A stretch of 64,000 nt of DNA, taken from positions 800,001 to 864,000 of the forward strand of contig CAWKHF010000005.1 in assembly GCA_963849325.1 (NCBI GenBank). The letters run 5' to 3'. The stretch is from an uncultured Planctomycetota bacterium (GTDB taxonomy: Bacteria; Planctomycetota; Planctomycetia; Gemmatales; Gemmataceae). This document shows positions 1-64,000 of this stretch, piece by piece. The notes below the pieces were generated by a model. The model was not told the DNA's origin, did not search any database, and worked only from the letters and a program-made list of their open reading frames with translations. The position numbers and the translations under genes were made by a program. Every line of letters begins with the position of its first letter. The first letter of the stretch is position 1.

Positions 1-98
1 CGTCGTCGGCGTCGTCGTGCCGCGGCCGCGCTTGCTGCCAGTGCCCGAACCCATCGTTTAACCGCCACCCTTTCCCCTGCCACGGGAGACCCCTTCGT

Positions 99-989
99 TT
101 GATCGAACCCGCAGCCAGTCCGGCGTTCGCACGGCGGACCTACACGACAGGCGACGGCTACCGCTGCCATTACCGCGACTACCCCACGGCGGGGACGCCG
201 CGCGGCCAGGTCGTGTTCGTCCACGGCATCCAGAGCCACGCCGGCTGGTACGAGCATTCCTGTCGGCGACTCAGCGCGGCCGGCTTCGCCGTGTCGTTTC
301 TCGACCGTCGCGGCTCGGGCGAGAACGCCGAGGCGCGCGGCGACACACCGAGCTTCCGCCGCTTGCTCGACGACATAGCCGAGTTCCTGCGACCATTGCG
401 GCGAGACCAGACATTGCCGATTTTCCTCGCCGGCATCTCCTGGGGCGGCAAACCCGTCGTCGCCTTGCAGCGCCGCCATCCGGGCCTGGTGGATGGACTC
501 GCCCTGCTCTGTCCCGGCTTCCGCCCTCAAGTGGGACCGAAACGCAAGGAACGCCTCGCCATTCTGTGGTCACGTCTGACGGCGCCGCGCCGCTTGTTTC
601 CGGTGCCGCTCAGCGATCCGCAGCTATTCACCGCCACGCCGCGCTGGCAGCAGTTCATCCGCGAGGACCCTCTTTCACTTCGCCAGGCCACGGCCCGCTT
701 CTTCGTCGAGAGTGTTCGCCTCGACCTCTACCTGCGCTTCGCCGTCGCGCGTGTCAACGTGCCGGTCCTGCTCCTGCTCGCCGAGCACGATCGCATCATC
801 GACAACGCCCGCACCCGCGCCTTCGTCGAAGGCATACCCGCGGCGGACAAGGAAGTGCATGAGTACGCCGGCGCCCACCACACTCTGGAGTTCGAGGCCG
901 ACCCCGAACCCTTCCTCGCCGACCTTCTTGCCTGGCTCGACCGTCAGGTGCTTCAACATACAACAGGGATTGCTAAGGTTTCGACGTGA
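99..989 (+). CDS. Alpha/beta hydrolase (lysophospholipase-like)
   Basis: VHGIQSH oxyanion motif, DRRGSG, GISWGG nucleophile elbow, C-terminal D and H (HHTL). Confidence 0.85.
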   Translation: MIEPAASPAFARRTYTTGDGYRCHYRDYPTAGTPRGQVVFVHGIQSHAGWYEHSCRRLSAAGFAVSFLDRRGSGENAEARGDTPSFRRLLDDIAEFLRPLRRDQTLPIFLAGISWGGKPVVALQRRHPGLVDGLALLCPGFRPQVGPKRKERLAILWSRLTAPRRLFPVPLSDPQLFTATPRWQQFIREDPLSLRQATARFFVESVRLDLYLRFAVARVNVPVLLLLAEHDRIIDNARTRAFVEGIPAADKEVHEYAGAHHTLEFEADPEPFLADLLAWLDRQVLQHTTGIAKVST

Positions 990-990
990 T

Positions 991-1067
991 TTCCCTACTA
1001 GCCCGGAGTACCGCCAGCGACGGGTGCGACGAACTTGTCGCTGTGCTTCATCCGGGCTAGTAGGGAA
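991..1067. repeat. Intergenic palindromic REP-like element
   Basis: 17-bp perfect arms TTCCCTACTAGCCCGGA / TCCGGGCTAGTAGGGAA with further internal pairing. Confidence 0.75.
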
Positions 1068-1092
1068 GCAGTTCCTCAACAGGGAATGGGCC

Positions 1093-2595
1093 GTGGATGC
1101 AGTGGTGATCGGAGCGGGACCGAATGGCCTGACAGCGGCGGCGACGCTGGCGCGGCACGGTTGGGACGTGCTCGTGCTGGAGGCGCAGGCGCGGCCGGGC
1201 GGGGCAGTGTATTCCGAGGAACTGACGCTGCCGGGCCACTTGCACGATGTCGGCGCCGCCTTCTTCCCCTTCGCCGAGGAAAGTCCGGCGTTCCGCGCTC
1301 TCGACCTGCGCGGCGCCGGCCTGGAGTGGCTCAACGCCCGCCGCGAGAGCTGTCATCCCGCGCCGGACGGCAGCGCGGCGACCATCTCCCGCGATGTCGA
1401 AGCAACCGTGCGCTCGTTCGGCGCCGACGGGCCGGCCTGGCGACGCCTGGCCGAGTGGCGGCGCGGCATGGGCGATCGCTTGACCGCGGCGCTGTTGGCG
1501 CCTTTGCCCGGCATCGGCCCGGCCTGGCGGCTGGGGGTTGCCCATCTGCTGCGGCTGGCGCGCGTCGGTCTGCTCAGCACGGGCGGCTTCGCTCGTCTGC
1601 ATTTCCAAACGGAGGCGGCCCGGCGCGTCGTGCCGGGACTGGCCCTGCACGCCGATCTCGGGCCGGACGACTTCGGCGGCGCCGGCATGGGCCTGGTGCT
1701 GGCGCTGATGGCGGCCGGCACCGGCTTTCCCGTGCCGCGCGGCGGAGCGCGGTCCATTACCGAAGCGCTGCTTCGCCGTCTGCACGAGTCCGGCGGCAAG
1801 CTCCGGCTGGCCACGCGCATCGTGCGCATCCTCACGCGCCGGCGCCGCGTCGTGGCCGTGCGCACCGAGCAGGGCGAGGAGATCGCCGTACGGCGGGCCG
1901 TGCTCGCCGACGTCGGCGCGCCGGCCCTGTTTCTGAAGATGCTCGGCGAGCGCGAAACAACGTGGTGGCTGCGGACGCGGATGCGACACTTCCATTACGC
2001 CTGGGGCACATTCAAGATGGACTGGGCCTTGTCCGGCCCCGTGCCCTGGCTCGCCGACGAGGCGCGCGAGTCGGCCGTCGTCCACGCCGGCGATAGTCTC
2101 GCCGACCTCGACGCCTTCACGCGGCAGGTACGGGCCGGCCAACTGCCGGACCACCCGTATCTCGTCATCGGTCAGCAATCCCTGGCCGACCCCGGCCGCG
2201 CACCGCCCGGCGGGCATACCTTGTGGGCCTACTCGCACGTCCCGTCGATCGTGGAGGACGGCTGGGGCCGGCATCGAGAGTCGTTCGCCGACCGCATCGA
2301 ACGTCGATTGGAGGAGTTGGCTCCGGGATTTCGCGCCCTGGTCCGCGGTCGATTCCTCGCGTCGCCGGCCGACCTGGAGGCGATGGATGAGAACCTGGTC
2401 GGCGGCGACCTCGGCGGCGGCAGCGCGCGCTTCAGCCAGCAGTTGATCTTTCGGCCGGCCTTCCCGTATTTCCGCTATCGCACGCCGATCCAGGGACTGT
2501 ACCTGGCGTCGGCCTCGACGCATCCCGGCGCCGGCGTCCACGGCGCCTGCGGCTTCAACGCCGCCCACGCCGCCCTTGCGGACGGCAAACCGTAA
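1093..2595 (+). CDS. Phytoene dehydrogenase-like NAD(P)/FAD-dependent oxidoreductase
   Basis: GTG start at 1093; IGAGPNGL Rossmann motif, LEAQARPGG, C-terminal GLYLASASTHPGAGVHG. Confidence 0.85.
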   Translation: MDAVVIGAGPNGLTAAATLARHGWDVLVLEAQARPGGAVYSEELTLPGHLHDVGAAFFPFAEESPAFRALDLRGAGLEWLNARRESCHPAPDGSAATISRDVEATVRSFGADGPAWRRLAEWRRGMGDRLTAALLAPLPGIGPAWRLGVAHLLRLARVGLLSTGGFARLHFQTEAARRVVPGLALHADLGPDDFGGAGMGLVLALMAAGTGFPVPRGGARSITEALLRRLHESGGKLRLATRIVRILTRRRRVVAVRTEQGEEIAVRRAVLADVGAPALFLKMLGERETTWWLRTRMRHFHYAWGTFKMDWALSGPVPWLADEARESAVVHAGDSLADLDAFTRQVRAGQLPDHPYLVIGQQSLADPGRAPPGGHTLWAYSHVPSIVEDGWGRHRESFADRIERRLEELAPGFRALVRGRFLASPADLEAMDENLVGGDLGGGSARFSQQLIFRPAFPYFRYRTPIQGLYLASASTHPGAGVHGACGFNAAHAALADGKP

Positions 2596-2597
2596 CC

Positions 2598-2662
2598 GTT
2601 TAGCCGCGACGCGCAGCGGAGCGCGGGACAGATCCGCGCTCCGCTGCGCGTCGCGGCTAAAC
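2598..2662. repeat. REP-like palindrome, family A copy 1
   Basis: GTTTAGCCGCGACGCGCAGCGGAGCGCGG-loop-CCGCGCTCCGCTGCGCGTCGCGGCTAAAC between convergent genes; recurs at 3838 and 5719. Confidence 0.9.
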
Positions 2663-2679
2663 AAAAGTTATTTTCCTCT

Positions 2680-3117
2680 TTACGAGCTGACCGCGCCAAG
2701 GTCGCCAAGGATGGCGGCGGCGCGGTTGGAGTCGGCCACGGTATCGAACGAAGCGTAGCCGACGAACTTGTTGCCGAGGACGGACATCATCAAGCCCTGC
2801 ATGCTCAACCCGGCCAGCGCCCACTGCTGCGTCAGGCGATGAGCCAGGCCGGCCTGATTGTCGCCCTCGACGCGCAGCACCACCGGGTTGTCGGTTTCGC
2901 TCAGGCCGGCCGAACGTGCCGCGCGCACCTGCATCGCTCCCGTGATGGGAGCGACGTAGATCACGCCCTTGCCCGGTTGGTCCGGCTGCCGCCGCGTGTA
3001 GATGTATTCGAGGTTGGCGCCAGCCTGGGCCAGCAGCGCCAGCTTGGCCGACACGCCGCCCGCCTGATCCATCACCTCGCCCGACCAGACATGCGCTCGA
3101 TCCAGTTTGAAACCCAT
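2680..3117 (-). CDS. ACT-domain (amino acid-binding) protein
   Basis: Two ACT-like repeats (DQAGGVSAKLALLAQAGANLE; GDNQAGLAHRLT..ALAGLSM). Confidence 0.75.
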   Translation of the reverse strand: MGFKLDRAHVWSGEVMDQAGGVSAKLALLAQAGANLEYIYTRRQPDQPGKGVIYVAPITGAMQVRAARSAGLSETDNPVVLRVEGDNQAGLAHRLTQQWALAGLSMQGLMMSVLGNKFVGYASFDTVADSNRAAAILGDLGAVSS

Positions 3118-3390
3118 GATAGCCACCTCGTCAGGGAAAAACTCGCTTCAACGGACGATTATATCCGCCCTCCGCCCGACAGCGAACGAGAATCCTTCTC
3201 CTTCCTTGCTTGACCGGAGGGTGGGGTCAAGTATAATCGCTGCGGATTTCCCGAAATCTCGGCGGACGTGCGGCGAACTACTCTCCGAGCACCCTCTGCC
3301 CCCATCGTGGGCGGCAGTTTCGGCAGAAACGCCATCGAGGATGGGCACCCGACACCTCGCCCAGCCTCCCTTTGCACAAGGAGTCGGCTC

Positions 3391-3819
3391 ATGTCTTTGG
3401 ACGAAGTGAAGAAACGGTTCGTGGAGGAGGTCAAGCTGCGGGCCTACGATGACAAGTACATCGACAAGAACGAAGAGCGCGAGATCCTGCAAATCGCCCT
3501 GCAGCAAGGCGTCAGCGTCGATTCGGCCCGCGCCGCCCTGGCCCAGGTCTGTGAAGGCAACGGCTACGTCCTCGAAACCCGCGTTCTCAGCGAGATCAAG
3601 GACCTGATCGACACCTTCGCCAGCAACGACGGCAAGATCGACGAGAAGGAGTTCAACGACGCCGTGGCGCAGTGCAAGAAGCGGACCCAGGGCAAGAAGA
3701 ACGAGGTCCAGTGCAAGCGCATGGTGGTGGAGGTCATCGAGGAGAACAGCTTCAAAATCAAGACGGGCATGTTCAGCAACTGGTACAATCGGGTGAGGAA
3801 AGACGTGGGCATGGCCTGA
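3391..3819 (+). CDS. Hypothetical protein
   Basis: AAGGAG RBS before ATG 3391; host-like codon usage. Confidence 0.75.
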   Translation: MSLDEVKKRFVEEVKLRAYDDKYIDKNEEREILQIALQQGVSVDSARAALAQVCEGNGYVLETRVLSEIKDLIDTFASNDGKIDEKEFNDAVAQCKKRTQGKKNEVQCKRMVVEVIEENSFKIKTGMFSNWYNRVRKDVGMA

Positions 3820-3837
3820 AACAAAACGCCGTCCTCC

Positions 3838-3903
3838 GTTTAGCCGCGACGCGCAGCGGAGCGCGGGAGTATTCCCGCGCTCCGCTGCGCGTCGCGGCTA
3901 AAC
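3838..3903. repeat. REP-like palindrome, family A copy 2
   Basis: Same arms as 2598-2662 with a different loop. Confidence 0.9.
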
Positions 3904-3928
3904 AGGGATGGAATCGGAGGAGACAAGT

Positions 3929-5713
3929 ATGTTGTTTCGTCGCTATGGACATTGGACCCTGTTGGCCGTGTTCGGCCTGGCCGTCGCGGCGCTGCCGGCC
4001 CGTGCCGAAGAAAAGACCGTGAGCCTGGCTCACATCAAATTGTCCGGCTCGCTCGACGAGTCGCCGCCGTCGGCCGATCCGCTCTTCGGGGCCGGCAGCG
4101 AGAACTTCAAGGCCAAGCTCGATCGCATCAAGAAGGCCCGCAAAGATCCCGCCATCGGCGGCCTGTATTTGCAGATCGACAGCGTCGGCATGGGCTGGGC
4201 CAAGCTCGACGAGATGAGCCGAGCCATCGCCGACTTCCGCAAGTCGGGCAAGAAAGCGTTCGCCTACCTCGAAGCGGGCAGCACCAAGGACTACCTGCTC
4301 GCCCTGGCCTGCGACGAGGTGTGCGTGCCCGAGTCCGGCTGGATCCTGTTGACCGGCCTGCGTGCCGAGGTGTCCTTCTTCAAGGACCTGTTCGAGAAGA
4401 TCGGCGTCAAGGCGGACATGCTGCAAATGGGCGATTTCAAGGCCGCCGCCGAGCCGTTCATGCGCAGCAGCATGAGCAAGCCGGCCCGCGAGCAGCTCAC
4501 CCGCGTCCTCGACGATTACTACGATCACAACATCGTCGCGCGCATCGTCCGTTCGCGGTCGGCCCAGAAGTTCACGGCGGAACAGGTCAAGAAGCTCATC
4601 GACGAAGGGCCGTACACCGCTCGCGGCGCGCTCAAGGCCGGACTCATCGACCGCGTCGGCTACCGCGAAGATTTCCGCGCCGGCATGAAAAAACACCTCC
4701 AGGCCGACTCCCTCAAGATCGTCAAGGACTACGCCAAGAAGAAGAGCGAGGACATCGACTTTTCCAACCCCTTCGCCCTGCTCAAGCTGCTGGCGCCGCC
4801 GAAGTTGACCTCCTCGAAGGGCCCCAAGATCGCGGTGATTTACGCCGTCGGCGTCATCACCACGGGCAAGAGCGAGGAGGGGTTGTTCGGCGCCGAGACG
4901 GTCGGCTCGACGACCCTGGTCCAGGCCATCCGCCAGGCGGAGCACGATGACACGGTCAAGGCGATCGTGCTGCGCGTGGACAGTCCCGGCGGCTCGGCGC
5001 TGGCCAGCGACCTCATCTGGAACGAGCTGCGGCACTCGAAGAAGCCGGTGATTGCCAGCATGTCCGACGTGGCCGCCAGCGGTGGTTACTACATCAGCAT
5101 GGCCGCCAAGAAAATCTACGCCGACCCCGGCACGCTGACCGGCTCCATCGGCGTCGTCAGCGGCAAACTGGCCGTGGGCGGCACCTTCAACAAGATCGGC
5201 ATCAAGACCGAGGTCATCAGCCGCGGTGCCAACTCCGGCATCTTCTCGGCGGAGAAGCCGTTCACCGATTCTGAACGGAAAGCGCTGACGGCGATGATGA
5301 AGGACATCTACGACCAGTTCCTCGACAAAGCCCTGGAGGGCCGCAAGAAGGCCGGCAAAAAGATGACGCGCGACGAGCTGGTCAACTTGGCCGGCGGCCG
5401 CATCTGGACCGGCCGGCAGGCCAAGGAGAACGGCCTCATCGACGAGCTGGGCAGCCTCGACGACGCCATCGCCGCCGCTCGCGGCATGACCGACCTGCCC
5501 GCCGGCAAGGAGCCGGAGCTGCTCATCCTGCCGAAATCGAAGGGCTTCCTCGATACGCTGCTGGAGGAGAAGCTCGGTAGCCGGGTGCCCGCCATGCAGC
5601 TGCTGCGCGACGTGCCCGAGCTGCGGCGTCAACTGCGCTCGCTGGACGCCATGCTGCAACTGCGCGGCCAGCCGGTGTGGATGACGCTGCCGTATCGCAT
5701 CGACATCGAGTAG
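3929..5713 (+). CDS. sppA: Signal peptide peptidase SppA (protease IV, S49, long form)
   Basis: GGAGG RBS; LRVDSPGGSA, SMSDVAASGGYYI, GSIGV, GRIWTGRQA motifs; two S49 halves. Confidence 0.92.
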   Translation: MLFRRYGHWTLLAVFGLAVAALPARAEEKTVSLAHIKLSGSLDESPPSADPLFGAGSENFKAKLDRIKKARKDPAIGGLYLQIDSVGMGWAKLDEMSRAIADFRKSGKKAFAYLEAGSTKDYLLALACDEVCVPESGWILLTGLRAEVSFFKDLFEKIGVKADMLQMGDFKAAAEPFMRSSMSKPAREQLTRVLDDYYDHNIVARIVRSRSAQKFTAEQVKKLIDEGPYTARGALKAGLIDRVGYREDFRAGMKKHLQADSLKIVKDYAKKKSEDIDFSNPFALLKLLAPPKLTSSKGPKIAVIYAVGVITTGKSEEGLFGAETVGSTTLVQAIRQAEHDDTVKAIVLRVDSPGGSALASDLIWNELRHSKKPVIASMSDVAASGGYYISMAAKKIYADPGTLTGSIGVVSGKLAVGGTFNKIGIKTEVISRGANSGIFSAEKPFTDSERKALTAMMKDIYDQFLDKALEGRKKAGKKMTRDELVNLAGGRIWTGRQAKENGLIDELGSLDDAIAAARGMTDLPAGKEPELLILPKSKGFLDTLLEEKLGSRVPAMQLLRDVPELRRQLRSLDAMLQLRGQPVWMTLPYRIDIE

Positions 5714-5718
5714 GTTTT

Positions 5719-5787
5719 CGTTTCGCCGCAACGCGCAGCGGAGCGCGGGGGAGCATCCCGCTCTCCGCTGCGCGTCGCGGCGAAACG
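5719..5787. repeat. REP-like palindrome, family A copy 3 (diverged)
   Basis: CGTTTCGCCGCAACGCGCAGCGGAG...CTCCGCTGCGCGTCGCGGCGAAACG; compensatory change at the base of the stem. Confidence 0.85.
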
Positions 5788-5799
5788 CGGAGTGTGCCG

Positions 5800-6144
5800 A
5801 TGGCGCGCTGCGAGCAGGGTTATCTGTGCGAGGTGTGCGGAAAGGACGTCGGCGAAATCACCGAGTCCGACCTGTACCTGCGCTACGTGCTCGGCGAAGT
5901 GCCGCCCGAACAACTGCACCTGCTGCCCGAACGACACCTCCGCTGCAATCCGGCGCTGGCCCAGTACATCGTCGATGACGCCTTCGAGCCGGTCCATTGC
6001 GACGGCGTCTTCGCCAAGGAGCAGATGGACCGCGATTTCGTCGCCGTCGAGGAGGCCCGCGTCACGCGCGGTTGGCGACGCCTGCAAGAGCTGCCCCGCC
6101 TCGGCATTCCCATCATTGACTATCCGTTACCACCGTCATCCTGA
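5800..6144 (+). CDS. Hypothetical protein with CxxC motif
   Basis: MARCEQGYLCEVCG...HLRCNP; host-like codon usage. Confidence 0.75.
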   Translation: MARCEQGYLCEVCGKDVGEITESDLYLRYVLGEVPPEQLHLLPERHLRCNPALAQYIVDDAFEPVHCDGVFAKEQMDRDFVAVEEARVTRGWRRLQELPRLGIPIIDYPLPPSS

Positions 6145-6564
6145 CGGCAAGCGTTCGTATTGATTGCCGAAGTGCGCCAGCGCCTCATCGGGATTGAGGT
6201 TGAACACCGTCTTGCCGAGGGTGTGCCAGCGGCCGCGATGGAAGAAGAACACGGCCGAGGCGTTGCGCAGGTTGCCGACGGCCGGAAGCCCCTCCATGTC
6301 GCCGCCTTCGACGGCCTCGAACTGGATGGTGACGCCGGCCAGGGCAACGAGCCGGCCGCTGGCGCGTTCGCGGGCGAACTCAAGACTCGACTCCCAATCG
6401 ATCGCCTTCCAGCGCAGGCCGCGCGGCTTGCCGCTGGCGGAGGCGGCCTGAAAGAACTGCAATTCCAGGTGCTCGCGCTGCTGTTGGAACAAGCGGCGTG
6501 CCTGCTCCAGGCTCGGCCTACCTCGGCCAAACCATCGCCACCACGTCAGCCAGGACCATGCCAT
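6136..6564 (-). CDS. Hypothetical protein
   Basis: GGAGGG RBS, MAWSWLTWW start, SGKPRGLRW motif. Confidence 0.75.
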   Translation of the reverse strand: MAWSWLTWWRWFGRGRPSLEQARRLFQQQREHLELQFFQAASASGKPRGLRWKAIDWESSLEFARERASGRLVALAGVTIQFEAVEGGDMEGLPAVGNLRNASAVFFFHRGRWHTLGKTVFNLNPDEALAHFGNQYERLPSG

Positions 6565-6713
6565 CGCCGTCCTCCCTCCGAGCGTTCCCGCATCGATCCG
6601 CACGGATGTTGTATGACAGCGGAAGGTTCTCCACGAGAATGCTCTCCGCCAACCTTTCCCGCCCTCACGGCAACGTGGTACAATCCCTCCATCTCCGGAA
6701 TGGAAGGACGCAC

Positions 6714-7042
6714 ATGAAACTGCCTGACTTTCTGACGGAATGGCCCTTTGGCGAGATCGTGCTGACCGGCCATCGCATCAGCCTGTACGATGTCATGTAT
6801 TTTTTCAATGACGGCGATACGGCGGAGATGTTGCACGAGCGGTTCCCGACGTTACCGCTCGATCTAATCGAGCAGGTGTTGGCGTTCGCCCGAGAGAACC
6901 AAGCCGAAGTGGATGCTTACATGACGCGCTATCGAGAGGATCTCGATCGTCAGTATGCGGAGCACGTGGCGTCGGGCGCGTGCTCGACTGGGACGCATTA
7001 CGCAAGCGGTTTGAGGCCATGAAGCAAGCGGAGAGACGATGA
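6714..7042 (+). CDS. DUF433-family antitoxin (one apparent indel near 6975)
   Basis: GEIVLTGHRISLYDV...FPTLPLDLIEQVLAF is DUF433-like; the shifted frame ends at TGA 7040-7042, just before the toxin gene. Confidence 0.75.
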
Positions 7043-7045
7043 TTC

Positions 7046-7414
7046 ATGCCGCTGGCCTACGTCCTCGATGAACACCTGCGCGGGATCTTGTTCCAGGCGA
7101 TTCAGCAACACAATGCCGCCAGCGTCTTTCCGATTGACGCGGTGCAGGTCGGCGATCCTCTGGATTTGCCCTTAGGTTCCGCCGATCCGTTCATCCTGCT
7201 ATGGGCCGAGCGTGAAGGGCGGGTAGTCGTCTCTTATGACAAAGGGACCATGCCCGGGCACTTGGCCATCCATCTGCAAGGCGGCCATCATTCGCCGGGA
7301 GTTTTTCTGGTGCGCCGCTCCGCCACGGTTCCGCGGATCGTCGATTATCTCGCCATCGCCGCTCATGCAGCCGATCCGGCAGCGCAGCGGGATCGGTACG
7401 AATATATCCCCTAA
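7046..7414 (+). CDS. DUF5615 PIN-like toxin
   Basis: YVLDEHL...GSADPFILLWAEREGRVVVSYD...HSPGV PIN-like signature; directly downstream of DUF433. Confidence 0.8.
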   Translation: MPLAYVLDEHLRGILFQAIQQHNAASVFPIDAVQVGDPLDLPLGSADPFILLWAEREGRVVVSYDKGTMPGHLAIHLQGGHHSPGVFLVRRSATVPRIVDYLAIAAHAADPAAQRDRYEYIP

Positions 7415-7429
7415 ATCAGGGACGGTTTC

Positions 7430-9446
7430 ATGTCCATCGCTTCCATCCTCGGCCCCGACGGCGTCATCGCCCGCCAGCTGCCCCAGTACGAGCCGCGCAC
7501 CGCAGCAATTGCACATGGCCGACGCCGTCGCCGAGGCCATCGCCGACCGACGCCATCTCATGGTCGAGGCCGGCACAGGCGTCGGCAAGTGCTTTGCTTA
7601 CCTCGTGCCCGCCATCCTGGCGGCGACGGCGAACAAGGAGTGCCGCGTCGTCATCTCGACGCATACCATCAGCCTGCAAGAACAGCTCGTCCACAAGGAC
7701 ATCCCGTTTCTGCAAGGCGTCATGCCGCAGCCGTTCAACGCCGTGCTGGTCAAGGGCCGCTCGAACTATCTCAGCCTGCGGCGGCTGCGCGGGCGCAGCA
7801 GCGCGTCGGTTCGCTGCTGGTCGAGCCGGCCGCCGTGGAACAGTTGCAGCAGATCGGCCGCTGGTCGCGGACGACGCAGCGACGGCAGCCGCAGCGACCT
7901 GTCGTTTCAGCCGCAGCCGGCCGTCTGGGATCTCGTCGAGAGCGACAGCGGCAACTGCCTGGGCCGCGGCTGTCCCGATTACGCCAAGTGCTTCTACTTC
8001 AAGGCGCGCAAGCGGATCTTCGGCGCCAGCTGCTGATCGTCAACCACGCCCTGTTCTTCAGCGACCTCGCCCTGCGCCGCCAGGGAGCGAACCTGCTGCC
8101 CGACTACAAGGTCGTCATCTTCGACGAGGCGCACACGCTGGAGGACGTGGCCGCCGATCACCTCGGCTTGCAGATCAGCCGCGGCGCCGTCGAGTACCTG
8201 CTCAACAAGCTGTTCAGCCCACGCAGCCGCCGCGGCCTGCTCGCCTTCATTCCCTCCGAGGACGCGGCGGCACAGACGGAGATCGTCCGCCAGGCAGCCG
8301 AGCGTTTCTTCGCCGCCATCCGCGTCTGGGCCGCCAGCAGCCGAGCCGCGACCGTGAGGGAGCGGTCTTGCCCGCTCCCTCACGGTCGCGGCTCGGATTC
8401 CTTCCGCGTTCGCCAGCCGAACATCGTGCCGGACGTTCTCTCCGAGGAGCTGCAAAAACTCGGCTCCTGTCTCGACACCGTGGCCGAGAACCTCGACGAC
8501 GAGCAGCAGATCGAGTTCCTCGCCGTGGCCGACCGCGCCCGCCAGCTCGCCGAGGGCATCCAGCACTGGCTGGCCCAGGCGCTGGAGGGACAGGTCTACT
8601 GGATCGACATCACGTCCGGCCGCAACGAGCGCGTCGATCTGGTCAGCGCCCCCATCGATGTCGGCCCCGTCCTGCGCGAGCAGCTCTACGACAAGATCCC
8701 GACGGTGGTCATGACCAGCGCCACGCTCAGCGCCGGCGGCACGATCCGGCTTCCGCCACTTCCAGGGCCGGCTCGGCCTGGACGATTGCGCGACGTTGCA
8801 ACTGGGCAGCCCGTTCAACTACCGCGAGCAGGTCGAGTTGCACCTGTTCCGCGCCATGCCCGATCCGTCGGCGCTGCCGTCGGCCTACGAGGAGGCGGTG
8901 CTGGCGAAGGTGCCGGAGTACATCGACAAGACGCGTGGCCGGGCCTTCGTGCTGTTCACCAGCTATCAGATGATGCAGAAGGCGACGACGCAGCTTCGGC
9001 CGTGGTGCGCCCGCCAGGGTTATCCGCTGTTCAGCCAGAGCGACGGCCTGCCGCGCACGCAGATGATCGAGCGCTTTCGCGCGGCGGGCAACGCCGTGCT
9101 GTTCGGCGTCGATAGCTTCTGGCAGGGCGTGGACGTGCCGGGCGAGGCGCTGTCCAACGTCATCATCACCAAGCTGCCGTTCGCCGTGCCGGATCGGCCG
9201 GTGCTGGCGGCCCGCCAGGAGGCAATCGAGGCGGCCGGCGGCCAGCCGTTCTTCGACTACCAGGTGCCGCAAGCGGTCATCAAGCTGAAGCAGGGGTTCG
9301 GCCGGCTGATCCGTACCTGCACCGATACGGGCCTGGTCGTCATCCTCGATCCGCGAGTATTGACCAAGGGCTATGGCAAGAACTTTCTGGCGGCGCTGCC
9401 GGACTGTCGCCGCTTTGTGGATGGGGTGCCGGCACCGCCGGAGTAG
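7430..9446 (+). CDS. dinG: ATP-dependent DNA helicase DinG/YoaA family (several apparent indels)
   Basis: EAGTGVGK Walker A, VKGRSNYL, IVNHALF, IFDEAH, TSATL, LFTSY, FWQGVDVPG, KQGFGRLIR spread over about 6 frame segments. Confidence 0.9.
8341..8396. repeat. REP-like palindrome, family B, inside the dinG coding region
   Basis: 25-bp perfect arms CCGAGCCGCGACCGTGAGGGAGCGG / CCGCTCCCTCACGGTCGCGGCTCGG with a 6-nt loop; the dinG frame stays open across it. Confidence 0.9.
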
Positions 9447-10579
9447 GCGGAATCAAATCGGTGCGGCGCGAGCGGCGGATGGTTGCGAGGGTCGTCGGTT
9501 GCGGGACGGCTGGGTCGAGGAAACGGATCAACGGTGGATCCCGGCGTTCCAGGCAAACGGTTCGGCCGATCCGGCACGCCCACAGGCCGGCCGGCGACGT
9601 CAACGCCAGCTCATAGGGGACGCCAAGCTCCGCCTCCGCGACGCCGTGGCGTGGGCAACGCGGCTCGCCGGCCTGGTCCGGCGGCACGAACTCGAAGTAG
9701 ACGCCGTGATCGAACAACAGCCGCGGCAGACCGTGGCGCGGGTCTTCGACGGCGATCGGTCCCTCGGCGCGGCCGGCCATCTCTAGAAGCAGGACGCCTT
9801 CCGCCTCGCGGCGCAGCCGTTCCATCGATGTGGCCGGCGAACGACGAGTGTAGAGGATCGCCGTCAAGCTGGGCCAGAACGTCGGTTAGACAGCATTTGC
9901 CGCGGACCTGCTTGACGTTTTCCAGCAAGGGCAGCAGGCGCTCGGCAGGCCCGGCGAGACAGGTCACCGGCTGGTGGGCGCAGCGCTCCGCCCTCGTGTC
10001 CGCGTCCGTCGGCGCGTAGGGACGTACCAGAGCCGGAAGTCTCTCGGTCACGCTGCCGCGCTCCTCCGTCAGGCCCGAGGGGCCGTCATCGCCCACGATG
10101 AGGAATTGGCCCGACAGAAGCCGCGCCTGCGGCCGAGCGTGAACCACCAGAGCGAGGGCGGTGCGCAGGGCGTGCCGGTGAGCGGTCTGGAGAGCGGCGG
10201 ATGCGGCCGTGGGATGGAAGGATGCTCCGGTGTCGGCCTGGCCGTTGCGGGCCGAGCCGGGCCAGGTCGCCCCGGCCAAGTTCGGGAAGACCGGCTGTCC
10301 GTAGTGCCGCCACAGGTCGGCGCGTGTACCCAGGGGCACGAGGCGGCGGAAGTCGTCGGCCGTGCGGATGCGGCGGAAATCGTGATCGCGTCCGAAGCGC
10401 GTCGTCTGCGCCTCATGGAGCAGACCGAGCAGGATGCGGACCTGGCAGCCCGCCGCGTCTTGACGATCGAACCGGGCCAGGTGGCGACGGCCGGCGGCGC
10501 GAAACAACGTCTCCGCCGTCCGCCGGCCCAGCGAACTCTCCGTCAACCATCCTTGTACGGCTTTCCAGCTCACGCTCAA
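9340..10579 (-). CDS. GH3 auxin-responsive-promoter family-like protein (degenerate or frameshifted)
   Basis: AQTTRFGRDHDFRRI..DDFRRLVPL N-terminus; GVYFEFVP and GVPYELALTSPAGLW in the second frame. Confidence 0.7.
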
Positions 10580-10852
10580 GTTTCAATCCGCTCCCAGCGG
10601 AAGCCTGGGAGAAAAAGGCGATCCCGGTGGCGACGTTGTCAAGCGAGTCGGACGGTATGGAGATTAACGCGCCGGGGCGGGCAGGACAAGAGGGGGATGA
10701 TTTTAGGAGTTGCGGAAGATGGGCAAAGCGGCCGCGCCGGCCCGACGCCGGGACGAATCGACCCAATCGTCACAAGCGATAACGAAGATGTCTCCCGGCC
10801 TGGCGTCGGGAGACATGCCTCGAACAAAGACAAAGAACGAGCGAACCCAACC

Positions 10853-10906
10853 GAGCCGCGACCGTCAGGGAGCGGAGAACGCACCGCTCCCTGACGGTCG
10901 CGGCTC
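10853..10906. repeat. REP-like palindrome, family B intergenic copy
   Basis: 23-bp arms GAGCCGCGACCGTCAGGGAGCGG / CCGCTCCCTGACGGTCGCGGCTC. Confidence 0.9.
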
Positions 10907-10924
10907 TGACGGCATCGGGAGAGA

Positions 10925-11797
<873 letters not shown>

Positions 11798-12208
11798 CGC
11801 AATTCTCCTTGAAAAAGTGCGCAGGGGTAAATGCTATCTCCGCGGAGGGAGAGAAGACTTCCGAATGAGCGGGCAAGGGAGGGCGAAATACGCGGGGGGG
11901 AGCGGTTTTCACATGGCTTGTCGTAGCACTCTGAAACAGGGCCGGGGGCAAAAAGGGAAATTGCAATTGATGCGCCGCCAGCCGCGCCCCGTTGGTCGGA
12001 TGGGCACGGACCAGGGCAGAGAGGAGATGGAAGTGCTTGCCGCCAAGTAGATTGCAAGGAACGAACGGACCAGGCCACGATCGCGGCTTGCGAAAGATTA
12101 ATGTGTCATGAAAGGCGCTCGTGTGCAAAAAACAACAGGATCAAGCGTTATTGCACATGACCATGTGAGCATATGAAACTGACGATTCCGTCAGGAAGGT
12201 TCGGGCGC

Positions 12209-12241
12209 AAAAAAAAGACCCGCTCTTTTTCGGAGCGGGTC
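12209..12241 (-). terminator. Rho-independent terminator of the DUF1501 gene
   Basis: Minus strand: GACCCGCTC-loop-GAGCGGGTC followed by T8. Confidence 0.8.
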
Positions 12242-12268
12242 GTCGGAAGGTGTCGAAGAGGCGGCCGT

Positions 12269-13588
12269 TTACACGAGACCCTTGAGGGGCTTGCCGTCGG
12301 CGATCTCCAGGGGCCGGCCGAGGTTGTCGCGGACCTTGGTGCCGGGATCGATGCCCAGACCCTTGAACAGGGTGGCGAACAGGTCGCCAATGCTGGCCCG
12401 ATCGTCGCCCTTGACGTCCATGCCGTCCTTGCTGGTGGCGCCGAAAATTTGGCCGCCCTGGATGGCGCCGCCGCCGAGCACGACCGACCAGCACCGCGCC
12501 CAGTGATCGCGGCCGTTGTTCTGGTTGATGCGCGGCGTGCGGCCGAACTCGCCCATCCACACGATGGCGGTGTTCTTCCACATGCCGCGGTCCACCAGAT
12601 CCTTGACGAGCGCGCCCATGCCCTTGTCCAGCCGTGGGCCGTTGCCGTTCTTGATCGTGTTGAAGATGTTGCCGTGATTGTCCCAGCCGCCGAGATCGAC
12701 CTCGACGCAGGTGACGCCCTGCTCGACCAGCTTGCGGGCCAGCAGACAGCCCATGCCGAAGCCGTTCCGCTGTCCACCGTAGGCGTCGATGACCTTGGCC
12801 GGCTCCTTGTTGACCTCGAACACGGTGCGCAGCGGCGAGATGGTCAGGTCGAACGCCTTCTTGTAGATGGCCTCGTGCGACTGGGCGGCGCTGCCGGCCG
12901 CCTCGCGGTCGGCCGAGGTCTTCAGGTGCGGGAAGGCCCCTTCGGAGAAGTTGTCCTCGACGGTATAGAACAGGCGCTGCCGACGACGCAGGCGCTCGGT
13001 CGTTTCGGCGTCGTTGCCGAGTGCGGGGGCCTTGATGTTCTGCGGCGGCTGGCCGGCGTTCTGCACCGTGAAGGGAGCGTACATCATGCCGAGGAAGCCG
13101 GGGCCGATGCGCTGCGCGGTGCCGCCGACGCCGATGAAACCGGGCAACGGCAGCTCCTTCGGGGTCAACAGCGACGAAGCGGTGGCGCCGATGGCCGGAT
13201 ACTGCACGACCGGGCTGGGCTGACGGCCGGTGTTCATCAGGACCGTGCCGCGTTCATGGCTGCCCTCGTTGGTCACTAGCGAGCGGACGATGGACAGGTG
13301 CTTGAACTGGCTGGCCACGGTCGGCAGGACCTCGCTGATCTCGATGCCGGAGGCGGGCGTCTTGATGGGCTTGAACTCGCCGCCGGTCTGCTCGCCGGGC
13401 TTGAGGTCCCACAGATCCATGTGGCTGGGTCCGCCGCCCATCCACAAAATGATCAGACTTTTGCTGTCCTTCTTGAGCTTGGGCGCCGCCGCCCGCAACC
13501 CCTGCCAGAACTGCATGCCGGGTACGGCCAGAGCGGAAGCCGCCGCCGCGTGCTTGAGGAAGTGCCGACGATTCATAGCCGCTTGCAT
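12269..13588 (-). CDS. DUF1501 family protein (Tat signal)
   Basis: NRRHFLK twin-arginine; WMGGGPSHMDLWDLKP, LLARKLVEQGV, GGWDNH, GEFGRTP, GRDHW. Confidence 0.95.
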   Translation of the reverse strand: MQAAMNRRHFLKHAAAASALAVPGMQFWQGLRAAAPKLKKDSKSLIILWMGGGPSHMDLWDLKPGEQTGGEFKPIKTPASGIEISEVLPTVASQFKHLSIVRSLVTNEGSHERGTVLMNTGRQPSPVVQYPAIGATASSLLTPKELPLPGFIGVGGTAQRIGPGFLGMMYAPFTVQNAGQPPQNIKAPALGNDAETTERLRRRQRLFYTVEDNFSEGAFPHLKTSADREAAGSAAQSHEAIYKKAFDLTISPLRTVFEVNKEPAKVIDAYGGQRNGFGMGCLLARKLVEQGVTCVEVDLGGWDNHGNIFNTIKNGNGPRLDKGMGALVKDLVDRGMWKNTAIVWMGEFGRTPRINQNNGRDHWARCWSVVLGGGAIQGGQIFGATSKDGMDVKGDDRASIGDLFATLFKGLGIDPGTKVRDNLGRPLEIADGKPLKGLV

Positions 13589-13923
13589 GGAGACCCCCTG
13601 TGTCGCGAGGATGGGGCTGTTCGGATCGCGGAGGGCGTCCTCCGGCCCACAACACCAGCTTTGACCGAACTTCTTGGAGTGTAACCGATCCCGGCCCACG
13701 AGCAAGCCGCAACGGACGGCTCGTTGTTGATTCGTTGTCGATTGGACGCGGCGGTTGCCGACAGAGTTCCCAAAACCACAAAAATCCCGTGCCCTTCCGC
13801 CGTGAAGTTCTGGAGTGCCTCGTCCAGACGCCTGCAAGAGCGACCGGAAAAAAGTCCCAGGGTGGGCGGAGGGACTTGATTTCCGACCGGCCCTCCTCAT
13901 ATGGTATGAAAGGAACCAGCCGT

Positions 13924-14009
13924 GCCGGAGTGGCGGAATTGGCAGACGCGCCAGGTTGAGGGCCTGGTTCCCATCACTGGGAGTGCAGGTTCGATCCCTG
14001 TCTCCGGCA
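13924..14009 (+). tRNA. tRNA-Leu(GAG)
   Basis: Acceptor GCCGGAG/CTCCGGC, anticodon arm CCAGG-TTGAGGG-CCTGG, long variable arm, GGTTCGATCCC T arm; no encoded CCA. Confidence 0.95.
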
Positions 14010-14159
14010 ACTGAACAGGGCAAGGGGTTACGGCGAATCCGGGCCTCTTGCCCTGTGCGTTTGCGGTAGAATGGCCGTTTGCGGGAAACGAGAGAAAAGC
14101 CCGGAGTGCGAACCTGCCGGCGCGACCGTCGTGGGTACGCCCGGGGAAGGAGGCCGTCC

Positions 14160-14720
14160 ATGACCGCAGCCGAAGCGCGACTGTTTCAACTCCTCCAGGA
14201 ACGCTCGTTCCAGCGCGGTACGTTCCGCCTGGTATCCGGGTCCGTGAGCGACTATTACATAGACGGAAAGATGTCCGAAGTCTTCTCGGAGGCGGCCTAT
14301 CTGATCGGGGAAGTCCTGTACGAGCGGACGAAGGATCTGGCCATCGACGCTATCGGCGGACTGGAAATCGGCGCCGTCCCGCTGACCACGGCGGCGGTCA
14401 TCAGCTACCACCTGCACGACCGGCCGATGGAAGGCTTCTGGGTCCGAGACAAGGCCAAGGGCCACGGGACGCGGAAAACCGTGGAGGGCAACCTGAAGCC
14501 CGGTTCGCGTGTCGTTGTCGTGGACGATGTGATTACGACAGGTGCTTCCTCCGTCAAAGCCATCCAGGAAGTGAAGCAAAAGGATTGCGCGATCGTCTCG
14601 GTCCTGGCGCTGGTGGACCGTTTGCAAGGAGCCGAGAAACTCTTCCGGGACGAAGGCATTGCGGACTATCAGGCCGTTTTCACGATCCGCGATTTCGGGG
14701 TGCAAGAAGCCGGTCGTTGA
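14160..14720 (+). CDS. pyrE: Orotate phosphoribosyltransferase
   Basis: FRLVSGSVSDYYID, VRDKAKGHG, VVVDDVITTGAS PRPP-binding motif. Confidence 0.92.
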   Translation: MTAAEARLFQLLQERSFQRGTFRLVSGSVSDYYIDGKMSEVFSEAAYLIGEVLYERTKDLAIDAIGGLEIGAVPLTTAAVISYHLHDRPMEGFWVRDKAKGHGTRKTVEGNLKPGSRVVVVDDVITTGASSVKAIQEVKQKDCAIVSVLALVDRLQGAEKLFRDEGIADYQAVFTIRDFGVQEAGR

Positions 14721-14868
14721 TCTCTTTTCGGCCATCCTCGTGCCGAATCCGCATCCCGAACGGAAGCCAAACTGGCTTGTCAGCCATTTCCTCCACGGGT
14801 AGAATGCTCAAGTAGAAGAGAGCGCACCAAGAAGCCGGTTCTCGCCGTTTCTTCGACTTTCCGGACAT

Positions 14869-14939
14869 TGGGGATTGGTGTAACGGTAGCACGACTGACT
14901 CTGGATCAGTTAGTCTAGGTTCGAATCCTAGATCCCCAG
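14869..14939 (+). tRNA. tRNA-Gln(CTG), integration target
   Basis: Acceptor TGGGGAT/ATCCCCA, anticodon arm ACTGA-CTCTGGA-TCAGT, T arm CTAGG-TTCGAAT-CCTAG. Confidence 0.95.
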
Positions 14940-14962
14940 CTTGACTGATGTGATTGTGGCAG

Positions 14963-14996
14963 AAGGACATGCGGCGATTTGCTGCATGTCCTTTTT
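14963..14996 (+). terminator. Terminator after tRNA-Gln (element side)
   Basis: AAGGACATGCGGC / GCTGCATGTCCTT stem plus T run. Confidence 0.7.
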
Positions 14997-15000
14997 GCTT

Positions 15001-15021
15001 TTCTGACACATTCCTGACACA
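15001..15021 (+). promoter_or_regulatory. Putative integrase arm-type sites (left)
   Basis: Tandem CTGACACA x2; the same tandem occurs at 44996-45015 near attR. Confidence 0.65.
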
Positions 15022-15122
15022 AATAGGGCTTTTGGCGGGCGTTTGCACTGGTGGCAACACAGAGGGCGTTTCGCGTAGGATTCCTTACTCGGTCAGGACG
15101 TAACTGCCTTGGAGGAATCACG

Positions 15123-16349
15123 ATGGCGACCCTCGAACACGACCTCGCTTCTGGCCGCTACCGCGTCCGCTTCCGGTACGGCGGACGGCAGTTCAAACGC
15201 TCCCTGAAAACGCAGGACGAGGACAAGGCCAAGATCACGCTCGACCGGATCGAGGAAATGATCGCCCTGCTGGAACGCGGCCTCGTCGAGATGCCGCCGA
15301 ACGTGGACCCCGGCCAGTTCATCGTCACGGACGGCAAGCTGGTCAAAAAGCCAGTGGTAGAGAAGGTCGTCACCTTGAGTGACCTGTTCGACCGCTACCG
15401 CGAGATGTTGCCCGAAGGCGCGAAGGAGACCAGCACCACCACGACCGAGCGCATCCACTTCAACCACTTGAAACGCCACCTTGGCGGGAAGACGGTGGTG
15501 CAGGCTCTCACCACGGAGATCCTGCAAGAGTACATCGTCAAGCGGTCGCAGGACAAGTGGCGAGGGCGGCGAATCGGCGTGGATACGATCAAGAAGGAGA
15601 TCGCTACGCTGTGCGCGGTCTGGAACTGGGCGGCGCATCTCAAGTACCTGTCCGGCCCGGCTCCGGTGAAGGGTCTGGTATTCCCCAAGGGTAAAGAGAA
15701 GCCGCGCTTCCAGACGTGGGATGAGATCGAGCGCGTCATCGAGCGGGGTGGCATGTCGAAAGACGCCCAGAAGGAACTCTGGGACTCACTCTTCCTGACC
15801 GTCGAGCAGATCGTCGAGTTACTCGCCCACGTCGAGGGTAAGCCAAAGAAGCCCGCCTTCGTGTACCCGATGATCGCGTTCGTCGCGTACACCGGCGCTC
15901 GTCGGAGCGAGATGATGCGGGCGCGCGTCGAGGACTTCAACCTCGCCGAAGGCAGGGTCGTGATCCGCGAGAAGAAGAAGGACAAGACCAAGCAGGAGAC
16001 GTATCGGCACGTTGACCTCGCCGCACCGCTGGTGACAGTCTTGAAGGAGTGGTTCGGACAATACCACCCCGGAGGGGTGTATGCCTTCTGCCGCTTCGCA
16101 GGAAGGCCCCTGTCACGCCAAAATGCGGCTAAGGCGTTCAGACGAGCGCTGGCGAAAAGCAAGTGGCAGAAGGTTCGCGGGTTCCATGTGTTCCGCCACT
16201 CGTTCGCTTCCAACCTCGCCGCAAAGGGAATCGATCAGCGTCTCATCGATGAATGGATGGGCCACCAGACGGAGGCCATGCGGAAGCGCTACCGCCACCT
16301 TTTCCCCGACCAACGCCGCAAGGCCATCGAGTTAGTATTTTCGGGGTAA
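15123..16349 (+). CDS. Tyrosine recombinase/integrase
   Basis: TGARRSE (R), HVFRHSF (HxxR), MGH and RKRY catalytic residues; N-terminal arm-binding-like segment; next to attL. Confidence 0.93.
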   Translation: MATLEHDLASGRYRVRFRYGGRQFKRSLKTQDEDKAKITLDRIEEMIALLERGLVEMPPNVDPGQFIVTDGKLVKKPVVEKVVTLSDLFDRYREMLPEGAKETSTTTTERIHFNHLKRHLGGKTVVQALTTEILQEYIVKRSQDKWRGRRIGVDTIKKEIATLCAVWNWAAHLKYLSGPAPVKGLVFPKGKEKPRFQTWDEIERVIERGGMSKDAQKELWDSLFLTVEQIVELLAHVEGKPKKPAFVYPMIAFVAYTGARRSEMMRARVEDFNLAEGRVVIREKKKDKTKQETYRHVDLAAPLVTVLKEWFGQYHPGGVYAFCRFAGRPLSRQNAAKAFRRALAKSKWQKVRGFHVFRHSFASNLAAKGIDQRLIDEWMGHQTEAMRKRYRHLFPDQRRKAIELVFSG

Positions 16350-16727
16350 GGGGAGGAGCCCCTCCTTCCGGTAACGCTCGACCTCTTCTTTCGAGATGCG
16401 CCACTCGCCCTCGTTGCCGCGCCCGTGCGGGAGCTTCTTGGCGCGAACTCGCCCGAGTCTGCACCATTCCCGTACCGTATATTCCTCGCGCCCGAGCATC
16501 GCGGCGACCTCTGCGGTCGTGTACCAGTCGTCACCTGCCGTCCTCCGCAGCAGAGCGGCCTGATTTACCTCGAAGGCCGCGAACCGGCTTTCGAGCCGGT
16601 CCAGCAACTCGCCCAGCCGATGTAGATCATCGACTCGATCCAATACATCGGTCAGCCGGTGGAGGAGATCGGTGATCTCGGCGAGATGCCCTTCGTAGCG
16701 CGTGGGGAAAGGCAGGCGCGAGGTCAT
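16332..16727 (-). CDS. HTH protein, excisionase-like
   Basis: WYTTAEVAAMLGREEYTVREWCRLGRVRAKK...WRIS; convergent with the integrase. Confidence 0.8.
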   Translation of the reverse strand: MTSRLPFPTRYEGHLAEITDLLHRLTDVLDRVDDLHRLGELLDRLESRFAAFEVNQAALLRRTAGDDWYTTAEVAAMLGREEYTVREWCRLGRVRAKKLPHGRGNEGEWRISKEEVERYRKEGLLPLPRKY

Positions 16728-16853
16728 GGTGTAGTCCTAGCTGCAAGAGGTTCGAGAAGTGCTCGTCCATCCTATTTGATCCTCGGTCCCGCAAGCCGTC
16801 CGGCACAGGAGCATGGCAGCGAAACTCTCCACAATTCCGTCACGACAACGCCT

Positions 16854-17579
16854 TCAGACACGGGCGGAGCGCGCTGCACGCCGATCCTCGTCGGGATCGG
16901 AGACGTGCCGCCTGACCAATTCGTAGTAGTCGTCGATAACGCGCTGGAAGGTGTCGGCCTTCGGAGAGGCGAGGATCGCCGCTACCTTGTCCGCGTTCGG
17001 CCCAATGAGCGGCGGCTGCTCCGCATCCTCGACTCCCAGCGCCCGCCCCACCAGCGTCATCTCCTCTTCGCCGACGACCCGTGCCGCAGCGAGCCGCCGC
17101 TCGCGCTCGGCCAGCAGCCGGTTACGGAATTTCTCCACGAAGCCTTCCCCGTCCTCCGTAGTCAGGAGCCGCCGCACGAGGTTCACCCGCCATAGGTGAT
17201 CCACGCCCGGCAGGGCGAAATAGTCGGCGATCATCGACAGGTTCTCGGCGTTTCGCTCCTCCACGAAGCTCACCCCGGCAGAGGCCAGCCGCCGCATCAG
17301 CTTTTCGGCGACTCCGATTTCACGAGCAGCCTGTTTCCGGTTCAGGCCGATGATCTTGAGAAGGCTGTCGAGGTTCCCGGCGAAGCGTTTCTTCAGTTCC
17401 GTGAGGGTCAGCCGCTCCTCGGATTCGCCCTCCTCGCTTGTCACGACCCGTATCTTCGGTGGTCTTCGTTTGAGTGAGTCCGCCGACTTCTCGCCGGGGA
17501 TTACCCGGACTGAGGGTTTCTTCGATCCACCCGCAGGCCCGGCACTCTCCTCTTCCGGCTTCCGCTTTTGGCTGGTCAT
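16854..17579 (-). CDS. XRE-like HTH regulator (putative repressor)
   Basis: FAGNLDSLLKIIGLNRKQAAREIGV HTH; divergent from the 18-24 kb gene run. Confidence 0.7.
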   Translation of the reverse strand: MTSQKRKPEEESAGPAGGSKKPSVRVIPGEKSADSLKRRPPKIRVVTSEEGESEERLTLTELKKRFAGNLDSLLKIIGLNRKQAAREIGVAEKLMRRLASAGVSFVEERNAENLSMIADYFALPGVDHLWRVNLVRRLLTTEDGEGFVEKFRNRLLAERERRLAAARVVGEEEMTLVGRALGVEDAEQPPLIGPNADKVAAILASPKADTFQRVIDDYYELVRRHVSDPDEDRRAARSARV

Positions 17580-17774
17580 GCTTACGCACTCCTTTCTTTC
17601 GAGCCGAAAACACCGGCTTCCCACCTATGACAGTATAGGCGCTGCGGCGGTCGTGTCCATATTAGACGTAAAAATTAGTACACATACTTGACGTGGGCAT
17701 CCACGGCCATATATCCATACATGGCGAGCGGCTTGTCACCGCTTGCGCCGGGCTGAGGCGAAAGGGAGAGGGGC

Positions 17775-17990
17775 ATGGACGAGCTTGTGATGAGGGCCAT
17801 CAGAGCTTACCTGCGGTGGTGAAAATGCGGGGCATCGACGGCCCGATGCCATCCTCGGCGCACAGCGATGTCGAGGATGGCAGCATCGTCCTCCGCAACG
17901 TGAACGGCGAACTGGCTCGGTAGAGAGTCACCGCGAGCGGACACCTGCGCCGCGTATCGCCCAAGCCGATGAAGACCCGACCGGGTAATT
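17775..17990 (+). pseudogene. Degenerate small mobile-element gene
   Basis: GAGAGGGG RBS, MDELVMRAIRAYLRW, a frameshift, then IVLRNVNGELAR*RV with an internal TAG; end approximate. Confidence 0.35.
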
Positions 17991-18018
17991 GCCAGCAGGT
18001 AACGGGAAGGAGAGCAGC

Positions 18019-18741
18019 ATGGCCGAAAACACTAGCATCGGGTGGACCGACCACACGATGAACTTCTGGTGGGGATGCCACAAGGTCTCGCCGGAATGCA
18101 CCCACTGCTACATCGACGGTATCATGCGCCGGGCCGGGCGCGTCCCGTTCCGTGGACCCATGAGGACGGTGAACTGGGGCCATCCGGCGAAATGGCAGAG
18201 GCAGGCAGCGAAGACTGGCAAACGGCTGCGTATCTTCACCTGCTCGATGAGCGACTTCTTCCATCCGGGGGCCGATCAATGGAGGCCCGAGGCGTGGCAG
18301 GTCATCCGGGCCTGCCCGAACCTTGACTGGCTCATTCTGACCAAGCGCCCGGAACTCATCGCCGACCGGCTCCCGGCAGACTGGGGCAAGGGCTACGGGA
18401 ACGTCTGGCTTGGTGTCACCTGCGGTGTGCGGGCCTCGCTGAGTCGCCTTTCGATCCTAAAGAATATCCCGGCAGTGGTCCGCTTCGTGTCTGCCGAGCC
18501 CCTGCTGGAATCCATTGACTTCCGACCATACCTCGACGGTTCGATCCACTGGATCATCACGGGCTGCGAGCAGTCTGGCGTCGGCAAGCGCCGACCGATG
18601 GAACTCGACTGGTTGCGGGACATCGACCGGCAGTGCCGAGAGGCAGGCATCGTCCACTTCTTCAAGCAGCGGTATGAGGGGAGCCAGATCGTTTTCGATG
18701 GCCTGCTTGATGGCGTCGTTCGGCAGGCATGGCCGAGGTAG
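18019..18741 (+). CDS. Phage Gp37/Gp68 family (DUF5131) protein
   Basis: TSIGWTDHTMNFWWGCHKVSPECTHCY, FTCSMSDFFH, LTKRP, FVSAEPLL, FFKQ. Confidence 0.9.
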   Translation: MAENTSIGWTDHTMNFWWGCHKVSPECTHCYIDGIMRRAGRVPFRGPMRTVNWGHPAKWQRQAAKTGKRLRIFTCSMSDFFHPGADQWRPEAWQVIRACPNLDWLILTKRPELIADRLPADWGKGYGNVWLGVTCGVRASLSRLSILKNIPAVVRFVSAEPLLESIDFRPYLDGSIHWIITGCEQSGVGKRRPMELDWLRDIDRQCREAGIVHFFKQRYEGSQIVFDGLLDGVVRQAWPR

Positions 18742-18824
18742 TGCAGTTTCTTGACAAGCTACGCAGCCCTCCGGGATGGTTTACTGGGGAATGCAAGCGT
18801 GCCGCTATTTCAAGGAGAAATGCC

Positions 18825-19187
18825 ATGAAACGCAGAGAGGCTATCCCGTTGATAGAGCATGAGATTGCCACTGCCATGTGGCGCAACTACCGGAATCCGC
18901 ATCTGAGCCGCTTCGCCTTCAACATTAGAGAGTCCGTGATGGACCGCTTCGTGGACGCGATCCCCGACTTCATGGACCGGATGCAGGCCGTGGCGTCCAC
19001 CACCAAGAGGTTCGTCGAAGGTTCGTCCGTCGAGTTGGTCCGCGCACCAACGCACTCGGAGGCCCAAATGGGCCAGATCGAAGTGCTCCTCAACAAGCGT
19101 GTTCGGTGCGCGCTGTCCATCGTGTTCCACAAGAGCGAGTTCTGGATCTCGGACAAGGAGTTCTTCCCGTACCCGGATAGTAACTGA
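18825..19187 (+). CDS. Hypothetical protein
   Basis: AAGGAG RBS; lies in the co-directional gene run. Confidence 0.65.
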   Translation: MKRREAIPLIEHEIATAMWRNYRNPHLSRFAFNIRESVMDRFVDAIPDFMDRMQAVASTTKRFVEGSSVELVRAPTHSEAQMGQIEVLLNKRVRCALSIVFHKSEFWISDKEFFPYPDSN

Positions 19188-19217
19188 ACCATGTCGTCCG
19201 ACTGAAAGGAGTGTGAG

Positions 19218-19490
19218 ATGATCCGAGCGTTGAAACCTAACAACCGCCTCTGCTGCGTCTGGAGGGGGAACGACGACAGCACCGTGAACTGCCTCGTCTA
19301 CGGCGACAAGCGGATTCGGACCTACCTGCCGGGCCGCGTCGATGGGAGGCTGCACGGCGTTGTCGTGCAGAGGACTGCGCTTGATCTGGTCCGCCATCTG
19401 GAAACAACCGCAGAGCCTTGCTTGGCTCCGGTCCTGCTGTGCAAGCGGCTTTTCGGCTGGGCCGAAGAGGGCTTCGCCGAAACACGTTAA
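19218..19490 (+). CDS. Hypothetical protein
   Basis: AAGGAG RBS before ATG. Confidence 0.55.
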   Translation: MIRALKPNNRLCCVWRGNDDSTVNCLVYGDKRIRTYLPGRVDGRLHGVVVQRTALDLVRHLETTAEPCLAPVLLCKRLFGWAEEGFAETR

Positions 19491-19559
19491 TCGAGCAAGG
19501 AGCCAATGAAGAGGCAGACTTTGACCGTGTTCGGAAGACAAGGGTGAGGAGACCCACCT

Positions 19560-20339
19560 ATGAGTACCAAGACTCGTGTTCTCGACCAGTTCACGGAGGC
19601 CGTCGCCCGGCTTCGGCAGGAGCTTCCAGAGATGCTCCTTCCCGACCTCCAACGACTTGAGCGGGCTTTCAAGGAAATTCGCCAGATGAACACCACGCTC
19701 AGGCGCAAAACAGACGAGGCCGGGGCATTACTCCCCGCCGTGCAACGAGACGCGCAGCACGCCAGAGCCGAGGCCCAGCAGCAAGCGCAGCAAGCCGCGA
19801 GCCTCGCTCAGAGGCTCACCAACAAGGAGCAGGAAGTGAACAGGCTCCAGAAAGCGCTCGCAGAGACCGACGCCTTGTTGGTCGATCAACGAGCAAAAGG
19901 TTTCAACGCCGAAATGCTCAAGGACTTCCTTGACCAGTTAGAGATCGACCTCCGCTGCGCCTTAGAGGAGAACGAGAACACCACCACGACGGAATACCCG
20001 TGCGAGCCCAAGCTGCGGCGCTTCTTTGAGCGTTACGGCCAGTTCGGAGGTTTCGTGCCCCGAACGACTCTTGCCAAGCGCGGTAAGCCCACCGAGACCG
20101 CCGAAGCGGCCTCCGCGAAACTGCGTGGTGAAGTGCGCTCCAAAAACCGCGACACCTATCGTGCTGAACTGGACCACCTGCTCGCGCTCAGCAGCCGATT
20201 GTCGTTCGCTCTTGAATGCTGCAAACGACCACGACAGCAGTTCAGCCGCACCTTCTTCATCCACGACGACGGTTCCGTTGAGCAAAAGGAAGAGTGGACC
20301 GACGTGGAAGCCGTTATCAAACAGCACCGACGTAGTTGA
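19560..20339 (+). CDS. Coiled-coil hypothetical protein
   Basis: GAGGAG RBS; Q/A/E-rich heptad segment. Confidence 0.7.
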   Translation: MSTKTRVLDQFTEAVARLRQELPEMLLPDLQRLERAFKEIRQMNTTLRRKTDEAGALLPAVQRDAQHARAEAQQQAQQAASLAQRLTNKEQEVNRLQKALAETDALLVDQRAKGFNAEMLKDFLDQLEIDLRCALEENENTTTTEYPCEPKLRRFFERYGQFGGFVPRTTLAKRGKPTETAEAASAKLRGEVRSKNRDTYRAELDHLLALSSRLSFALECCKRPRQQFSRTFFIHDDGSVEQKEEWTDVEAVIKQHRRS

Positions 20340-20407
20340 TTTTGTCTCGACGGCTGCGCCCGGCAGGCATGGCCGAAACATTAAGCCAAATATGGAGGGA
20401 GGTCTCC

Positions 20408-21236
20408 ATGTTCGATACGGTCAAGGCCGCGCGAGAGGCGGGCTTTCGGGAGCGCAAGATCTGGGAGTATGGGGGTGAGGAGATATACATCAAGGGACGG
20501 TTGCTGGTCCGAAACCCAAAGGAAGCGCAGTCCCAGACGGAGTGGTCAAGGAGAGGCTATCATCTGCGCCAAGATGCCGAACCCCATTGCCAACGCTCGG
20601 TTCATTTCGCTGGGCGTGGCAGCATCACGTACCCCGTCTACCGGGAAGATCAGGTCGAGCCCAAGCCGCCCGGTGTCCTCGACGCCGCCTGTGTTGATCG
20701 ACACGCTGGCTGCATTGTGGGCCATCAACCGCCGCGCCAAGCGTTGCCGTGATCTCGCCAGCACCCACTACAAGACCGGCACACATGGCTTTGCCGCTGT
20801 CAGTAAGGCAGAGAAGCTCGAACTCTACCGCCTCAAGGGACAGGCTCTCCACTACTTGCTCTTGGAGAAGCGGCTGGAGGTTGTGGGGCATCATCGCTTC
20901 CCCGAAGGAAACTGGGCCGAGGTACTCAAGGGGAGCGGTTACACGTTTCACCGCCCTTGTCCGACACAGCAGGGACAGGCAGTCAACGAGATCGACGAGA
21001 TTGAAGCGAAGCCGCGCGGTAGCAAGGAACCCCGCCTAAAGGACGCCCTCTACAGCATCAAGGCGTATCTGGATGGCAAGCCGCAGGTCTGCGTGTTCGA
21101 GTCGGCGCACAAAGCTCCCTTCCGCCCCAGACGATTATCGCGGCACTGGAACGACTTCGATGAGGATTCCGACGAGGACGTTGAGGATGACGATTTCGAC
21201 GACGAATTGGCTGGGTCGGGGCACGGTATCTGGTAG
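20408..21236 (+). CDS. Hypothetical protein with YkyB-like C-terminal domain (one indel near 20670)
   Basis: GGAGG RBS; LWAINRRAK...LYRLKGQAL...GYTFHRP resembles YkyB; acidic tail. Confidence 0.55.
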
Positions 21237-21241
21237 TAAGG

Positions 21242-21295
21242 CTGCACCATTGCACTATTGCACTGGTGTACAAGTGCAATAGTGCAACGGTGCAG
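21242..21295. promoter_or_regulatory. Palindrome built from 8-bp TGCAC-core iterons (putative operator or origin)
   Basis: 23-bp arms CTGCACCATTGCACTATTGCACT / AGTGCAATAGTGCAACGGTGCAG with 1 mismatch, ending 14 bp before the ATPase start. Confidence 0.65.
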
Positions 21296-21309
21296 TGAGG
21301 ATCACGACC

Positions 21310-22224
21310 ATGAGCATGAACCTGACCGTGACCACGTTCGACGAGTTGGAGACGTGGGTAGACGCCTTCATGAAGCCGAACGGCCTGAGCCTGATGTTCT
21401 TGATCGGCGATCCGGGTCACAGCAAGTCATTCTCGATCAAGCAGCGGCTCGATGCCGACCTACACCGCTACTTCAAGTGCGGGCGGCTGACGGCGTTCCA
21501 GCTTTACAAGCAGCTTTTCAAGCACCGGGACCGAGCCATCATCCTCGATGACGTGGAGGACGCTCTCAAGGGCGAGCAGATCCCCCGCATGTTGATGAAC
21601 CTCGGCGAGACTGACGAGGAGTCCCGAACAGTAGCATGGTTCGGCACTGAGTCCCAGTTGAAGGTACGGAAGGGCAAGAAGGTCATCCCCATCCCACAGG
21701 AGTTCAAGACCAGTAGCCGCGTGCTGCTGGTGAGCAACGACTTCGAGATTCTGACCCGCAAGCTGAAGGCCCTGCTGGACCGGGGCATCATCGTCTTCTT
21801 CGATCCCGTGCCCGAGGAAATCCATCGCTTCGTGACTAACTGGTTCAAAGACAAGGAGATCTTCCAGTTCATCGGCGAACATTTGGAGCAGATAACTCGG
21901 CACTCGATCCGGTACTACGTCACCGCCGAGAACTTGAAACGCTTGGGGCTCGACTGGAAGAAGGCCCTCGTCGAAAGCTGGACGCAGGAGTCTGAAGAAG
22001 CCGATCCGCAGAAGATCGTGGAGTTGCTCTTGGCCGACCCCCGCTACAAGACCGACAAGGAGCGTATTGAAGCGTTCACGGCAAAATGTGGCAGGCATCG
22101 CCGCCAGTGGTACAACCTCAAGAAGAAGGTTGTAAAGAGGATGAAATTGGCGAGGCCAGTGGCTCCAGAACTGGATCACGCTCATCTGGAGGCAATGACC
22201 GACGAGCAAGAACTGCCGGTATGA
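21310..22224 (+). CDS. P-loop ATPase-like protein with possible C-terminal HTH
   Basis: IGDPGHSKS Walker A variant, IILDDVE Walker B, LLVSN sensor-like, CGRHRRQWYNLKK tail. Confidence 0.65.
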   Translation: MSMNLTVTTFDELETWVDAFMKPNGLSLMFLIGDPGHSKSFSIKQRLDADLHRYFKCGRLTAFQLYKQLFKHRDRAIILDDVEDALKGEQIPRMLMNLGETDEESRTVAWFGTESQLKVRKGKKVIPIPQEFKTSSRVLLVSNDFEILTRKLKALLDRGIIVFFDPVPEEIHRFVTNWFKDKEIFQFIGEHLEQITRHSIRYYVTAENLKRLGLDWKKALVESWTQESEEADPQKIVELLLADPRYKTDKERIEAFTAKCGRHRRQWYNLKKKVVKRMKLARPVAPELDHAHLEAMTDEQELPV

Positions 22225-22471
22225 CTGGGGCGTTGACCCGGCGCTGGGCGATCTACGAGGAATGCCTTCGCGTCCTGAAGCCTTCGCCCCGCCAGACGCC
22301 TGACGGAAACTTGTTTTGTGGAGTGGCGGTCCATAGGCGCTCGCCGCCCAGCAGCACCTTGATCTCCCTCGTATACTTAACCCCTCATTGAACGCATGGG
22401 ACCGCGATGGCTGTTCTCGTAACGACGACAAGGAATCGCGGCTGTTGCATATATACGGCAAGGAGGACAAC

Positions 22472-22693
22472 ATGCAGCAACTTTTTTCAACTGGGCAGGT
22501 GGCCCGACTGTTGGGCCTGCGGCCCCATCAAATCGAGTATGACCATGCCAGCAAACAGCTTGTGGAACCGGCACGCCGGTTCCTCGGCAAGAGAGTGTAC
22601 TTCGCCGATGATTTGCGGCGAGTGGCCGAGCATTTCGGCCTAACCCTTGCTGACGACCTCAGCGTGGTGCAGGCCGGGAAGGAGGTCACATGA
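22472..22693 (+). CDS. Small MerR-like/excisionase-like HTH protein
   Basis: AAGGAGG RBS; FSTGQVARLLGLRPHQI...GKRVYFADDL. Confidence 0.75.
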   Translation: MQQLFSTGQVARLLGLRPHQIEYDHASKQLVEPARRFLGKRVYFADDLRRVAEHFGLTLADDLSVVQAGKEVT

Positions 22694-22861
22694 GGTTTGA
22701 GCATGTGTCCTTACGCGAGATCAGAAAGAGAAGACACAACTTGTATCGCTGTGGACGATGAAGGGGAGCCGTATCCAGACGCTATTACATAGTATTAGGG
22801 AACAACTCAACACCACAACCAAGACAGTAAGTAGCATGAATCGAAAGCGAACGAGGAGACA

Positions 22862-23779
22862 ATGGAGAATGCCAAGAGACGCCGCCACAACCATCGGCGG
22901 CGATCAGCAACGGAAGGTGCTCATCAAGAGGACGTGTCCCTTGACCCCACAAGGCCGGACCCTGACAACAACCTCTTCCTGACCGACCCTCCTTTCAGCA
23001 AGCCGAGCCTCTACAAGCCGAAGGGCTGGACCGACACTGTGGCCGGATACATCCGTGAGGCCAAGAAACTGACCATGTGCATCCTGCTCAACGAGCGACT
23101 GATGGACCACTCTTACCAGTGGCATGTGACCATCAATTTCGACGCCGACCAGACGCCCGCCGAGATCAGAGAGCGTTGGGCGAAGGTGCGCAAGAGCCTA
23201 AAGAGGAGCGGCGTGGTGGCCCTGTCCGTCATGGAGGTCAATCGGTCCAACCACGTCCACTTTCACCTAATTGTGAGTAGCAGGATCAGCGAGGCCGCGC
23301 TGAGGCGGGCGGTCGAGGAGGCAATGCCGTCCCAAAAAGTCATCGGCTGGCACAACCGGCCCCAGCGGATTAAGCCCGGCGAAACGTGGGAACTTGCCCA
23401 TTACGTGACGAAGGCCAAAAAGCCGGGGTACGTCAACGGCAGGCTGGTCGATGACTACTACGCCAGCAAGCGCATCCTGTTCAAGCCGAAGCTGGGGCTG
23501 CACAAGCACTATGCCATCGGCCCGTTCTGGGTGAAGCCCAAGGCAGCGATCTGGAAGGACATCGCCGCCAAGGAGGCGAGGATTGCCGAGGGACTGGAAC
23601 AACCCGGAGTGCGGAAGCTCGTGGATTACATGTACGAGTTGCTGGATCGGACGATGCCGCTCAAGGGCATCGAGCGCGCTTTCGGCTTCCACGCCGACTC
23701 CGAGCCTGTGAAGCGCTGGATCACGCAGCTAATAGGAGACGATGACGAGGATTATGAGTCTATTAACGAAAAGCACTAA
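22862..23779 (+). CDS. HUH rolling-circle replication initiator-like protein
   Basis: HVTIN (motif 1-like), E..SNHVHFHLIV (HUH motif 2), AHYVTK (YxxK motif 3); start codon uncertain. Confidence 0.7.
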   Translation: MENAKRRRHNHRRRSATEGAHQEDVSLDPTRPDPDNNLFLTDPPFSKPSLYKPKGWTDTVAGYIREAKKLTMCILLNERLMDHSYQWHVTINFDADQTPAEIRERWAKVRKSLKRSGVVALSVMEVNRSNHVHFHLIVSSRISEAALRRAVEEAMPSQKVIGWHNRPQRIKPGETWELAHYVTKAKKPGYVNGRLVDDYYASKRILFKPKLGLHKHYAIGPFWVKPKAAIWKDIAAKEARIAEGLEQPGVRKLVDYMYELLDRTMPLKGIERAFGFHADSEPVKRWITQLIGDDDEDYESINEKH

Positions 23780-24050
23780 CCCGATGAAGGCCGACCGCCA
23801 ATCTGATCGTTCCTGATAAGCACGCTGCCTTGCTCATCTGGCAAAGTTGACTCCCAGTGACGCTTGCTGCTGATAGTTGGCGTTATTGGTTCACCATCGC
23901 CTACTCGGCAAATGAGCCGCTGGATCGTGCCCGCGCACTCCGGCGCACGGGTTCTCGAAGAGGGCAGATCGAACCCGTGTTTGATACAGGTCGTCATTGG
24001 CGCTTCAACGACTTGAAGAGAAGACAAGCCACAAAGAATGGGAGATTACC

Positions 24051-24392
24051 ATGACAACTCAAACTGAATGCCCCGGCTGTGGGGTAGGCATCGGCCAACC
24101 ACACCATGCTGAATGCGATTGCGAGGCCCATGATCCGGCCAAATCAGTCTGGACCGGCGCGTTGCCGCTGGACAGCAAGAGCCGCGACAATACTTCAGCG
24201 GACCTGATAGCGAGCGAAGGATTCGCTATTTACTGCCTTCAAGGATCTTCACGAGAGCATCACGGGGCTCCGACGAAGCAGGAGCCTACTCCTCCCCGCA
24301 AGTATCCCGACTATTTGCTCGAACGGAATGCGAGATGGACCTTCAGGACGTGTTGTGTTGAACCAGTCTCAGTAGTTTCCGGTTCGGGCTGA
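24051..24392 (+). CDS. Cys-rich hypothetical protein (possibly degenerate)
   Basis: CPGCGVGIGQPH..ECDC..HDP..SVWTG; GGAG RBS. Confidence 0.45.
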   Translation: MTTQTECPGCGVGIGQPHHAECDCEAHDPAKSVWTGALPLDSKSRDNTSADLIASEGFAIYCLQGSSREHHGAPTKQEPTPPRKYPDYLLERNARWTFRTCCVEPVSVVSGSG

Positions 24393-24437
24393 GGGAGGAG
24401 GGGTGAGGGAGACAATCGCAAGGCTCCTCCTGAGAAT

Positions 24438-25702
24438 TGGACTGCTCCCCAAAAAGTGGTCCAGGTGCTATGAGAGTCTCTGAGGCTCTTCGCGGGCAGG
24501 AGACGAACCATGAAACGACACACGGCCGAAGAGATCATCCCCAAGCTGCGACAAGCCGAGGCCGACCTCGCCCAAGGCTTGACCCTCGCCCAGGTCTGCC
24601 AACGCCTGGCCATTAGCGAGCAGACCCTGCATCGCTGGCGCAACCAGTACGGCGGACTCAAGCAAGACGAGGCCAAACGCCTCAAGGAACTGGAAGCCGA
24701 GAACGCACGCCTCAAGCGTCTGGTCGCGGAACTGGCCCTGGACAAGCAGATGCTCCAGGAGGTCGCCCAAAAAAAGTGCTGAGCGCCGACCAGCGTCGTC
24801 AGGTCGTGCGTCAACTCCAAGAGACCTTCGGCGTGTCGCAACGTCGCGCCTGCCGTGTGCTGAGGCAACCACGCTCCACGCAGCGGCAGACGCCCCAAAC
24901 CGCCGAGGAGGAGGGACGATTGGTGCAGCGGATGTTGGCGATGGTGCGGCAGCATCCGCGTTGGGGCTACCGCCGCATCACGGTGTTGCTGCGGCGGGAA
25001 GGCTGGCGTGTCAACCGCAAGCGGGTGTACCGACTGTGGCGGCAGCAAGGGCTGAAAGTACCCCGAAAGCAGCGAAAAAAACGGCGGCTGGGTCACAGCG
25101 GCAACAGTTGCGTGCGGCGGCCGGCAGAGCACAAGGACCACGTGTGGACGTGGGATTTCTTGCACGATCGGACGAGCGATGGCCGGCCTTTGAAATGGTT
25201 CACGCTGATCGACGAGTACAGCCGCGAGTGCTTGGCGTTGGAGGTGGATCGGGGCATGACGGCCCAGGCGGTGAAGACGGTGCTGGCGAGCGTGGTGCAG
25301 CAGCGTGGCGTACCGATGCACGTCCGCAGCGACAACGGCTCGGAGTTTATCGCCGCCGCCATCCGGACGTGGATGACGGCTGCGGGGTTGGAGACGTTGT
25401 ACATTGCTCCGGGCGCGCCGTGGGAAAATGGCTACGCCGAGTCGTTCAACAGCAAGGTGCGGGACGAGCTGTTGAACACGGAGGAGTTTGGCAGCGTGGC
25501 AGAAGCGAAGGTGCTAGCCAAGGAGTGGCGTCAGGAATACAACCATGTCCGTCCTCACAGTTCGTTGGGGTATCGGACGCCAGCGGAGTTCGGGGAGATG
25601 TGTCCTCGTCCCGACTCCGCTGCGCTACGCCGGGACGAGGACACATCTGTAACGGTTGATCCGACTCTCACAGCGCCTGGTACATAAAATGGGGGCAAGC
25701 CA
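24438..25702 (+). mobile_element. IS3-family insertion sequence, complete copy (1265 bp)
   Basis: Imperfect terminal IRs TGGACTGCTCCCCAAAAAGTGGTCCA / TGGCTTGCCCCCATTTTATGTACCA; TG...CA ends; orfA and orfB. Confidence 0.95.
24510..25687 (+). CDS. IS3-family transposase OrfAB (-1 programmed frameshift)
   Basis: orfA 24510-24782 (HTH), slippery A7G at 24769-24776, orfB to 25687 with DDE motifs WTWDF, RSDNGSEF, ENGYAESFN. Confidence 0.93.
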
Positions 25703-26777
25703 CCTTCGCTTCTGCCACGCTGCCAAACTCCTCCGTGTTCAACAGCTCGTCCCGCACCTTGCTGTTGAACGACTCGGCGTAGCCATTTTCCCACGGTGCG
25801 CCCGGAGCAATGTACAACGTCTCCAACCCCGCAGCCGTCATCCACGTCCGGATGGCGGCGGCGATAAACTCCGAGCCGTTGTCGCTGCGGACCGTGCATC
25901 GGTACGCCACGCTGCTGCACCACGCTCGCCAGCACCGTCTTCACCGCCTGGGCCGTCATGCCCCGATCCACCTCCAACGCCAAGCACTCGCGGCTGTACT
26001 CGTCGATCAGCGTGAACCATTTCAAAGGCCGGCCATCGCTCGTCCGATCGTGCAAGAAATCCCACGTCCACACGTGGTCCTTGTGCTCTGCCGGCCGCCG
26101 CACGCAACTGTTGCCGCTGTGACCCAGCCGCCGTTTTTTTCGCTGCTTTCGGGGTACTTTCAGCCCTTGCTGCCGCCACAGTCGGTACACCCGCTTGCGG
26201 TTGACACGCCAGCCTTCCCGCCGCAGCAACACCGTGATGCGGCGGTAGCCCCAACGCGGATGCTGCCGCACCATCGCCAACATCCGCTGCACCAATCGTC
26301 CCTCCTCCTCGGCGGTTTGGGGCGTCTGCCGCTGCGTGGAGCGTGGTTGCCTCAGCACACGGCAGGCGCGACGTTGCGACACGCCGAAGGTCTCTTGGAG
26401 TTGACGCACGACCTGACGACGCTGGTCGGCGCTCAGCACTTTTTTTGGGCGACCTCCTGGAGCATCTGCTTGTCCAGGGCCAGTTCCGCGACCAGACGCT
26501 TGAGGCGTGCGTTCTCGGCTTCCAGTTCCTTGAGGCGTTTGGCCTCGTCTTGCTTGAGTCCGCCGTACTGGTTGCGCCAGCGATGCAGGGTCTGCTCGCT
26601 AATGGCCAGGCGTTGGCAGACCTGGGCGAGGGTCAAGCCTTGGGCGAGGTCGGCCTCGGCTTGTCGCAGCTTGGGGATGATCTCTTCGGCCGTGTGTCGT
26701 TTCATGGTTCGTCTCCTGCCCGCGAAGAGCCTCAGAGACTCTCATAGCACCTGGACCACTTTTTGGGGAGCAGTCCA
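25703..26777 (-). mobile_element. Second copy of the same IS3, inverted and 3'-truncated
   Basis: Reverse complement of 24438-25511; I noted one substitution and one extra base; lacks the last ~190 bp including the IRR; orfA at 26433-26705. Confidence 0.93.
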
Positions 26778-27010
26778 GTGCGTCACCAAGTCGATTTCGA
26801 GGCCATCGTGAACGCCAGACCTCTCGATGGTCTCCGGGCCGGTACGGAGACCGACGACCTCGTTGAGCGGCAGCATGTGAACGCCGCGTAGATCGAAGTC
26901 GGAATCCGGCGACGGGAAGCCATACAGGTGCGCCCGCTGATGGTGGTGGCGAAGATCAGCCGGTACGGATGCTCCTCGACTTGTTTCTTCAACAGCAGCA
27001 TCGGGATCAT
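26778..27010 (-). pseudogene. Pol-beta nucleotidyltransferase (RlaP/YcgL-like), truncated by IS
   Basis: FAT-ISG-AHLYGFPSPDSDFDLRGVH motif across an indel; cut by the IS end after DLVTH. Confidence 0.8.
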
Positions 27011-27957
27011 GGCAATTCCTCCGACAAGGCCCGACGCCGGGCACGGATGAGGAACGCATTGGCGCGTTCGTAATCAGGGCGTTCGGGCAGCTTCGTGGTT
27101 TCAAATGCCGCGTTGAACTCTTGGTGCAGGCTGTGCCGCCAGTTCTCCACGTCCTCCCACGACACTTCACCGCGCCGGATCGCCAAGAGCCTGTCGCGGT
27201 GGGCATCGACCCTCACCGGAACGATCCCCTCGCGTAGCACTCCGATGCCCGAAAGCAATAGGCGGATCAGGTGCATGACGTGCTTCCATTTCACCTGTCC
27301 GTGGTTCCGAATGTCGGCCTGCATCTTCTTGAACTGGCTCATCACGTAACCGTTGTACGTTTGATACACCAGCCGCGAAAGGAAGCTCGTTCGCATGGCG
27401 ATCAGTTCCTCGGCCAGCGGAGTCGCTTTCTCAACCAGCGGCGTGTAGAGGCACTCCAGCACGTTCGGGTTCGCTTTCAGGGCCAGCACGAGGAACTTCT
27501 GGAGTTCCCAGTACGCTTCCTGCGTCTGGTGGTTTTCCAGTTGCTCAGGGACGCCGTAGAGGGACCAGTGTAGGTCGGCAGTCGGCAAGTAGATGCCTCG
27601 GCGATCCACGTCGGACGCGGTGTCGGCAAGGCCATACGCCTGCGAGCCAATCACACAACGGTAGATGACGCGCTGATACAGGTCCGCGTGGGCGACCGCA
27701 TGGGCGCTGTCACCGATCTCTCCCTCCTTGAACCGGGCGAGCATCGTGACCTCGCTTCGCTTGAGTGGAGCCTCGAAGCCGTCTGGGAAGCGGACTCGGT
27801 AGGAGTGTTCATGGTCGGTCGGCGACTTCACGACGACGCCCACCGTGCCGCGTGGGTGAAGGACGAGGCCAGCGGAGCCGGGAATGTCTACCAGAGTCAC
27901 GACCTGCGTGCCCACGGAGAAGATCAGTTTGGGATGGCAATGCACTCGGTCTGCCAC
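27007..27957 (-). CDS. Pol-beta nucleotidyltransferase (RlaP-like) with extra N-terminal beta domain
   Basis: IGSQAYGLADTASDVDRRGIY (GS..DxD), KANPNVLECL, KHVMHLIRLL, LPERPD. Confidence 0.85.
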   Translation of the reverse strand: MADRVHCHPKLIFSVGTQVVTLVDIPGSAGLVLHPRGTVGVVVKSPTDHEHSYRVRFPDGFEAPLKRSEVTMLARFKEGEIGDSAHAVAHADLYQRVIYRCVIGSQAYGLADTASDVDRRGIYLPTADLHWSLYGVPEQLENHQTQEAYWELQKFLVLALKANPNVLECLYTPLVEKATPLAEELIAMRTSFLSRLVYQTYNGYVMSQFKKMQADIRNHGQVKWKHVMHLIRLLLSGIGVLREGIVPVRVDAHRDRLLAIRRGEVSWEDVENWRHSLHQEFNAAFETTKLPERPDYERANAFLIRARRRALSEELP

Positions 27958-27993
27958 AGCAAAGAACTCCTATCGGTGCAACTCCATCGTTCC

Positions 27994-29316
27994 TCAGCCT
28001 GCCTCAGAAGATCCTGTGGGTTTTTCAACCAGTTTTCGACAATCCTCCGCTGAGTCGAATCGACACTCTTCCCACAGCCATTCGGGAGCCACTTGCTGTT
28101 GATGCAAGAGTCGGGCGGCATCGAATCGGCAGTTCGCGCAGGGCGTTAAGGCGTAGCTGATGACAGCCAGCCGGGAACAATCTGCCTCCGTGTTCTTTTC
28201 AAGAACCTTGATGACATCCATCAGGAGCCAGTGAAGCTCGCACTCGTCGTCGGGCAACTCCATCGCATTCAGAATCAGGTGTTCGTCCCCCTGCCGATTG
28301 TTGTTGATGAACAAGCCGACCACGGACCTGTCTCGTAATCCCTTTTGAAGCTCAGTCAGGGCGAACACCCGGACAAGCGGATGGGCATTCTCCTTCAAGC
28401 CTCTGAAGGCCCATGCGCGGACTTCTTTATCGGCGTGCCGACAGAGTTTGATGAGTTGGGCGTCGAACTCGGGCAGCGGGCGGGCCACAAAGACCTTGAC
28501 CAGATTGGCGATAACTCGTGGTTCCTCCACGGTCCAAAGGCGCTGAAGCACGGCTTTCAGATCCGCTTCCTCGGCGTGCATCCCCCAGCCTCGGAACCAA
28601 TAACATTTGGTGTCGCCTTCGGCTGCTCGGTTGATCTCCTCGACGGGTAAAGCCTTCATCCTTTCCCGGTGCGATTGGGCCTGTTTCACCTCGGCTGCTC
28701 TCTGCTTGTCTCGCCGCCAACATTCCCCGAATCTGCTGACCGCCGTGTCGGAGGGTGCGCTCAACAGGCTGCTGACGCGATCCTCACCGAGACAGTCGGT
28801 GGCTTGGTCGATTAGGCTTCTATCGTCCCAGTCCCATTCACGACATGCCAATTGCTGCCCTCGAACTCTCGCGGCAAAAAGAAATGCCCGTTCGCCATCT
28901 AACGCCATGATCTCTTCCTCTCCGAGCGAAGGACTTTCGGGGAACGGCCTCTGTTCCACGATCTCGTACAGCCGGTCGCGGAAGGTTCCGTCTCCTGTCT
29001 CGGCATAAAAGCGAGCGAGTTCGCAAAGCTGGTTGGCGCTGCGCTCGTCAGACAACTCGTGCAGAGCATGGAGAATCGGTACGCGGAACCGTTGCATGGC
29101 ATCAGCCGCCCCGACGATTTGCCAGAGCCAGCCTGCTCGTGATTCCTCGCATTGGGCGTCGAAACGCTTGTCCTGAAGGCACGCCTCCAAGAGTGGCTCG
29201 TCGCCGAGACGCCCGTTGAGCGCCCATTGCCATGCCCGCCCGAGTCCCTTTTGCAAGGCGTCCCGCTGCTGGTCGAGGGAGGGAGACGACGGTGGGGAAT
29301 AATCGCCGAACTTCAT
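27994..29316 (-). CDS. Alpha-helical (HEAT-like) hypothetical protein
   Basis: ATGA overlap with the upstream gene; helical repeats; ALQKGLGRA N-terminus; PCANCR and ECRFDS C-terminus. Confidence 0.75.
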   Translation of the reverse strand: MKFGDYSPPSSPSLDQQRDALQKGLGRAWQWALNGRLGDEPLLEACLQDKRFDAQCEESRAGWLWQIVGAADAMQRFRVPILHALHELSDERSANQLCELARFYAETGDGTFRDRLYEIVEQRPFPESPSLGEEEIMALDGERAFLFAARVRGQQLACREWDWDDRSLIDQATDCLGEDRVSSLLSAPSDTAVSRFGECWRRDKQRAAEVKQAQSHRERMKALPVEEINRAAEGDTKCYWFRGWGMHAEEADLKAVLQRLWTVEEPRVIANLVKVFVARPLPEFDAQLIKLCRHADKEVRAWAFRGLKENAHPLVRVFALTELQKGLRDRSVVGLFINNNRQGDEHLILNAMELPDDECELHWLLMDVIKVLEKNTEADCSRLAVISYALTPCANCRFDAARLLHQQQVAPEWLWEECRFDSAEDCRKLVEKPTGSSEAG

Positions 29317-30158
29317 GAACTGCCTCCAGAGCAACGTCGTATCGCCTCATCGAGTGTGGTGTCGTCGGCTTCTGCTGATTGCTTCAGCCTCTTCAGGACC
29401 GGAAGAAGGCGTGCATCGGCAATTTCCTCAGCCGCCTCAAGGCTGTAGCTGCCGTATTCCGCGTCAGGGTAGCGCTTTAATTCCTTGATGAGAGGCTCAA
29501 TGACTTGTTGATCTTTTCTGCGTGCAAGTCCCACGAGAGCTTCGCCGCGCGTCACTTCGTCCTCATCGAAAACACGCGCAAGCAGAGCCGCACGGATTAC
29601 GGGTGTGTCTTCGTCAACCTGCGTCCCTAACCCGAAAGTCGCCCAATCTCGCACGAGGTCATTCTGATCTCTCGACAATTCGATCAGCGTCGTAATCGCC
29701 AACTGGCCCTCAAAACCGAGCAGACCGAAGACAACAGCATATCGCACCTTGGCGCTCGGATGCGTCTTCAGCCGGGCCAGCGAAGGAATCGCGGTCGGAT
29801 CGTGGATGTGACCCAGCGCGATGCAGATCGCGTCGAGGACATCTTCGTCGGTTTCGACCTCAAGAAGCTTGAGCAAGACCGCCACCGACTCGTCCGGGGA
29901 GCTTCGGTTCGGGACTCCCAACTGCCCCAGAATGTTCGCCCCCAGCGTTCTCTCCTGCGGACACTCGCTGGCGCAAAGCTGACAGGCAGCGTCGAACACT
30001 TCCCGCGTTCCGCGATAGTGGAGCATCACCACTGCATCCCATGCAGCTTCCTCATCCAGCCCGGTGAGAGCCATCGTAATGAACTCGTGGGTGGTGCGCG
30101 GATCGTCTCGCGCCTCGCGGGTCCGAGACTCGGTATACGCTTTCAGGTCGTCAATCAT
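29313..30158 (-). CDS. HEAT-repeat protein
   Basis: Repeats such as ERTLGANILGQLG, VRYAVVFGL, VRDWATFGLG, TRGEALVGLA; ATGATTGA overlap with the Thg1-like gene. Confidence 0.85.
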   Translation of the reverse strand: MIDDLKAYTESRTREARDDPRTTHEFITMALTGLDEEAAWDAVVMLHYRGTREVFDAACQLCASECPQERTLGANILGQLGVPNRSSPDESVAVLLKLLEVETDEDVLDAICIALGHIHDPTAIPSLARLKTHPSAKVRYAVVFGLLGFEGQLAITTLIELSRDQNDLVRDWATFGLGTQVDEDTPVIRAALLARVFDEDEVTRGEALVGLARRKDQQVIEPLIKELKRYPDAEYGSYSLEAAEEIADARLLPVLKRLKQSAEADDTTLDEAIRRCSGGSS

Positions 30159-30937
30159 GAGCGCACCCCCCATCATTCTCGGCAATCAGCTTCCGCAGGA
30201 ATGCCGAGTAGTCGTCCTTCATGGGCAACTCAAGGTCGCGGCGAATTCGCCTTCTTCGAGCGAACACCTTCTCACCCGTGGCCGGGTTCGCCGCTGGCCG
30301 GTCATACTCCTCCCAGTAGAGCCCGACGCCGCGCTTTTGCCACGCGGGAAGATCATTGAAGTTGATGCCATGCTGGAACAGCAACTCGTTCTTGGCCGAG
30401 ACGGACAGGCCCTTCAGCGCAGCCGTGGCCTCGCCGATGCTCTGGCCCTGCTTCCGCAGCAGCCAGTAGCAGTGGCCGTTGAGCGCATTGCGATGCGCAT
30501 CTTCGCTGCGCCAACGGAAGTAATCGACAACGAGTTCGAGGGAGGGCAACTGCGAGATGCGGCAATCAAAGGACGCCAACGCCCCCAGCAACAGCGAGAA
30601 CTTCGCGCTGGCTTCACCGGCGAGGATCGAGATCAGTTTGCGGAGCTTGCGACCGAAACTGTTCTCCTCCAACCCGAATAGCAGAGAAATCTCGTCGCTC
30701 TCCGTGTAGCCGTAGACCATGTTGAAGTCACAGCCGCTCATCAGGTACTCGGCGGTCTCGACCATCAGGTCGCGGAAACGAGGATCGAACGGAGCCTCAA
30801 ACGAGTGGACCTCCTTTGTCAAGCGCGTGAAGCTGCGGCCATCCAGCCGTGTGACCATGTACAGGCCGGGGAGTACGCAAAGGTCGTGCGCCGTCTCAAA
30901 CACGCCGCATCTTCTGGTCAAGGTCATCAAACTTCAT
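30151..30937 (-). CDS. tRNA(His) guanylyltransferase Thg1-like protein (3'-5' polymerase; indel near codon 12)
   Basis: MKFDDLDQKMR start at 30937; RLDGRSF, YTESDEISLLF, FDCR, DYFRWRSEDAHRNALN. Confidence 0.9.
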
Positions 30938-31249
30938 CTTTCCACTCCTTGACGACGAACTGGTTGCTCTCGTTGATCCGCACGTAATACAGTTCGGCGA
31001 ACCCTTCCTCCTTGCTGGGGATTTGCGTCCGCCCGCGTCCCAGAATGCCTCTCAGCGGGATCTGCTCGACAGGACGCTGCTCGTTGCGGCGCTTGCAGTC
31101 CTCGACTCGGGACTGGAAGTAGTAGCCGATGACCCGAATCCGCTTCTTTCGCGGCTCGATGTACACCTGCCGTTCGGCACGTAGGATTCGTGTTGGTAGA
31201 ACGTCGATTTTCCCCCGCCCTGCAACCCAATAAAGATCACGGCTTCCAC
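30927..31249 (-). pseudogene. AAA_33-type P-loop (polynucleotide) kinase with internal deletion and indels
   Basis: IFIGLQGGGKSTFY Walker A joined almost directly to NTNPT..ERQVYI; RNEQR lid; PSKEEGF tail; stop overlaps the Thg1-like start. Confidence 0.7.
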
Positions 31250-31265
31250 AGTTCAACCTCGTTCG

Positions 31266-32670
31266 TCACTTGGCAAGGTCGAAAATCGCCATCTGCGTCG
31301 GCGGTCCCAGCTTCTCGTCTTCCGGCCCCACCGCTACGAACCGCACCGTATAGGCGAACCGCCCCGCGATTCCCTTCGCCCAGTCCTGAAACTCCTGCCG
31401 CGTCCACTCAAAGCGGTGGTCGGGATGTCGAAAGCACCCGGCCCCCAGCGTCTCCCATTTGACGTTGTACTCCCGATTCGGCGTCGTCAGCACGACCGTT
31501 CGCGGCTTGGCGAACTCGAACAACACCCGCTCGAATGCCGACAACCGTGGCGGATCAAGGTGCTCGACAACCTCGACGACACAGGCGGCGTCGAATCCCT
31601 CCAGCCGCTTATCCCGGTACATTAGGGAGCCGTGGATCAACTTCACACGCTCGGCCTGCTTGGTCGGCAACCGCTCCAGCTTCAGCCTCCGCTGGGCCAC
31701 TTCCAGCGAACGGATCGACACATCCAGTCCCACAATTTCCTCGAACTGCTTCTCTTTCAGAAGCTCGCGGATCAGCTTTCCTTCGCCGCAGCCAAGATCG
31801 AGAACGCGCTTGTCCGCCGCTGATCCGCAAAGCCGCCGTGACGGAACCGAGGCGTTGATCGTTCAAACTCAGCGGCTTTTCCAGCGTGTCTTCGGTCTTG
31901 TCGACTGGCCGCTCGTCCTCATCTGCCTCATGCGGCTCCTCCTCTTGCACGAGACGGGCGATGGCTTCACGGAAGAGACTTGGTTGGAACTTCAGGTAGC
32001 GGCGCGTGATTTCCTCCTTCTCCGGGTGTCCTGCCAGCCAGCCCTCGCCTTTGGCGAGCAGCTTCTCCATCTCATCCTTGCCGATCCAGTAGTGCTTGTT
32101 GTTGTCAAACACCGGGATCAGGACATATAGGTGCGTGAGCAAGTCAGCCAGCGTCGTCGTTTTCTGAACCGTGACCGCAAAGAAGGGACTCTCGCCCCAT
32201 TCGGGGAACCGTTCATCGAGCGGACACCGAATCGCCTCGACTGCGTATCCCAACGGCTCGAAGACATTCCGCAAGAACCGCTCACCGCCGCGCACTGGCA
32301 ACACGTCGAGCCGAGCCAACAGCGGGATCGGCGTTGTCACCAGTTTGGGCCGGTCATTGCAGCGTCCTTGAAGCGCCGAACCGAAGACCTGTGCAATCGC
32401 CACGGACATGAACGATGAAGCGGTGTACGGACGGTCGTTCACGTACTGGGCCAGCAGAAAGCTGGCGTTCGCGTTCTTGCCACGGACTATGCCTATCGGG
32501 TCCACATCGAGCAGCAGGCAGACCGTACACCGCTCGGCGCTGACTTCCGGGTAGAAGACATGGACTTTCCCGAAGCTCAGATCGAATGACTGGAACCTCT
32601 CAGGGTGCTTGTGCAGCAGATAGCCGAGGTCCGAGGCGGGCTGGTGCGTGGTGGTGATCGTCAAGAGCAT
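31266..32670 (-). CDS. hen1: 3'-terminal RNA ribose 2'-O-methyltransferase Hen1 (indel near 31820)
   Basis: MLLTITTT..DLGYLLHKHP and YVNDRPY N-terminal domain; LDLGCGEG SAM motif; EVVEHLD; RHPDHRFEW. Confidence 0.93.
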
Positions 32671-32851
32671 TCAGGTATCCTTCACCTTCGGCACGAACCT
32701 GCGTCGGCTTTTTGGTGTCAATCGGTGGATCGCCCGTTTCACTGGCCGTTTTCGGAGGCACAACCCATGAGTCCCATTCATCTTATTCCTCACACGACAC
32801 GCTGCCGTACCCGGTGGTTCACTCTGACAATCCGTTCACGACGCGAGCTAT

Positions 32852-34342
32852 ATGGACCGAGACAACCGCAAACCGAAGAAGGATCTCACCGAAGAGCTTA
32901 ACCCGGACCTCCTCACCCACATCAGGTCGCTTGGCCTCACCGGCGTCGAGGACTACATCGCGTGGTGCGCCGAGCACGGTTTCAGCCGCCGCACGGACAA
33001 GCACTGGCGACTCCGCTTGAAGGAGCGGACCTACGCCACCCGCGCCATCGCCGATGCCCGCCTTGCCCAAAAGAAACAAGAACTCAGAAAGCCCGAAAAG
33101 ATTATCCAGAGGATCTTCAACGGCGAGCTTCACGAGGATGATGTCACCCAGCCTCACTTGAAGGCGGTCTGCCGGGCGTGCAAATCTGCACAAGAATCGC
33201 GTCGAACTCGGCTCGCCTTTCACGACCTCCTGCAACACGTCGGCATGTGCTCCGACCTCGTAAATTGCCAGCCCGTGATCTCGCAGTATGGTTGGCAAGC
33301 CGGGAATACCTTCGTGGATGGCCTGCTGGCGTTGGCCCGGCACTCACGAAACTGGACTCGCCCGGTCGCCGATTGGAAGCCCCAGACGCACAACACGCGC
33401 CGCCAGTTTTCCTCACTGGCGCGGCACTTGTTCGCCGAGTGGCCGGTTCCCCCTTTCATGGATTCCGTCTGGTTCTTGGGGAACAGCAGAGCAGCCGTCC
33501 AGCAGCAAGGCTGGTTTCTGCACATCGGCAGAGGGCAGAACATTCGCACGGCGGATCTCCCGCTTCCCTACACGAAGCGCATGGCTCACCACTTTATGCA
33601 AGCTCCTTCTGACCTCACGGTCGAGGCGGCGCTGCGCTGGGGCCAGATCCACGGACTCGGCGGCTCGGAGCGTCTGGTGCGAGCCATCATGGGAACGCGC
33701 CTCGGCACGGACTTCGAGCACGATGATTTCTGGATCACCGTGTTCCAGTTCTTTATCGCCAATCCGATGCTTGATCTGGCTCAGGTCGGCCCGCTCATCG
33801 ACTACATCCACCAGCAGCGGTTTGTTTCGCAAGACGGGTTCATTGCTCCCGGTGTCGTCGAACGCCGAGGACCGGCGCAGCCGAACTTCACGATGAAAGG
33901 ACGCACGCCCGCGTCCTTGCTGCGGCAGGTGGACTCATGGCATAAGTCGCTGGCGAAGGTGCAGCAGCCGAAAGCCGAGTGGCCTCCCTCGGGGACTCCA
34001 ACATTCGAGTTCATCGAAGGGGGAGAGAAAAGTGGCAATTTGAAGGTCTGGACAATCACCGAACTGCTCAGCACCAAGGCGCTCGTCGCCGAGGGCCGAA
34101 AGATGAAGCATTGCGTGGCAACTTACGCCCATTCGTGCGCCAGCGGAGATTGCTCCATCTGGACGTTAGAGGTCGAGACGTTCGAGGGACGCTCCAAGAT
34201 ACTGACCATCGAGGTACAGACCGCAACGAAGTTGATTTGTCAGGCACGAGGGAAGTGCAACATGCTCCCCGGCGACAAGCACCGTGGCATCCTGCGCCGC
34301 TGGGCTGAGCAGGCGCGACTCCAGTTGGCGAAGCATGTGTAG
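32852..34342 (+). CDS. PcfJ-like domain protein
   Basis: ELLSTKALVAEGRKMKHCVATY..CSIWTL..LTIEV..QARGKCN C-terminal PcfJ signature; NFTMKGRT. Confidence 0.85.
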   Translation: MDRDNRKPKKDLTEELNPDLLTHIRSLGLTGVEDYIAWCAEHGFSRRTDKHWRLRLKERTYATRAIADARLAQKKQELRKPEKIIQRIFNGELHEDDVTQPHLKAVCRACKSAQESRRTRLAFHDLLQHVGMCSDLVNCQPVISQYGWQAGNTFVDGLLALARHSRNWTRPVADWKPQTHNTRRQFSSLARHLFAEWPVPPFMDSVWFLGNSRAAVQQQGWFLHIGRGQNIRTADLPLPYTKRMAHHFMQAPSDLTVEAALRWGQIHGLGGSERLVRAIMGTRLGTDFEHDDFWITVFQFFIANPMLDLAQVGPLIDYIHQQRFVSQDGFIAPGVVERRGPAQPNFTMKGRTPASLLRQVDSWHKSLAKVQQPKAEWPPSGTPTFEFIEGGEKSGNLKVWTITELLSTKALVAEGRKMKHCVATYAHSCASGDCSIWTLEVETFEGRSKILTIEVQTATKLICQARGKCNMLPGDKHRGILRRWAEQARLQLAKHV

Positions 34343-34548
34343 GAGGCCGTCAATCCTCGTTCGCTTATGCCGCCAGCATCCGAAGGTGGTATTGGCTTCC
34401 TCCTCAAACCGCCACACTACTTTCCCTGAACAGGTCCACTGCCGCAGTCTTCGTCTGCTCGTGGATCGAGCGGGCTGCGGTGTTGCCTTTTTAGTACACG
34501 CTCGGTACAACGCGAATAGGTACTCGCTCCATTGCAAGGGTGAATGCC

Positions 34549-34875
34549 ATGCGTTTCGGCGAAAAGGTCCGTTCCCTGCGAACGGCGAAGAGCCTTAGCC
34601 TGCGTGCGCTGGGCCAGCGGCTCGGCGTCTCCTACGCCTACATCAGCAAGGTCGAGAACGGCAAACTCGCCTTCGGCGACTACCCCAGCGAAGACCTGAT
34701 CCGCAGGCTCGCCGCCGCGCTCGACGCCGACGAGGAGGAACTTCTCCTGCTCGCGGAGAAAATCCCCGAGCCGATCCGACGCCGGTGTTTCGAGCGCCCC
34801 GACGCCTTCCGGCTGATCGCCCGGCTGGATGACAAACGGCTCGACCGGGTGCTCGCCTTCATCAAGGATGGCTGA
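34549..34875 (+). CDS. XRE-family HTH regulator
   Basis: FGEKVRSLR..LSLRALGQRLGVSYAYISKVENG. Confidence 0.9.
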   Translation: MRFGEKVRSLRTAKSLSLRALGQRLGVSYAYISKVENGKLAFGDYPSEDLIRRLAAALDADEEELLLLAEKIPEPIRRRCFERPDAFRLIARLDDKRLDRVLAFIKDG

Positions 34876-35005
34876 GGAGCATGGCGGTGGACCGGCACTC
34901 CCTTGAGAAGATGCTGGCCGGGTTGCAGGGGTGAACGGCGTGATGTCGGTGGCGTCATACTGAGGCCCGTGGCCTCTGGCGACTGGCCCGTTGGAGGGAC
35001 GAACG

Positions 35006-35650
35006 ATGAGCCAAAACCCGGAAGTCCGGCTGGCGGGAACGGCACTCGGTCGTTCCCGGCACGTCTGCGCCTTCTTCCACACGAAGGATGAGGAGTACAA
35101 GGTACTCCTGCCCTTCATCAAGGAGGGCTTCGAGCAAGGTGACAAGGCGTTCCACATCGTCAAGGAGGACCACCGGCCCGAGCATCGACGGCGGCTGCAA
35201 CGGGCGGGTATCGCCGTGGACGAGGCCGAGCGAAAGGGACAACTGGAGGTCCGCCGCTGGGAGGATGCCTACCTGCGGGAAGGCCACTTTGACCAGAACC
35301 GGATGCTCGCCTTGATCGAGGAAGTCCTCCAAGGCGGCAAGGTGCAGGGCTACCGGATTACCCGGCTGGTCGCCAACATGGAGTGGGCGTTGGAGGACCG
35401 CCCCGGCGTGGACGACATCGTGGAGTACGAAACGCGCCTGAACTACGTCCTGCCGAAGTACGACGACGCCGTGTGCTGAACGTATGACTTGCACCAGTTC
35501 GGTGCAGAGGTCGTCATGGACATCATGCGGACGCACCCGATGGTCATCATCGGCGGCATCCTGCAAGATAACCCGTTCTTCGTGCCGCCCGATGAGATGT
35601 TGCGGGAACTGCGGGAACGTCGAGGCCGAAACCGCGTGACGGATCAGTAA
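35006..35650 (+). CDS. MEDS-domain sensor protein, 214 aa if the in-frame TGA (codon 158) is read as selenocysteine
   Basis: RHVCAFF, YLREGHFD, RLVANMEWAL, EYETRLN MEDS motifs; AVC-TGA-TYD continues in frame as RTHPMVIIGG..NPFFVPP to TAA 35648-35650, which overlaps the next ATG. Confidence 0.8.
35484..35514 (+). promoter_or_regulatory. Putative bacterial SECIS element
   Basis: Upper stem TGCACC/GGTGCA with loop AGTTC beginning 16 nt after the TGA; lower stem ATGAC/GTCGT. Confidence 0.65.
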
Positions 35651-38600
35651 TGCACACGCCAGAGAACACCTTGGAAGAGAACCGCCACCTGCGGCGGACG
35701 ATGCGGGACTTGGTTGCCCTCTCGACCCTGCCTGCCGTCTGGACCGGCCTGAGTCCAGACGGCATCGTCCGCAGCTTGGCTGACGTGCTGCTGAACACCC
35801 TGTCGCTCGAACTGATTTACGTCGCGGCTGGAGGGTCTGGGCGGGAACGGCGTGGTCGAAGTCGTCCGCAACAAGCGTGGCCTCGACGCAGAACACGTCC
35901 AAGCGGTGAAGGCATCGCTCGCCCCAGTGCTGGGGGCCAACCGTTCCGACTCGCCTCTCACGATCCCCGATCCGTTCGGCGCTGGGACGTTGCACATTGC
36001 CATTACCCGGTTCGGCATTGCTGACGACCACGGGGTTCTGATCGCAGGTTCCCGGCGTGCCGATTTCCCATCCGAGCGGGACCGGCTGCTGCTCAGCGTC
36101 GGGGCTAACCAGACAGCCATCGTCATCCAGAGAAGGCGGGCCGAAGAGGAGGTTAGAGAGCAGCAAGAGCGGCTGCGAACGACGCTCGCCTGCATCGGGG
36201 ATGCCGTCATCGCCACCGACAGGATGGGGCGCATCACCACAATGAACGCCGTGGCCGAGTCGCTGACCGGCTGGGCAAAAGAGGAGGCGACCGGCCAGCC
36301 GCTTGACGCAGTATTCCGCATCGTGAACGAGGAGACACGCCAGACGGTCCCCAACCCCACGACGAGGGCGATACGGGAGAGCATCGTCGTCGGGCTGGCG
36401 AACCATACTGTCCTCATCGCCAAAGACGGTACGGAGCGGTTCATCGACGACAGTGCCGCCCCGATCCGGTGCAAGGAGGGCCAGATCATCGGCTGCGTGC
36501 TGGTCTTCCGCGACGTGTCCGAGCGGCGACGGTTAGAGCAGCAGAAGGCCGAGCAGGGTAGAGCCGCACGCAGGTTAGCGGCCATTGTGGACTCCTCGGA
36601 GGACGCCATCATCAGCAAAACGCTGGACGGGATCATCCAGAGTTGGAACGCCGCCGCCGAGAGGGTCTTCGGCTATACCGCCGAGGAAGCCGTGGGGCGT
36701 CCCATTACCATGCTCTTCCCCACTGACCGCCTCGATGAAGAAGACAGGATCATTACCCGCATCCGGGCAGGGCAGCGGGTGGAACACTTCGACACGGTGC
36801 GGCGGCGAAAGGACGGGACGACCATCCCGGTTTCCCTGACGATCTCACCCATCAAGGATGAAGAGGGGCGGATCATCGGGGCGTCGAAGATCGCAAGGGA
36901 CATCACCGAGCGGAAGCGGGCCGAGGAAGCCAACGCCAAACTCGCCGCGCTGGTGGAGTCCTCCGACGATGCCATCGTGAGCAAAAACCTCAACGCCATC
37001 ATTACCAGTTGGAATCGGGGCGCGGAGCGTATGTTTGGCTACACGGCACAAGAAGCGATTGGGCAGCCTGTTACCATGCTCATGCCCCCGGAGCGCGTCG
37101 ATGAAGAGCCGAACATTCTGCGCGCATCCGTCGCGGCGAGAAGATCGACCATTACGAAACGATCCGTCGCCGCAAGGACGGCACGCCGCTGACCATCTCC
37201 TTGACCGTTTCGCCGATCTTCGACGGCCACGGCAACATCATCGGTGCGTCGAAGATCGCGCGCGACATCACTCGCCGTAAGCAGGCCGAGGAGCGGCTGC
37301 GGCTGCTCTCGGAGGCGGCGGCGATCATCCTCTACGCCCCCGATCCGACTGCCCTGATGCGGACGCTGTTCGCCAAGATCGGCCCGACCATCGGGGCCGA
37401 CGTTTGCCTCAACTATCTGGTGAACGATGCTGGCGACGGCCTGCGGCTGGCGTCGTGCGTCGGCGTCTCCGAAGAGGCGTTGCCGCCCCGGCTGGTGTTC
37501 GGGGAAACCCTGTGCGGCACGGCGGCTCTACACCGCCAGCCCGTCGTCGTGGCCTACGTTCAGCAGTCCGACGAATCGAAGGCACGAGCGTACAAGTTGC
37601 TCGGCGTGCGGGCCTACGCCGGGTTCCCGATGCTGTCCGGCAACCTACTGCTCGGCACTTTGTCCTTCGCCACCCGGTCGAAGGACGAGTTTGCCCCTGA
37701 CGAACTAGAGTTTCTGGAAGCGATCTGCCGCTACGTCGCCGTGGCCTACGAGCGGCTGCGGCTGGTGGAGAAACTGCGGCAGGCCGACCACAAGAAGGAC
37801 GAGTTCTTGGCGACACTGGCCCACGAACTCCGCAACCCGCTCGCCCCGATCCGCAACGGCCTGCAACTGATGCAGATGGCGGGCGGGAAGGTCGAGACGG
37901 TCGATCAGGCCCGCACCATGATGGAGCGGCAGGTCGTGCAGATGGTGCGGCTGGTGGATGACCTGATGGACCTGACTCGCATCAGTCGGGGCAAGATCGA
38001 ACTCAAGAAGCAGCCGGTCGAACTGGTGGCAGTGGTGAACAGTGCGGTTGAGATAGCCCGCCCGCTCATCGAGGAGATGGGCCATGAACTGACCGTCCTG
38101 CTGCCTGAGCAGCCGATCATCTTGGAAGCCGACTCGACCCGGCTGACACAGGTGTTCTCGAACCTGCTCACCAACGCCGCCAAGTACACCGACCGAGGCG
38201 GTCGCATCTTGCTGACCGCCGAGCGGCAGGGGAGCGACGTGGTTGTGGCGGTGAAGGACACGGGCATCGGCATCCCCGCCGACAGGTTGCGGAGCATCTT
38301 CGAGATGTTCTCGCAGGTGGAGGCGGCGCTGTCCCGGTCGCAGGGCGGGTTGGGCATTGGCTTGTGTCTGGTGAACCGATTGGTGCAGATGCACGGCGGC
38401 TCCATCGAAGCCGAGAGCGAGGGTCCGGGGCGGGGGAGCCGGTTCGTCGTCCGCTTGCCGCTCGCCGTTGAACAGTGTGAAGCCAGCGTAACCGGCGACA
38501 ACGCCGAAGCGGCGAAGGCGACCTCCAAACTTCGCATCTTGGTGGTGGACGACAACCGGGACGCCGCCGAAAGTTTGGCGATGCTGCTCAAGATCATGGG

Positions 38601-38898
38601 CAACAACGTCCGCACGGCCAGCGACGGCGAGAAGGGGGTGCAAGCGGCGGCTGAGTTCCGGCCCCATGTCATGCTGATGGACATCGGCCTGCCGAAGTTG
38701 AACGGCTACGGGGCGTGCCGCCTCATTCGTCAGCAGGCGTGGAGCAAGAATATGGTAATCATCGCTGTGACCGGCTGGGGTGCGGATGAGGACAGGCGTA
38801 AGTCTCAGGAGGCAGGCTTCGACTATCACATGGTCAAGCCAGTGGACCCGACCTCGTTGATGAGGCTGCTGGCCGACCTGAGCGTTGTGAAGGCATGA
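35650..38898 (+). CDS. Hybrid sensor histidine kinase (3 PAS, GAF, HisKA, HATPase, REC; indels near 35826 and 37125)
   Basis: PAS repeats (DAIIS..WNAAAERVFGY), LAHELRNPL, NLLTNAAKY, DTGIGI, GLGIGL, ILVVDD..MDIGLP..KP. Confidence 0.9.
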
Positions 38899-38980
38899 CG
38901 GGGCGAGGAAATCTGACCAGCGCTGGCAGGTTTGTCGTCCGGCCTCTTGATCGACGCCGAACGACTCGTTTCTGTCGCTC

Positions 38981-39229
38981 CTATCCCTGCCTCCTCCTGC
39001 ACCATTGCTCGGCAAGGATCTTGACCTGTTCCCATGCCTCTCTCACTTCTCGTGCGGGTTCCGTCTCCGGCAAGTTGCGGAGAGTCTCCAGTAGTCTCCG
39101 CACGGCATTCACCAGAGACACGCGCTCCCGCTCATCCCCGCCGCTCTTTCGCTCCATTTCCTCAAGTGTGGCGATTGCATCTGCGTCTGGTCGATCCAAC
39201 CACATGATGTTTCCCTCTTTGGACGGCAT
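38981..39229 (-). CDS. Small hypothetical protein
   Basis: Helical charged ORF; start uncertain. Confidence 0.4.
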   Translation of the reverse strand: MPSKEGNIMWLDRPDADAIATLEEMERKSGGDERERVSLVNAVRRLLETLRNLPETEPAREVREAWEQVKILAEQWCRRRQG

Positions 39230-39396
39230 CGCCGTATCCCCAGCAGTCGAGCGATCCTGCCCCCAGTCGCCTACAATGGACGTGTTCCTCCTCGGAGAGT
39301 CGGTTTCAAAGAGGCGACCGAGGAGGGTAGGCGGCGGCAACGAGGGGCAACGACTGGCCGCGCCGCTTCCAAGCCAAGCAACGGAGGAGGTCTGTA

Positions 39397-40080
39397 ATGA
39401 AGATCCTCATCGTCCTTACCTCTCATGATCGACTCGGCGACACCGGCAAAAAGACCGGCTTCTGGCTGGAAGAGTTCGCTGCGCCATATTACACCCTGAA
39501 GGATGCCGGGGCGGAAGTCACGCTGGCCTCGCCGAAGGGCGGTCAGCCGCCGCTTGATCCGAAAAGCGACCTCCCCGAGAACCAGACCGCAGCGACGAAG
39601 CGCTTCCGCGCCGACGCCGACGCACAAGCACAACTGGCTAACACGAAGAAGCTCGCCGATGTATCGGCAGGCGATTTCGACGCCGTGTTCTACCCCGGAG
39701 GACACGGCCCAATGTGGGACATGCCCGACAACGCGACCTCCATCGCGCTGATCGAAGCCTTCGTGAAAGCCGACAAGCCGGTGGGTGCGGTCTGTCACGC
39801 CCCAGCCGCTCTCATAAACGTGCGCGGAAAGAACCGCGAGTATCTGATCAAGGGTAAGCGCGTAACGGGATTCTCGAACGCGGAAGAAGAAGCGGTGGGC
39901 CTGACCGCTGTTGTGCCCTTCCTGCTGGAAGACCGTCTCAAGGAGCGGGGCGGTATCTACAGCAGCGCACCGAACTGGACGCCTCATGTCGAAGTGGACG
40001 GCAGGCTCGTGACCGGCCAGAATCCTGCGTCTTCCGAGCCTGCTGCGGCAGCGCTGCTGAAGTTGCTTTGTTCTCTCTGA
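39397..40080 (+). CDS. DJ-1/PfpI family (type 1 glutamine amidotransferase-like, glyoxalase III-like) protein
   Basis: GGAGG RBS; TGFWLEEFAAPY, YPGGHGPMWD, AVCHAP, VTGQNPAS. Confidence 0.92.
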   Translation: MKILIVLTSHDRLGDTGKKTGFWLEEFAAPYYTLKDAGAEVTLASPKGGQPPLDPKSDLPENQTAATKRFRADADAQAQLANTKKLADVSAGDFDAVFYPGGHGPMWDMPDNATSIALIEAFVKADKPVGAVCHAPAALINVRGKNREYLIKGKRVTGFSNAEEEAVGLTAVVPFLLEDRLKERGGIYSSAPNWTPHVEVDGRLVTGQNPASSEPAAAALLKLLCSL

Positions 40081-40187
40081 GCCGAAGCAGAGGAGCACAA
40101 CGACGGGACCATCTCCGGGCTGCTCCGCAGGCTCGTCAGGAACTCAGGCCGAGCAGGCTTTCGCCAAGATCGCCGAAGGAGGGGACC

Positions 40188-40326
40188 ATGTCAGTCATAA
40201 GCAAACGGCAGATCCTCCTCGCCTCACGCCCTCGCGGCGAGCCCACCCTCGACAACTTCAAGCTGGTCGAGACCGAGGCTCCTGAGCCCGGCCCCGGCCA
40301 GATGTTGCTGCGCATCATCTACCTCC
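40188..40326 (+). pseudogene. N-terminal remnant of an NADP-dependent oxidoreductase (CurA-like)
   Basis: Strong RBS; RQILLASRPRGEPTLDNFKL..PGPGQMLLRIIYL, then similarity stops before the expected SLDPYMR. Confidence 0.7.
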
Positions 40327-40384
40327 TATGCGAATCCGGTGGAAGTCGGGGAGGTCATGGAAGGACGCGCCATCTGCGAAGTCA

Positions 40385-42516
40385 TCAAGAGCTATTGCCA
40401 GCGTAGATCGCCTGAATTAAAGCATAAATGACAGATTTCTCTTCGTCTGGGCGACTACGAAACTCTTTTTTTGTGGTCATTCTTATCAGTTTGTTGACAA
40501 GAAAAGGCAGGCTGAAGCGGCCTTTAAGCTGATCGATATTCGCGTCAACCTGACGCTGCTCGTAGTAGTCCATCCCACTAGAAGGTTTTATTCTCACATA
40601 CTCGCACAAATAGTGGATAAGTGCATCATCGTCTTCTACCACTTTCTCCATAAAATCCGCGATTTCCTTATTATCTCTGTCAGCAATTTGTTCCCAGTAA
40701 TTGAGAATCGCGCAAATCCGTGGATGCTTCAGTAGTCGTCCATCAGCCGCCCATGTGGCAATTTTTTCGTTCATGAACCGCCTCGCATCTGCGCTTCCCG
40801 CAAGATACTTTTGACACATCAAGATCGGGATTAAAAGGCTCTTCGAAGAAGTCGCAGCCGCTTCCTCGATTGCATAACTGGGTTTGCTCTCGGGACCGTA
40901 GCGAAAGATCACTTGGTTGATTATGTCCATCACAAGTTGCGTTGTCGGAATGTCAAGGCTTCTCTCCTCTTCGGATGCGGAGCTTTCGTCGAACACATCA
41001 CCTAAATCAGCAAGCGCCATAATGAGGTTTGCGGCAATGTCATCAGAGACAAGTCGTGAATCTACATAACCCCAGAGAGTTTCCAATAACCGCCTAGCAC
41101 GGCCTTCGTTATTCAGGACTAATAGGCCACCAGCTAGCGCCTCGCAAATCAGTTGCATTTGTCAGGAGCCTTTCAATTTCGCTCCTCTCCAAATCTCCCC
41201 TCGGCAGAGAAAGGCTGAAGAACAGATCAAAATTGGTGGGAAAGCAGAATCCTTCCCTCTCTCCTCCACTGAGGCTGTGGCGTGTAATCGAGAACGCCCC
41301 CTTGTTTCTGTTCAGTAACAATTTTGTTAATCTTCGGAAATAGAAGCTGTAATATCGTAAGAGGATGGTTGTCCGATTTGCCCTTCTGCGATTTAACGAT
41401 TTCGTTAAGCGTGGCGACTGCATTTTGCATGATGATGTAATAAGGACTGCTTTCTTCTTTGGATGTCTGCCGAGTGAGAAACGTCTTGTTGGCGGCGAGG
41501 GCCTCGTAGATCGCAGGCTCAAATAGTTGAAGAACGGTGATGCCAATTAAGTCGGTCGGCGACAATCCTCCTCTCGCAGTGTTGAAGTTGAAGGACAAGA
41601 CGTTCAGATACCGCTTTGCTTCCCGAAGATCGGCGATGTAAGGTTTCACACCATACTGGAACACGTTTCGCAAATGATTTTGGTCGTATTCTTCAGTCTT
41701 CACTCTGTCCATCAGTTCCCGAATGGAACGCTGCAAAAACCTATGCACTTCCACGACGGGAATCTCGGGCACTCTGAACGGGACTTGGACGATCTTCTCC
41801 AAGAACGCCTCTCCGCTCTGGATTTGCACCCCCGCCAGTTGCTCTGCCACCATCTTCTCATCGAACGCCAACAGATAAACCGTGTTGGGGAAGTTCGCCA
41901 ACGACTTCACCACTTGGAACAGTTGCCGGGCCTCGGTAGCGCTCAATCGGTCGATCTCGTCAATGATGATGATCAGCTTGTGCGGTTGTTTGGCAAGTGC
42001 CTCGTCGATGTTCCGCTTTTGTTTTTCGATGCTCTCTGCCCCCGTCACAAACCCCGCGAGCCATTTGTTGAACCAATTAGCCAGCTTCAACAATCCGCCG
42101 ATGATCTTCCCCTCCGGGGTGGGGATCAGTCCCATCGGGGTAAGGTAATCCGAGTAAGTCTCCAACAGCCTTGACGTTTTCCTGATCCCTAGTGACGTGT
42201 TCCACTTGCCCAGCACGCCTAACATTTCGTCAAAGAACCTGTATATCAGGACGGTTTCGTCCGTCACCATCCAAGGGTTGAACTCGATGACAATCGGCTG
42301 TTCTTCCTTCCGTATTCCCCTGATCTTCTCCGCGAGACACTCCCTCGCCATTCGGAGTATGGAGGACTTCCCCGAACCCCACGGACCCAACAGCCCGATC
42401 ACCAACGGCGACTTGTCGGGACGGGACACGAGGGCCTGCGCCAGCGAGTCGGCGAACTTTTTTCGACAAAGAATGTCTTCGGCAGAAGAGCGGATCGGTT
42501 CGTCATCCAGAAACAC
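40385..42516 (-). CDS. KAP-family P-loop NTPase (indels near 41160-41240)
   Basis: DEPI..DIL.R..FA..LA, GPWGSGKSS, EFNPW, IIIDEIDRL, FLEKIVQVPF; visibly lower GC. Confidence 0.9.
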
Positions 42517-42525
42517 GTCACCCTC

Positions 42526-43394
42526 CTACCTCGGCAACAGATCATGCTTCCTCGCCTTCTCGACGAGATAGTTGACGAACCCCGAGCAGGACACCAGCAT
42601 GAACATGGCGTCCTCGGCCTCTGGCTCCTCATCGTCCTTGAGGGCGTGACGGATGCCGTGCGTATCGCTCGTGTAGCCGTACAACGCCTTGAACGCCTCT
42701 TGCAGCTTCGGATGGAGGTTCGTCCGTGCCTTCACCGCGTCAAGGGCCGGTCCCAGAGTTGCCCTTTCGTTCTGAGCGATGATCTTGCAAATGGCCTCAA
42801 CCGCCGAGATCGACTCTTTCATGGAGTTTCGGTAATCTGGCTTCTTCCTGTCGGCGAGCAGCTTGAGCGCTGTGCCGATGTGTTGGCTCACGGGCGCATC
42901 AGGCTCGTGTCCAGAGAAGCTGCCTTCTCGATGGCCTTGATCTCAGCCTCGCTGGTGATCGGAGTGAGCGTGCCGTTGACGAAGCGGTACGCCGAAAACT
43001 CCCGTTCCAGAACACGGTTGCAGGCGCTTTGGAACGTCACAGCCCACGCTCGGAGATCATCCCCGAGTTCTGCAACGAACTGCACGAAGTCGTAGATCCT
43101 GTTCCAAGGAACCTTCTCATTGAAATACCACTCCCTCACGGTCCTGAAGGCAAAACTCGGATCGTCGTAAAGCGAATCCAGCGGCCATTTGAAGAAGTGA
43201 ACCCACAAATTGACAAGTAGCGTCCCTGAGTGCCCGTCTCGACTCCGGGGTGATAGCCCCCATCCTCGTTTGATCGGCGATAAGATCAGTAGCTCGAAGA
43301 CGTTCCAGAGGCTATTTCGCAAATCCCAGTCCATCGAGTTCTTCTGCAACGCTTTCGTGGCCGGTTCCAGACCGATCCGCTGCGAGAAGTTCAT
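42526..43394 (-). CDS. AbiJ-NTD4-type protein with HEPN-like C-terminal domain (one indel near 42891)
   Basis: FSQRIG..DLRNSLWN, WNRIYDFVQF, NRVLERE..YRF; C-terminal DYRNSMKESISAVE..LYGYTSDTHGIRHA. Confidence 0.75.
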
Positions 43395-43555
43395 ACGGCA
43401 TCTCCGTTGAACATAGGAACACTATCGCCATTATCCTTTCGGACACGGCAGGTGCAAGGTCGGTTCACGAACTTCTGTGGCTTCGATTCGTTTGTGGGAT
43501 CAGGATTTACGGCTTGGGAGACGAAAGCGGCTGGCTGGTGGTTGCCAGCGTCTGT

Positions 43556-43909
43556 TCAGCGCTGATTCGGATCGTTGATCGACTGCTGGAGTTGCTTCTT
43601 CAACCCTGCCACGGTGAAGTTCAAGTACGTCCCTTGCGTCTGCTCGGGATCAACGACGATCTCCGTAACGGATGGCGGGAGGGCCTTGAGGTAGAGATAA
43701 AGCTCGTGGTCCCAGTTGAACTTGATACACGGTCCTGCGAACTTCTGGGTAGCCACTTGTGCCGCCCTGAACTTATTCACCTTGTCTTCGCTCGTGAAAA
43801 GGGGCATCGCCACTGCCCCGGTGTTCAGATTCAAGACGACTCCGCCGTTGCAGGCGTTGTTCATGAGGGCGTAGCATGGGAACGGGATGGCCTGCTGAGG
43901 CGCGGACAT
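43556..43909 (-). CDS. Hypothetical protein (SseB-like motifs)
   Basis: AAGGAG RBS; MPLFTSEDK and IVVDP motifs. Confidence 0.55.
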   Translation of the reverse strand: MSAPQQAIPFPCYALMNNACNGGVVLNLNTGAVAMPLFTSEDKVNKFRAAQVATQKFAGPCIKFNWDHELYLYLKALPPSVTEIVVDPEQTQGTYLNFTVAGLKKQLQQSINDPNQR

Positions 43910-44003
43910 CGAGGACTCCTTTGCGGCTCGAACAAAAGTAGTTTCGGATCAACAACGGATTTTACCACAAGCTCGGCTTCGGCCCAAGCGCGGTAGCGCA
44001 ACG

Positions 44004-44038
44004 AAAAGGCCCGCCGAGGTCGAAGGCTCGGCGGGCCT
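44004..44038 (-). terminator. Rho-independent terminator
   Basis: 12-bp stem AGGCCCGCCGAG/CTCGGCGGGCCT with a T run on the minus strand. Confidence 0.7.
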
Positions 44039-44061
44039 CTAGCTTTCAGATTGTAGGTCTG

Positions 44062-44346
44062 TCAGGAGACCAGAGCGAGCCGCTTCCGTCGCCGTGTCTC
44101 GGCGGCTCGTTTGGCCCTGTCCCTGCGTGCCTTCGCCTCCTGATGACGGATGTAGTGCTCGCAGATCCCGATCAGGTTCCGTACCGCGTGCAGATTCTCG
44201 AACTCGATCTCCACATGGTTGCCGTCGAGGTCGGAGATCTCGACGGAACGGGCCTGCCACTTATCAGCCAACTCGCCGCCGTAGTCGGCGGTACGCAATA
44301 CCATCTTCTGCCGTCTGGGCTTGCGGATCTTGAGAATCTTCGTCAT
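44062..44346 (-). CDS. Hypothetical protein
   Basis: AAGGA RBS, terminator downstream, basic tail RAKRAAETRRRKR. Confidence 0.65.
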   Translation of the reverse strand: MTKILKIRKPRRQKMVLRTADYGGELADKWQARSVEISDLDGNHVEIEFENLHAVRNLIGICEHYIRHQEAKARRDRAKRAAETRRRKRLALVS

Positions 44347-44630
44347 GGGTTCGGTCCTTTATGTTGTCGGCAGGGGCGTCTGCCGTCTGTAGAGGTTCAG
44401 CGGGCGACATTGCATTTCACGGCTGAGGTCAAGCCCGACGCAAAGCCATCGTCCCTTCCTGCAACCGTTGTCGCGCCACAGGGGCTCACTTCGGCGACCG
44501 CTCCACGCCCAGTCACTTCGCCCCTCCCAAAGCACAGGCCATCGGGATACTGTTCAAGCCGAGGAACGGATCGACGACCGTAGGATCGGCCAGCGTAGAT
44601 GCCTTGACCAGCTTGCTTCCTCTCCGACGC

Positions 44631-44927
44631 TCACATGTCGCTGATGAAAACCTCGCAGCCCATCAGTCGCTCGATTTTGGTAAAGAGCGCATAGAGAAAT
44701 GAGCAGGCGTTCGTCGTGCCGTCCGCGCAGACCCGGAGGACATCCAGCGGCAGGCCATCGTCGAGGCGGCAGGCGACGGGCCGACCGGCGACGGCGACCC
44801 CGACCAACTTGCCCTCGTCGTCGGCAGCGTCCACGGCGAACTTGCCGCCGACCGTGGGCAGCGAGTGCCGGTGGTGTTGGGCCACGAAGTCGTTGGCGTC
44901 TCGGAGATGACGCGGGACTGCACGCAC
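44631..44927 (-). pseudogene. XF1762-like protein fragment
   Basis: ANDFVAQHHRH..GGKFAV..LVGVAVAGRPVA.RLDDG..NACSFLY; appears C-terminally truncated. Confidence 0.65.
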
Positions 44928-44995
44928 ACCGTATGTAGACAGCCGCGTGTGCTATTTAGTGACCGTTTCAACCAGCCAAGTGTCCAATCCGAAAA

Positions 44996-45015
44996 CCTGA
45001 CACAATTCTGACACG
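44996..45015 (+). promoter_or_regulatory. Putative integrase arm-type sites (right)
   Basis: CCTGACACA-A-TTCTGACACG, the same tandem as 15001-15021. Confidence 0.65.
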
Positions 45016-45143
45016 ACATGGGCCACCCAAATGCCCTGCTGTTGCCCTCTTGTTCCGGCGAGTTCTCGCCACAAAAGGTTAGTGGTTTAACGCTTACAGC
45101 ACAAATGCCCTCCAGTCGCCCGCTGGCCTTGAGAGGTTGGGGT

Positions 45144-45167
45144 TAGGTTCGAATCCTAAATCCCCAG
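45144..45167 (+). repeat. attR: duplicated 3' end of tRNA-Gln
   Basis: TAGGTTCGAATCCTAAATCCCCAG, 23/24 identical to 14916-14939. Confidence 0.9.
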
Positions 45168-45173
45168 ATAACG

Positions 45174-45214
45174 AGACCCCTCGCCAGATAAGCATGTGCG
45201 AGGGGTCTTCTATT
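45174..45214 (+). terminator. Hairpin after attR, probably the displaced original tRNA terminator
   Basis: AGACCCCTCGC / GCGAGGGGTCT stem followed by TCTATTT. Confidence 0.6.
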
Positions 45215-45369
45215 TGCCTATCCGTTGATGCGAGCAAAATCCACACTCTCCCACACTTGCGGAGAGGAGAGCGTCCGCGAAGTTTCGCATCGATTCCAAG
45301 CCGCCGAGGCGGTCGGCTCATAAGAAATCTCCCGGACTTCCTCTTCGGGGCACGGGAGCTTTCCGGCTC

Positions 45370-47316
45370 ATGAGCGAGCGCGCGCAGACCGGTCCTTTGA
45401 ATCCTCTGCACTGGTTCCCCGAGTTCTGGCAACTCGGCCGGCGCCGAACTGCGTCCACAGGCGCGTTTGCTGGGACTCTCTCTATGCGTGGGCGTCATCG
45501 CGGGATTGGGCGCCGTGGTGTTCTACCTGGCCACGCGGCTGGTCTTCCATTACGCCCTCGACGTCCTGGTCGGCTACCACGCCGGTGGTCCCGCCAACGA
45601 ACCGCCGCTGTTCCCGGAAACCACCGAGCCTTTGCGCTGGTGGCTGCTGCTGATCGTGCCGGCGATGGGCGGCCTGGTCAGCGGGTTTCTCGTCTACACG
45701 TTCGCTCCGGAGGCAGAGGGGCACGGCACGGATTCGGCCATCGCGGCGTATCACTTCAAGGGCGGACAGATTCGGCCGCGCGTACCGCTGGTGAAGATCC
45801 TCGCCAGTGCGGTGACGCTGGGCACGGGCGGCTCCGGCGGCCGCGAAGGACCGATTGCGCAGATCGGCGCCGGCTTCGGTTCGTGGCTGGGCGGACTGCT
45901 GCGCTTGCGGCCGGCCGAGCGACGCTTGCTCATGGCCGCCGGCATGGGCGCCGGCATCGCCGCCATCTTCCGCGCCCCGCTGGCCGGCGCCCTCTTCGCC
46001 GCCGAGGTGCTGTACCGCTCGCCCGACTTCGAGTCGGAAGTCGTCATCCCCGCGGCGCTGGCCTGCATCACCGCCTACTGCACGTTCGGCCTGATCTTCG
46101 GCCACTGGACCGCGCCTGGGCTGGAGTTCGCTCTTCGACCTGCCCCCCGCTCTGGCAGGCTCGATCACTTTCACCAATCCGCTCCACTTGCTCCCCTACC
46201 TGGTGCTGGCCCTGTTCATGGTCGTGCTGGCCATGCTGTACACGCGCAGCTTCTACGGCCTGACGGAGTTGTTCCGGCGCATCCCCATCCGCCCGCACTT
46301 CAAGCCAGCTATCGGCGCGTTTCTGTCCGCGGTCGTGGCCCTGGTCCTCTATTTCGTCCTGGGAAAAGTGCGGGTCTTCAGCGGTGCTGTCCTTCGGCTA
46401 CGGCATCCTGCAAGACAGCTCTGACACGCTGCCCGGCGGAGTCCGAGGACCTGTCGTCTGGCCGTGCTGTTGTTGGCCGTGGCGGTGGGCAAGATCGTGA
46501 CGACGGGGTTGACGATCGGCAGCGGCGGCTCCGGCGGCGTGTTCGGTCCCTCGATGGTGATTGGCGGCTGCGGCGGCGGCGCGCTGGGCATCCTTCTCAA
46601 CCGCGTCTTCCCACCCGGCCTACATGCCGCCGCCGACCAGCTTCATCATCGTCGGCATGGCTGGCTTCTTCGCCGCCGCCGCCAAGACGCCGCTCTCCAC
46701 CCTCGTCATGGTCAGCGAGTTGACCGGCAATTATAATCTGCTATTGCCGAGTTTGTGGGTCTGCACTATCGCCTTTTTGTTGTCCGACGAGCAATCCATC
46801 TACAGCTCGCAGGTGCAGAGCCGTTCGCGCTCGCCGGCCCACCAGGGCGCCTATGTCCGCGAAGTGTTGACCGGCCTGTACGTTCGCTCTTTCATCACGC
46901 CCTTGCGCGACGTACCGTTTCTCCATCCCGGCGATCGCGTCGCCGAGGTGATCGAGCGGTTGAGCAGTAGCCCGTTCCAGGCGGTGCCGGTGATCGATTC
47001 GGACGAACACCTTCTCGGCGTCGCCACCGTGGAGGAGGTGCTTCTGGCATCGCAGTCGCCGCACCTGCGCTCGCTGCTGGTGGCGATGGACCTGATGCGC
47101 GAGGTCATGCCCTTGTGCCCCGACGATCCGCTCGATCAAGCGATGGAGCTGTTCGTCGAAAGCGACCTGCTGGCCCTGCCGGTGGTCGATGGCCTGGGCA
47201 GCAAGCGCGTCCTGGGCATCGTCAAGCGGGCCGACCTGTCCGGGACGTACCTGCGGCAGCTCCAGGGCACGCAGCCGCCCACCATGCCGCCGATGACCGA
47301 CGCCGTGCCGCGGTAG
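45370..47316 (+). CDS. ClC chloride channel protein with CBS domains (several indels)
   Basis: PEAEGHG, GSGGREGP, FRAPLAG, GSGGVFGPS motifs; C-terminal CBS pair. Confidence 0.9.
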
Positions 47317-47341
47317 CGGCCGCGGGGGAAATGCACTTTGA

Positions 47342-47425
47342 ACCACGGATAACACGGATAAAACGGATAAAGAAAATACAGAACGCTTCTTTGGTTTTAT
47401 CCGTTTTATCCGTGTTATCCGTGGT
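47342..47425. repeat. ACGGAT-type palindromic repeat between convergent genes
   Basis: 30-bp perfect arms ACCACGGATAACACGGATAAAACGGATAAA and its reverse complement, each made of three 9-bp units. Confidence 0.85.
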
Positions 47426-47449
47426 CAAAATGGCATTGGGTTCGTGCCT

Positions 47450-48284
47450 CTAAGGGAACTGGAGGGGACTGGTGTTCTGCCAGTTCCAGATGGACGAGTT
47501 GGCCGTCAGCCACGGGTTAGCGATCGATTGCACGTGACCGTCCGCAAACAGCACCCCGTTGACGCCCGCATGCGGCGAACTGAAGAATTGGTCCATCTGA
47601 CCTGGCGGAACTTGACTGTCCTGCACGCTCTGGGCGGAAGTCGGTTGAGCGCAATCGTACCAAGACGTGGGGCCGATGGGATAGTCCTGAGGATTGCAGC
47701 CAAGGTGAGCCACCATTGCCGTGTTGGAGGCACCGTTGGCGTTGGTAATGGCCCCCAAGGAAACCCCCACAGGCGCACCCGTAGAGGACGGCGTTACTTT
47801 GCTGCATGTAGTTGTAATCGGTCAACCCATTGCCGCGAATGCCGCGACTGGGGCAGAGGAAGAATTTGAGCAGGATGTTGCCGTTATTGACAGGGACGAG
47901 TGAGCCTGTACCGCCGGCGCCACCCGTTGGGTCGCTCCCACCACCTCCTTGCCCGTTAACCACTGCCTGCACCGCGTTCTGTTGTTCCCAGAAGGGGAGC
48001 GATTGAAGCATCCAGCAGGTATTTGGATATGGATACGGAGGAGCGGTCGCGGCATTGTCGCTCGGAAAGAACCCGAAAACGCCGTGGAAGTTCTGACAGG
48101 CGACCCCCATCTGTTTGAGGTTGTTCTGGCAACTTATACGGCTGGCTGCCTCCCGCACTTTTTGGACAGCGGGAAGCAGCAGACCAATCAGGGTGGCGAT
48201 AATGGCGATCACCACCAGCAGTTCGATCAGCGTGAAGGCGACGCGGGGGCGTTGCTCCGCCGCGCAAGAGACGCATCGAACCAT
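47450..48284 (-). CDS. DUF1559 prepilin-type protein (indel near 47780)
   Basis: [26 protein letters not shown], then GASNT and [16 protein letters not shown] in the shifted frame. Confidence 0.9.
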
Positions 48285-48362
48285 GATTCCGTCCTCCTTT
48301 GCCGGCTCGACCGCGGGGCGGCTGGCTATTCCCCGCTTTTCACCGCACCAAAAAGCTTATCG

Positions 48363-48400
48363 TAGTTTAGACTAATCGATTAATTAGCCTAAACTAATTA
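48363..48400. promoter_or_regulatory. AT-rich palindromic operator (DtxR/MntR-like)
   Basis: TAATTAG-N6-CTAATTA at 48381-48400, nested with inverted TAGTTTAGACTAAT / ATTAGCCTAAACTA. Confidence 0.55.
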
Positions 48401-48516
48401 GCTATTTAGTCATCACGAATGGTTTGGCAAGGGAGGAGCGACTTTTTTCACGAAGATGAAGCAGCCGGTTACTGGACTTTCTCTTTGGAAAGCAACGGTG
48501 TCGCTACAATGCCTTC

Positions 48517-49515
48517 ATGGATAGTCTGACGTTTCTCCACGGCGCGGCGAAAGCGAAGCCCAGGCCGATTTACGTCCTCCACGGCGACGAGCACTTCCTC
48601 AAGCGCCGCGTGCTGGCGGCGTTGAAAACGCTGGTGCTCGGTCCCGAGGACGGCGGCTTCGCCCTGTCCAGCCGCGATGGCGACAAGGCCATCTGGGCTG
48701 AGGTCCACGACGAGCTGGAGACGTTGCCGTTCCTCAGTCCGCGCCGCCTCGTCGTCGTCGATCGCGCCGAGCCGTTCGTCACGCGCGAACGCGCCCGGCT
48801 GGAGAAGTACTTCGCGGAGCCGTCGAAGACCGGCGTGCTGGTGCTCGACGTGCAGTCCTGGCCGGCCAACACGCGGCTGGCCAAACTGCTGCCGGACACC
48901 GCCGCCATCGTCTGCAAGGCGCCGGCGTCGGCGAAGCTGCCGGAGTGGTGCGTCGCCTGGTGCGCCGACCGGCACGGCAAACCGCTGTCGGTGCCCGCCG
49001 CCCGTCTGCTGGTCGATCTGGTCGGCTCGGACATGGGGCTGCTCGATCAGGAGATGGCCAAGCTGGCGATCTTCGTCGGCGGCAACAGCCGCATCGACAC
49101 CGCCGACGTCGATCAGCTCGTCGGCCAGAGTCGGGCGGAGAACACCTGGAAGATTTTCGACCTGATCGGCGCCGGTCAGAACGGCGAAGCGCTGACGCTG
49201 CTGGACCGCCTGCTCGACCAGGGCGAGGAGCCGCTGCGTTTGCTGGGCGCCTTCAGCATGCAGTTGCGCCGTTTGGCCCAGGCCGCTCGCCTGCACGGCC
49301 AGGGCGAATCGGTGCCCGAGGCGTTGGAGCACGCCGGCGTGCCGCCGTTCGGCCGCCGCGGCGCCGAGCAGCAACTGCGCCACCTCGGCCGACGCCGGCT
49401 CGATCAGGTGTACGACTGGCTGCTGGAGACCGACCTCGGCATGAAAGGCTCCAGCCAACTGCCGCCGCGCACCTTGCTGGAGCGCCTGGTCGTGCAACTG
49501 GCGCGCAAAAGATAA
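48517..49515 (+). CDS. holA: DNA polymerase III subunit delta
   Basis: PIYVLHGDEHFL, ETLPFLSPRRLVVV, LDQEMAKL, TDLGMKG; typical length. Confidence 0.9.
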   Translation: MDSLTFLHGAAKAKPRPIYVLHGDEHFLKRRVLAALKTLVLGPEDGGFALSSRDGDKAIWAEVHDELETLPFLSPRRLVVVDRAEPFVTRERARLEKYFAEPSKTGVLVLDVQSWPANTRLAKLLPDTAAIVCKAPASAKLPEWCVAWCADRHGKPLSVPAARLLVDLVGSDMGLLDQEMAKLAIFVGGNSRIDTADVDQLVGQSRAENTWKIFDLIGAGQNGEALTLLDRLLDQGEEPLRLLGAFSMQLRRLAQAARLHGQGESVPEALEHAGVPPFGRRGAEQQLRHLGRRRLDQVYDWLLETDLGMKGSSQLPPRTLLERLVVQLARKR

Positions 49516-49524
49516 AAGGTGAAA

Positions 49525-50547
49525 ATGTCGTCCTCGCTACCCCGTTTGCTGATTACGCTGGGCGACGTTGCCGGCATTGGGCCGGAGATCGTCGCGCGGG
49601 CCTGGCCGGACCTGCTGCCGTTGTGTCGGCCGGTCCTCGTCGGCGATCCGCTGTGGGTGCGGCGCGGCCTGGAGCTGATCGGCTCGCCGGCCTGCGTCCA
49701 CGTCGTCTCTCATCCCGGCGAGGCCGAGGCCCGAGCCGACGTGATGCCGTGCCTGTGCGGCAGCGAGCAGGACCTGAGCAGCGTCGAGCCAGGCCGCGTC
49801 AGCGCGGCGGCCGGGCGAGCGGCCTACGATTTTCTGTGTCGGGCCATCGATGCGACGATGGCCGGCGAGGCCGACGGCATCGTGACGGCGCCGCTGCACA
49901 AGGAGGGACTGCACGCCGCCGGCCTGCCATACCCCGGCCATACCGAGATCCTGGCCGAACGCACCGGCGTCCGCGAGTTCGCCATGGTCCTGGCGGTGGG
50001 CAACCTCGCCGTGGCCCACGTCACCTTGCACATGGCCCTGCGCGACGTGTTCCGCCATCTGAGGCCGGAGTCCGTGCTGGAGAAGGCCCATCTCCTCGAT
50101 CGGTTGCTGAGGCGCATGCTGGGCCGTCGGCCGCGCCTGGGCGTGGCCGCCCTGAACCCGCACGCCAGCGACGGCGGCCTGTTCGGCGATGAGGAAGCCA
50201 CGATCATCGCTCCGGCCGTGCAGGCCGCCCGCGAGCAGGGATTGGACGCCAGCGGTCCCTGGCCGTGCGACACGCTGTTCGTGCGCGCCCGCCACGGCGA
50301 GTTCGACGGTATCGTGGCGATGTATCACGATCAGGGTCACATCGCGCTGAAGCTGCTCGGCGAAGGGCGGGCGGTCAACATCAGCGCCGGTCTGCCCATC
50401 GTGCGCACCAGCGTGGCCCACGGCACGGCCTATGACATCGCCGGTCGCGGCGTCGCCGACGCCGCCAGTCTCATCGAGGCGACGCGCGTCGCCGCCTTGC
50501 TGGCGCGATCCGAGCCGCGAGCGTCAGCGAGCGGACCCGCTCGCTGA
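49525..50547 (+). CDS. pdxA: 4-hydroxythreonine-4-phosphate dehydrogenase
   Basis: GDVAGIGPE, VTAPLHK, PGHTE, LNPHASD, AMYHDQG, RTSVAHGTAYDIAG. Confidence 0.95.
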   Translation: MSSSLPRLLITLGDVAGIGPEIVARAWPDLLPLCRPVLVGDPLWVRRGLELIGSPACVHVVSHPGEAEARADVMPCLCGSEQDLSSVEPGRVSAAAGRAAYDFLCRAIDATMAGEADGIVTAPLHKEGLHAAGLPYPGHTEILAERTGVREFAMVLAVGNLAVAHVTLHMALRDVFRHLRPESVLEKAHLLDRLLRRMLGRRPRLGVAALNPHASDGGLFGDEEATIIAPAVQAAREQGLDASGPWPCDTLFVRARHGEFDGIVAMYHDQGHIALKLLGEGRAVNISAGLPIVRTSVAHGTAYDIAGRGVADAASLIEATRVAALLARSEPRASASGPAR

Positions 50548-50564
50548 CGCTCGCGGCTCGGATC
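50507..50564. repeat. REP-like palindrome overlapping the pdxA 3' end
   Basis: 28-bp arms GATCCGAGCCGCGAGCGTCAGCGAGCGG / CCGCTCGCTGACGCTCGCGGCTCGGATC; the pdxA TGA lies in the right arm. Confidence 0.9.
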
Positions 50565-50572
50565 GGCTCGGC

Positions 50573-52251
50573 TTATTTCCGCGGCTGCTTCGGCTCCGGC
50601 GGCGGCATGCGCACGGTCAGATCGTCCCCGCGCGGCTCATCGTCAAAGCTGCGCCCCTCTTCGTCGATTCCGTTGACGCCGACGCTGTACAGCAAATAGC
50701 CGTTCGGCTGCGGACGATAGGTGAGTGCCCTGCCGGCGAAGATGTCTGCAGGGACCTTGGGCAGATACTTCGGCGCCAGCGCCGCCAGCTTCTCCGGATA
50801 GCGGCCGTGGTCGCGGCGGTAGGCGGCCAGGGCGAAGGCGAGGTGCAGGTTGTCTTGCACCTGCCCGGCGCGGTCGGCTGCGTACTGCACCTTGCGAACC
50901 GCCGGGACCAGCAGGGAAATCATGAGGTTGCCGACGGTCTCGCCCAGGGCTTTGCCGGTGTCCTTCGCCAGCAGGATCTTCAGCGGGTTCTGCACCATCT
51001 CGGCGGTACTCTTCTTGAGCGCCTTCAATTCCTCGTCGATCTCCTCCAGTCGCTCCGCGCGTGTGGCCCGATCTGCGATACGCATGGCCTTGACCATGCG
51101 GTCGTAGCAGCGGTTGCCGTTGCGCAAGGCCGGGTCCCAGTCGATGGCCGACAGCAGAAGCTTGGAGAGCGCGTCCGGGATACGCGGCGACGTACCGAAA
51201 CCGAGACCTTCGAGATACTTGGTCCCTCCCCGATCAACCATCATAACGATGTCAAGAAACATGAAGCGCTCGCAGAGATCCACCTTGTCGGCCATGCGGG
51301 GCAAGGGCGGCAGCTTGCGGAGATCGTCCAGGCAAGCCATGATCCGCCGCGAGTCCAAGCCGGCGCTGTCGAGGAAGACCAGATCGGCCCGGCTGGCGAT
51401 GGCATCAATGGCGATGCCGACCAAGGCCTCGATGAGCGTGCCGCCGCGGCCAACGAGCCGGCCCAGCCGATGGCAGGCGATCAGGTCGCGCCAGGCGTCG
51501 TCGAAGCGTCCCTCGCCGATGCGCAGCATGCGCGCGCAGTCAGGGCCGTGGCCAGTTCGCGGCATTTCTGCACCGAGGGCAACAGGCAGCTAACCAACCC
51601 GGCCGAACCTTTGTCCGTTCTTGTCGGCACCAGCGGCAAATAATAGTGCGAGCGCTGGACCGCCTCGATGACGACCGTCAGCGGCTTGTCGTTGGCCTTC
51701 AGCCAGTCGGCGATGTGGGGATAGCGCACCGCTTTCCACGGCCGCCGTAGGCTGCGCTCCAATTCGTCGAACACGGTCTCGCCCCCAGCGGGCGGACCCG
51801 ACTTGATCTGTTCCTTCAGGTAGTCGCCCATGCGGAGGAAATAATCGCCGCGCGGCGGCGGTTCGTCGATGCCCAACCATTGATAAAACTCGGCGGACAT
51901 CCGCGCTCCCTCGGGGCGCGGCCCGAGGGCTTTCCAGAGGAGGACATTGGCGTTGTTGGCCGGCGTCACGCCCTGCCTCAGTCGTTCGTTGAGCGCGGCC
52001 GCGTAGTCGATGTAGCCGTCCGCGTCGCGGGGTCCGGGGACGTAGGTCGTCTCCTTGCCGATGGTGAACTTCGGCCGACGTTTTTTCGCGGCGGCACCGC
52101 CCATTTTGTCCTGGCCCTTGGCCGGCGCGGTTTTCGGGCCGGCGCTGTTGGACTGCGCGGCAGGGACGGCGTTGCGTCCGGCGGGCGGATCGCTCCAACC
52201 GACGGCAACAAGAGGTCCTAACAAGAGCAATAAAGTACCGATTGTTCTCAT
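50573..52251 (-). CDS. Secreted hypothetical protein (indel near 51535)
   Basis: Signal peptide; ETTY..P..DGYIDY..ALN; C-terminal ALAAYRRDHGRYPEKL..LLYSVGVNGIDE. Confidence 0.75.
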
Positions 52252-52287
52252 GGACACATTTCCTGATGGACACAAGAAACGGATAAC

Positions 52288-52382
52288 AGGCACGAACCAG
52301 AGGGCGAGCGGGGTCGCGTCGACGCCGAGTGCGGACTTCTCGGGGCACGGATGCGACCTTGCTCGCCCTCTGGTTCGTGCCT
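52288..52382. repeat. Long REP-like palindrome
   Basis: AGGCACGAACCAGAGGGCGAGC... / ...GCTCGCCCTCTGGTTCGTGCCT arms. Confidence 0.8.
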
Positions 52383-52451
52383 CTTACACTTCCGCCCCGG
52401 ACAAACACGGTTTGTCCGCTCGTCCGAAATCGCCTTCGACGCGGGTGTCAG

Positions 52452-56807
<4,356 letters not shown>

Positions 56808-56916
56808 GCTGCGATTCCTCAGGGGGGGTAAGGTCCAGGCAGTCTTTGCCGGCGCGGCAACACCATCAGGACGAAGGAGCCGTAGGTACTTCTTTCCGTT
56901 CGCTGATGTGTTTTTG

Positions 56917-56945
56917 TTTGTAATGGACGGAAAGGGGTGTGTCAA
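56917..56945 (-). promoter_or_regulatory. Sigma70-like promoter of protease 1
   Basis: TTGACA-17-TACAAA; the same arrangement is conserved upstream of the paralogue. Confidence 0.55.
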
Positions 56946-57043
56946 GCAAAAACGGCTTGAAAACCAATGGCTGAGCTGATGTCAAGCCATTGTCACTGGA
57001 GACTGGAACTCAGCAAGTCTCGACGATTCCCCATCGAGATCCC

Positions 57044-57103
57044 TCCGAGCCTGAAGCGTAAGCGAAAAGTAGGGTCTTCCTTCGCTTACGCTTCAGGCTC
57101 GGA
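57044..57103. repeat. REP-like palindrome
   Basis: 23-bp arms TCCGAGCCTGAAGCGTAAGCGAA / TTCGCTTACGCTTCAGGCTCGGA. Confidence 0.85.
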
Positions 57104-57153
57104 TAAACGCCGTTTGTCCGCTCGCTCGAAGTCGCCTTCGGCGTGGGCGCCGT

Positions 57154-60054
57154 CTAGCCTCCTGGATGTCTGGCGTGCGGCGGTGTCGGCGTGGGCGTTG
57201 GCGTTGGCGTTGGCGTTGGGGTCGGTGTCGGAGTAGGTGTCGGCGTCGGAGTAGGTGTCGGCGTCGGAGTAGGTGTCGGCGTCGGAGTAGGTGTCGGTGT
57301 CGGCGTCGGTGTCGGTGTCGGTGTCGGCGTTGGAGAGCCTGGATGTCTCCCGTGTGGAGGCGTCGGTGTTGGTGCCGGCGTGGGCGTTGGAGTGGGCGTC
57401 GGTGTCGGAGTCGGTGTTGGGGTGGGCGTCGGAGTCGGTGTCGGGGTGGGCGTCGGTGTTGGTGTGGGCGTCGGAGTCGGTGTCGGGGTGGGCGTCGGTG
57501 TCGGAGTGGGGGTTGGGGTCGGCGTAGGAGTGGGTGTCGGCGTGGGTGTCGGGGTCGGAGTAGGCGTCGGCGTCCCGGTCACGGACACGTCATCGAAGAC
57601 GAACCCCTCCTGCAAGCCGGAAGGGCCATCAAAGTGGAAGGAGTCCTTATCGAACTGTTGGAACTTGATCTGCACGTCGTTGCCCAGCGTCAGGCCGTTG
57701 CTGGCGGCGAAGGCGCTCAGGTTGATGCTATGCGACTGGTAGGAGCTGCTGGTATTGGCGCCGGACAAGCTGATTAACGGAAACCAGGTGGTGCCGCCAT
57801 CGACGCTCAGCGACACGCCGTCGCCGTCAACGTGGCCTGTGAAGGGGTTGGCCGGCAGCGGGGTCGTCGAATCGGGCGGGATAGTCTTCGAGCCTGCAAA
57901 GGTGGCAAGGTTCTTTTCGTTGAACGACAGCGCCAGGTTGGTGTCGCCGGTGGCGTTGACGTGCAGGATGGCCTCGTTCAGCACCGGCTCGGTAAAGGCG
58001 TTCGATGCCCCGTCCATGGTCAGGTCGAACGTATCGCCGATGGGGGGATTGTTCGCCGTGGTCACTCGCGTTCGGCCGGCGCCGGCGTTGTAAACTTGCC
58101 AGTCCTGGCCGAGGGCGCCAGAGGCGAAATTGTCGGTGAAGTTCGGTGTCGCGGGGATAGGAGTCGTGGGAAAGACGGCCCGATAAGCGTCGATCAGACC
58201 GTGGCCAACGATGTTGGGATTGCCCGGCGTGACGTTGAAGTTGTCCGCGCCCGAGTTGATGCTGACGTTGGGGTCGGCGGTGCTTTCCAGGCGAGCGTCG
58301 ATCTGTGCCGGTGTGAACATCGGGTTGGCCTCCTTGACCAGTGCGGCCACGGCGGCGGCGTGCGGCGTCGCGGCGGACGTGCCGAAGAAGGTCGGGAAGC
58401 CGTTTGGCTCGAACTGAGTCGTCCCGAAGAAGGTGGTGCTGACGCCGTCGATCGCCATGATGTCCGGTTTGTTGACGACCTGCGGCATCGCCAGGGGCGT
58501 GCCGTTGGCGGCGAACAGAAACGTGGCCGGACCCAGGGAGGTATAATTTTCCGGAGTGTGCTGATCGAAGAACGGCGCCGCCGCCACCGCCATGGCGTTG
58601 GGGTCCGCCGCATGGGGAATTAGGGTCGGACTGTTGGTGGCGAAGTCGTCGAAGGTGATGTTGCCGAAATCGTTGGCGCCGTAATTGACGTACTTGAGCG
58701 TGCTGGGGGTCGGCCCGCCGTTGGCATTCTGGATCACCACGTCGTAGGTATGCGTGGCGCCCGTGCTGTTCGTAAACCCGAGGACTTGCAGCGGTTCCTG
58801 CGTGCTGACGGCATTGGTCGTGCTGGAGGCGACAACCGCTCCCGTGCTGTCGTCGAGGACATAGAAGTTCAGGTCCGTCGTCACTCCGTTGGCGGTGTAG
58901 AACGGCTGGGCCCACTGCAGGTCGAGAGTCGCTCCCTGGCCGGCGGTGAGCGTGATCTGCTGTTTGTCGGTGGCCGTCCCGCCGGGGTTGAAGTTGTAAT
59001 AACTGCTCGAACTGCTGGAAATGGTGGGGATGGTGTCGGTCATGAAGGAGACATTCGTCGATTCGTAGGCCTGGCTGCCGAGGTTGCCGGCGAGGGAGAA
59101 GTAGGTCACGCCCTGGCTGGTCACCGTGTCGATGGCCTGGCCGATGGGGCCTTCCTGGAAGTAGGGTTCGTCGAAGTAGAAGGCGTCGTCGGCGAGGATG
59201 TTGGCGCCGAAGGTATTGGCCAGCGCTTTGATGTTCTGGGCGAAGGCGAGGTCGCCGCCCGCGGCGGTGGCGAAGCCCAGGGTGGCGCCGGGCGCGACGT
59301 CGTGGACGATCTGCAGCATGGCGCGGCCTTCGTCGGTGCCGCCGGTGAACGGGTCATCTTGCAGGACCGTCACCCCGCTGGCGGGCAGGTCGCCACTGGC
59401 GATGTCGGCGGAGGCGCCACCCTTGGCGTTGTAACTATCGCTGAGGATGCCGACCTTGACGCCGCTGCCGTCGTAGCCGGGCGTGCCGGCGTTGACGCGG
59501 TCGGACTCCAGTACGTTGGCGCCCTCGCTGGTCACCTTGCCGACGGCGGTCATCGGTTTGTAACTGGGCAGTACGCCCATCAACCCCTCGGGCGCCAACT
59601 GCGACGTTTGCAAGATCGACAGGACCGGCAGGTAGCCCTGGATCAGATGATCGCTGGCGTCAGCGACGCGGTCAACTGGAAGCCGAGCGATTGCAGGCCG
59701 GACAGGAGCTGGTTGACGTTGGTGGCCGTGATGTTGACGGCGACGCGGCCCTGGCTGTCGTACAGGAGCAGGTTACTGGTCCCCGCCGGATTGGCCGACT
59801 GGCTGTTGCTCGACAGCCCCACCCCGCCGGCCTGCTGATACAGGCTCAGGAGAGTCGGATCGATGTGGCTGATGGCCGGCGTCGTCGTAGTGGCGGCTGG
59901 CAGGCCGATGGGATCGGTGGACGGTACTACTCGCGCTTCCAGGATTTCCAGATACAAGCTGGCGTTGCCATTGGTCGCGGACAACCCGGCCACGGCGACC
60001 CATCGAGGCCCGCGATTGTCGTTTCAACCAGCTCCGGAATGGCGAGAAGAACAT
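57154..60054 (-). CDS. Paralogous secreted S8/S53-like protease with Pro-Thr tail, no Ig repeats (indels near 59960 and 59650)
   Basis: [35 protein letters not shown]; (PT)n-PHGRHPGS-(PT)n-PHARHPGG*. Confidence 0.88.
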
Positions 60055-60163
60055 GGTGCGATTTCTCGGTAGAGGGAAGGTCCAAGGTATCCTCAATCGG
60101 TGCGGCTACGCCGCCGAGCCGATTGAGCCGAATGCGCTTCTTTTCGATCTTTTATGTGTTTTG

Positions 60164-60192
60164 GTTCTAAGGGACGGAAAAGGAGGTGTCAA
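60164..60192 (-). promoter_or_regulatory. Sigma70-like promoter of protease 2
   Basis: TTGACA-17-TAGAAC. Confidence 0.55.
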
Positions 60193-60525
60193 GCAAAAAA
60201 TGGGCAAAAGAGGCAATGGCTGAGCTTAAGTCAAGCGATGGTCGCTCTTCGAGGGCGTCCCGAAGGCGCTGGCCTTCGTTCTCCCGTTTCTTCGAGATGG
60301 ACCTTCGGTAAACTTCCGCATCGACGGACAACAAGGGTGATGCCGTCGAACGGCACCTGTCAGCAGCCGGCTCACGCGAGAGAGACATGGAAGTCCGAGA
60401 AACCCTCCGCGTGGCCGGTCTGCTGAAGCAAATGGTTCGGCTCGAAAACCCACGATATCCTCTTTTTCGTTCCGATGTCCCCTTTATTCGTTCCTGGGCA
60501 AGAGTATAGAGCGACTCATCGCGGT

Positions 60526-60792
60526 TCAACTGACGACGACGGTGCCGGCCATGCCGATGCCGCCCGGAGCACCATGCTGGCTGCAGTAATAGGGATAGGT
60601 TCCAGCAGTAGGGAACGTATGACTGTAAGTGAAAGGACTATCTTGAACACCCGAATCCCAACTGTTGTCATCCGCAGTGGTCGAGTGCCCAGAGCCCCTC
60701 CAAATCCACTGGACTGTATCTCCTGTGTTAATGTTCGCCTTTGGCGGAGTGAAGGCCATAGGATCATCAATATAGACCGTTGTGGTAGCCAT
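60526..60792 (-). CDS. Small cupredoxin (plastocyanin-like)
   Basis: AAGGAGG RBS; GDTVQW..GHS, YYCSQH..GMAGTV type-1 copper ligands; no signal peptide seen. Confidence 0.85.
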   Translation of the reverse strand: MATTTVYIDDPMAFTPPKANINTGDTVQWIWRGSGHSTTADDNSWDSGVQDSPFTYSHTFPTAGTYPYYCSQHGAPGGIGMAGTVVVS

Positions 60793-60865
60793 GAGAAAAA
60801 CCTCCTTTAAGCAAGACAGAGGGACAGATCGGTTCAACGAGATAGCGAGCGGTGCGGACATCAAG

Positions 60866-63066
60866 TCACTGCCGCGAGTCAACAGGAACCCTCGGACTGC
60901 CGCTGACCGAAGGAGTTGGCTGAAGCGAAGTCCCTGTGACAGACTCGCGCCGCGGCGAAAGGTGTGCTCGAACCAGTCCAAGCAAACGTCGAGCGTCCGT
61001 CTCCGGTTGTTCAGTCACGGATTGCCAGCGCACTTGCCCGTCCGGGTCGATCAGGAACAGGGCGTGCAACGGTCCTTCTTCGTAACAGCCGTAGCGTCGA
61101 AAGACCAACAGAGCCGGATCGGCGAGAAGGGGGAAGCCAATTCCAAGTCGCTCGCTTGCCTTTCGGACCTCGGCCTCATCGGGCCATTGAGGACTGATGG
61201 CCGCAATCTCTACGTCCAGAGTATGGAACGCGGGGGCTGCTTTTGCCAGGGCGGCGAGTTGCCGGGAGCAGTGTAGGCAGCCCATGCCACGGTGGAAGAC
61301 GAGGAGCAGATGATGTCCCTTGAAGGCTTCACAGCGGAAACGGCGGCCATCAGTCGCCTGCAAGGCCCATTCGGGGGCGGCCTGGAGTAGGTTAGGCAGG
61401 CCCCGGACATGCGCCTCGGGGTTTGTGGGTCTGGCAGCTCCTTTCGGCATGATCTGGATGACCTGCATCATCCCCTGGTCCTCATGGTCGAGATTGTGGC
61501 AGTGGAGAACCGTCTTCCCGGAGAAGTCCAAGAAGCGTGCTCGAATTTTGATTGATTGCTTATTTTGCAGCAGAATGGTATCGCGCCAGACCCATTCCAC
61601 AGTCCCATCCGGGAACGAAGCCTGAACCTGGAACGGATTGACGTGAATGTGAAAAGGGTGCGAGTCCAACTCCGAAGTGAGCGTCCATTCTTCAACCGCG
61701 CCGAGTTGAATCGTCTGATCGATCCGATTTTCATTGAAGGTTTTGCCGTCGACGAAAAACTTCCACAGACCCTCGTGCCGGAACGTCACGGTTCGCTTTC
61801 CGGTAATTGTTTTCTCATCAATATCTTTGAGCTGAGGGTGCTTCTTGTCGATCAGGTCAGTCACCCAAGCCGTCATCTTTGCGGGGTTCGGCATAGGCAT
61901 GTCGCCTTTCTCCCCTTCGACAACAACTTTGGCGAGCATGTGCGCTTGAACCGTGGCTCCCCGAAACGCCGTCTGGGCGTTTCCTACTTCGTTGTAAAGG
62001 CAATACGTGCCAGGTGTGAGACTTGCCTTCACCAGTACGTCGATCCGGTAAGCGGGTTCCAACTCGGCGCGCGTAAGCGTATGCATTTTCTTCAACGGGA
62101 TTCCGTCGAGGGCAATGGCTGTCAGCGTGTGGTCCTCCAAGTGGACGTGGATAGAGGTATTCAGCCCGGCATGAATCATCCGCCAACGCTGAATTTCTCC
62201 GGGACGCATCGTGATGACGGGCACCAGTTGGCCGTTGATAAGCGTCCTCGACGTTTTCGGCGGGGGGTTGGGAGGGAGATTGAATCCGGTGTAGATGTCC
62301 TGAGCGAAGATGACAGCCGGCCGAGAAGGGACCGGTCGATAAGCCATTTGTTGAAAGACCATGACGCGTCCTCGACACCGCGCAGGCCCTCGTAATCATC
62401 GAGCCCCCCTCGACGATCAAGGCGCCCGCCATCCCATTGGAGAGTTGAAGTGCCACGGAGCCATGCTTGTGCGCGTGATACCAAAAGGTTCCCGCGGGGT
62501 GATCGTCGCGGATGTCAAACGTGTAGGAGTATTCTTTTTTGACGAAAGGATCGATCTTCAAAAAGACGTTGTCGCTCGGCTCATTTGGCGTCACGTGCAG
62601 GCCATGAGTGTGGAGGTTCGTCGTGTTGAACCCATGCGGAACTTCGACGGCGTGGTCATTCTTTGGGTCGAGAAGAGGGTCGATGTCCGCCGAGGTCACA
62701 GGCAGGTTGTTCACCAGATGGACGAACAGCTTGTACCCGGGTCGAGTGCGGATCACCGGCCCGACCAAGGAACTGTTGTAGGAGTGGTGGCGGACTTGAT
62801 CCTTGCCGATCGTTGACACGGCCTCCTGGACGCTCAATTCGACCACCGTTCGTTTGTTCGCCGGAGAGTACGTCCTCGGTTCCACCCAGGTGGGATCTTC
62901 GTCCGTTACCGGGCAGGCGGTTTGGGCCAATCGTTTCGCCGGCACCTCGGCCTTTTTTGGCTCACTCTTTCTCGCATCCTTCTGATTCGCTGACCCAAGA
63001 AGTCGCGGCACCTCCCAGCGTCACTCCAAGCAGAAGGCTCAGGGATCCGATCGCTTTGCTCTTCAT
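60866..63066 (-). CDS. Multicopper oxidase fused to a C-terminal AhpC/TSA-like redoxin domain (indels near 63000 and 62370-62400)
   Basis: TNLHTHG, FWYHAH, HPFHIH, HCHNLDHEDQGMM; in-frame APEWAL..GCLHCSRQL..FPLLADP..FLIDPDG; signal peptide from ATG 63066. Confidence 0.85.
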
Positions 63067-63189
63067 ACGTATTCCTTTCAGAAGCCGGCCCGTATGATGC
63101 ACGTTCACCAATTCACCTTACGCCACGACTTGGCGTGGGAGTATTCGGTCTTGTCATGTGCCGTTTCCAACCCCTTCTCGAATGGCCCC

Positions 63190-64000
63190 TCACCGAGCAC
63201 GGGAACTCCCACTCTCATTGCGAACTAGCCCGCGAAACGGACGGAATCGCCAGACCGGCACCGCGAGCGGCCGCACGACCGCAAGAGGAGCGCTCGGCGC
63301 GGAAGCTGAGGTATCGTAGACATACCCAAGGGCGCGGTAGTCAAGAACATCAGCCGGTGTGACATTCGATGGAAACAGAGGCATGATGGAATGCAGGGAG
63401 ACTCCGGGGCGGCTCGGCTGTTCCTCGGCAGGCAAGTATGTATGCGAACCGGAAGCGTCTTGCCACTGAGCCCAAATTCGGTCAATATTGCTGTGATGGA
63501 GGAAGAACACGGGATCGTTCGGTGACGCTTGGCCCTGCATGGTCGCATTGTCCCCGCCTACCCAAACGTGGACCTGATTGTGCAGGCGAGGAAGCTGGGC
63601 ACCCCAACCTTCTAAATTGTTCCGGAAACTCTGGGCAATGTCCGAGGTCATGTCCCACGGACTGACATCGTAGGTGTCCAGCGCGAGGGCTCCCGCGACA
63701 TCTGGCTGCGTCGGCAAAGTCGGAGCTGCCTGAGACGAGCTGAACGCGCGTGACAGATAGTTCATACCGGTGTCGTCGTAGACAATGGGCCAATTGCCCT
63801 TATCGACTGCAAAGGGGCCGGTCATGACTTTGAGGTCGCTGGAACGACCATTGCCACCCATGAAATCATCGGCCCACAACGGTTCGCTCGCTCCCGCTGT
63901 GGGATCGGCCCAATCCCAGTACGGGATCGCCAGTGTAAGGTTGCCGCTGACGGCCTGGAGATCCAACTCCAACAATCGCACGTATTCTCGATGCCAGGGT
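63190..64000 (-). CDS. Tyrosinase family protein (5' end outside the window)
   Basis: PWHREY, IPYWDW, LHNQVHVWVGG, SPNDPVFFLHHSNIDRIW. Confidence 0.92.
   Translation of the reverse strand, partial: PWHREYVRLLELDLQAVSGNLTLAIPYWDWADPTAGASEPLWADDFMGGNGRSSDLKVMTGPFAVDKGNWPIVYDDTGMNYLSRAFSSSQAAPTLPTQPDVAGALALDTYDVSPWDMTSDIAQSFRNNLEGWGAQLPRLHNQVHVWVGGDNATMQGQASPNDPVFFLHHSNIDRIWAQWQDASGSHTYLPAEEQPSRPGVSLHSIMPLFPSNVTPADVLDYRALGYVYDTSASAPSAPLAVVRPLAVPVWRFRPFRGLVRNESGSSRAR

Follow-up and report, generated by a model that had tools for sequence, protein, structure and literature searches.

The window, a 64,000-nucleotide stretch of a Gemmataceae genome (8.16 Mb, 84.7% estimated completeness), carries a cluster of seven co-directional minus-strand genes at 26778..32670, at the coordinates that the original prediction gave. 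The gene order is Hen1, a small P-loop kinase, a Thg1-like protein, a YibA-like HEAT-repeat protein, a helical protein that we denote H446, RlaP1, and RlaP2, of which the first 77 codons are present. Read from the sequence, four of the six junctions overlap, which bears out the earlier description of mostly overlapping genes: the kinase and Thg1-like genes share 11 nt, the HEAT start overlaps the Thg1 stop in ATGATTGA, and HEAT/H446 and RlaP1/RlaP2 each overlap by ATGA. The remaining junctions are spacers of 16 nt (Hen1-kinase) and 36 nt (H446-RlaP1). Refined ATG starts lie at 30937 for Thg1, 30158 for HEAT, 29316 for H446 and 27010 for RlaP2. Domain and family profile matches agreed with the gene identities proposed from the sequence alone, and the RNA-repair character of the cluster was upheld.

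The first gene (31266..32670, minus strand) encodes Hen1, a 3'-terminal RNA 2'-O-methyltransferase consisting of an N-terminal, ligase-activating Hen1_L domain (4e-113) that binds the Pnkp ligase and a C-terminal methyltransferase. A comparison with solved structures pairs its N-domain with the Pnkp-binding domain (PDB 4DQZ, 4DRF and 4E6N) at 5e-88. The TIGR04074 match is split over two frames, covering positions 1-283 and 310-461, and the SAM motif VLDLGCGEG is legible in the second frame. The frame break is a single extra base near 31812 relative to six relatives, to a 92%-identical contig (X2) and to L123, a metagenome contig with 83% DNA identity to the window.

The next gene (30927..31249, minus strand) is what remains of a small P-loop kinase resembling polynucleotide kinases. 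A domain search gave no Pfam match for its 109-aa ORF, and we recognized it by DNA alignment with the AAA_33 kinases of relatives, one of which (in L003) matches AAA_33 at 3e-15. The remnant retains a GTG start and the Walker A motif GLQGGGKST. Compared with the six relatives and L123, it lacks 116 nt internally after 31196 and, beyond that, a further 2, 1 and 2 nt, and the P-loop frame terminates at a stop. The window thus has no intact P-loop polynucleotide kinase next to Thg1, and the suspicion that the kinase is damaged proved correct.

The adjacent gene (30151..30937, minus strand) encodes a Thg1-like 3'-5' RNA polymerase of the TLP type, in which both the catalytic domain (Thg1, 2e-29, profile positions 7-130 of 130) and the C-terminal domain (Thg1C, 4e-16, positions 3-90 of 116) are present. 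Its best match among solved structures is the Thg1-like protein 5AXK (4e-30), followed by 4KGK (3e-18); both are TLPs, a group for which 5'-end repair is described in PMC3061083. It too has a frame break: after codon 11, near 30904, the window has one base too many, reading ATGCGGCGTG where its relatives read ATGCGGGTG. The homologues in the best 80 of 292 relatives' loci are 64-81% identical.

Two helical-repeat proteins follow. The first (29313..30158, minus strand; 281 aa) matches HEAT_2 at 9e-20 and the YibA-like model PRK09687 at 3e-63, with a score that falls under that model's NCBIfam cut-off. It also matches E. coli YibA, a HEAT-repeat protein of unknown function (PDB 1OYZ), at 2e-16. 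Close homologues (54-80% identity) adjoin kinase-Thg1 (L005) or H446 (L123, L129), and none of six distant homologues examined (35-44% identity) lies beside RNA-repair genes. The second protein, H446 (27994..29316, minus strand; 440 aa in a 446-aa ORF), had no family in domain searches, only weak ARM/HEAT matches. Its AlphaFold2 model (pLDDT 88.8) is all helices, suggesting an ARM/HEAT-like solenoid, and conserved alignment columns include an invariant CxxC plus more cysteines near the C-terminus. H446 has 308 homologues, annotated almost all as "hypothetical protein", and belongs to Hen1/Pnkp/RlaP clusters. Two cultured-type genomes encode them in operons of the form Hen1...RlaP1-RlaP2-H446 with Pnkp, and 11 of 32 metagenome loci contain both H446 and Pnkp. 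That H446 repeatedly sits immediately upstream of Pnkp (10 loci) is noteworthy. The original prediction suggested that the HEAT proteins could act as scaffolds.

RlaP1 (27007..27957, minus strand; RlaP, 2e-45) and the RlaP2 fragment (26778..27010, minus strand; RlaP, 3e-08) are tandem, diverged paralogues, about 27% identical. Both carry the PF10127 domain of Pol-beta-fold RNA 3'-nucleotidyltransferases, and their translations contain GSQAYG...SDVD and SGAHLYG...SDFD, which show the Pol-beta signature, G[GS]...DxD. A sequence comparison with solved structures found no relative. RlaP1 has an N-terminal extension of about 95 aa, is 93% identical to its L123 homologue without a frame-breaking indel between them, and appears intact by this comparison. 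RlaP2 carries a frame break near 26935 and, aligned with L123, its translation runs into IS terminal sequence straight after ...EIDLVTH. According to preprint PMC12776372, RlaP extends the 3' ends of damaged RNA by one or two NMPs.

The RlaP2 gene is cut at 26777/26778 by the end of an IS3-family element. Two copies lie in inverted orientation at 24438..26777, one full (24438-25702) and one partial (26777 down to 25694); they encode a transposase with HTH_21 and rve domains, and their outer ends bear identical terminal sequence. On the far side of the pair, the flanking DNA is not RlaP2. Further full copies, found by blastn on contigs C5, C9 and C13 of the same genome, define these ends. Homology to L123 stops precisely at the IS end, 26777, beyond which L123 continues with the rest of RlaP2, an RNA_ligase gene (PF09414, 5e-33), a gene for an HD+AAA_33 protein and Pnkp. 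Judged by this alignment, the IS3 pair takes the place of the distal operon, namely the rest of RlaP2, ligase, HD-kinase and Pnkp, as the original prediction had allowed when it raised the possibility that a ligase was lost there. Its view that the context is mobile was also supported: a tyrosine integrase gene (15051-16349; Phage_integrase, 3e-29) lies beside a tRNA-Gln identified with ARAGORN (14869-14940), both on the plus strand within 14869..16349, and together they mark the left border of the island with the operon. The 3' end of the tRNA recurs as a 24-nt direct repeat (23/24 bases; plus strand, 45144..45167; blastn-short, E 7e-06 within the window), the putative right border of this island of about 30 kb. 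Divergent from Hen1, a plus-strand gene (32852..34342) encodes a PcfJ-like protein (3.5e-13), and L143 has two homologues of it (34-40% identity) upstream of its repair cluster.

We then asked whether a ligase belongs to this system in other organisms. One locus alone, L123, shares the gene order of the window; it reads Hen1, kinase/Thg1 remnant, HEAT, H446, RlaP1, RlaP2, RNA_ligase, HD+AAA_33, Pnkp, with a 654-nt deletion spanning kinase and Thg1. The PF09414 ligase ORF lies directly upstream of the HD+AAA_33 kinase ORF in L123, L134, L143, L003, L075 and L119, and RlaP stands beside an RNA ligase in L123, L124, L125, L130, L003, G344 and G239, which it does not in the window. We surveyed the best 80 of 292 Thg1-homologue loci of relatives, counting Hen1 at a coverage of at least 0.8. 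A small kinase gene lies directly upstream of the Thg1-like gene and overlaps it in 59 of these 80. Hen1 is present in 29 of them, 24 of which encode a full-length Pnkp (AAA_33, Metallophos and PNKP_ligase; canonical, 867 aa) and one (L062) a C-terminal Pnkp fragment; in the other four (L006, L015, L041, L057) the contig ends before Pnkp could show. Every one of the 25 Hen1-bearing loci whose flanks reach far enough therefore contains Pnkp sequence. The original prediction held that kinase and Thg1 follow Hen1 instead of Pnkp and proposed a survey for such loci; we found none among these 25, and the relatives have kinase and Thg1 alongside Pnkp, as Hen1-kinase-Thg1-Pnkp. In another 29 of the best 80 of 292 loci, the kinase-Thg1 pair stands without Hen1 or Pnkp in the vicinity, suggesting that this module can work without a neighbouring ligase.

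The window's own genome stands apart. No Pnkp or other ligase was found within the window, where tblastn with a relative's 867-aa Pnkp gave no match below E 0.03; Hen1 and Pnkp share an operon in homologous loci and not here. A genome-wide search for pnkp, rtcB and ligase genes, which the original prediction had recommended, detected no PNKP_ligase domain and no full Pnkp (TIGR04075 and PF16542 profiles), no homologue of the L123 ligase, and neither DUF4291 nor the RlaP2 C-terminal part of this lineage in the 8.16 Mb. It returned a kinase-phosphatase without ligase domain in an unrelated neighbourhood (contig C4) and a distant RtcB on contig C10 with no sign of linkage to the cluster. Among 400 Planctomycetota genomes searched, 39 of the 41 other Hen1-positive ones encode PNKP_ligase, the two exceptions being fragmented assemblies with truncated Hen1 matches only; a complete Hen1 without PNKP_ligase occurs in the window's genome alone. 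Given the completeness estimate, a Pnkp gene on unassembled DNA is possible. Other genes are fragmented in this assembly as well: rpoB falls into at least four frame pieces, the RtcB gene into three and a gyrA-like gene into about ten. Assembly error is for this reason the probable source of the single-base frame breaks in Hen1, Thg1 and RlaP2. Base quality is poor, so part of the damage at the locus may be artefact, and the two inverted IS copies could have been mis-assembled.

We conclude that the locus is very probably the proximal part of a composite RNA (tRNA) repair operon of the Pnkp/Hen1 "repair and immunise" type on an island of about 30 kb, the ligase end of which was lost to IS3. 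Because the IS cut off the ligase-encoding end, the missing ligase points to loss rather than to a new ligase-free system. The latter was the design put forward in the original prediction, in which kinase and Thg1 replace Pnkp and RNA ends are rebuilt by 5' phosphorylation, Thg1 extension, 3' addition by RlaP and protection by Hen1. The ligase-free window and the 29 surveyed kinase-Thg1 pairs without a nearby ligase agree with such a design, and PMC2904730 and PMC12776372 indicate that none of these enzymes would in principle need ligation to work on an RNA end. We nevertheless regard it as highly improbable: the prediction itself named a ligase in every intact locus as the observation that would speak against it, and this is what the survey returned for the 25 loci with sufficient flank (24 with full-length Pnkp, one with a fragment), with L123 going on into two ligase genes. 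In addition, the operon ends at an IS junction inside RlaP2, the kinase for the first step is itself broken, and the Hen1 N-domain is a conserved ligase-activating domain.

Alternatively, what is left might still be useful, with Hen1, the Thg1-like protein, RlaP1 and the helical proteins working together with RtcB or on tRNA ends that need no sealing. Over about 3.2 kb, alignment with L123 reveals no change that breaks the frame of HEAT, H446 or RlaP1, and for that reason these genes may still be in use; the breaks in Hen1 and Thg1 resemble assembly errors, and an RtcB gene is present. We consider this unlikely, however, as RtcB joins a 3'-phosphate to a 5'-OH, whereas the products of Hen1, RlaP and Thg1 are 3'-OH and 5'-phosphate ends (the RlaP/RtcB incompatibility is discussed in passages of PMC12776372); the kinase is internally deleted, RtcB lies on another contig, and the absence of decay may only reflect a recent IS event. 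There is also only a slim chance that the organism has a complete operon, and that a noisy assembly of the long-read type accounts for all three anomalies: the junction with the IS, the inverted pair of copies, and the loss of 116 nt from the kinase. Essential genes full of frame breaks fit this idea, as does the GCGG context common to the breaks in Hen1, Thg1, RlaP2 and one rpoB site. Where two inverted IS copies abut, the result is a palindrome, a structure familiar from assembly mis-joins. A mis-join would, however, leave PNKP_ligase, the L123-type ligase, DUF4291 and the RlaP2 C-terminal part on some contig, and we found none of them. The 116-nt deletion far exceeds the single-base errors elsewhere, and large deletions do occur in this module, as the one in L123 illustrates.

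We therefore favor an operon truncated by IS3. The intact relatives combine Hen1 with Pnkp (a kinase-phosphatase-ligase), a pair made up of a small polynucleotide kinase and a Thg1-like 3'-5' polymerase, two RlaP, often an RNA ligase with HD-kinase, and one or two helical-repeat proteins (H446, YibA-like HEAT). Going by the characterised families, a ribotoxin would cleave a tRNA to leave 2',3'-cyclic phosphate and 5'-OH ends, which the phosphatase and kinase modules would heal. RlaP would put back one or two lost 3' nucleotides, and the Thg1-like enzyme would refill lost 5' nucleotides templated by the other strand. Hen1 would methylate the 3'-terminal 2'-OH, and its N-domain would activate the Pnkp ligase, which would seal the break, leaving a junction that could no longer be re-cut. 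As far as its gene content tells, the window's copy would be unable to seal breaks and would retain at most isolated end-modifying activities.

The textbook form of the Pnkp/Hen1 system is a two-gene cassette. The window shares its two-domain Hen1 and the relatives its canonical Pnkp, but the window and its genome are without Pnkp and the relatives separate Hen1 from Pnkp by up to seven extra genes. The C4 kinase-phosphatase recalls the Pnkp1 architecture of Pnkp1-Rnl-Hen1 (PMC4411300); unlike in that system, it is flanked by sugar-nucleotide and pyruvate-dehydrogenase genes, neither Rnl nor Hen1 is encoded close by, and the window's Hen1 is of the ordinary Pnkp type (TIGR04074) rather than the distant type found there. 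A bacterial neighbourhood of Thg1 and polynucleotide kinase was reported by Anantharaman, Iyer and Aravind (2010, PMC2904730), at least in the passages concerned. Relatives likewise have a small P-loop kinase directly upstream, the window's being internally deleted; they embed the pair between Hen1 and Pnkp-type genes, an arrangement absent from those passages and from the supplement, in which "Hen1" does not occur. The family match links RlaP1 and RlaP2 to the RlaP systems described in passages of PMC12776372, and relatives have RlaP in operons with 5'-phosphate RNA ligases, as that preprint describes for other systems. The RlaPs studied are single genes in RtcB operons, whereas here there are two tandem paralogues, the first with the N-terminal extension. 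The PF09414-HD-kinase pair of the relatives, absent from the window because it belongs to the part lost to the IS, matches the pairing of ligase and HD-Pnk in a Runella slithyformis cluster (Munir and Shuman 2017, related in PMC6097658), but is joined with Hen1, Pnkp and RlaP and not with Tpt1. It is noteworthy that the intact relatives are modular operons uniting Pnkp/Hen1, kinase-Thg1, ligase-HD-kinase and RlaP modules.

The operon lies on the minus strand of the window, where seven co-directional genes span 32670 down to 26778. Start and stop codons overlap at four of the six gene junctions, and spacers of 16 and 36 nt separate the genes at the remaining two. In order, the genes encode Hen1 (Hen1_L, 4e-113; TIGR04074 positions 1-283 and 310-461, in two reading frames, by Pfam and NCBIfam), a 109-aa ORF without a family match, a Thg1-like protein (Thg1, 2e-29; Thg1C, 4e-16), a HEAT-repeat protein resembling E. 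coli YibA (PRK09687, 3e-63, under the model's cut-off), a 446-aa ORF that we call H446 (440 aa, 27994..29316, from its refined start; no family in Pfam or NCBIfam), a full RlaP nucleotidyltransferase (RlaP1, 2e-45) and a short RlaP fragment (RlaP2, 3e-08). The 109-aa ORF is a kinase remnant, as its DNA, which retains the coding sequence of a Walker A motif, can be aligned to relatives' small AAA_33 kinases. Coordinates, family matches and junctions bear out the description of seven genes with mostly overlapping codons in the original prediction. PADLOC assigned none of the operon's proteins to a defence system, returning weak HEAT-type and methyltransferase matches only.

The original prediction went on to propose that this gene set works without a ligase. 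That design is refuted by L123, a metagenome contig with exactly the window's gene order (Hen1, kinase, Thg1, HEAT, H446, RlaP1, RlaP2) and 83% DNA identity to it across 5.5 kb. Beyond RlaP2, L123 runs on to an RNA ligase (PF09414, 5e-33), a kinase with HD and AAA_33 domains (the HD-kinase) and a Pnkp that runs off the contig. Homology between the two loci ends at window position 26777, where an IS3-family terminal sequence begins right after RlaP2 codon 77, so the earlier caveat about an IS at the operon's end was well placed. The IS region is made up of one complete IS3-family copy (24438-25702) and, in inverted orientation, part of a second (from 26777 back to 25694); three further full copies of the element are present elsewhere in the same genome (GCA_963849325.1). 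Left of the IS, nothing in the window resembles the missing distal genes. A mis-join at the IS junction might have separated the operon from its distal part, but the lack of the distal genes anywhere in the assembly speaks against this. We conclude that the window holds a Pnkp/Hen1-type operon copy that an IS has truncated and that is partly decayed, and no new mechanism is therefore needed to account for an apparently ligase-free system.

The two copies of the IS pair (24438-26777) lie tail to tail, the partial one measuring 1084 nt. Together they make a palindrome whose arms are 1.08 kb long, and an identical terminal sequence faces outward at each end. This may be genuine nesting or rearrangement of the IS, or else an error of assembly. 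Abutting it on the left, at 24362-24437, is a 69-76-nt sequence with at least seven copies in the genome (two each on contigs C4 and C12, and others on C7, C10 and C14), which probably marks where another mobile element ends; one copy lies beside a DDE transposase, about 1.5 kb from a second RlaP pair. This second RlaP1-RlaP2 pair (C7:191581-193232; L087 5582-7233) is ~47-54% identical to the pairs of the window and of L003, a homologous locus, and adjoins a DDE transposase; its surroundings yielded no Hen1, Pnkp or Thg1.

The relatives of the Thg1-like protein point in the same direction. A search of one genome per species recovered 292 of them, and we retained the best 80 loci (64-81% identity), which come from Planctomycetota, Cyanobacteria, Acidobacteriota, Chloroflexota and others. 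Neighbours were scored by tblastn with the proteins of the window and of L003 as queries, and Hen1 was counted as present at a coverage of at least 0.8. Among these best 80 of 292 loci, a small kinase precedes Thg1 in 59 and Hen1 is found in 29. A full-length Pnkp of ~870 aa, identified as such by Pfam (AAA_33, Metallophos and PNKP_ligase, 1e-182), is encoded in 24 of the 29 Hen1-bearing loci, mostly straight after Thg1; one more (L062) holds only a C-terminal Pnkp fragment, and in four (L006, L015, L041 and L057) the contig ends before Pnkp could occur. Because so many Hen1-bearing loci carry full-length Pnkp in this position, we infer from gene content that the recurrent cassette is Hen1-kinase-Thg1-Pnkp, and not a kinase and Thg1 "instead of" Pnkp as originally predicted. 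Many Nostocales, the order to which the Anabaena model system belongs, have the four-gene form. A further 29 of the best 80 loci encode kinase-Thg1 with neither Hen1 nor Pnkp, in agreement with the Thg1 and polynucleotide kinase neighbourhood described in PMC2904730. H446 was found in none of the best 80 loci. Six distant homologues of the YibA-like HEAT protein (35-44% identity) have no RNA-repair neighbours, which limits the link between this protein and repair to close relatives. A DUF4291 protein (PF14124, 2e-62) recurs as an uncharacterised companion in four repair clusters (L003, L013, L045 and L127), straight after Thg1 or Hen1 or straight before Pnkp.

At the level of genomes, the linkage of Hen1 to Pnkp is very tight. 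Hen1 was present in 41 of 400 other Planctomycetota genomes, and 39 of these 41 also have the PNKP_ligase domain; the two others have truncated Hen1 matches only, in assemblies of 310 and 370 contigs. This count agrees with PMC4411300, according to which Pnkp and Hen1 genes invariably share one operon, and it sets the window's Hen1 apart as an exception. The N-terminal domain of this Hen1 has kept its match to the solved Pnkp-binding domain (5e-88), which suggests that the partner was lost recently. The proposed search of the organism's own assembly for ligases (8.16 Mb, 14 contigs, estimated completeness 84.7%) found no PNKP_ligase domain and no homologue of the L123 ligase; it returned a weak PF09414 match and one RtcB, on another contig. 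A stand-alone kinase-phosphatase at C4:173329-174614 (L086 7240-8735) was considered as the "lost" Pnkp and rejected, since it is only 54-70% identical to the Pnkp of L003 over residues 1-434, ends ahead of any ligase domain and has unrelated metabolic neighbours (nucleotidyl-transferase and pyruvate dehydrogenase E1 genes). It resembles Pnkp1 in architecture, but there is no Rnl or Hen1 near it.

Not all of the apparent damage to the operon need be real. Compared with relatives, Hen1 has one extra base near 31812, Thg1 has one extra base near 30904 and the RlaP2 remnant has lost one base near 26935. The kinase has a 116-nt deletion after 31196, followed by deletions of 2, 1 and 2 nt, as expected from the earlier remark that it looked damaged. 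Two sequencing runs with a small share of sequence words (0.07 and 0.06) yielded contigs of relatives, not source reads. Elsewhere in the same assembly, rpoB (C1:334967-338611) is broken into at least four pieces, a gyrA-like gene (C14:48379-50982) into about ten and RtcB (C10:46269-47539) into three, and a GCGG context is common to several of the breaks, one of them in rpoB. Because frame breaks occur assembly-wide, several of them in this context, the single-base breaks in the operon are probable assembly errors, and Hen1 and Thg1 are probably intact in the organism. Frequent single-base indel errors also mean that any "pseudogene" call in this genome has to be confirmed from reads. The 116-nt kinase deletion belongs to a different size class, and for this reason we take it, with moderate confidence, to be probably real. 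L123 has a distinct lesion of its own (3458-4008), a 654-nt deletion that fuses kinase codon ~121 to Thg1 codon ~190. The module was thus damaged independently in the two loci with the HEAT-H446 insertion, and it seems prone to decay in this operon lineage. At the 3' end of Thg1, the window has a run of six Gs (30170-30175) that is one G shorter in X1, a 99% identical short-read contig from another sample (depth 5.1). With the shorter run, the Thg1 and HEAT reading frames would be fused; L123 keeps them as two separate, overlapping genes.

H446 homologues, 47-49% identical, lie inside the repair operons of two complete-type Planctomycetota genomes, one (G344) with the order HD-kinase, Hen1, an unassigned gene, Pnkp, RlaP1, RlaP2, H446 and the other (G239) with Hen1, RlaP1, three small genes, RlaP2, H446, Pnkp. 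When metagenomes were scanned, the H446 protein by itself recovered no loci, and a closer alignment of H446 recovered 32. H446 and Pnkp are co-located in 11 of these 32 loci, with H446 immediately upstream of Pnkp in 10; further loci contain Hen1, RlaP1, RlaP2, kinase and Thg1 in varied orders, and at least six, with long flanks and lower identity, are without any repair gene. The predicted structure of H446 is a confident all-helical solenoid (pLDDT 88.8), with invariant Cys, His and Arg positions toward the C-terminus and a CxxC...C...C motif. Foldseek against the PDB returned generic ARM/HEAT solenoids only (best E 3e-03, TM ~0.3) and no specific structural match, and the ESM Atlas returned "hypothetical protein" clusters only. 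Complex prediction of RlaP2 with H446, run without controls, scored 0.00 both times, which speaks neither for nor against an interaction. It is plausible that H446 and the YibA-like HEAT protein would act as a scaffold or RNA-binding cofactor. Some relatives have extra genes between RlaP1 and RlaP2 (L120, from G239, 10437-12516; L143 8856-9239), encoding an AbiEii-type nucleotidyltransferase (6e-20) and a conserved ~130-aa small protein without a family (N-terminus ...TLFRPVGQ.ELDLI...).

The original prediction also called the system mobile, and this is supported by its setting in what is probably an integrative island of ~30 kb (14869-45167). A tRNA-Gln gene (14869-14940) forms the left border. 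Beyond it are a tyrosine integrase (15051-16349), genes for a DUF5131 protein and a weak Rep-like protein, both the IS pair and the repair cluster, a PcfJ-like gene in divergent orientation and a gene for a PAS/GAF histidine kinase. A 24-nt direct repeat, made of tRNA 3'-end sequence, bounds the island at 14916-14939 and 45144-45167. On the minus strand at 40385-42516, in the region's only low-GC stretch (GC 0.47-0.53 versus ~0.60), is a PifA-like KAP-family NTPase gene (PADLOC PifA, 7e-64), seemingly split over two ORFs, which is a candidate for an abortive-infection gene among the island's cargo. L143 has two PcfJ-like genes (574-3301; 34-40% identity to the PcfJ-like protein of the window), placed a few kb upstream of its cluster of ligase, HD-kinase, RlaP1, RlaP2 and H446, so the association of PcfJ with repair clusters may not be accidental.

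By analogy with characterised homologues, on which the whole scheme is modelled, an intact operon could repair a broken RNA in five steps. Pnkp and the HD-kinase would heal the 2',3'-cyclic phosphate and 5'-OH ends; RlaP would return one or two 3' nucleotides (PMC12776372); the Thg1-like enzyme would refill the 5' side, following the kinase-then-Thg1 logic of PMC2904730 and the 5'-end repair by Thg1-like proteins of PMC3061083; Hen1 would methylate the 3'-terminal ribose; and the Pnkp ligase would seal the break (PMC6097658 and PMC4411300). Judged by its gene content, the window's copy alone would be incapable of break repair, because it has neither a sealing enzyme nor an intact 5' kinase. 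The intact loci, and not this copy, would be the right material for studying the repair of tRNAs that have lost nucleotides at both break ends.

The result for the window is mostly corrective: the gene identities, the mobility and both caveats of the original prediction stand, and the ligase-independent design falls. Beyond the window, planctomycetes and cyanobacteria bring together, within single operons, several RNA-repair modules that had been described one by one, and H446, an uncharacterised helical-repeat family, travels with Pnkp. A tentative and rather doubtful extension is that the intact relatives in Gemmataceae and allies define a composite "super-operon" of Hen1, ligase/HD-kinase, kinase/Thg1-like, two RlaP, H446 (with or without YibA-like HEAT) and Pnkp, in which the 440-aa Cys-bearing solenoid H446 would serve Pnkp-type machines as a new, dedicated subunit or as a cofactor that presents RNA. 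If so, the Hen1-kinase-Thg1-Pnkp form would imply that the textbook Pnkp/Hen1 machine normally partners a 5'-end-rebuilding reverse polymerase, and breaks with nucleotides lost on both sides could be restored. The survey of Burroughs and Aravind 2016 (NAR 44:8525) is the likeliest place for a prior description. In the literature searched, which that survey lay outside, the one-operon combination (Thg1-kinase between Hen1 and Pnkp, H446 beside Pnkp) was not found, nor was it in the 2010 supplement of PMC2904730; the literature searched on Thg1, Hen1, RlaP, Pnkp and polynucleotide kinase yielded no publication that reports Hen1 together with Thg1. Pnkp/Hen1, Thg1 with a kinase, RlaP beside ligases, and a ligase with HD-Pnk (PMC6097658) are each known singly. 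The composite operon family is thus a variant built of known modules, and the window holds a degraded member of it.

What the first reader, a model, noticed from the sequence alone, without database searches (positions are those of the whole stretch)
35006..35650. Candidate selenoprotein sensor: MEDS domain with Cys-Sec motif and SECIS, coupled to a hybrid histidine kinase
Seen: the ORF track stops at TGA 35477-35479, but the same frame continues for 56 codons of MEDS-like sequence (TYDLHQFG..MRTHPMVIIGG..NPFFVPP) to a TAA that overlaps the kinase ATG (TAATG). A hairpin TGCACC-AGTTC-GGTGCA has its loop 16 nt after the TGA, with GT in the loop. Established: bacterial Sec insertion uses an in-frame UGA plus a downstream stem-loop with an apical G at about this distance; as I recall, MEDS homologues read V-I-C-T-Y-D here, placing the TGA on the Cys. 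The apparent sequencing errors elsewhere are indels, not nonsense substitutions. Inference: a C157-U158 redox or electrophile sensor feeding a PAS/GAF kinase, close to DJ-1 and a CurA-like remnant (both carbonyl/electrophile detoxification families), on a mobile element. I cannot check whether such a family is already catalogued.
Basis: partly seen in the sequence, partly recalled or inferred. Interest (0 to 1): 0.88.

Follow-up and report, generated by a model that had tools for sequence, protein, structure and literature searches.

The report
Selenocysteine-containing MEDS sensor beside histidine kinase
The in-frame TGA is almost certainly a real selenocysteine codon in a small sensor protein paired with a histidine kinase; the family is widespread in soil bacteria and is missing from the selenoprotein catalogue I could read.

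Summary

- **The gene:** ORF 35006-35650 is one MEDS domain (PF14417, 147 bits) that runs through TGA 35477-79.
- **Conservation of the TGA:** among the best 80 relatives in species-representative genomes, 74 could be anchored. Of these, 62 have TGA at this exact column and 12 have TGC/TGT.
- **The replaced residue:** among 50%-identity cluster representatives, the column is Cys in 137 of 138.
- **SECIS hairpin:** all 58 distinct TGA forms carry a 5-7 bp hairpin 10-11 nt after the TGA, with invariant G-U-U in the loop. None of the 14 Cys forms has it. The window's hairpin meets all four criteria of the published bacterial SECIS model.
- **Host machinery:** the host has selA, selB, selD, tRNA-Sec and a TGA-containing formate dehydrogenase.
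- **Partner gene:** a histidine kinase, usually hybrid, follows the gene directly in 50 of 51 loci scored.
- **Closest studied relative:** EtnR2, the ethylene-oxide-responsive MEDS co-sensor (36% identity). It has Cys at the Sec column.
- **Side claims not upheld:** the Cys-Sec pair is present in only 25 of 62 loci, and a DJ-1/CurA neighbour in 0 of 15. Cys21 is present in all 69 Sec forms.
- **Novelty:** a May 2026 catalogue of 119 prokaryotic selenoprotein families has no MEDS entry.

The chemistry that the selenium senses is inferred, not shown.

The parts
35006..35650 (+). Gene for a stand-alone MEDS-domain selenoprotein (214 aa, Sec at residue 158), EtnR2-like
   Evidence: The frame is open apart from one TGA. 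PF14417 scores 147.4 bits over residues 18-178. Orthologues are 67-92% identical.
35477..35479 (+). In-frame TGA read as selenocysteine (U158)
   Evidence: TGA at this column in 62 of 74 anchored relatives and TGC/TGT in 12. The column is Cys in 137 of 138 cluster representatives. A 96%-identical contig from another run spans it with no listed difference.
35490..35506 (+). Bacterial SECIS hairpin: 6-bp stem (35490-95 / 35501-06) and 5-nt loop AGUUC (35496-35500)
   Evidence: It meets all four criteria of the bSECIS model. An equivalent hairpin is present in 58 of 58 distinct TGA forms and in 0 of 14 Cys forms. G21, U22 and U23 are invariant.
35066..35068 (+). Cys21 codon (motif R-H-V-C-A-F-F), the only Cys that always accompanies Sec
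   Evidence: The HxCAFF motif is in 69 of 69 Sec forms, and 29 of 69 have no other Cys. The column is Cys in 113 of 132 representatives. Its closeness to U158 in the fold is inferred from strand order, not measured.
35650..38898 (+). Partner hybrid histidine kinase: conserved N-terminal ~180-aa domain, 3 PAS, GAF, HisKA, HATPase_c, receiver. In this assembly it is split over three frames by two frameshifts (about 35822 and 37105-37189).
   Evidence: Pfam hits on frames 35816-37189 and 37105-38895. Contigs of two other runs lack one base at 35822. A kinase follows the MEDS gene in 50 of 51 scored loci. The N-terminal domain is shared by 22 kinases.

Best explanation
ORF 35006-35650 encodes a genuine selenoprotein. 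During translation, SelB with Sec-tRNA(Sec) recognises the hairpin at 35490-35506 and inserts selenocysteine at UGA 35477-79, giving a 214-residue stand-alone MEDS protein.

Sec158 replaces the most conserved residue of this protein family, a near-invariant Cys. It lies in the middle of a beta-strand of a KaiC/RecA-like fold that has lost its P-loop. It is surrounded in sequence conservation by His19, Cys21, Trp127, Tyr160 and His177.

The protein is the sensing half of a two-gene module. Its partner is the histidine kinase encoded directly downstream, usually a hybrid kinase, which always begins with a family-specific N-terminal domain of about 180 residues.

By analogy with its homologue EtnR2, which is needed together with EtnR1 for a response to ethylene oxide, I infer that the Sec/Cys is the reactive sensing residue. 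It would be modified by a small electrophile or oxidant, possibly resolving with Cys21, and the selenium would make the sensor more reactive.

Shown: the Sec/Cys alternation, the SECIS, the host machinery, the kinase linkage and the EtnR2 homology. Inferred: the physical MEDS-kinase contact, the 3-D closeness of Cys21 and Sec158, and the chemistry sensed.

My odds: Sec decoding about 0.93; sensor partner of the kinase about 0.7; covalent electrophile or oxidant sensing about 0.4.
For: **TGA conservation**
- 7 of 11 matched places in 61 related genomes have exactly one TGA, all at this column. The 64% and 55% identical homologues have TGC.
- In genome contigs, 561 relatives were confirmed and the best 80 kept. 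Of the 74 that could be anchored, 62 have TGA, 11 TGC and 1 TGT.
- On a tree of 83 rows, with the Sec column excluded, the Sec forms are one side of a single branch (SH-aLRT 83). They span at least 9 phyla, so the TGA has been kept through long divergence.

**The residue replaced**
- The column is Cys in 137 of 138 aligned representatives.
- 8 of 150 representatives stop exactly before it, which is how gene callers truncate Sec forms. One reads W there.

**SECIS**
- 58 of 58 distinct TGA forms have at least 5 contiguous base pairs. 0 of 14 Cys forms have more than 3.
- Folding energy averages -10.7 kcal/mol for TGA forms against -3.8 for Cys forms, with no overlap.
- Pair 17:27 covaries as A-U, G-C and U-G through a His/Arg/Leu codon against the Gly third base.
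- The loop, stem, spacing and energy meet the published model (PMC13188914, section 5 read).

**Host**
- selA, selB, selD and tRNA-Sec are present.
- The host's FdhA has one TGA followed by a 7-bp hairpin with a GGUCU loop.
- TGA ends 10 of 15 Pfam-bearing frames in the window, so the genetic code is standard.

**Kinase**
- 50 of 51 large downstream ORFs carry PAS/GAF or kinase domains: 42 with HATPase_c and 32 with a receiver domain.
- The N-terminal domain is shared by 22 kinases.

**Fold and homology**
- AF2 model: pLDDT 83, pTM 0.77. It matches KaiC, FlaH and RecA-family chains at TM 0.53-0.63.
- EtnR2 aligns at 36% identity (hhalign E 5e-39). It keeps His19, Cys21, Trp127, His177 and Cys at the Sec column, and it sits directly upstream of its partner EtnR1.
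- The ethylene oxide response needs both etnR genes (PMC11197473, passages read).
Against: - No selenium has been measured. Everything is comparative.
- selA is split over three frames in this assembly, while it is in one frame in the relatives that have it. If that break were real, this strain could not decode the TGA. The assembly does show many other indel breaks (completeness 84.69%).
- RNAalifold on the codon-aligned 58 sequences does not recover the hairpin (-0.33 kcal/mol), because the stem sits in three registers. I defined the register groups from the pairing itself.
- The window's hairpin is only the 22nd most stable of 618 windows in its own ORF.
- The conserved G-U-U is also constrained by coding (Lys/Gln/Arg followed by Phe).
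- The loop lies 2 nt closer to the UGA than in the host's own fdhA SECIS.
- Sec and Cys forms are relatives, so the statistics overstate independence.
- For the mechanism I had no model coordinates, so Cys21-Sec158 proximity is untested.
- 19 of 132 representatives lack Cys21.
- The EtnR2 paper's main text contains neither 'cysteine' nor 'covalent'.
- The gene neighbourhood gives no functional hint.
Confidence: 0.85

Rival explanations
1. The TGA is a sequencing error, or a nonsense mutation in a decaying gene of a low-quality assembly.
For: The assembly has many frameshifts: selA, the kinase, the CLC channel, Hen1 and RlaP. Its completeness is 84.69%.
Against: The same codon sits at the same column in 62 of 74 anchored relatives from many assemblies and phyla. 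Contigs of other runs cover it with no listed difference. The downstream 56 codons are conserved as protein. The hairpin is found only in TGA forms.
Confidence: 0.01
2. The TGA is a true stop. The cell makes a 157-residue truncated MEDS protein, perhaps with a separately started C-terminal peptide (TTG 35489) or occasional non-Sec readthrough.
For: Gene callers predict exactly this (157-aa proteins). A 53-codon ORF 35489-35650 exists.
Against: The stop would cut a beta-strand of a single domain. All Cys forms are continuous. It falls on the family's most conserved residue. A SECIS-type hairpin co-occurs strictly with the TGA. The hosts carry Sec machinery.
Confidence: 0.04
3. Sec158 is a ligand, not a covalent trap. 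Together with His19, His177 and Cys21 it binds a metal ion or a metal cofactor, and the sensor reports metal or gas binding.
For: The best-conserved residues are two His and two Cys: H19 in 126 of 131, H177 in 132 of 133, C158 in 137 of 138 and C21 in 113 of 132. That is a typical metal-site set. Sec ligates metals in formate dehydrogenase and [NiFeSe] hydrogenase (PMC13188914, section 7 read).
Against: No coordinates were available to show that these residues converge. The only studied relatives respond to organic electrophiles: ethylene oxide for EtnR2 and dichloromethane for DcmR (as described in PMC11197473).
Confidence: 0.3
4. Sec158 and Cys21 form a reversible selenylsulfide. The protein is a redox (peroxide or disulfide-stress) switch rather than an electrophile sensor.
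For: Cys21 is in all 69 Sec forms and is the only Cys in 29 of them. Both residues lie three positions before the ends of strands that are neighbours in the ASCE/RecA strand order, which is recalled knowledge applied to the strands. Most known selenoproteins are redox proteins.
Against: The proximity is inferred, not measured. 19 of 132 representatives lack Cys21 but keep Cys158.
Confidence: 0.3

Closest known systems
EtnR2 of Mycolicibacterium chubuense NBB4 (stand-alone MEDS co-sensor of the EtnR1/EtnR2 ethylene-oxide system)
   Same: It is 36% identical over about 190 residues (hhalign E 5e-39). It is also a stand-alone MEDS protein of about 200 residues, and its gene lies directly upstream of its signalling partner. 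It shares H-V-C-A-F, W-A-L-E, Cys at the Sec column and T-H-P.
   Different: EtnR2 has Cys, not Sec. Its partner is a GAF/PucR-type DNA-binding activator, not a histidine kinase. Its genes sit in an alkene catabolic cluster, whereas this module has no conserved neighbours.
Catalogued bacterial selenoproteins with a Sec/Cys pair and an in-ORF bSECIS (for example FdhA)
   Same: An in-frame UGA, Cys homologues at the same column, a hairpin with G in the first two loop positions 16 nt downstream, and a host with selABCD.
   Different: The domain (PF14417) is absent from the 119-family table of PMC13188914. NCBIfam has no matching selenoprotein model. It is a signalling sensor rather than an oxidoreductase. 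The loop is 2 nt closer to the UGA than in the host's fdhA.
KaiC / RecA-superfamily ATPase domains
   Same: The predicted fold matches KaiC, FlaH, SSO2452 and PH0284 at TM 0.53-0.63. There is a weak profile match to SSO2452 and KaiC (E 0.1-0.2).
   Different: There is no Walker A motif: the sequence after the first strand reads F-F-H-T-K-D-E-E. Sequence identity is 12-18%.
DcmR and RsbA-type MEDS regulators
   Same: The same Pfam domain. There is a weak match to the RsbA family model.
   Different: RsbA_anti_sig scores 56.8 bits against a cut-off of 210. DcmR carries its own HTH (as stated in PMC11197473), while this protein has none.

Membership tests
Bacterial selenoprotein gene | An in-frame TGA inside a conserved domain, with conserved coding sequence after it | tested here: met
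   The MEDS match covers residues 18-178 across the TGA. The C-terminal 56 residues are conserved in 9 of 9 aligned proteins.
Bacterial selenoprotein gene | Cys-containing homologues aligned at the TGA column | tested here: met
   12 of 74 anchored loci have TGC/TGT. The column is Cys in 137 of 138 representatives. Full-length Cys forms are listed.
Bacterial selenoprotein gene | The TGA is kept in orthologues of other Sec-using organisms | tested here: met
   62 of 74 loci. All 7 TGA-bearing genomes in the relatives set (G000 and six others) have selA.
Bacterial selenoprotein gene | A bSECIS element: loop of 3-9 nt, stem of 4-16 bp, G in the first two loop positions, 16-37 nt from the UGA, MFE <= -7.5 kcal/mol | tested here: met
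   Window: 5-nt loop AGUUC, 6-bp stem, 16 nt from the UGA, -11.8 kcal/mol. All 58 distinct TGA forms fold at -7.6 to -14.7 kcal/mol. A single consensus structure was not recovered by RNAalifold.
Bacterial selenoprotein gene | The host encodes selA, selB, selC and selD | tested here: met
   SelA totals about 446 bits but lies in three frames. The SelB wing domain scores 69 bits, selD 387 bits and tRNA-Sec 72 bits, confirmed by ARAGORN as tRNA-SeC with anticodon tca. An FdhA with one TGA is present.
Bacterial selenoprotein gene | Selenium is present in the protein | not testable with these tools
   This needs 75Se labelling or mass spectrometry.
MEDS domain (PF14417) | Profile match above the curated cut-off | tested here: met
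   147.4 bits against a cut-off of 29.8, covering profile positions 1-161 of 161.
EtnR2-like stand-alone MEDS co-sensor | A stand-alone MEDS protein encoded directly upstream of its signalling partner | tested here: met
   In the window the stop overlaps the kinase start. In 51 of 74 loci a large ORF starts within -49 to +100 nt of the MEDS stop, and 50 of those 51 carry PAS/GAF or histidine-kinase domains. EtnR2 and EtnR1 lie 10 nt apart.
EtnR2-like stand-alone MEDS co-sensor | The partner is a GAF/PucR-type transcription activator | tested here: not met
   The partner here is a histidine kinase. The kinase N-terminal domain matches EtnR1 only weakly (hhalign probability 19%).
EtnR2-like stand-alone MEDS co-sensor | Response to an epoxide | not testable with these tools
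   This needs a reporter or biochemical assay.
KaiC/RecA-type ATPase | A Walker A P-loop (G-x4-G-K-[ST]) | tested here: not met
   No such motif is in the 214 residues printed.
RsbA anti-sigma factor family (NF041045) | Score above the curated cut-off | tested here: not met
   56.8 bits against 210.

The most novel reading that the evidence does not exclude
This is the first selenocysteine-based signal sensor. Sec158 acts as a highly nucleophilic covalent trap for soft electrophiles or oxidants (epoxides, alkyl halides, peroxides), and its modification switches a two-component phosphorelay. That would identify the long-unknown sensing residue of the whole MEDS family, including EtnR2 and DcmR.
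Probability: 0.3. Interest if true: 0.85.

Novelty: new variant of a known kind. Interest (0 to 1): 0.72.

Why it matters
- **A different role for selenium.** The selenoprotein families listed in the 2026 catalogue are mostly enzymes, transporters or redox proteins. This one would put selenium in the input module of a two-component signalling system.
- **It is common but hidden.** It occurs in soil and rhizosphere bacteria of at least 9 phyla, yet the gene calls and source names I looked at cut it to 157 residues or label it 'hypothetical' or 'DcmR-like sensory protein'.
- **It points at the working residue of MEDS.** The Sec marks the functional residue of the MEDS domain, whose ligand chemistry is not described in the papers I read. 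That gives a direct test for EtnR2-type epoxide biosensors: mutate or replace that Cys.
- **It corrects annotation.** It adds a family that selenoproteome surveys of Acidobacteriota and Planctomycetota may be missing.

Tried and rejected
- **Complex prediction.** A Cys-form MEDS alignment (A5) was folded with the kinase N-terminal domain alignment (A6). The score was 0.01 against a mark of 0.32. The verdict was 'no answer', so it counts neither for nor against binding.
- **Consensus RNA structure.** RNAalifold on the codon-aligned 48-nt stretch gave no hairpin consensus because of register shifts. I fell back on per-sequence stems and a Sec-versus-Cys contrast.
- **Rfam.** A scan of 34900-35800 at E <= 10 gave only two chance-level hits and no SECIS family.
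- **PDB by sequence.** Nothing better than E 0.095.
- **Sequencing runs.** No run holds more than 0.33 of the sampled words, so the assembly's own reads could not be checked. I laid contigs of relatives instead. Parts without cover are not interpreted.
- **Gene neighbourhood.** The search for a conserved third gene found none, upstream in 24 loci or downstream in 15.
- **Kinase N-domain against EtnR1.** Probability 19%, inconclusive.
- **Earlier findings of this scan.** Nothing by place, by words or by sequence.
- **Ideas rejected.** A reassigned genetic code, because TGA ends 10 of 15 frames nearby. The C157-U158 pair as the functional unit.

Full report
**1. The observation**

The window reads exactly as described.
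- ATG is at 35006. TGC (Cys157) is at 35474-76 and TGA at 35477-79.
- The same frame then continues for 56 codons to TAA 35648-50, which overlaps ATG 35650.
- Read through, the ORF gives 214 residues.
- Pfam places one MEDS domain (PF14417, 147.4 bits, cut-off 29.8) over residues 18-178. The TGA therefore lies inside a single domain.
- The hairpin TGCACC-AGTTC-GGTGCA occupies 35490-35506, and its loop begins 16 nt after the TGA.

**2. Is the TGA real and conserved?**

*Related genomes.* I searched 61 related genomes with the read-through protein. Nine genomes had matches, at 11 places in all.
- Seven places hold exactly one TGA: the window's own and six orthologues of 75-83% identity from five other genera.
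- The 64% and 55% identical homologues hold none.
- Translation shows the TGA always at the same column, as ...DDAV[C/V]-U-TYD. The two more distant homologues have TGC there.

*Species-representative genomes.* A scan of 185,579 species representatives with the nine-protein alignment A1 confirmed 561 relatives, and the best 80 were kept.
- 74 carried the exact anchor motif I used. I left out L045, L065, L088, L094, L099 and L100.
- Of the 74, 62 have TGA, 11 have TGC and 1 has TGT.
- Three of the six genome search orthologues are identical to genome contigs rows (L021=L046, L017=L035, L020=L039). The two sets overlap and should not be added together.

*Independent contigs.* A 6,103-nt contig from another public run, about 96% identical, spans the codon at depth 18 with no listed difference. 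Contigs from two rhizosphere RNA libraries also bridge it. The tool warns that unlisted rows exist and that DNA can be present in RNA libraries.

*Genetic code.* TGA is the ordinary stop of 10 of 15 Pfam-bearing frames nearby, so the code is standard.

**3. What the Sec replaces**

A profile search of 1.84 billion cluster representatives found 8,772 family members at E <= 0.001 and 1,045 at E <= 1e-30. In the best 150, which gave 158 aligned stretches, conservation is as follows:

| Column | Residue | Count |
|---|---|---|
| 158 | Cys | 137 of 138 |
| 177 | His | 132 of 133 |
| 19 | His | 126 of 131 |
| 21 | Cys | 113 of 132 |

- Column 158 is the best-conserved position in the family. Trp127 and Tyr160 are also strongly kept.
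- The one exception at column 158 reads W, followed by the F-G-A typical of TGA forms. It is probably a TGA called as Trp.
- Eight of the 150 representatives end exactly before column 158. These are Sec forms truncated by gene callers.
- Sources name such proteins only 'hypothetical protein' or 'DcmR-like sensory protein'.

**4. The SECIS**

I collected 69 TGA rows, which give 58 distinct 48-nt stretches, and 14 Cys rows.
- Every distinct TGA form has a stem of at least 5 contiguous pairs closing a 4-6 nt loop. The stem sits in one of three registers (30, 9 and 19 sequences).
- No Cys form exceeds 3 pairs.
- G21, U22 and U23, counted from the U of UGA, are invariant.
- In the window's register, pair 17:27 appears as A-U (6), G-C (2) and U-G (1). 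The second base of a His/Arg/Leu codon is compensated by the third base of the Gly codon.
- Folding energies of the 27-nt stretch are -7.6 to -14.7 kcal/mol for TGA forms (mean -10.7) and -1.9 to -7.0 for Cys forms (mean -3.8). The Mann-Whitney test gives U = 0, but the sequences are related, so this overstates independence.
- Cys forms mostly encode Ser, Asp or Glu where TGA forms encode the Gly that supplies the 3' arm.

The window's element has a 5-nt loop, a 6-bp stem, G then U at loop positions 2-3, a 16-nt spacing and an energy of -11.8 kcal/mol. It meets all four constraints of the consensus bSECIS model in PMC13188914 (section 5 read).

Three results count against it.
- RNAalifold on the codon-aligned columns finds no consensus hairpin, because of the register shifts.
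- The window's hairpin ranks only 22nd of 618 windows in its own ORF.
- I defined the registers from the pairing itself.

**5. Host machinery**

- The genome holds SelA (three frames, E 1e-80, 2e-32 and 2e-15), the SelB wing domain, SelD (387 bits) and tRNA-Sec (72 bits). ARAGORN confirms tRNA-SeC with anticodon tca.
- It also holds an FdhA with one in-frame TGA (...ARI-U-HSASVPG) followed by a 7-bp hairpin with loop GGUCU.
- SelA was found in 55 of 61 relatives, and in 35 of 36 of the same family. It is in one frame in the great majority of them, at 400-500 bits, and fragmented in only a few besides G000.
- This assembly is 84.69% complete and shows frameshifts in many genes.
- Contigs of two other runs lack the extra base at 35822 that breaks the kinase here.
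- I therefore read these breaks as probable assembly indels, but this is not proven.

**6. The partner**

- In the window the kinase starts at 35650. It carries three PAS domains, then GAF, HisKA, HATPase_c and a receiver domain, spread over three frames.
- In 51 of the 74 loci, an ORF of at least 500 aa starts within -49 to +100 nt of the MEDS stop.
- 50 of these 51 have PAS/GAF and/or kinase domains: 42 with HATPase_c and 32 with a receiver. Several are cut off by the locus end. One (L042) had no hit.
- All kinases begin with about 160-190 residues that have no Pfam match. These align as one conserved domain across 22 kinases from both Sec and Cys loci, with a GAF-like end.
- Other neighbours are not conserved. 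The upstream genes of 24 loci and the downstream genes of 15 loci are all different, and none of the 15 has DJ-1 or an ADH_N_2 gene.
- The unit is therefore the MEDS-kinase gene pair.
- On the protein tree the Sec forms are one side of one branch (support 83, one change) and mix Planctomycetota, Acidobacteriota, Pseudomonadota, Myxococcota, Gemmatimonadota, Armatimonadota, Binatota, Eisenbacteria and Dormibacterota. This suggests horizontal spread, with the caveat that these are MAG labels.

**7. Fold and mechanism**

- The AF2 model (pLDDT 83, pTM 0.77) has strands at 19-24, 47-52, 80-84, 119-124 and 155-161.
- It matches KaiC, FlaH, SSO2452 and other RecA-superfamily chains at TM 0.53-0.63. 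There is no Walker A motif.
- Sec158 lies in the middle of the strand that follows the Walker-B-like strand.
- From the recalled ASCE strand order (5-1-4-3-2), this strand would lie next to the first strand, which bears His19 and Cys21. I had no coordinates, so this is inference.
- The residue before Sec is Cys in only 25 of 62 loci. Cys21 is in 69 of 69 Sec forms and is the only Cys in 29 of them.

The closest characterised relative is EtnR2 of Mycolicibacterium chubuense NBB4.
- It is 36% identical (hhalign E 5e-39). It is a stand-alone MEDS protein, and its gene lies 10 nt upstream of its partner EtnR1.
- It shares His19, Cys21, Trp127 and His177, and it has Cys at the Sec column.
- The EtnR1/EtnR2 reporter responds to ethylene oxide (detection limit 0.2 uM) and needs both genes (PMC11197473, passages read).
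- That paper also describes DcmR as a dichloromethane sensor. Its main text contains neither 'cysteine' nor 'covalent'.
- Both inducers are small alkylating agents. I infer that the invariant Cys/Sec is the reactive sensing residue, and that selenium raises its reactivity.
- The rival chemistries, a metal ligand or a Cys21-Sec158 selenylsulfide switch, are not excluded.

**8. Novelty**

- No paper in the library holds both 'MEDS domain' and 'selenocysteine'. A looser search (any two of MEDS, selenoprotein, DcmR) listed nothing relevant among the 20 papers shown.
- PF14417 occurs in two papers on archaeal two-component systems (search listing only).
- Phrases such as 'selenoprotein sensor' returned nothing relevant.
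- Table 1 of the May 2026 review PMC13188914 lists 119 prokaryotic selenoprotein families. I read section 7, parts 1-2, and it has no MEDS, DcmR or sensor-kinase-linked entry.
- The main texts of BSepDB (PMC13326102) and deep-Sep (PMC12013277) do not mention it. Their family lists are in supplements that I could not open.
- NCBIfam release 20 offers only a sub-threshold RsbA match.

**9. Verdict**

This is a real, widespread selenoprotein family that I did not find in any catalogue I could read. It is a MEDS/EtnR2-type sensor that uses Sec in place of its key Cys and is paired with a histidine kinase. The sensed signal remains to be shown.

Noticed in passing
G000 C12:1294197-1295291 (outside the window); window 35822, 37105-37189, 45401-47313, 31269-32670, 26745-27969: Many genes of this assembly are split by single-base frameshifts: selA in three frames, the kinase, a CLC channel, Hen1 and RlaP. 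Most relatives that have selA carry it in one frame, and contigs of two other runs lack the extra base at 35822. These are probably long-read indel errors.
   Followed up: partly
window 26745-32670 (- strand): An RNA-repair-like cluster: RlaP (DNA polymerase beta family), a HEAT-repeat protein, a Thg1-like tRNA-His guanylyltransferase, and Hen1 (ligase-associating region plus methyltransferase).
   Followed up: no
window 24474-26741: Two IS3-family transposase units (HTH_Tnp_1 plus rve) lie in inverted orientation next to each other. The second copy's integrase is broken.
   Followed up: no
window 41230-43421 (- strand): A KAP-family P-loop NTPase and an AbiJ N-terminal domain 4 protein lie side by side, which looks like a defence island. 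A PcfJ-like ORF (32828-34339) and an XRE-type HTH (34495-34872) lie just upstream of the MEDS gene.
   Followed up: no
Kinase N-termini, e.g. L027:3643-4197, L102:3630-4214; window 35650-about 36200: A conserved domain of about 180 residues with no Pfam match opens every partner kinase. It has a GAF-like C-terminal helix pattern and a frequent L-R-R-C motif. It matches the N-terminus of EtnR1 only weakly (hhalign probability 19%).
   Followed up: partly
window about 35031-35061: The 27-nt windows at ORF offsets 25-29 fold at -14.5 to -18 kcal/mol, which is more stable than the SECIS hairpin. This is unexplained.
   Followed up: no
P0004, P0260 (metagenome proteins): Two full-length homologues read G (P0004) and W (P0260) at the Sec column, and both are followed by the F-G-[AG] typical of TGA forms. 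They are possibly TGA codons translated under another code by the gene caller.
   Followed up: partly
L024 (G029:C4:1194140-1194727); P0137, P0142, P0183, P0237: Some relatives have the MEDS domain at the start of much longer open frames (593-1171 aa). These may be forms in which the sensor and the kinase are fused.
   Followed up: no
G000 C10:540688-543804: The host's formate dehydrogenase alpha subunit has one in-frame TGA, followed by a 7-bp hairpin with a GGUCU loop. It is a canonical selenoprotein and useful as a control.
   Followed up: yes
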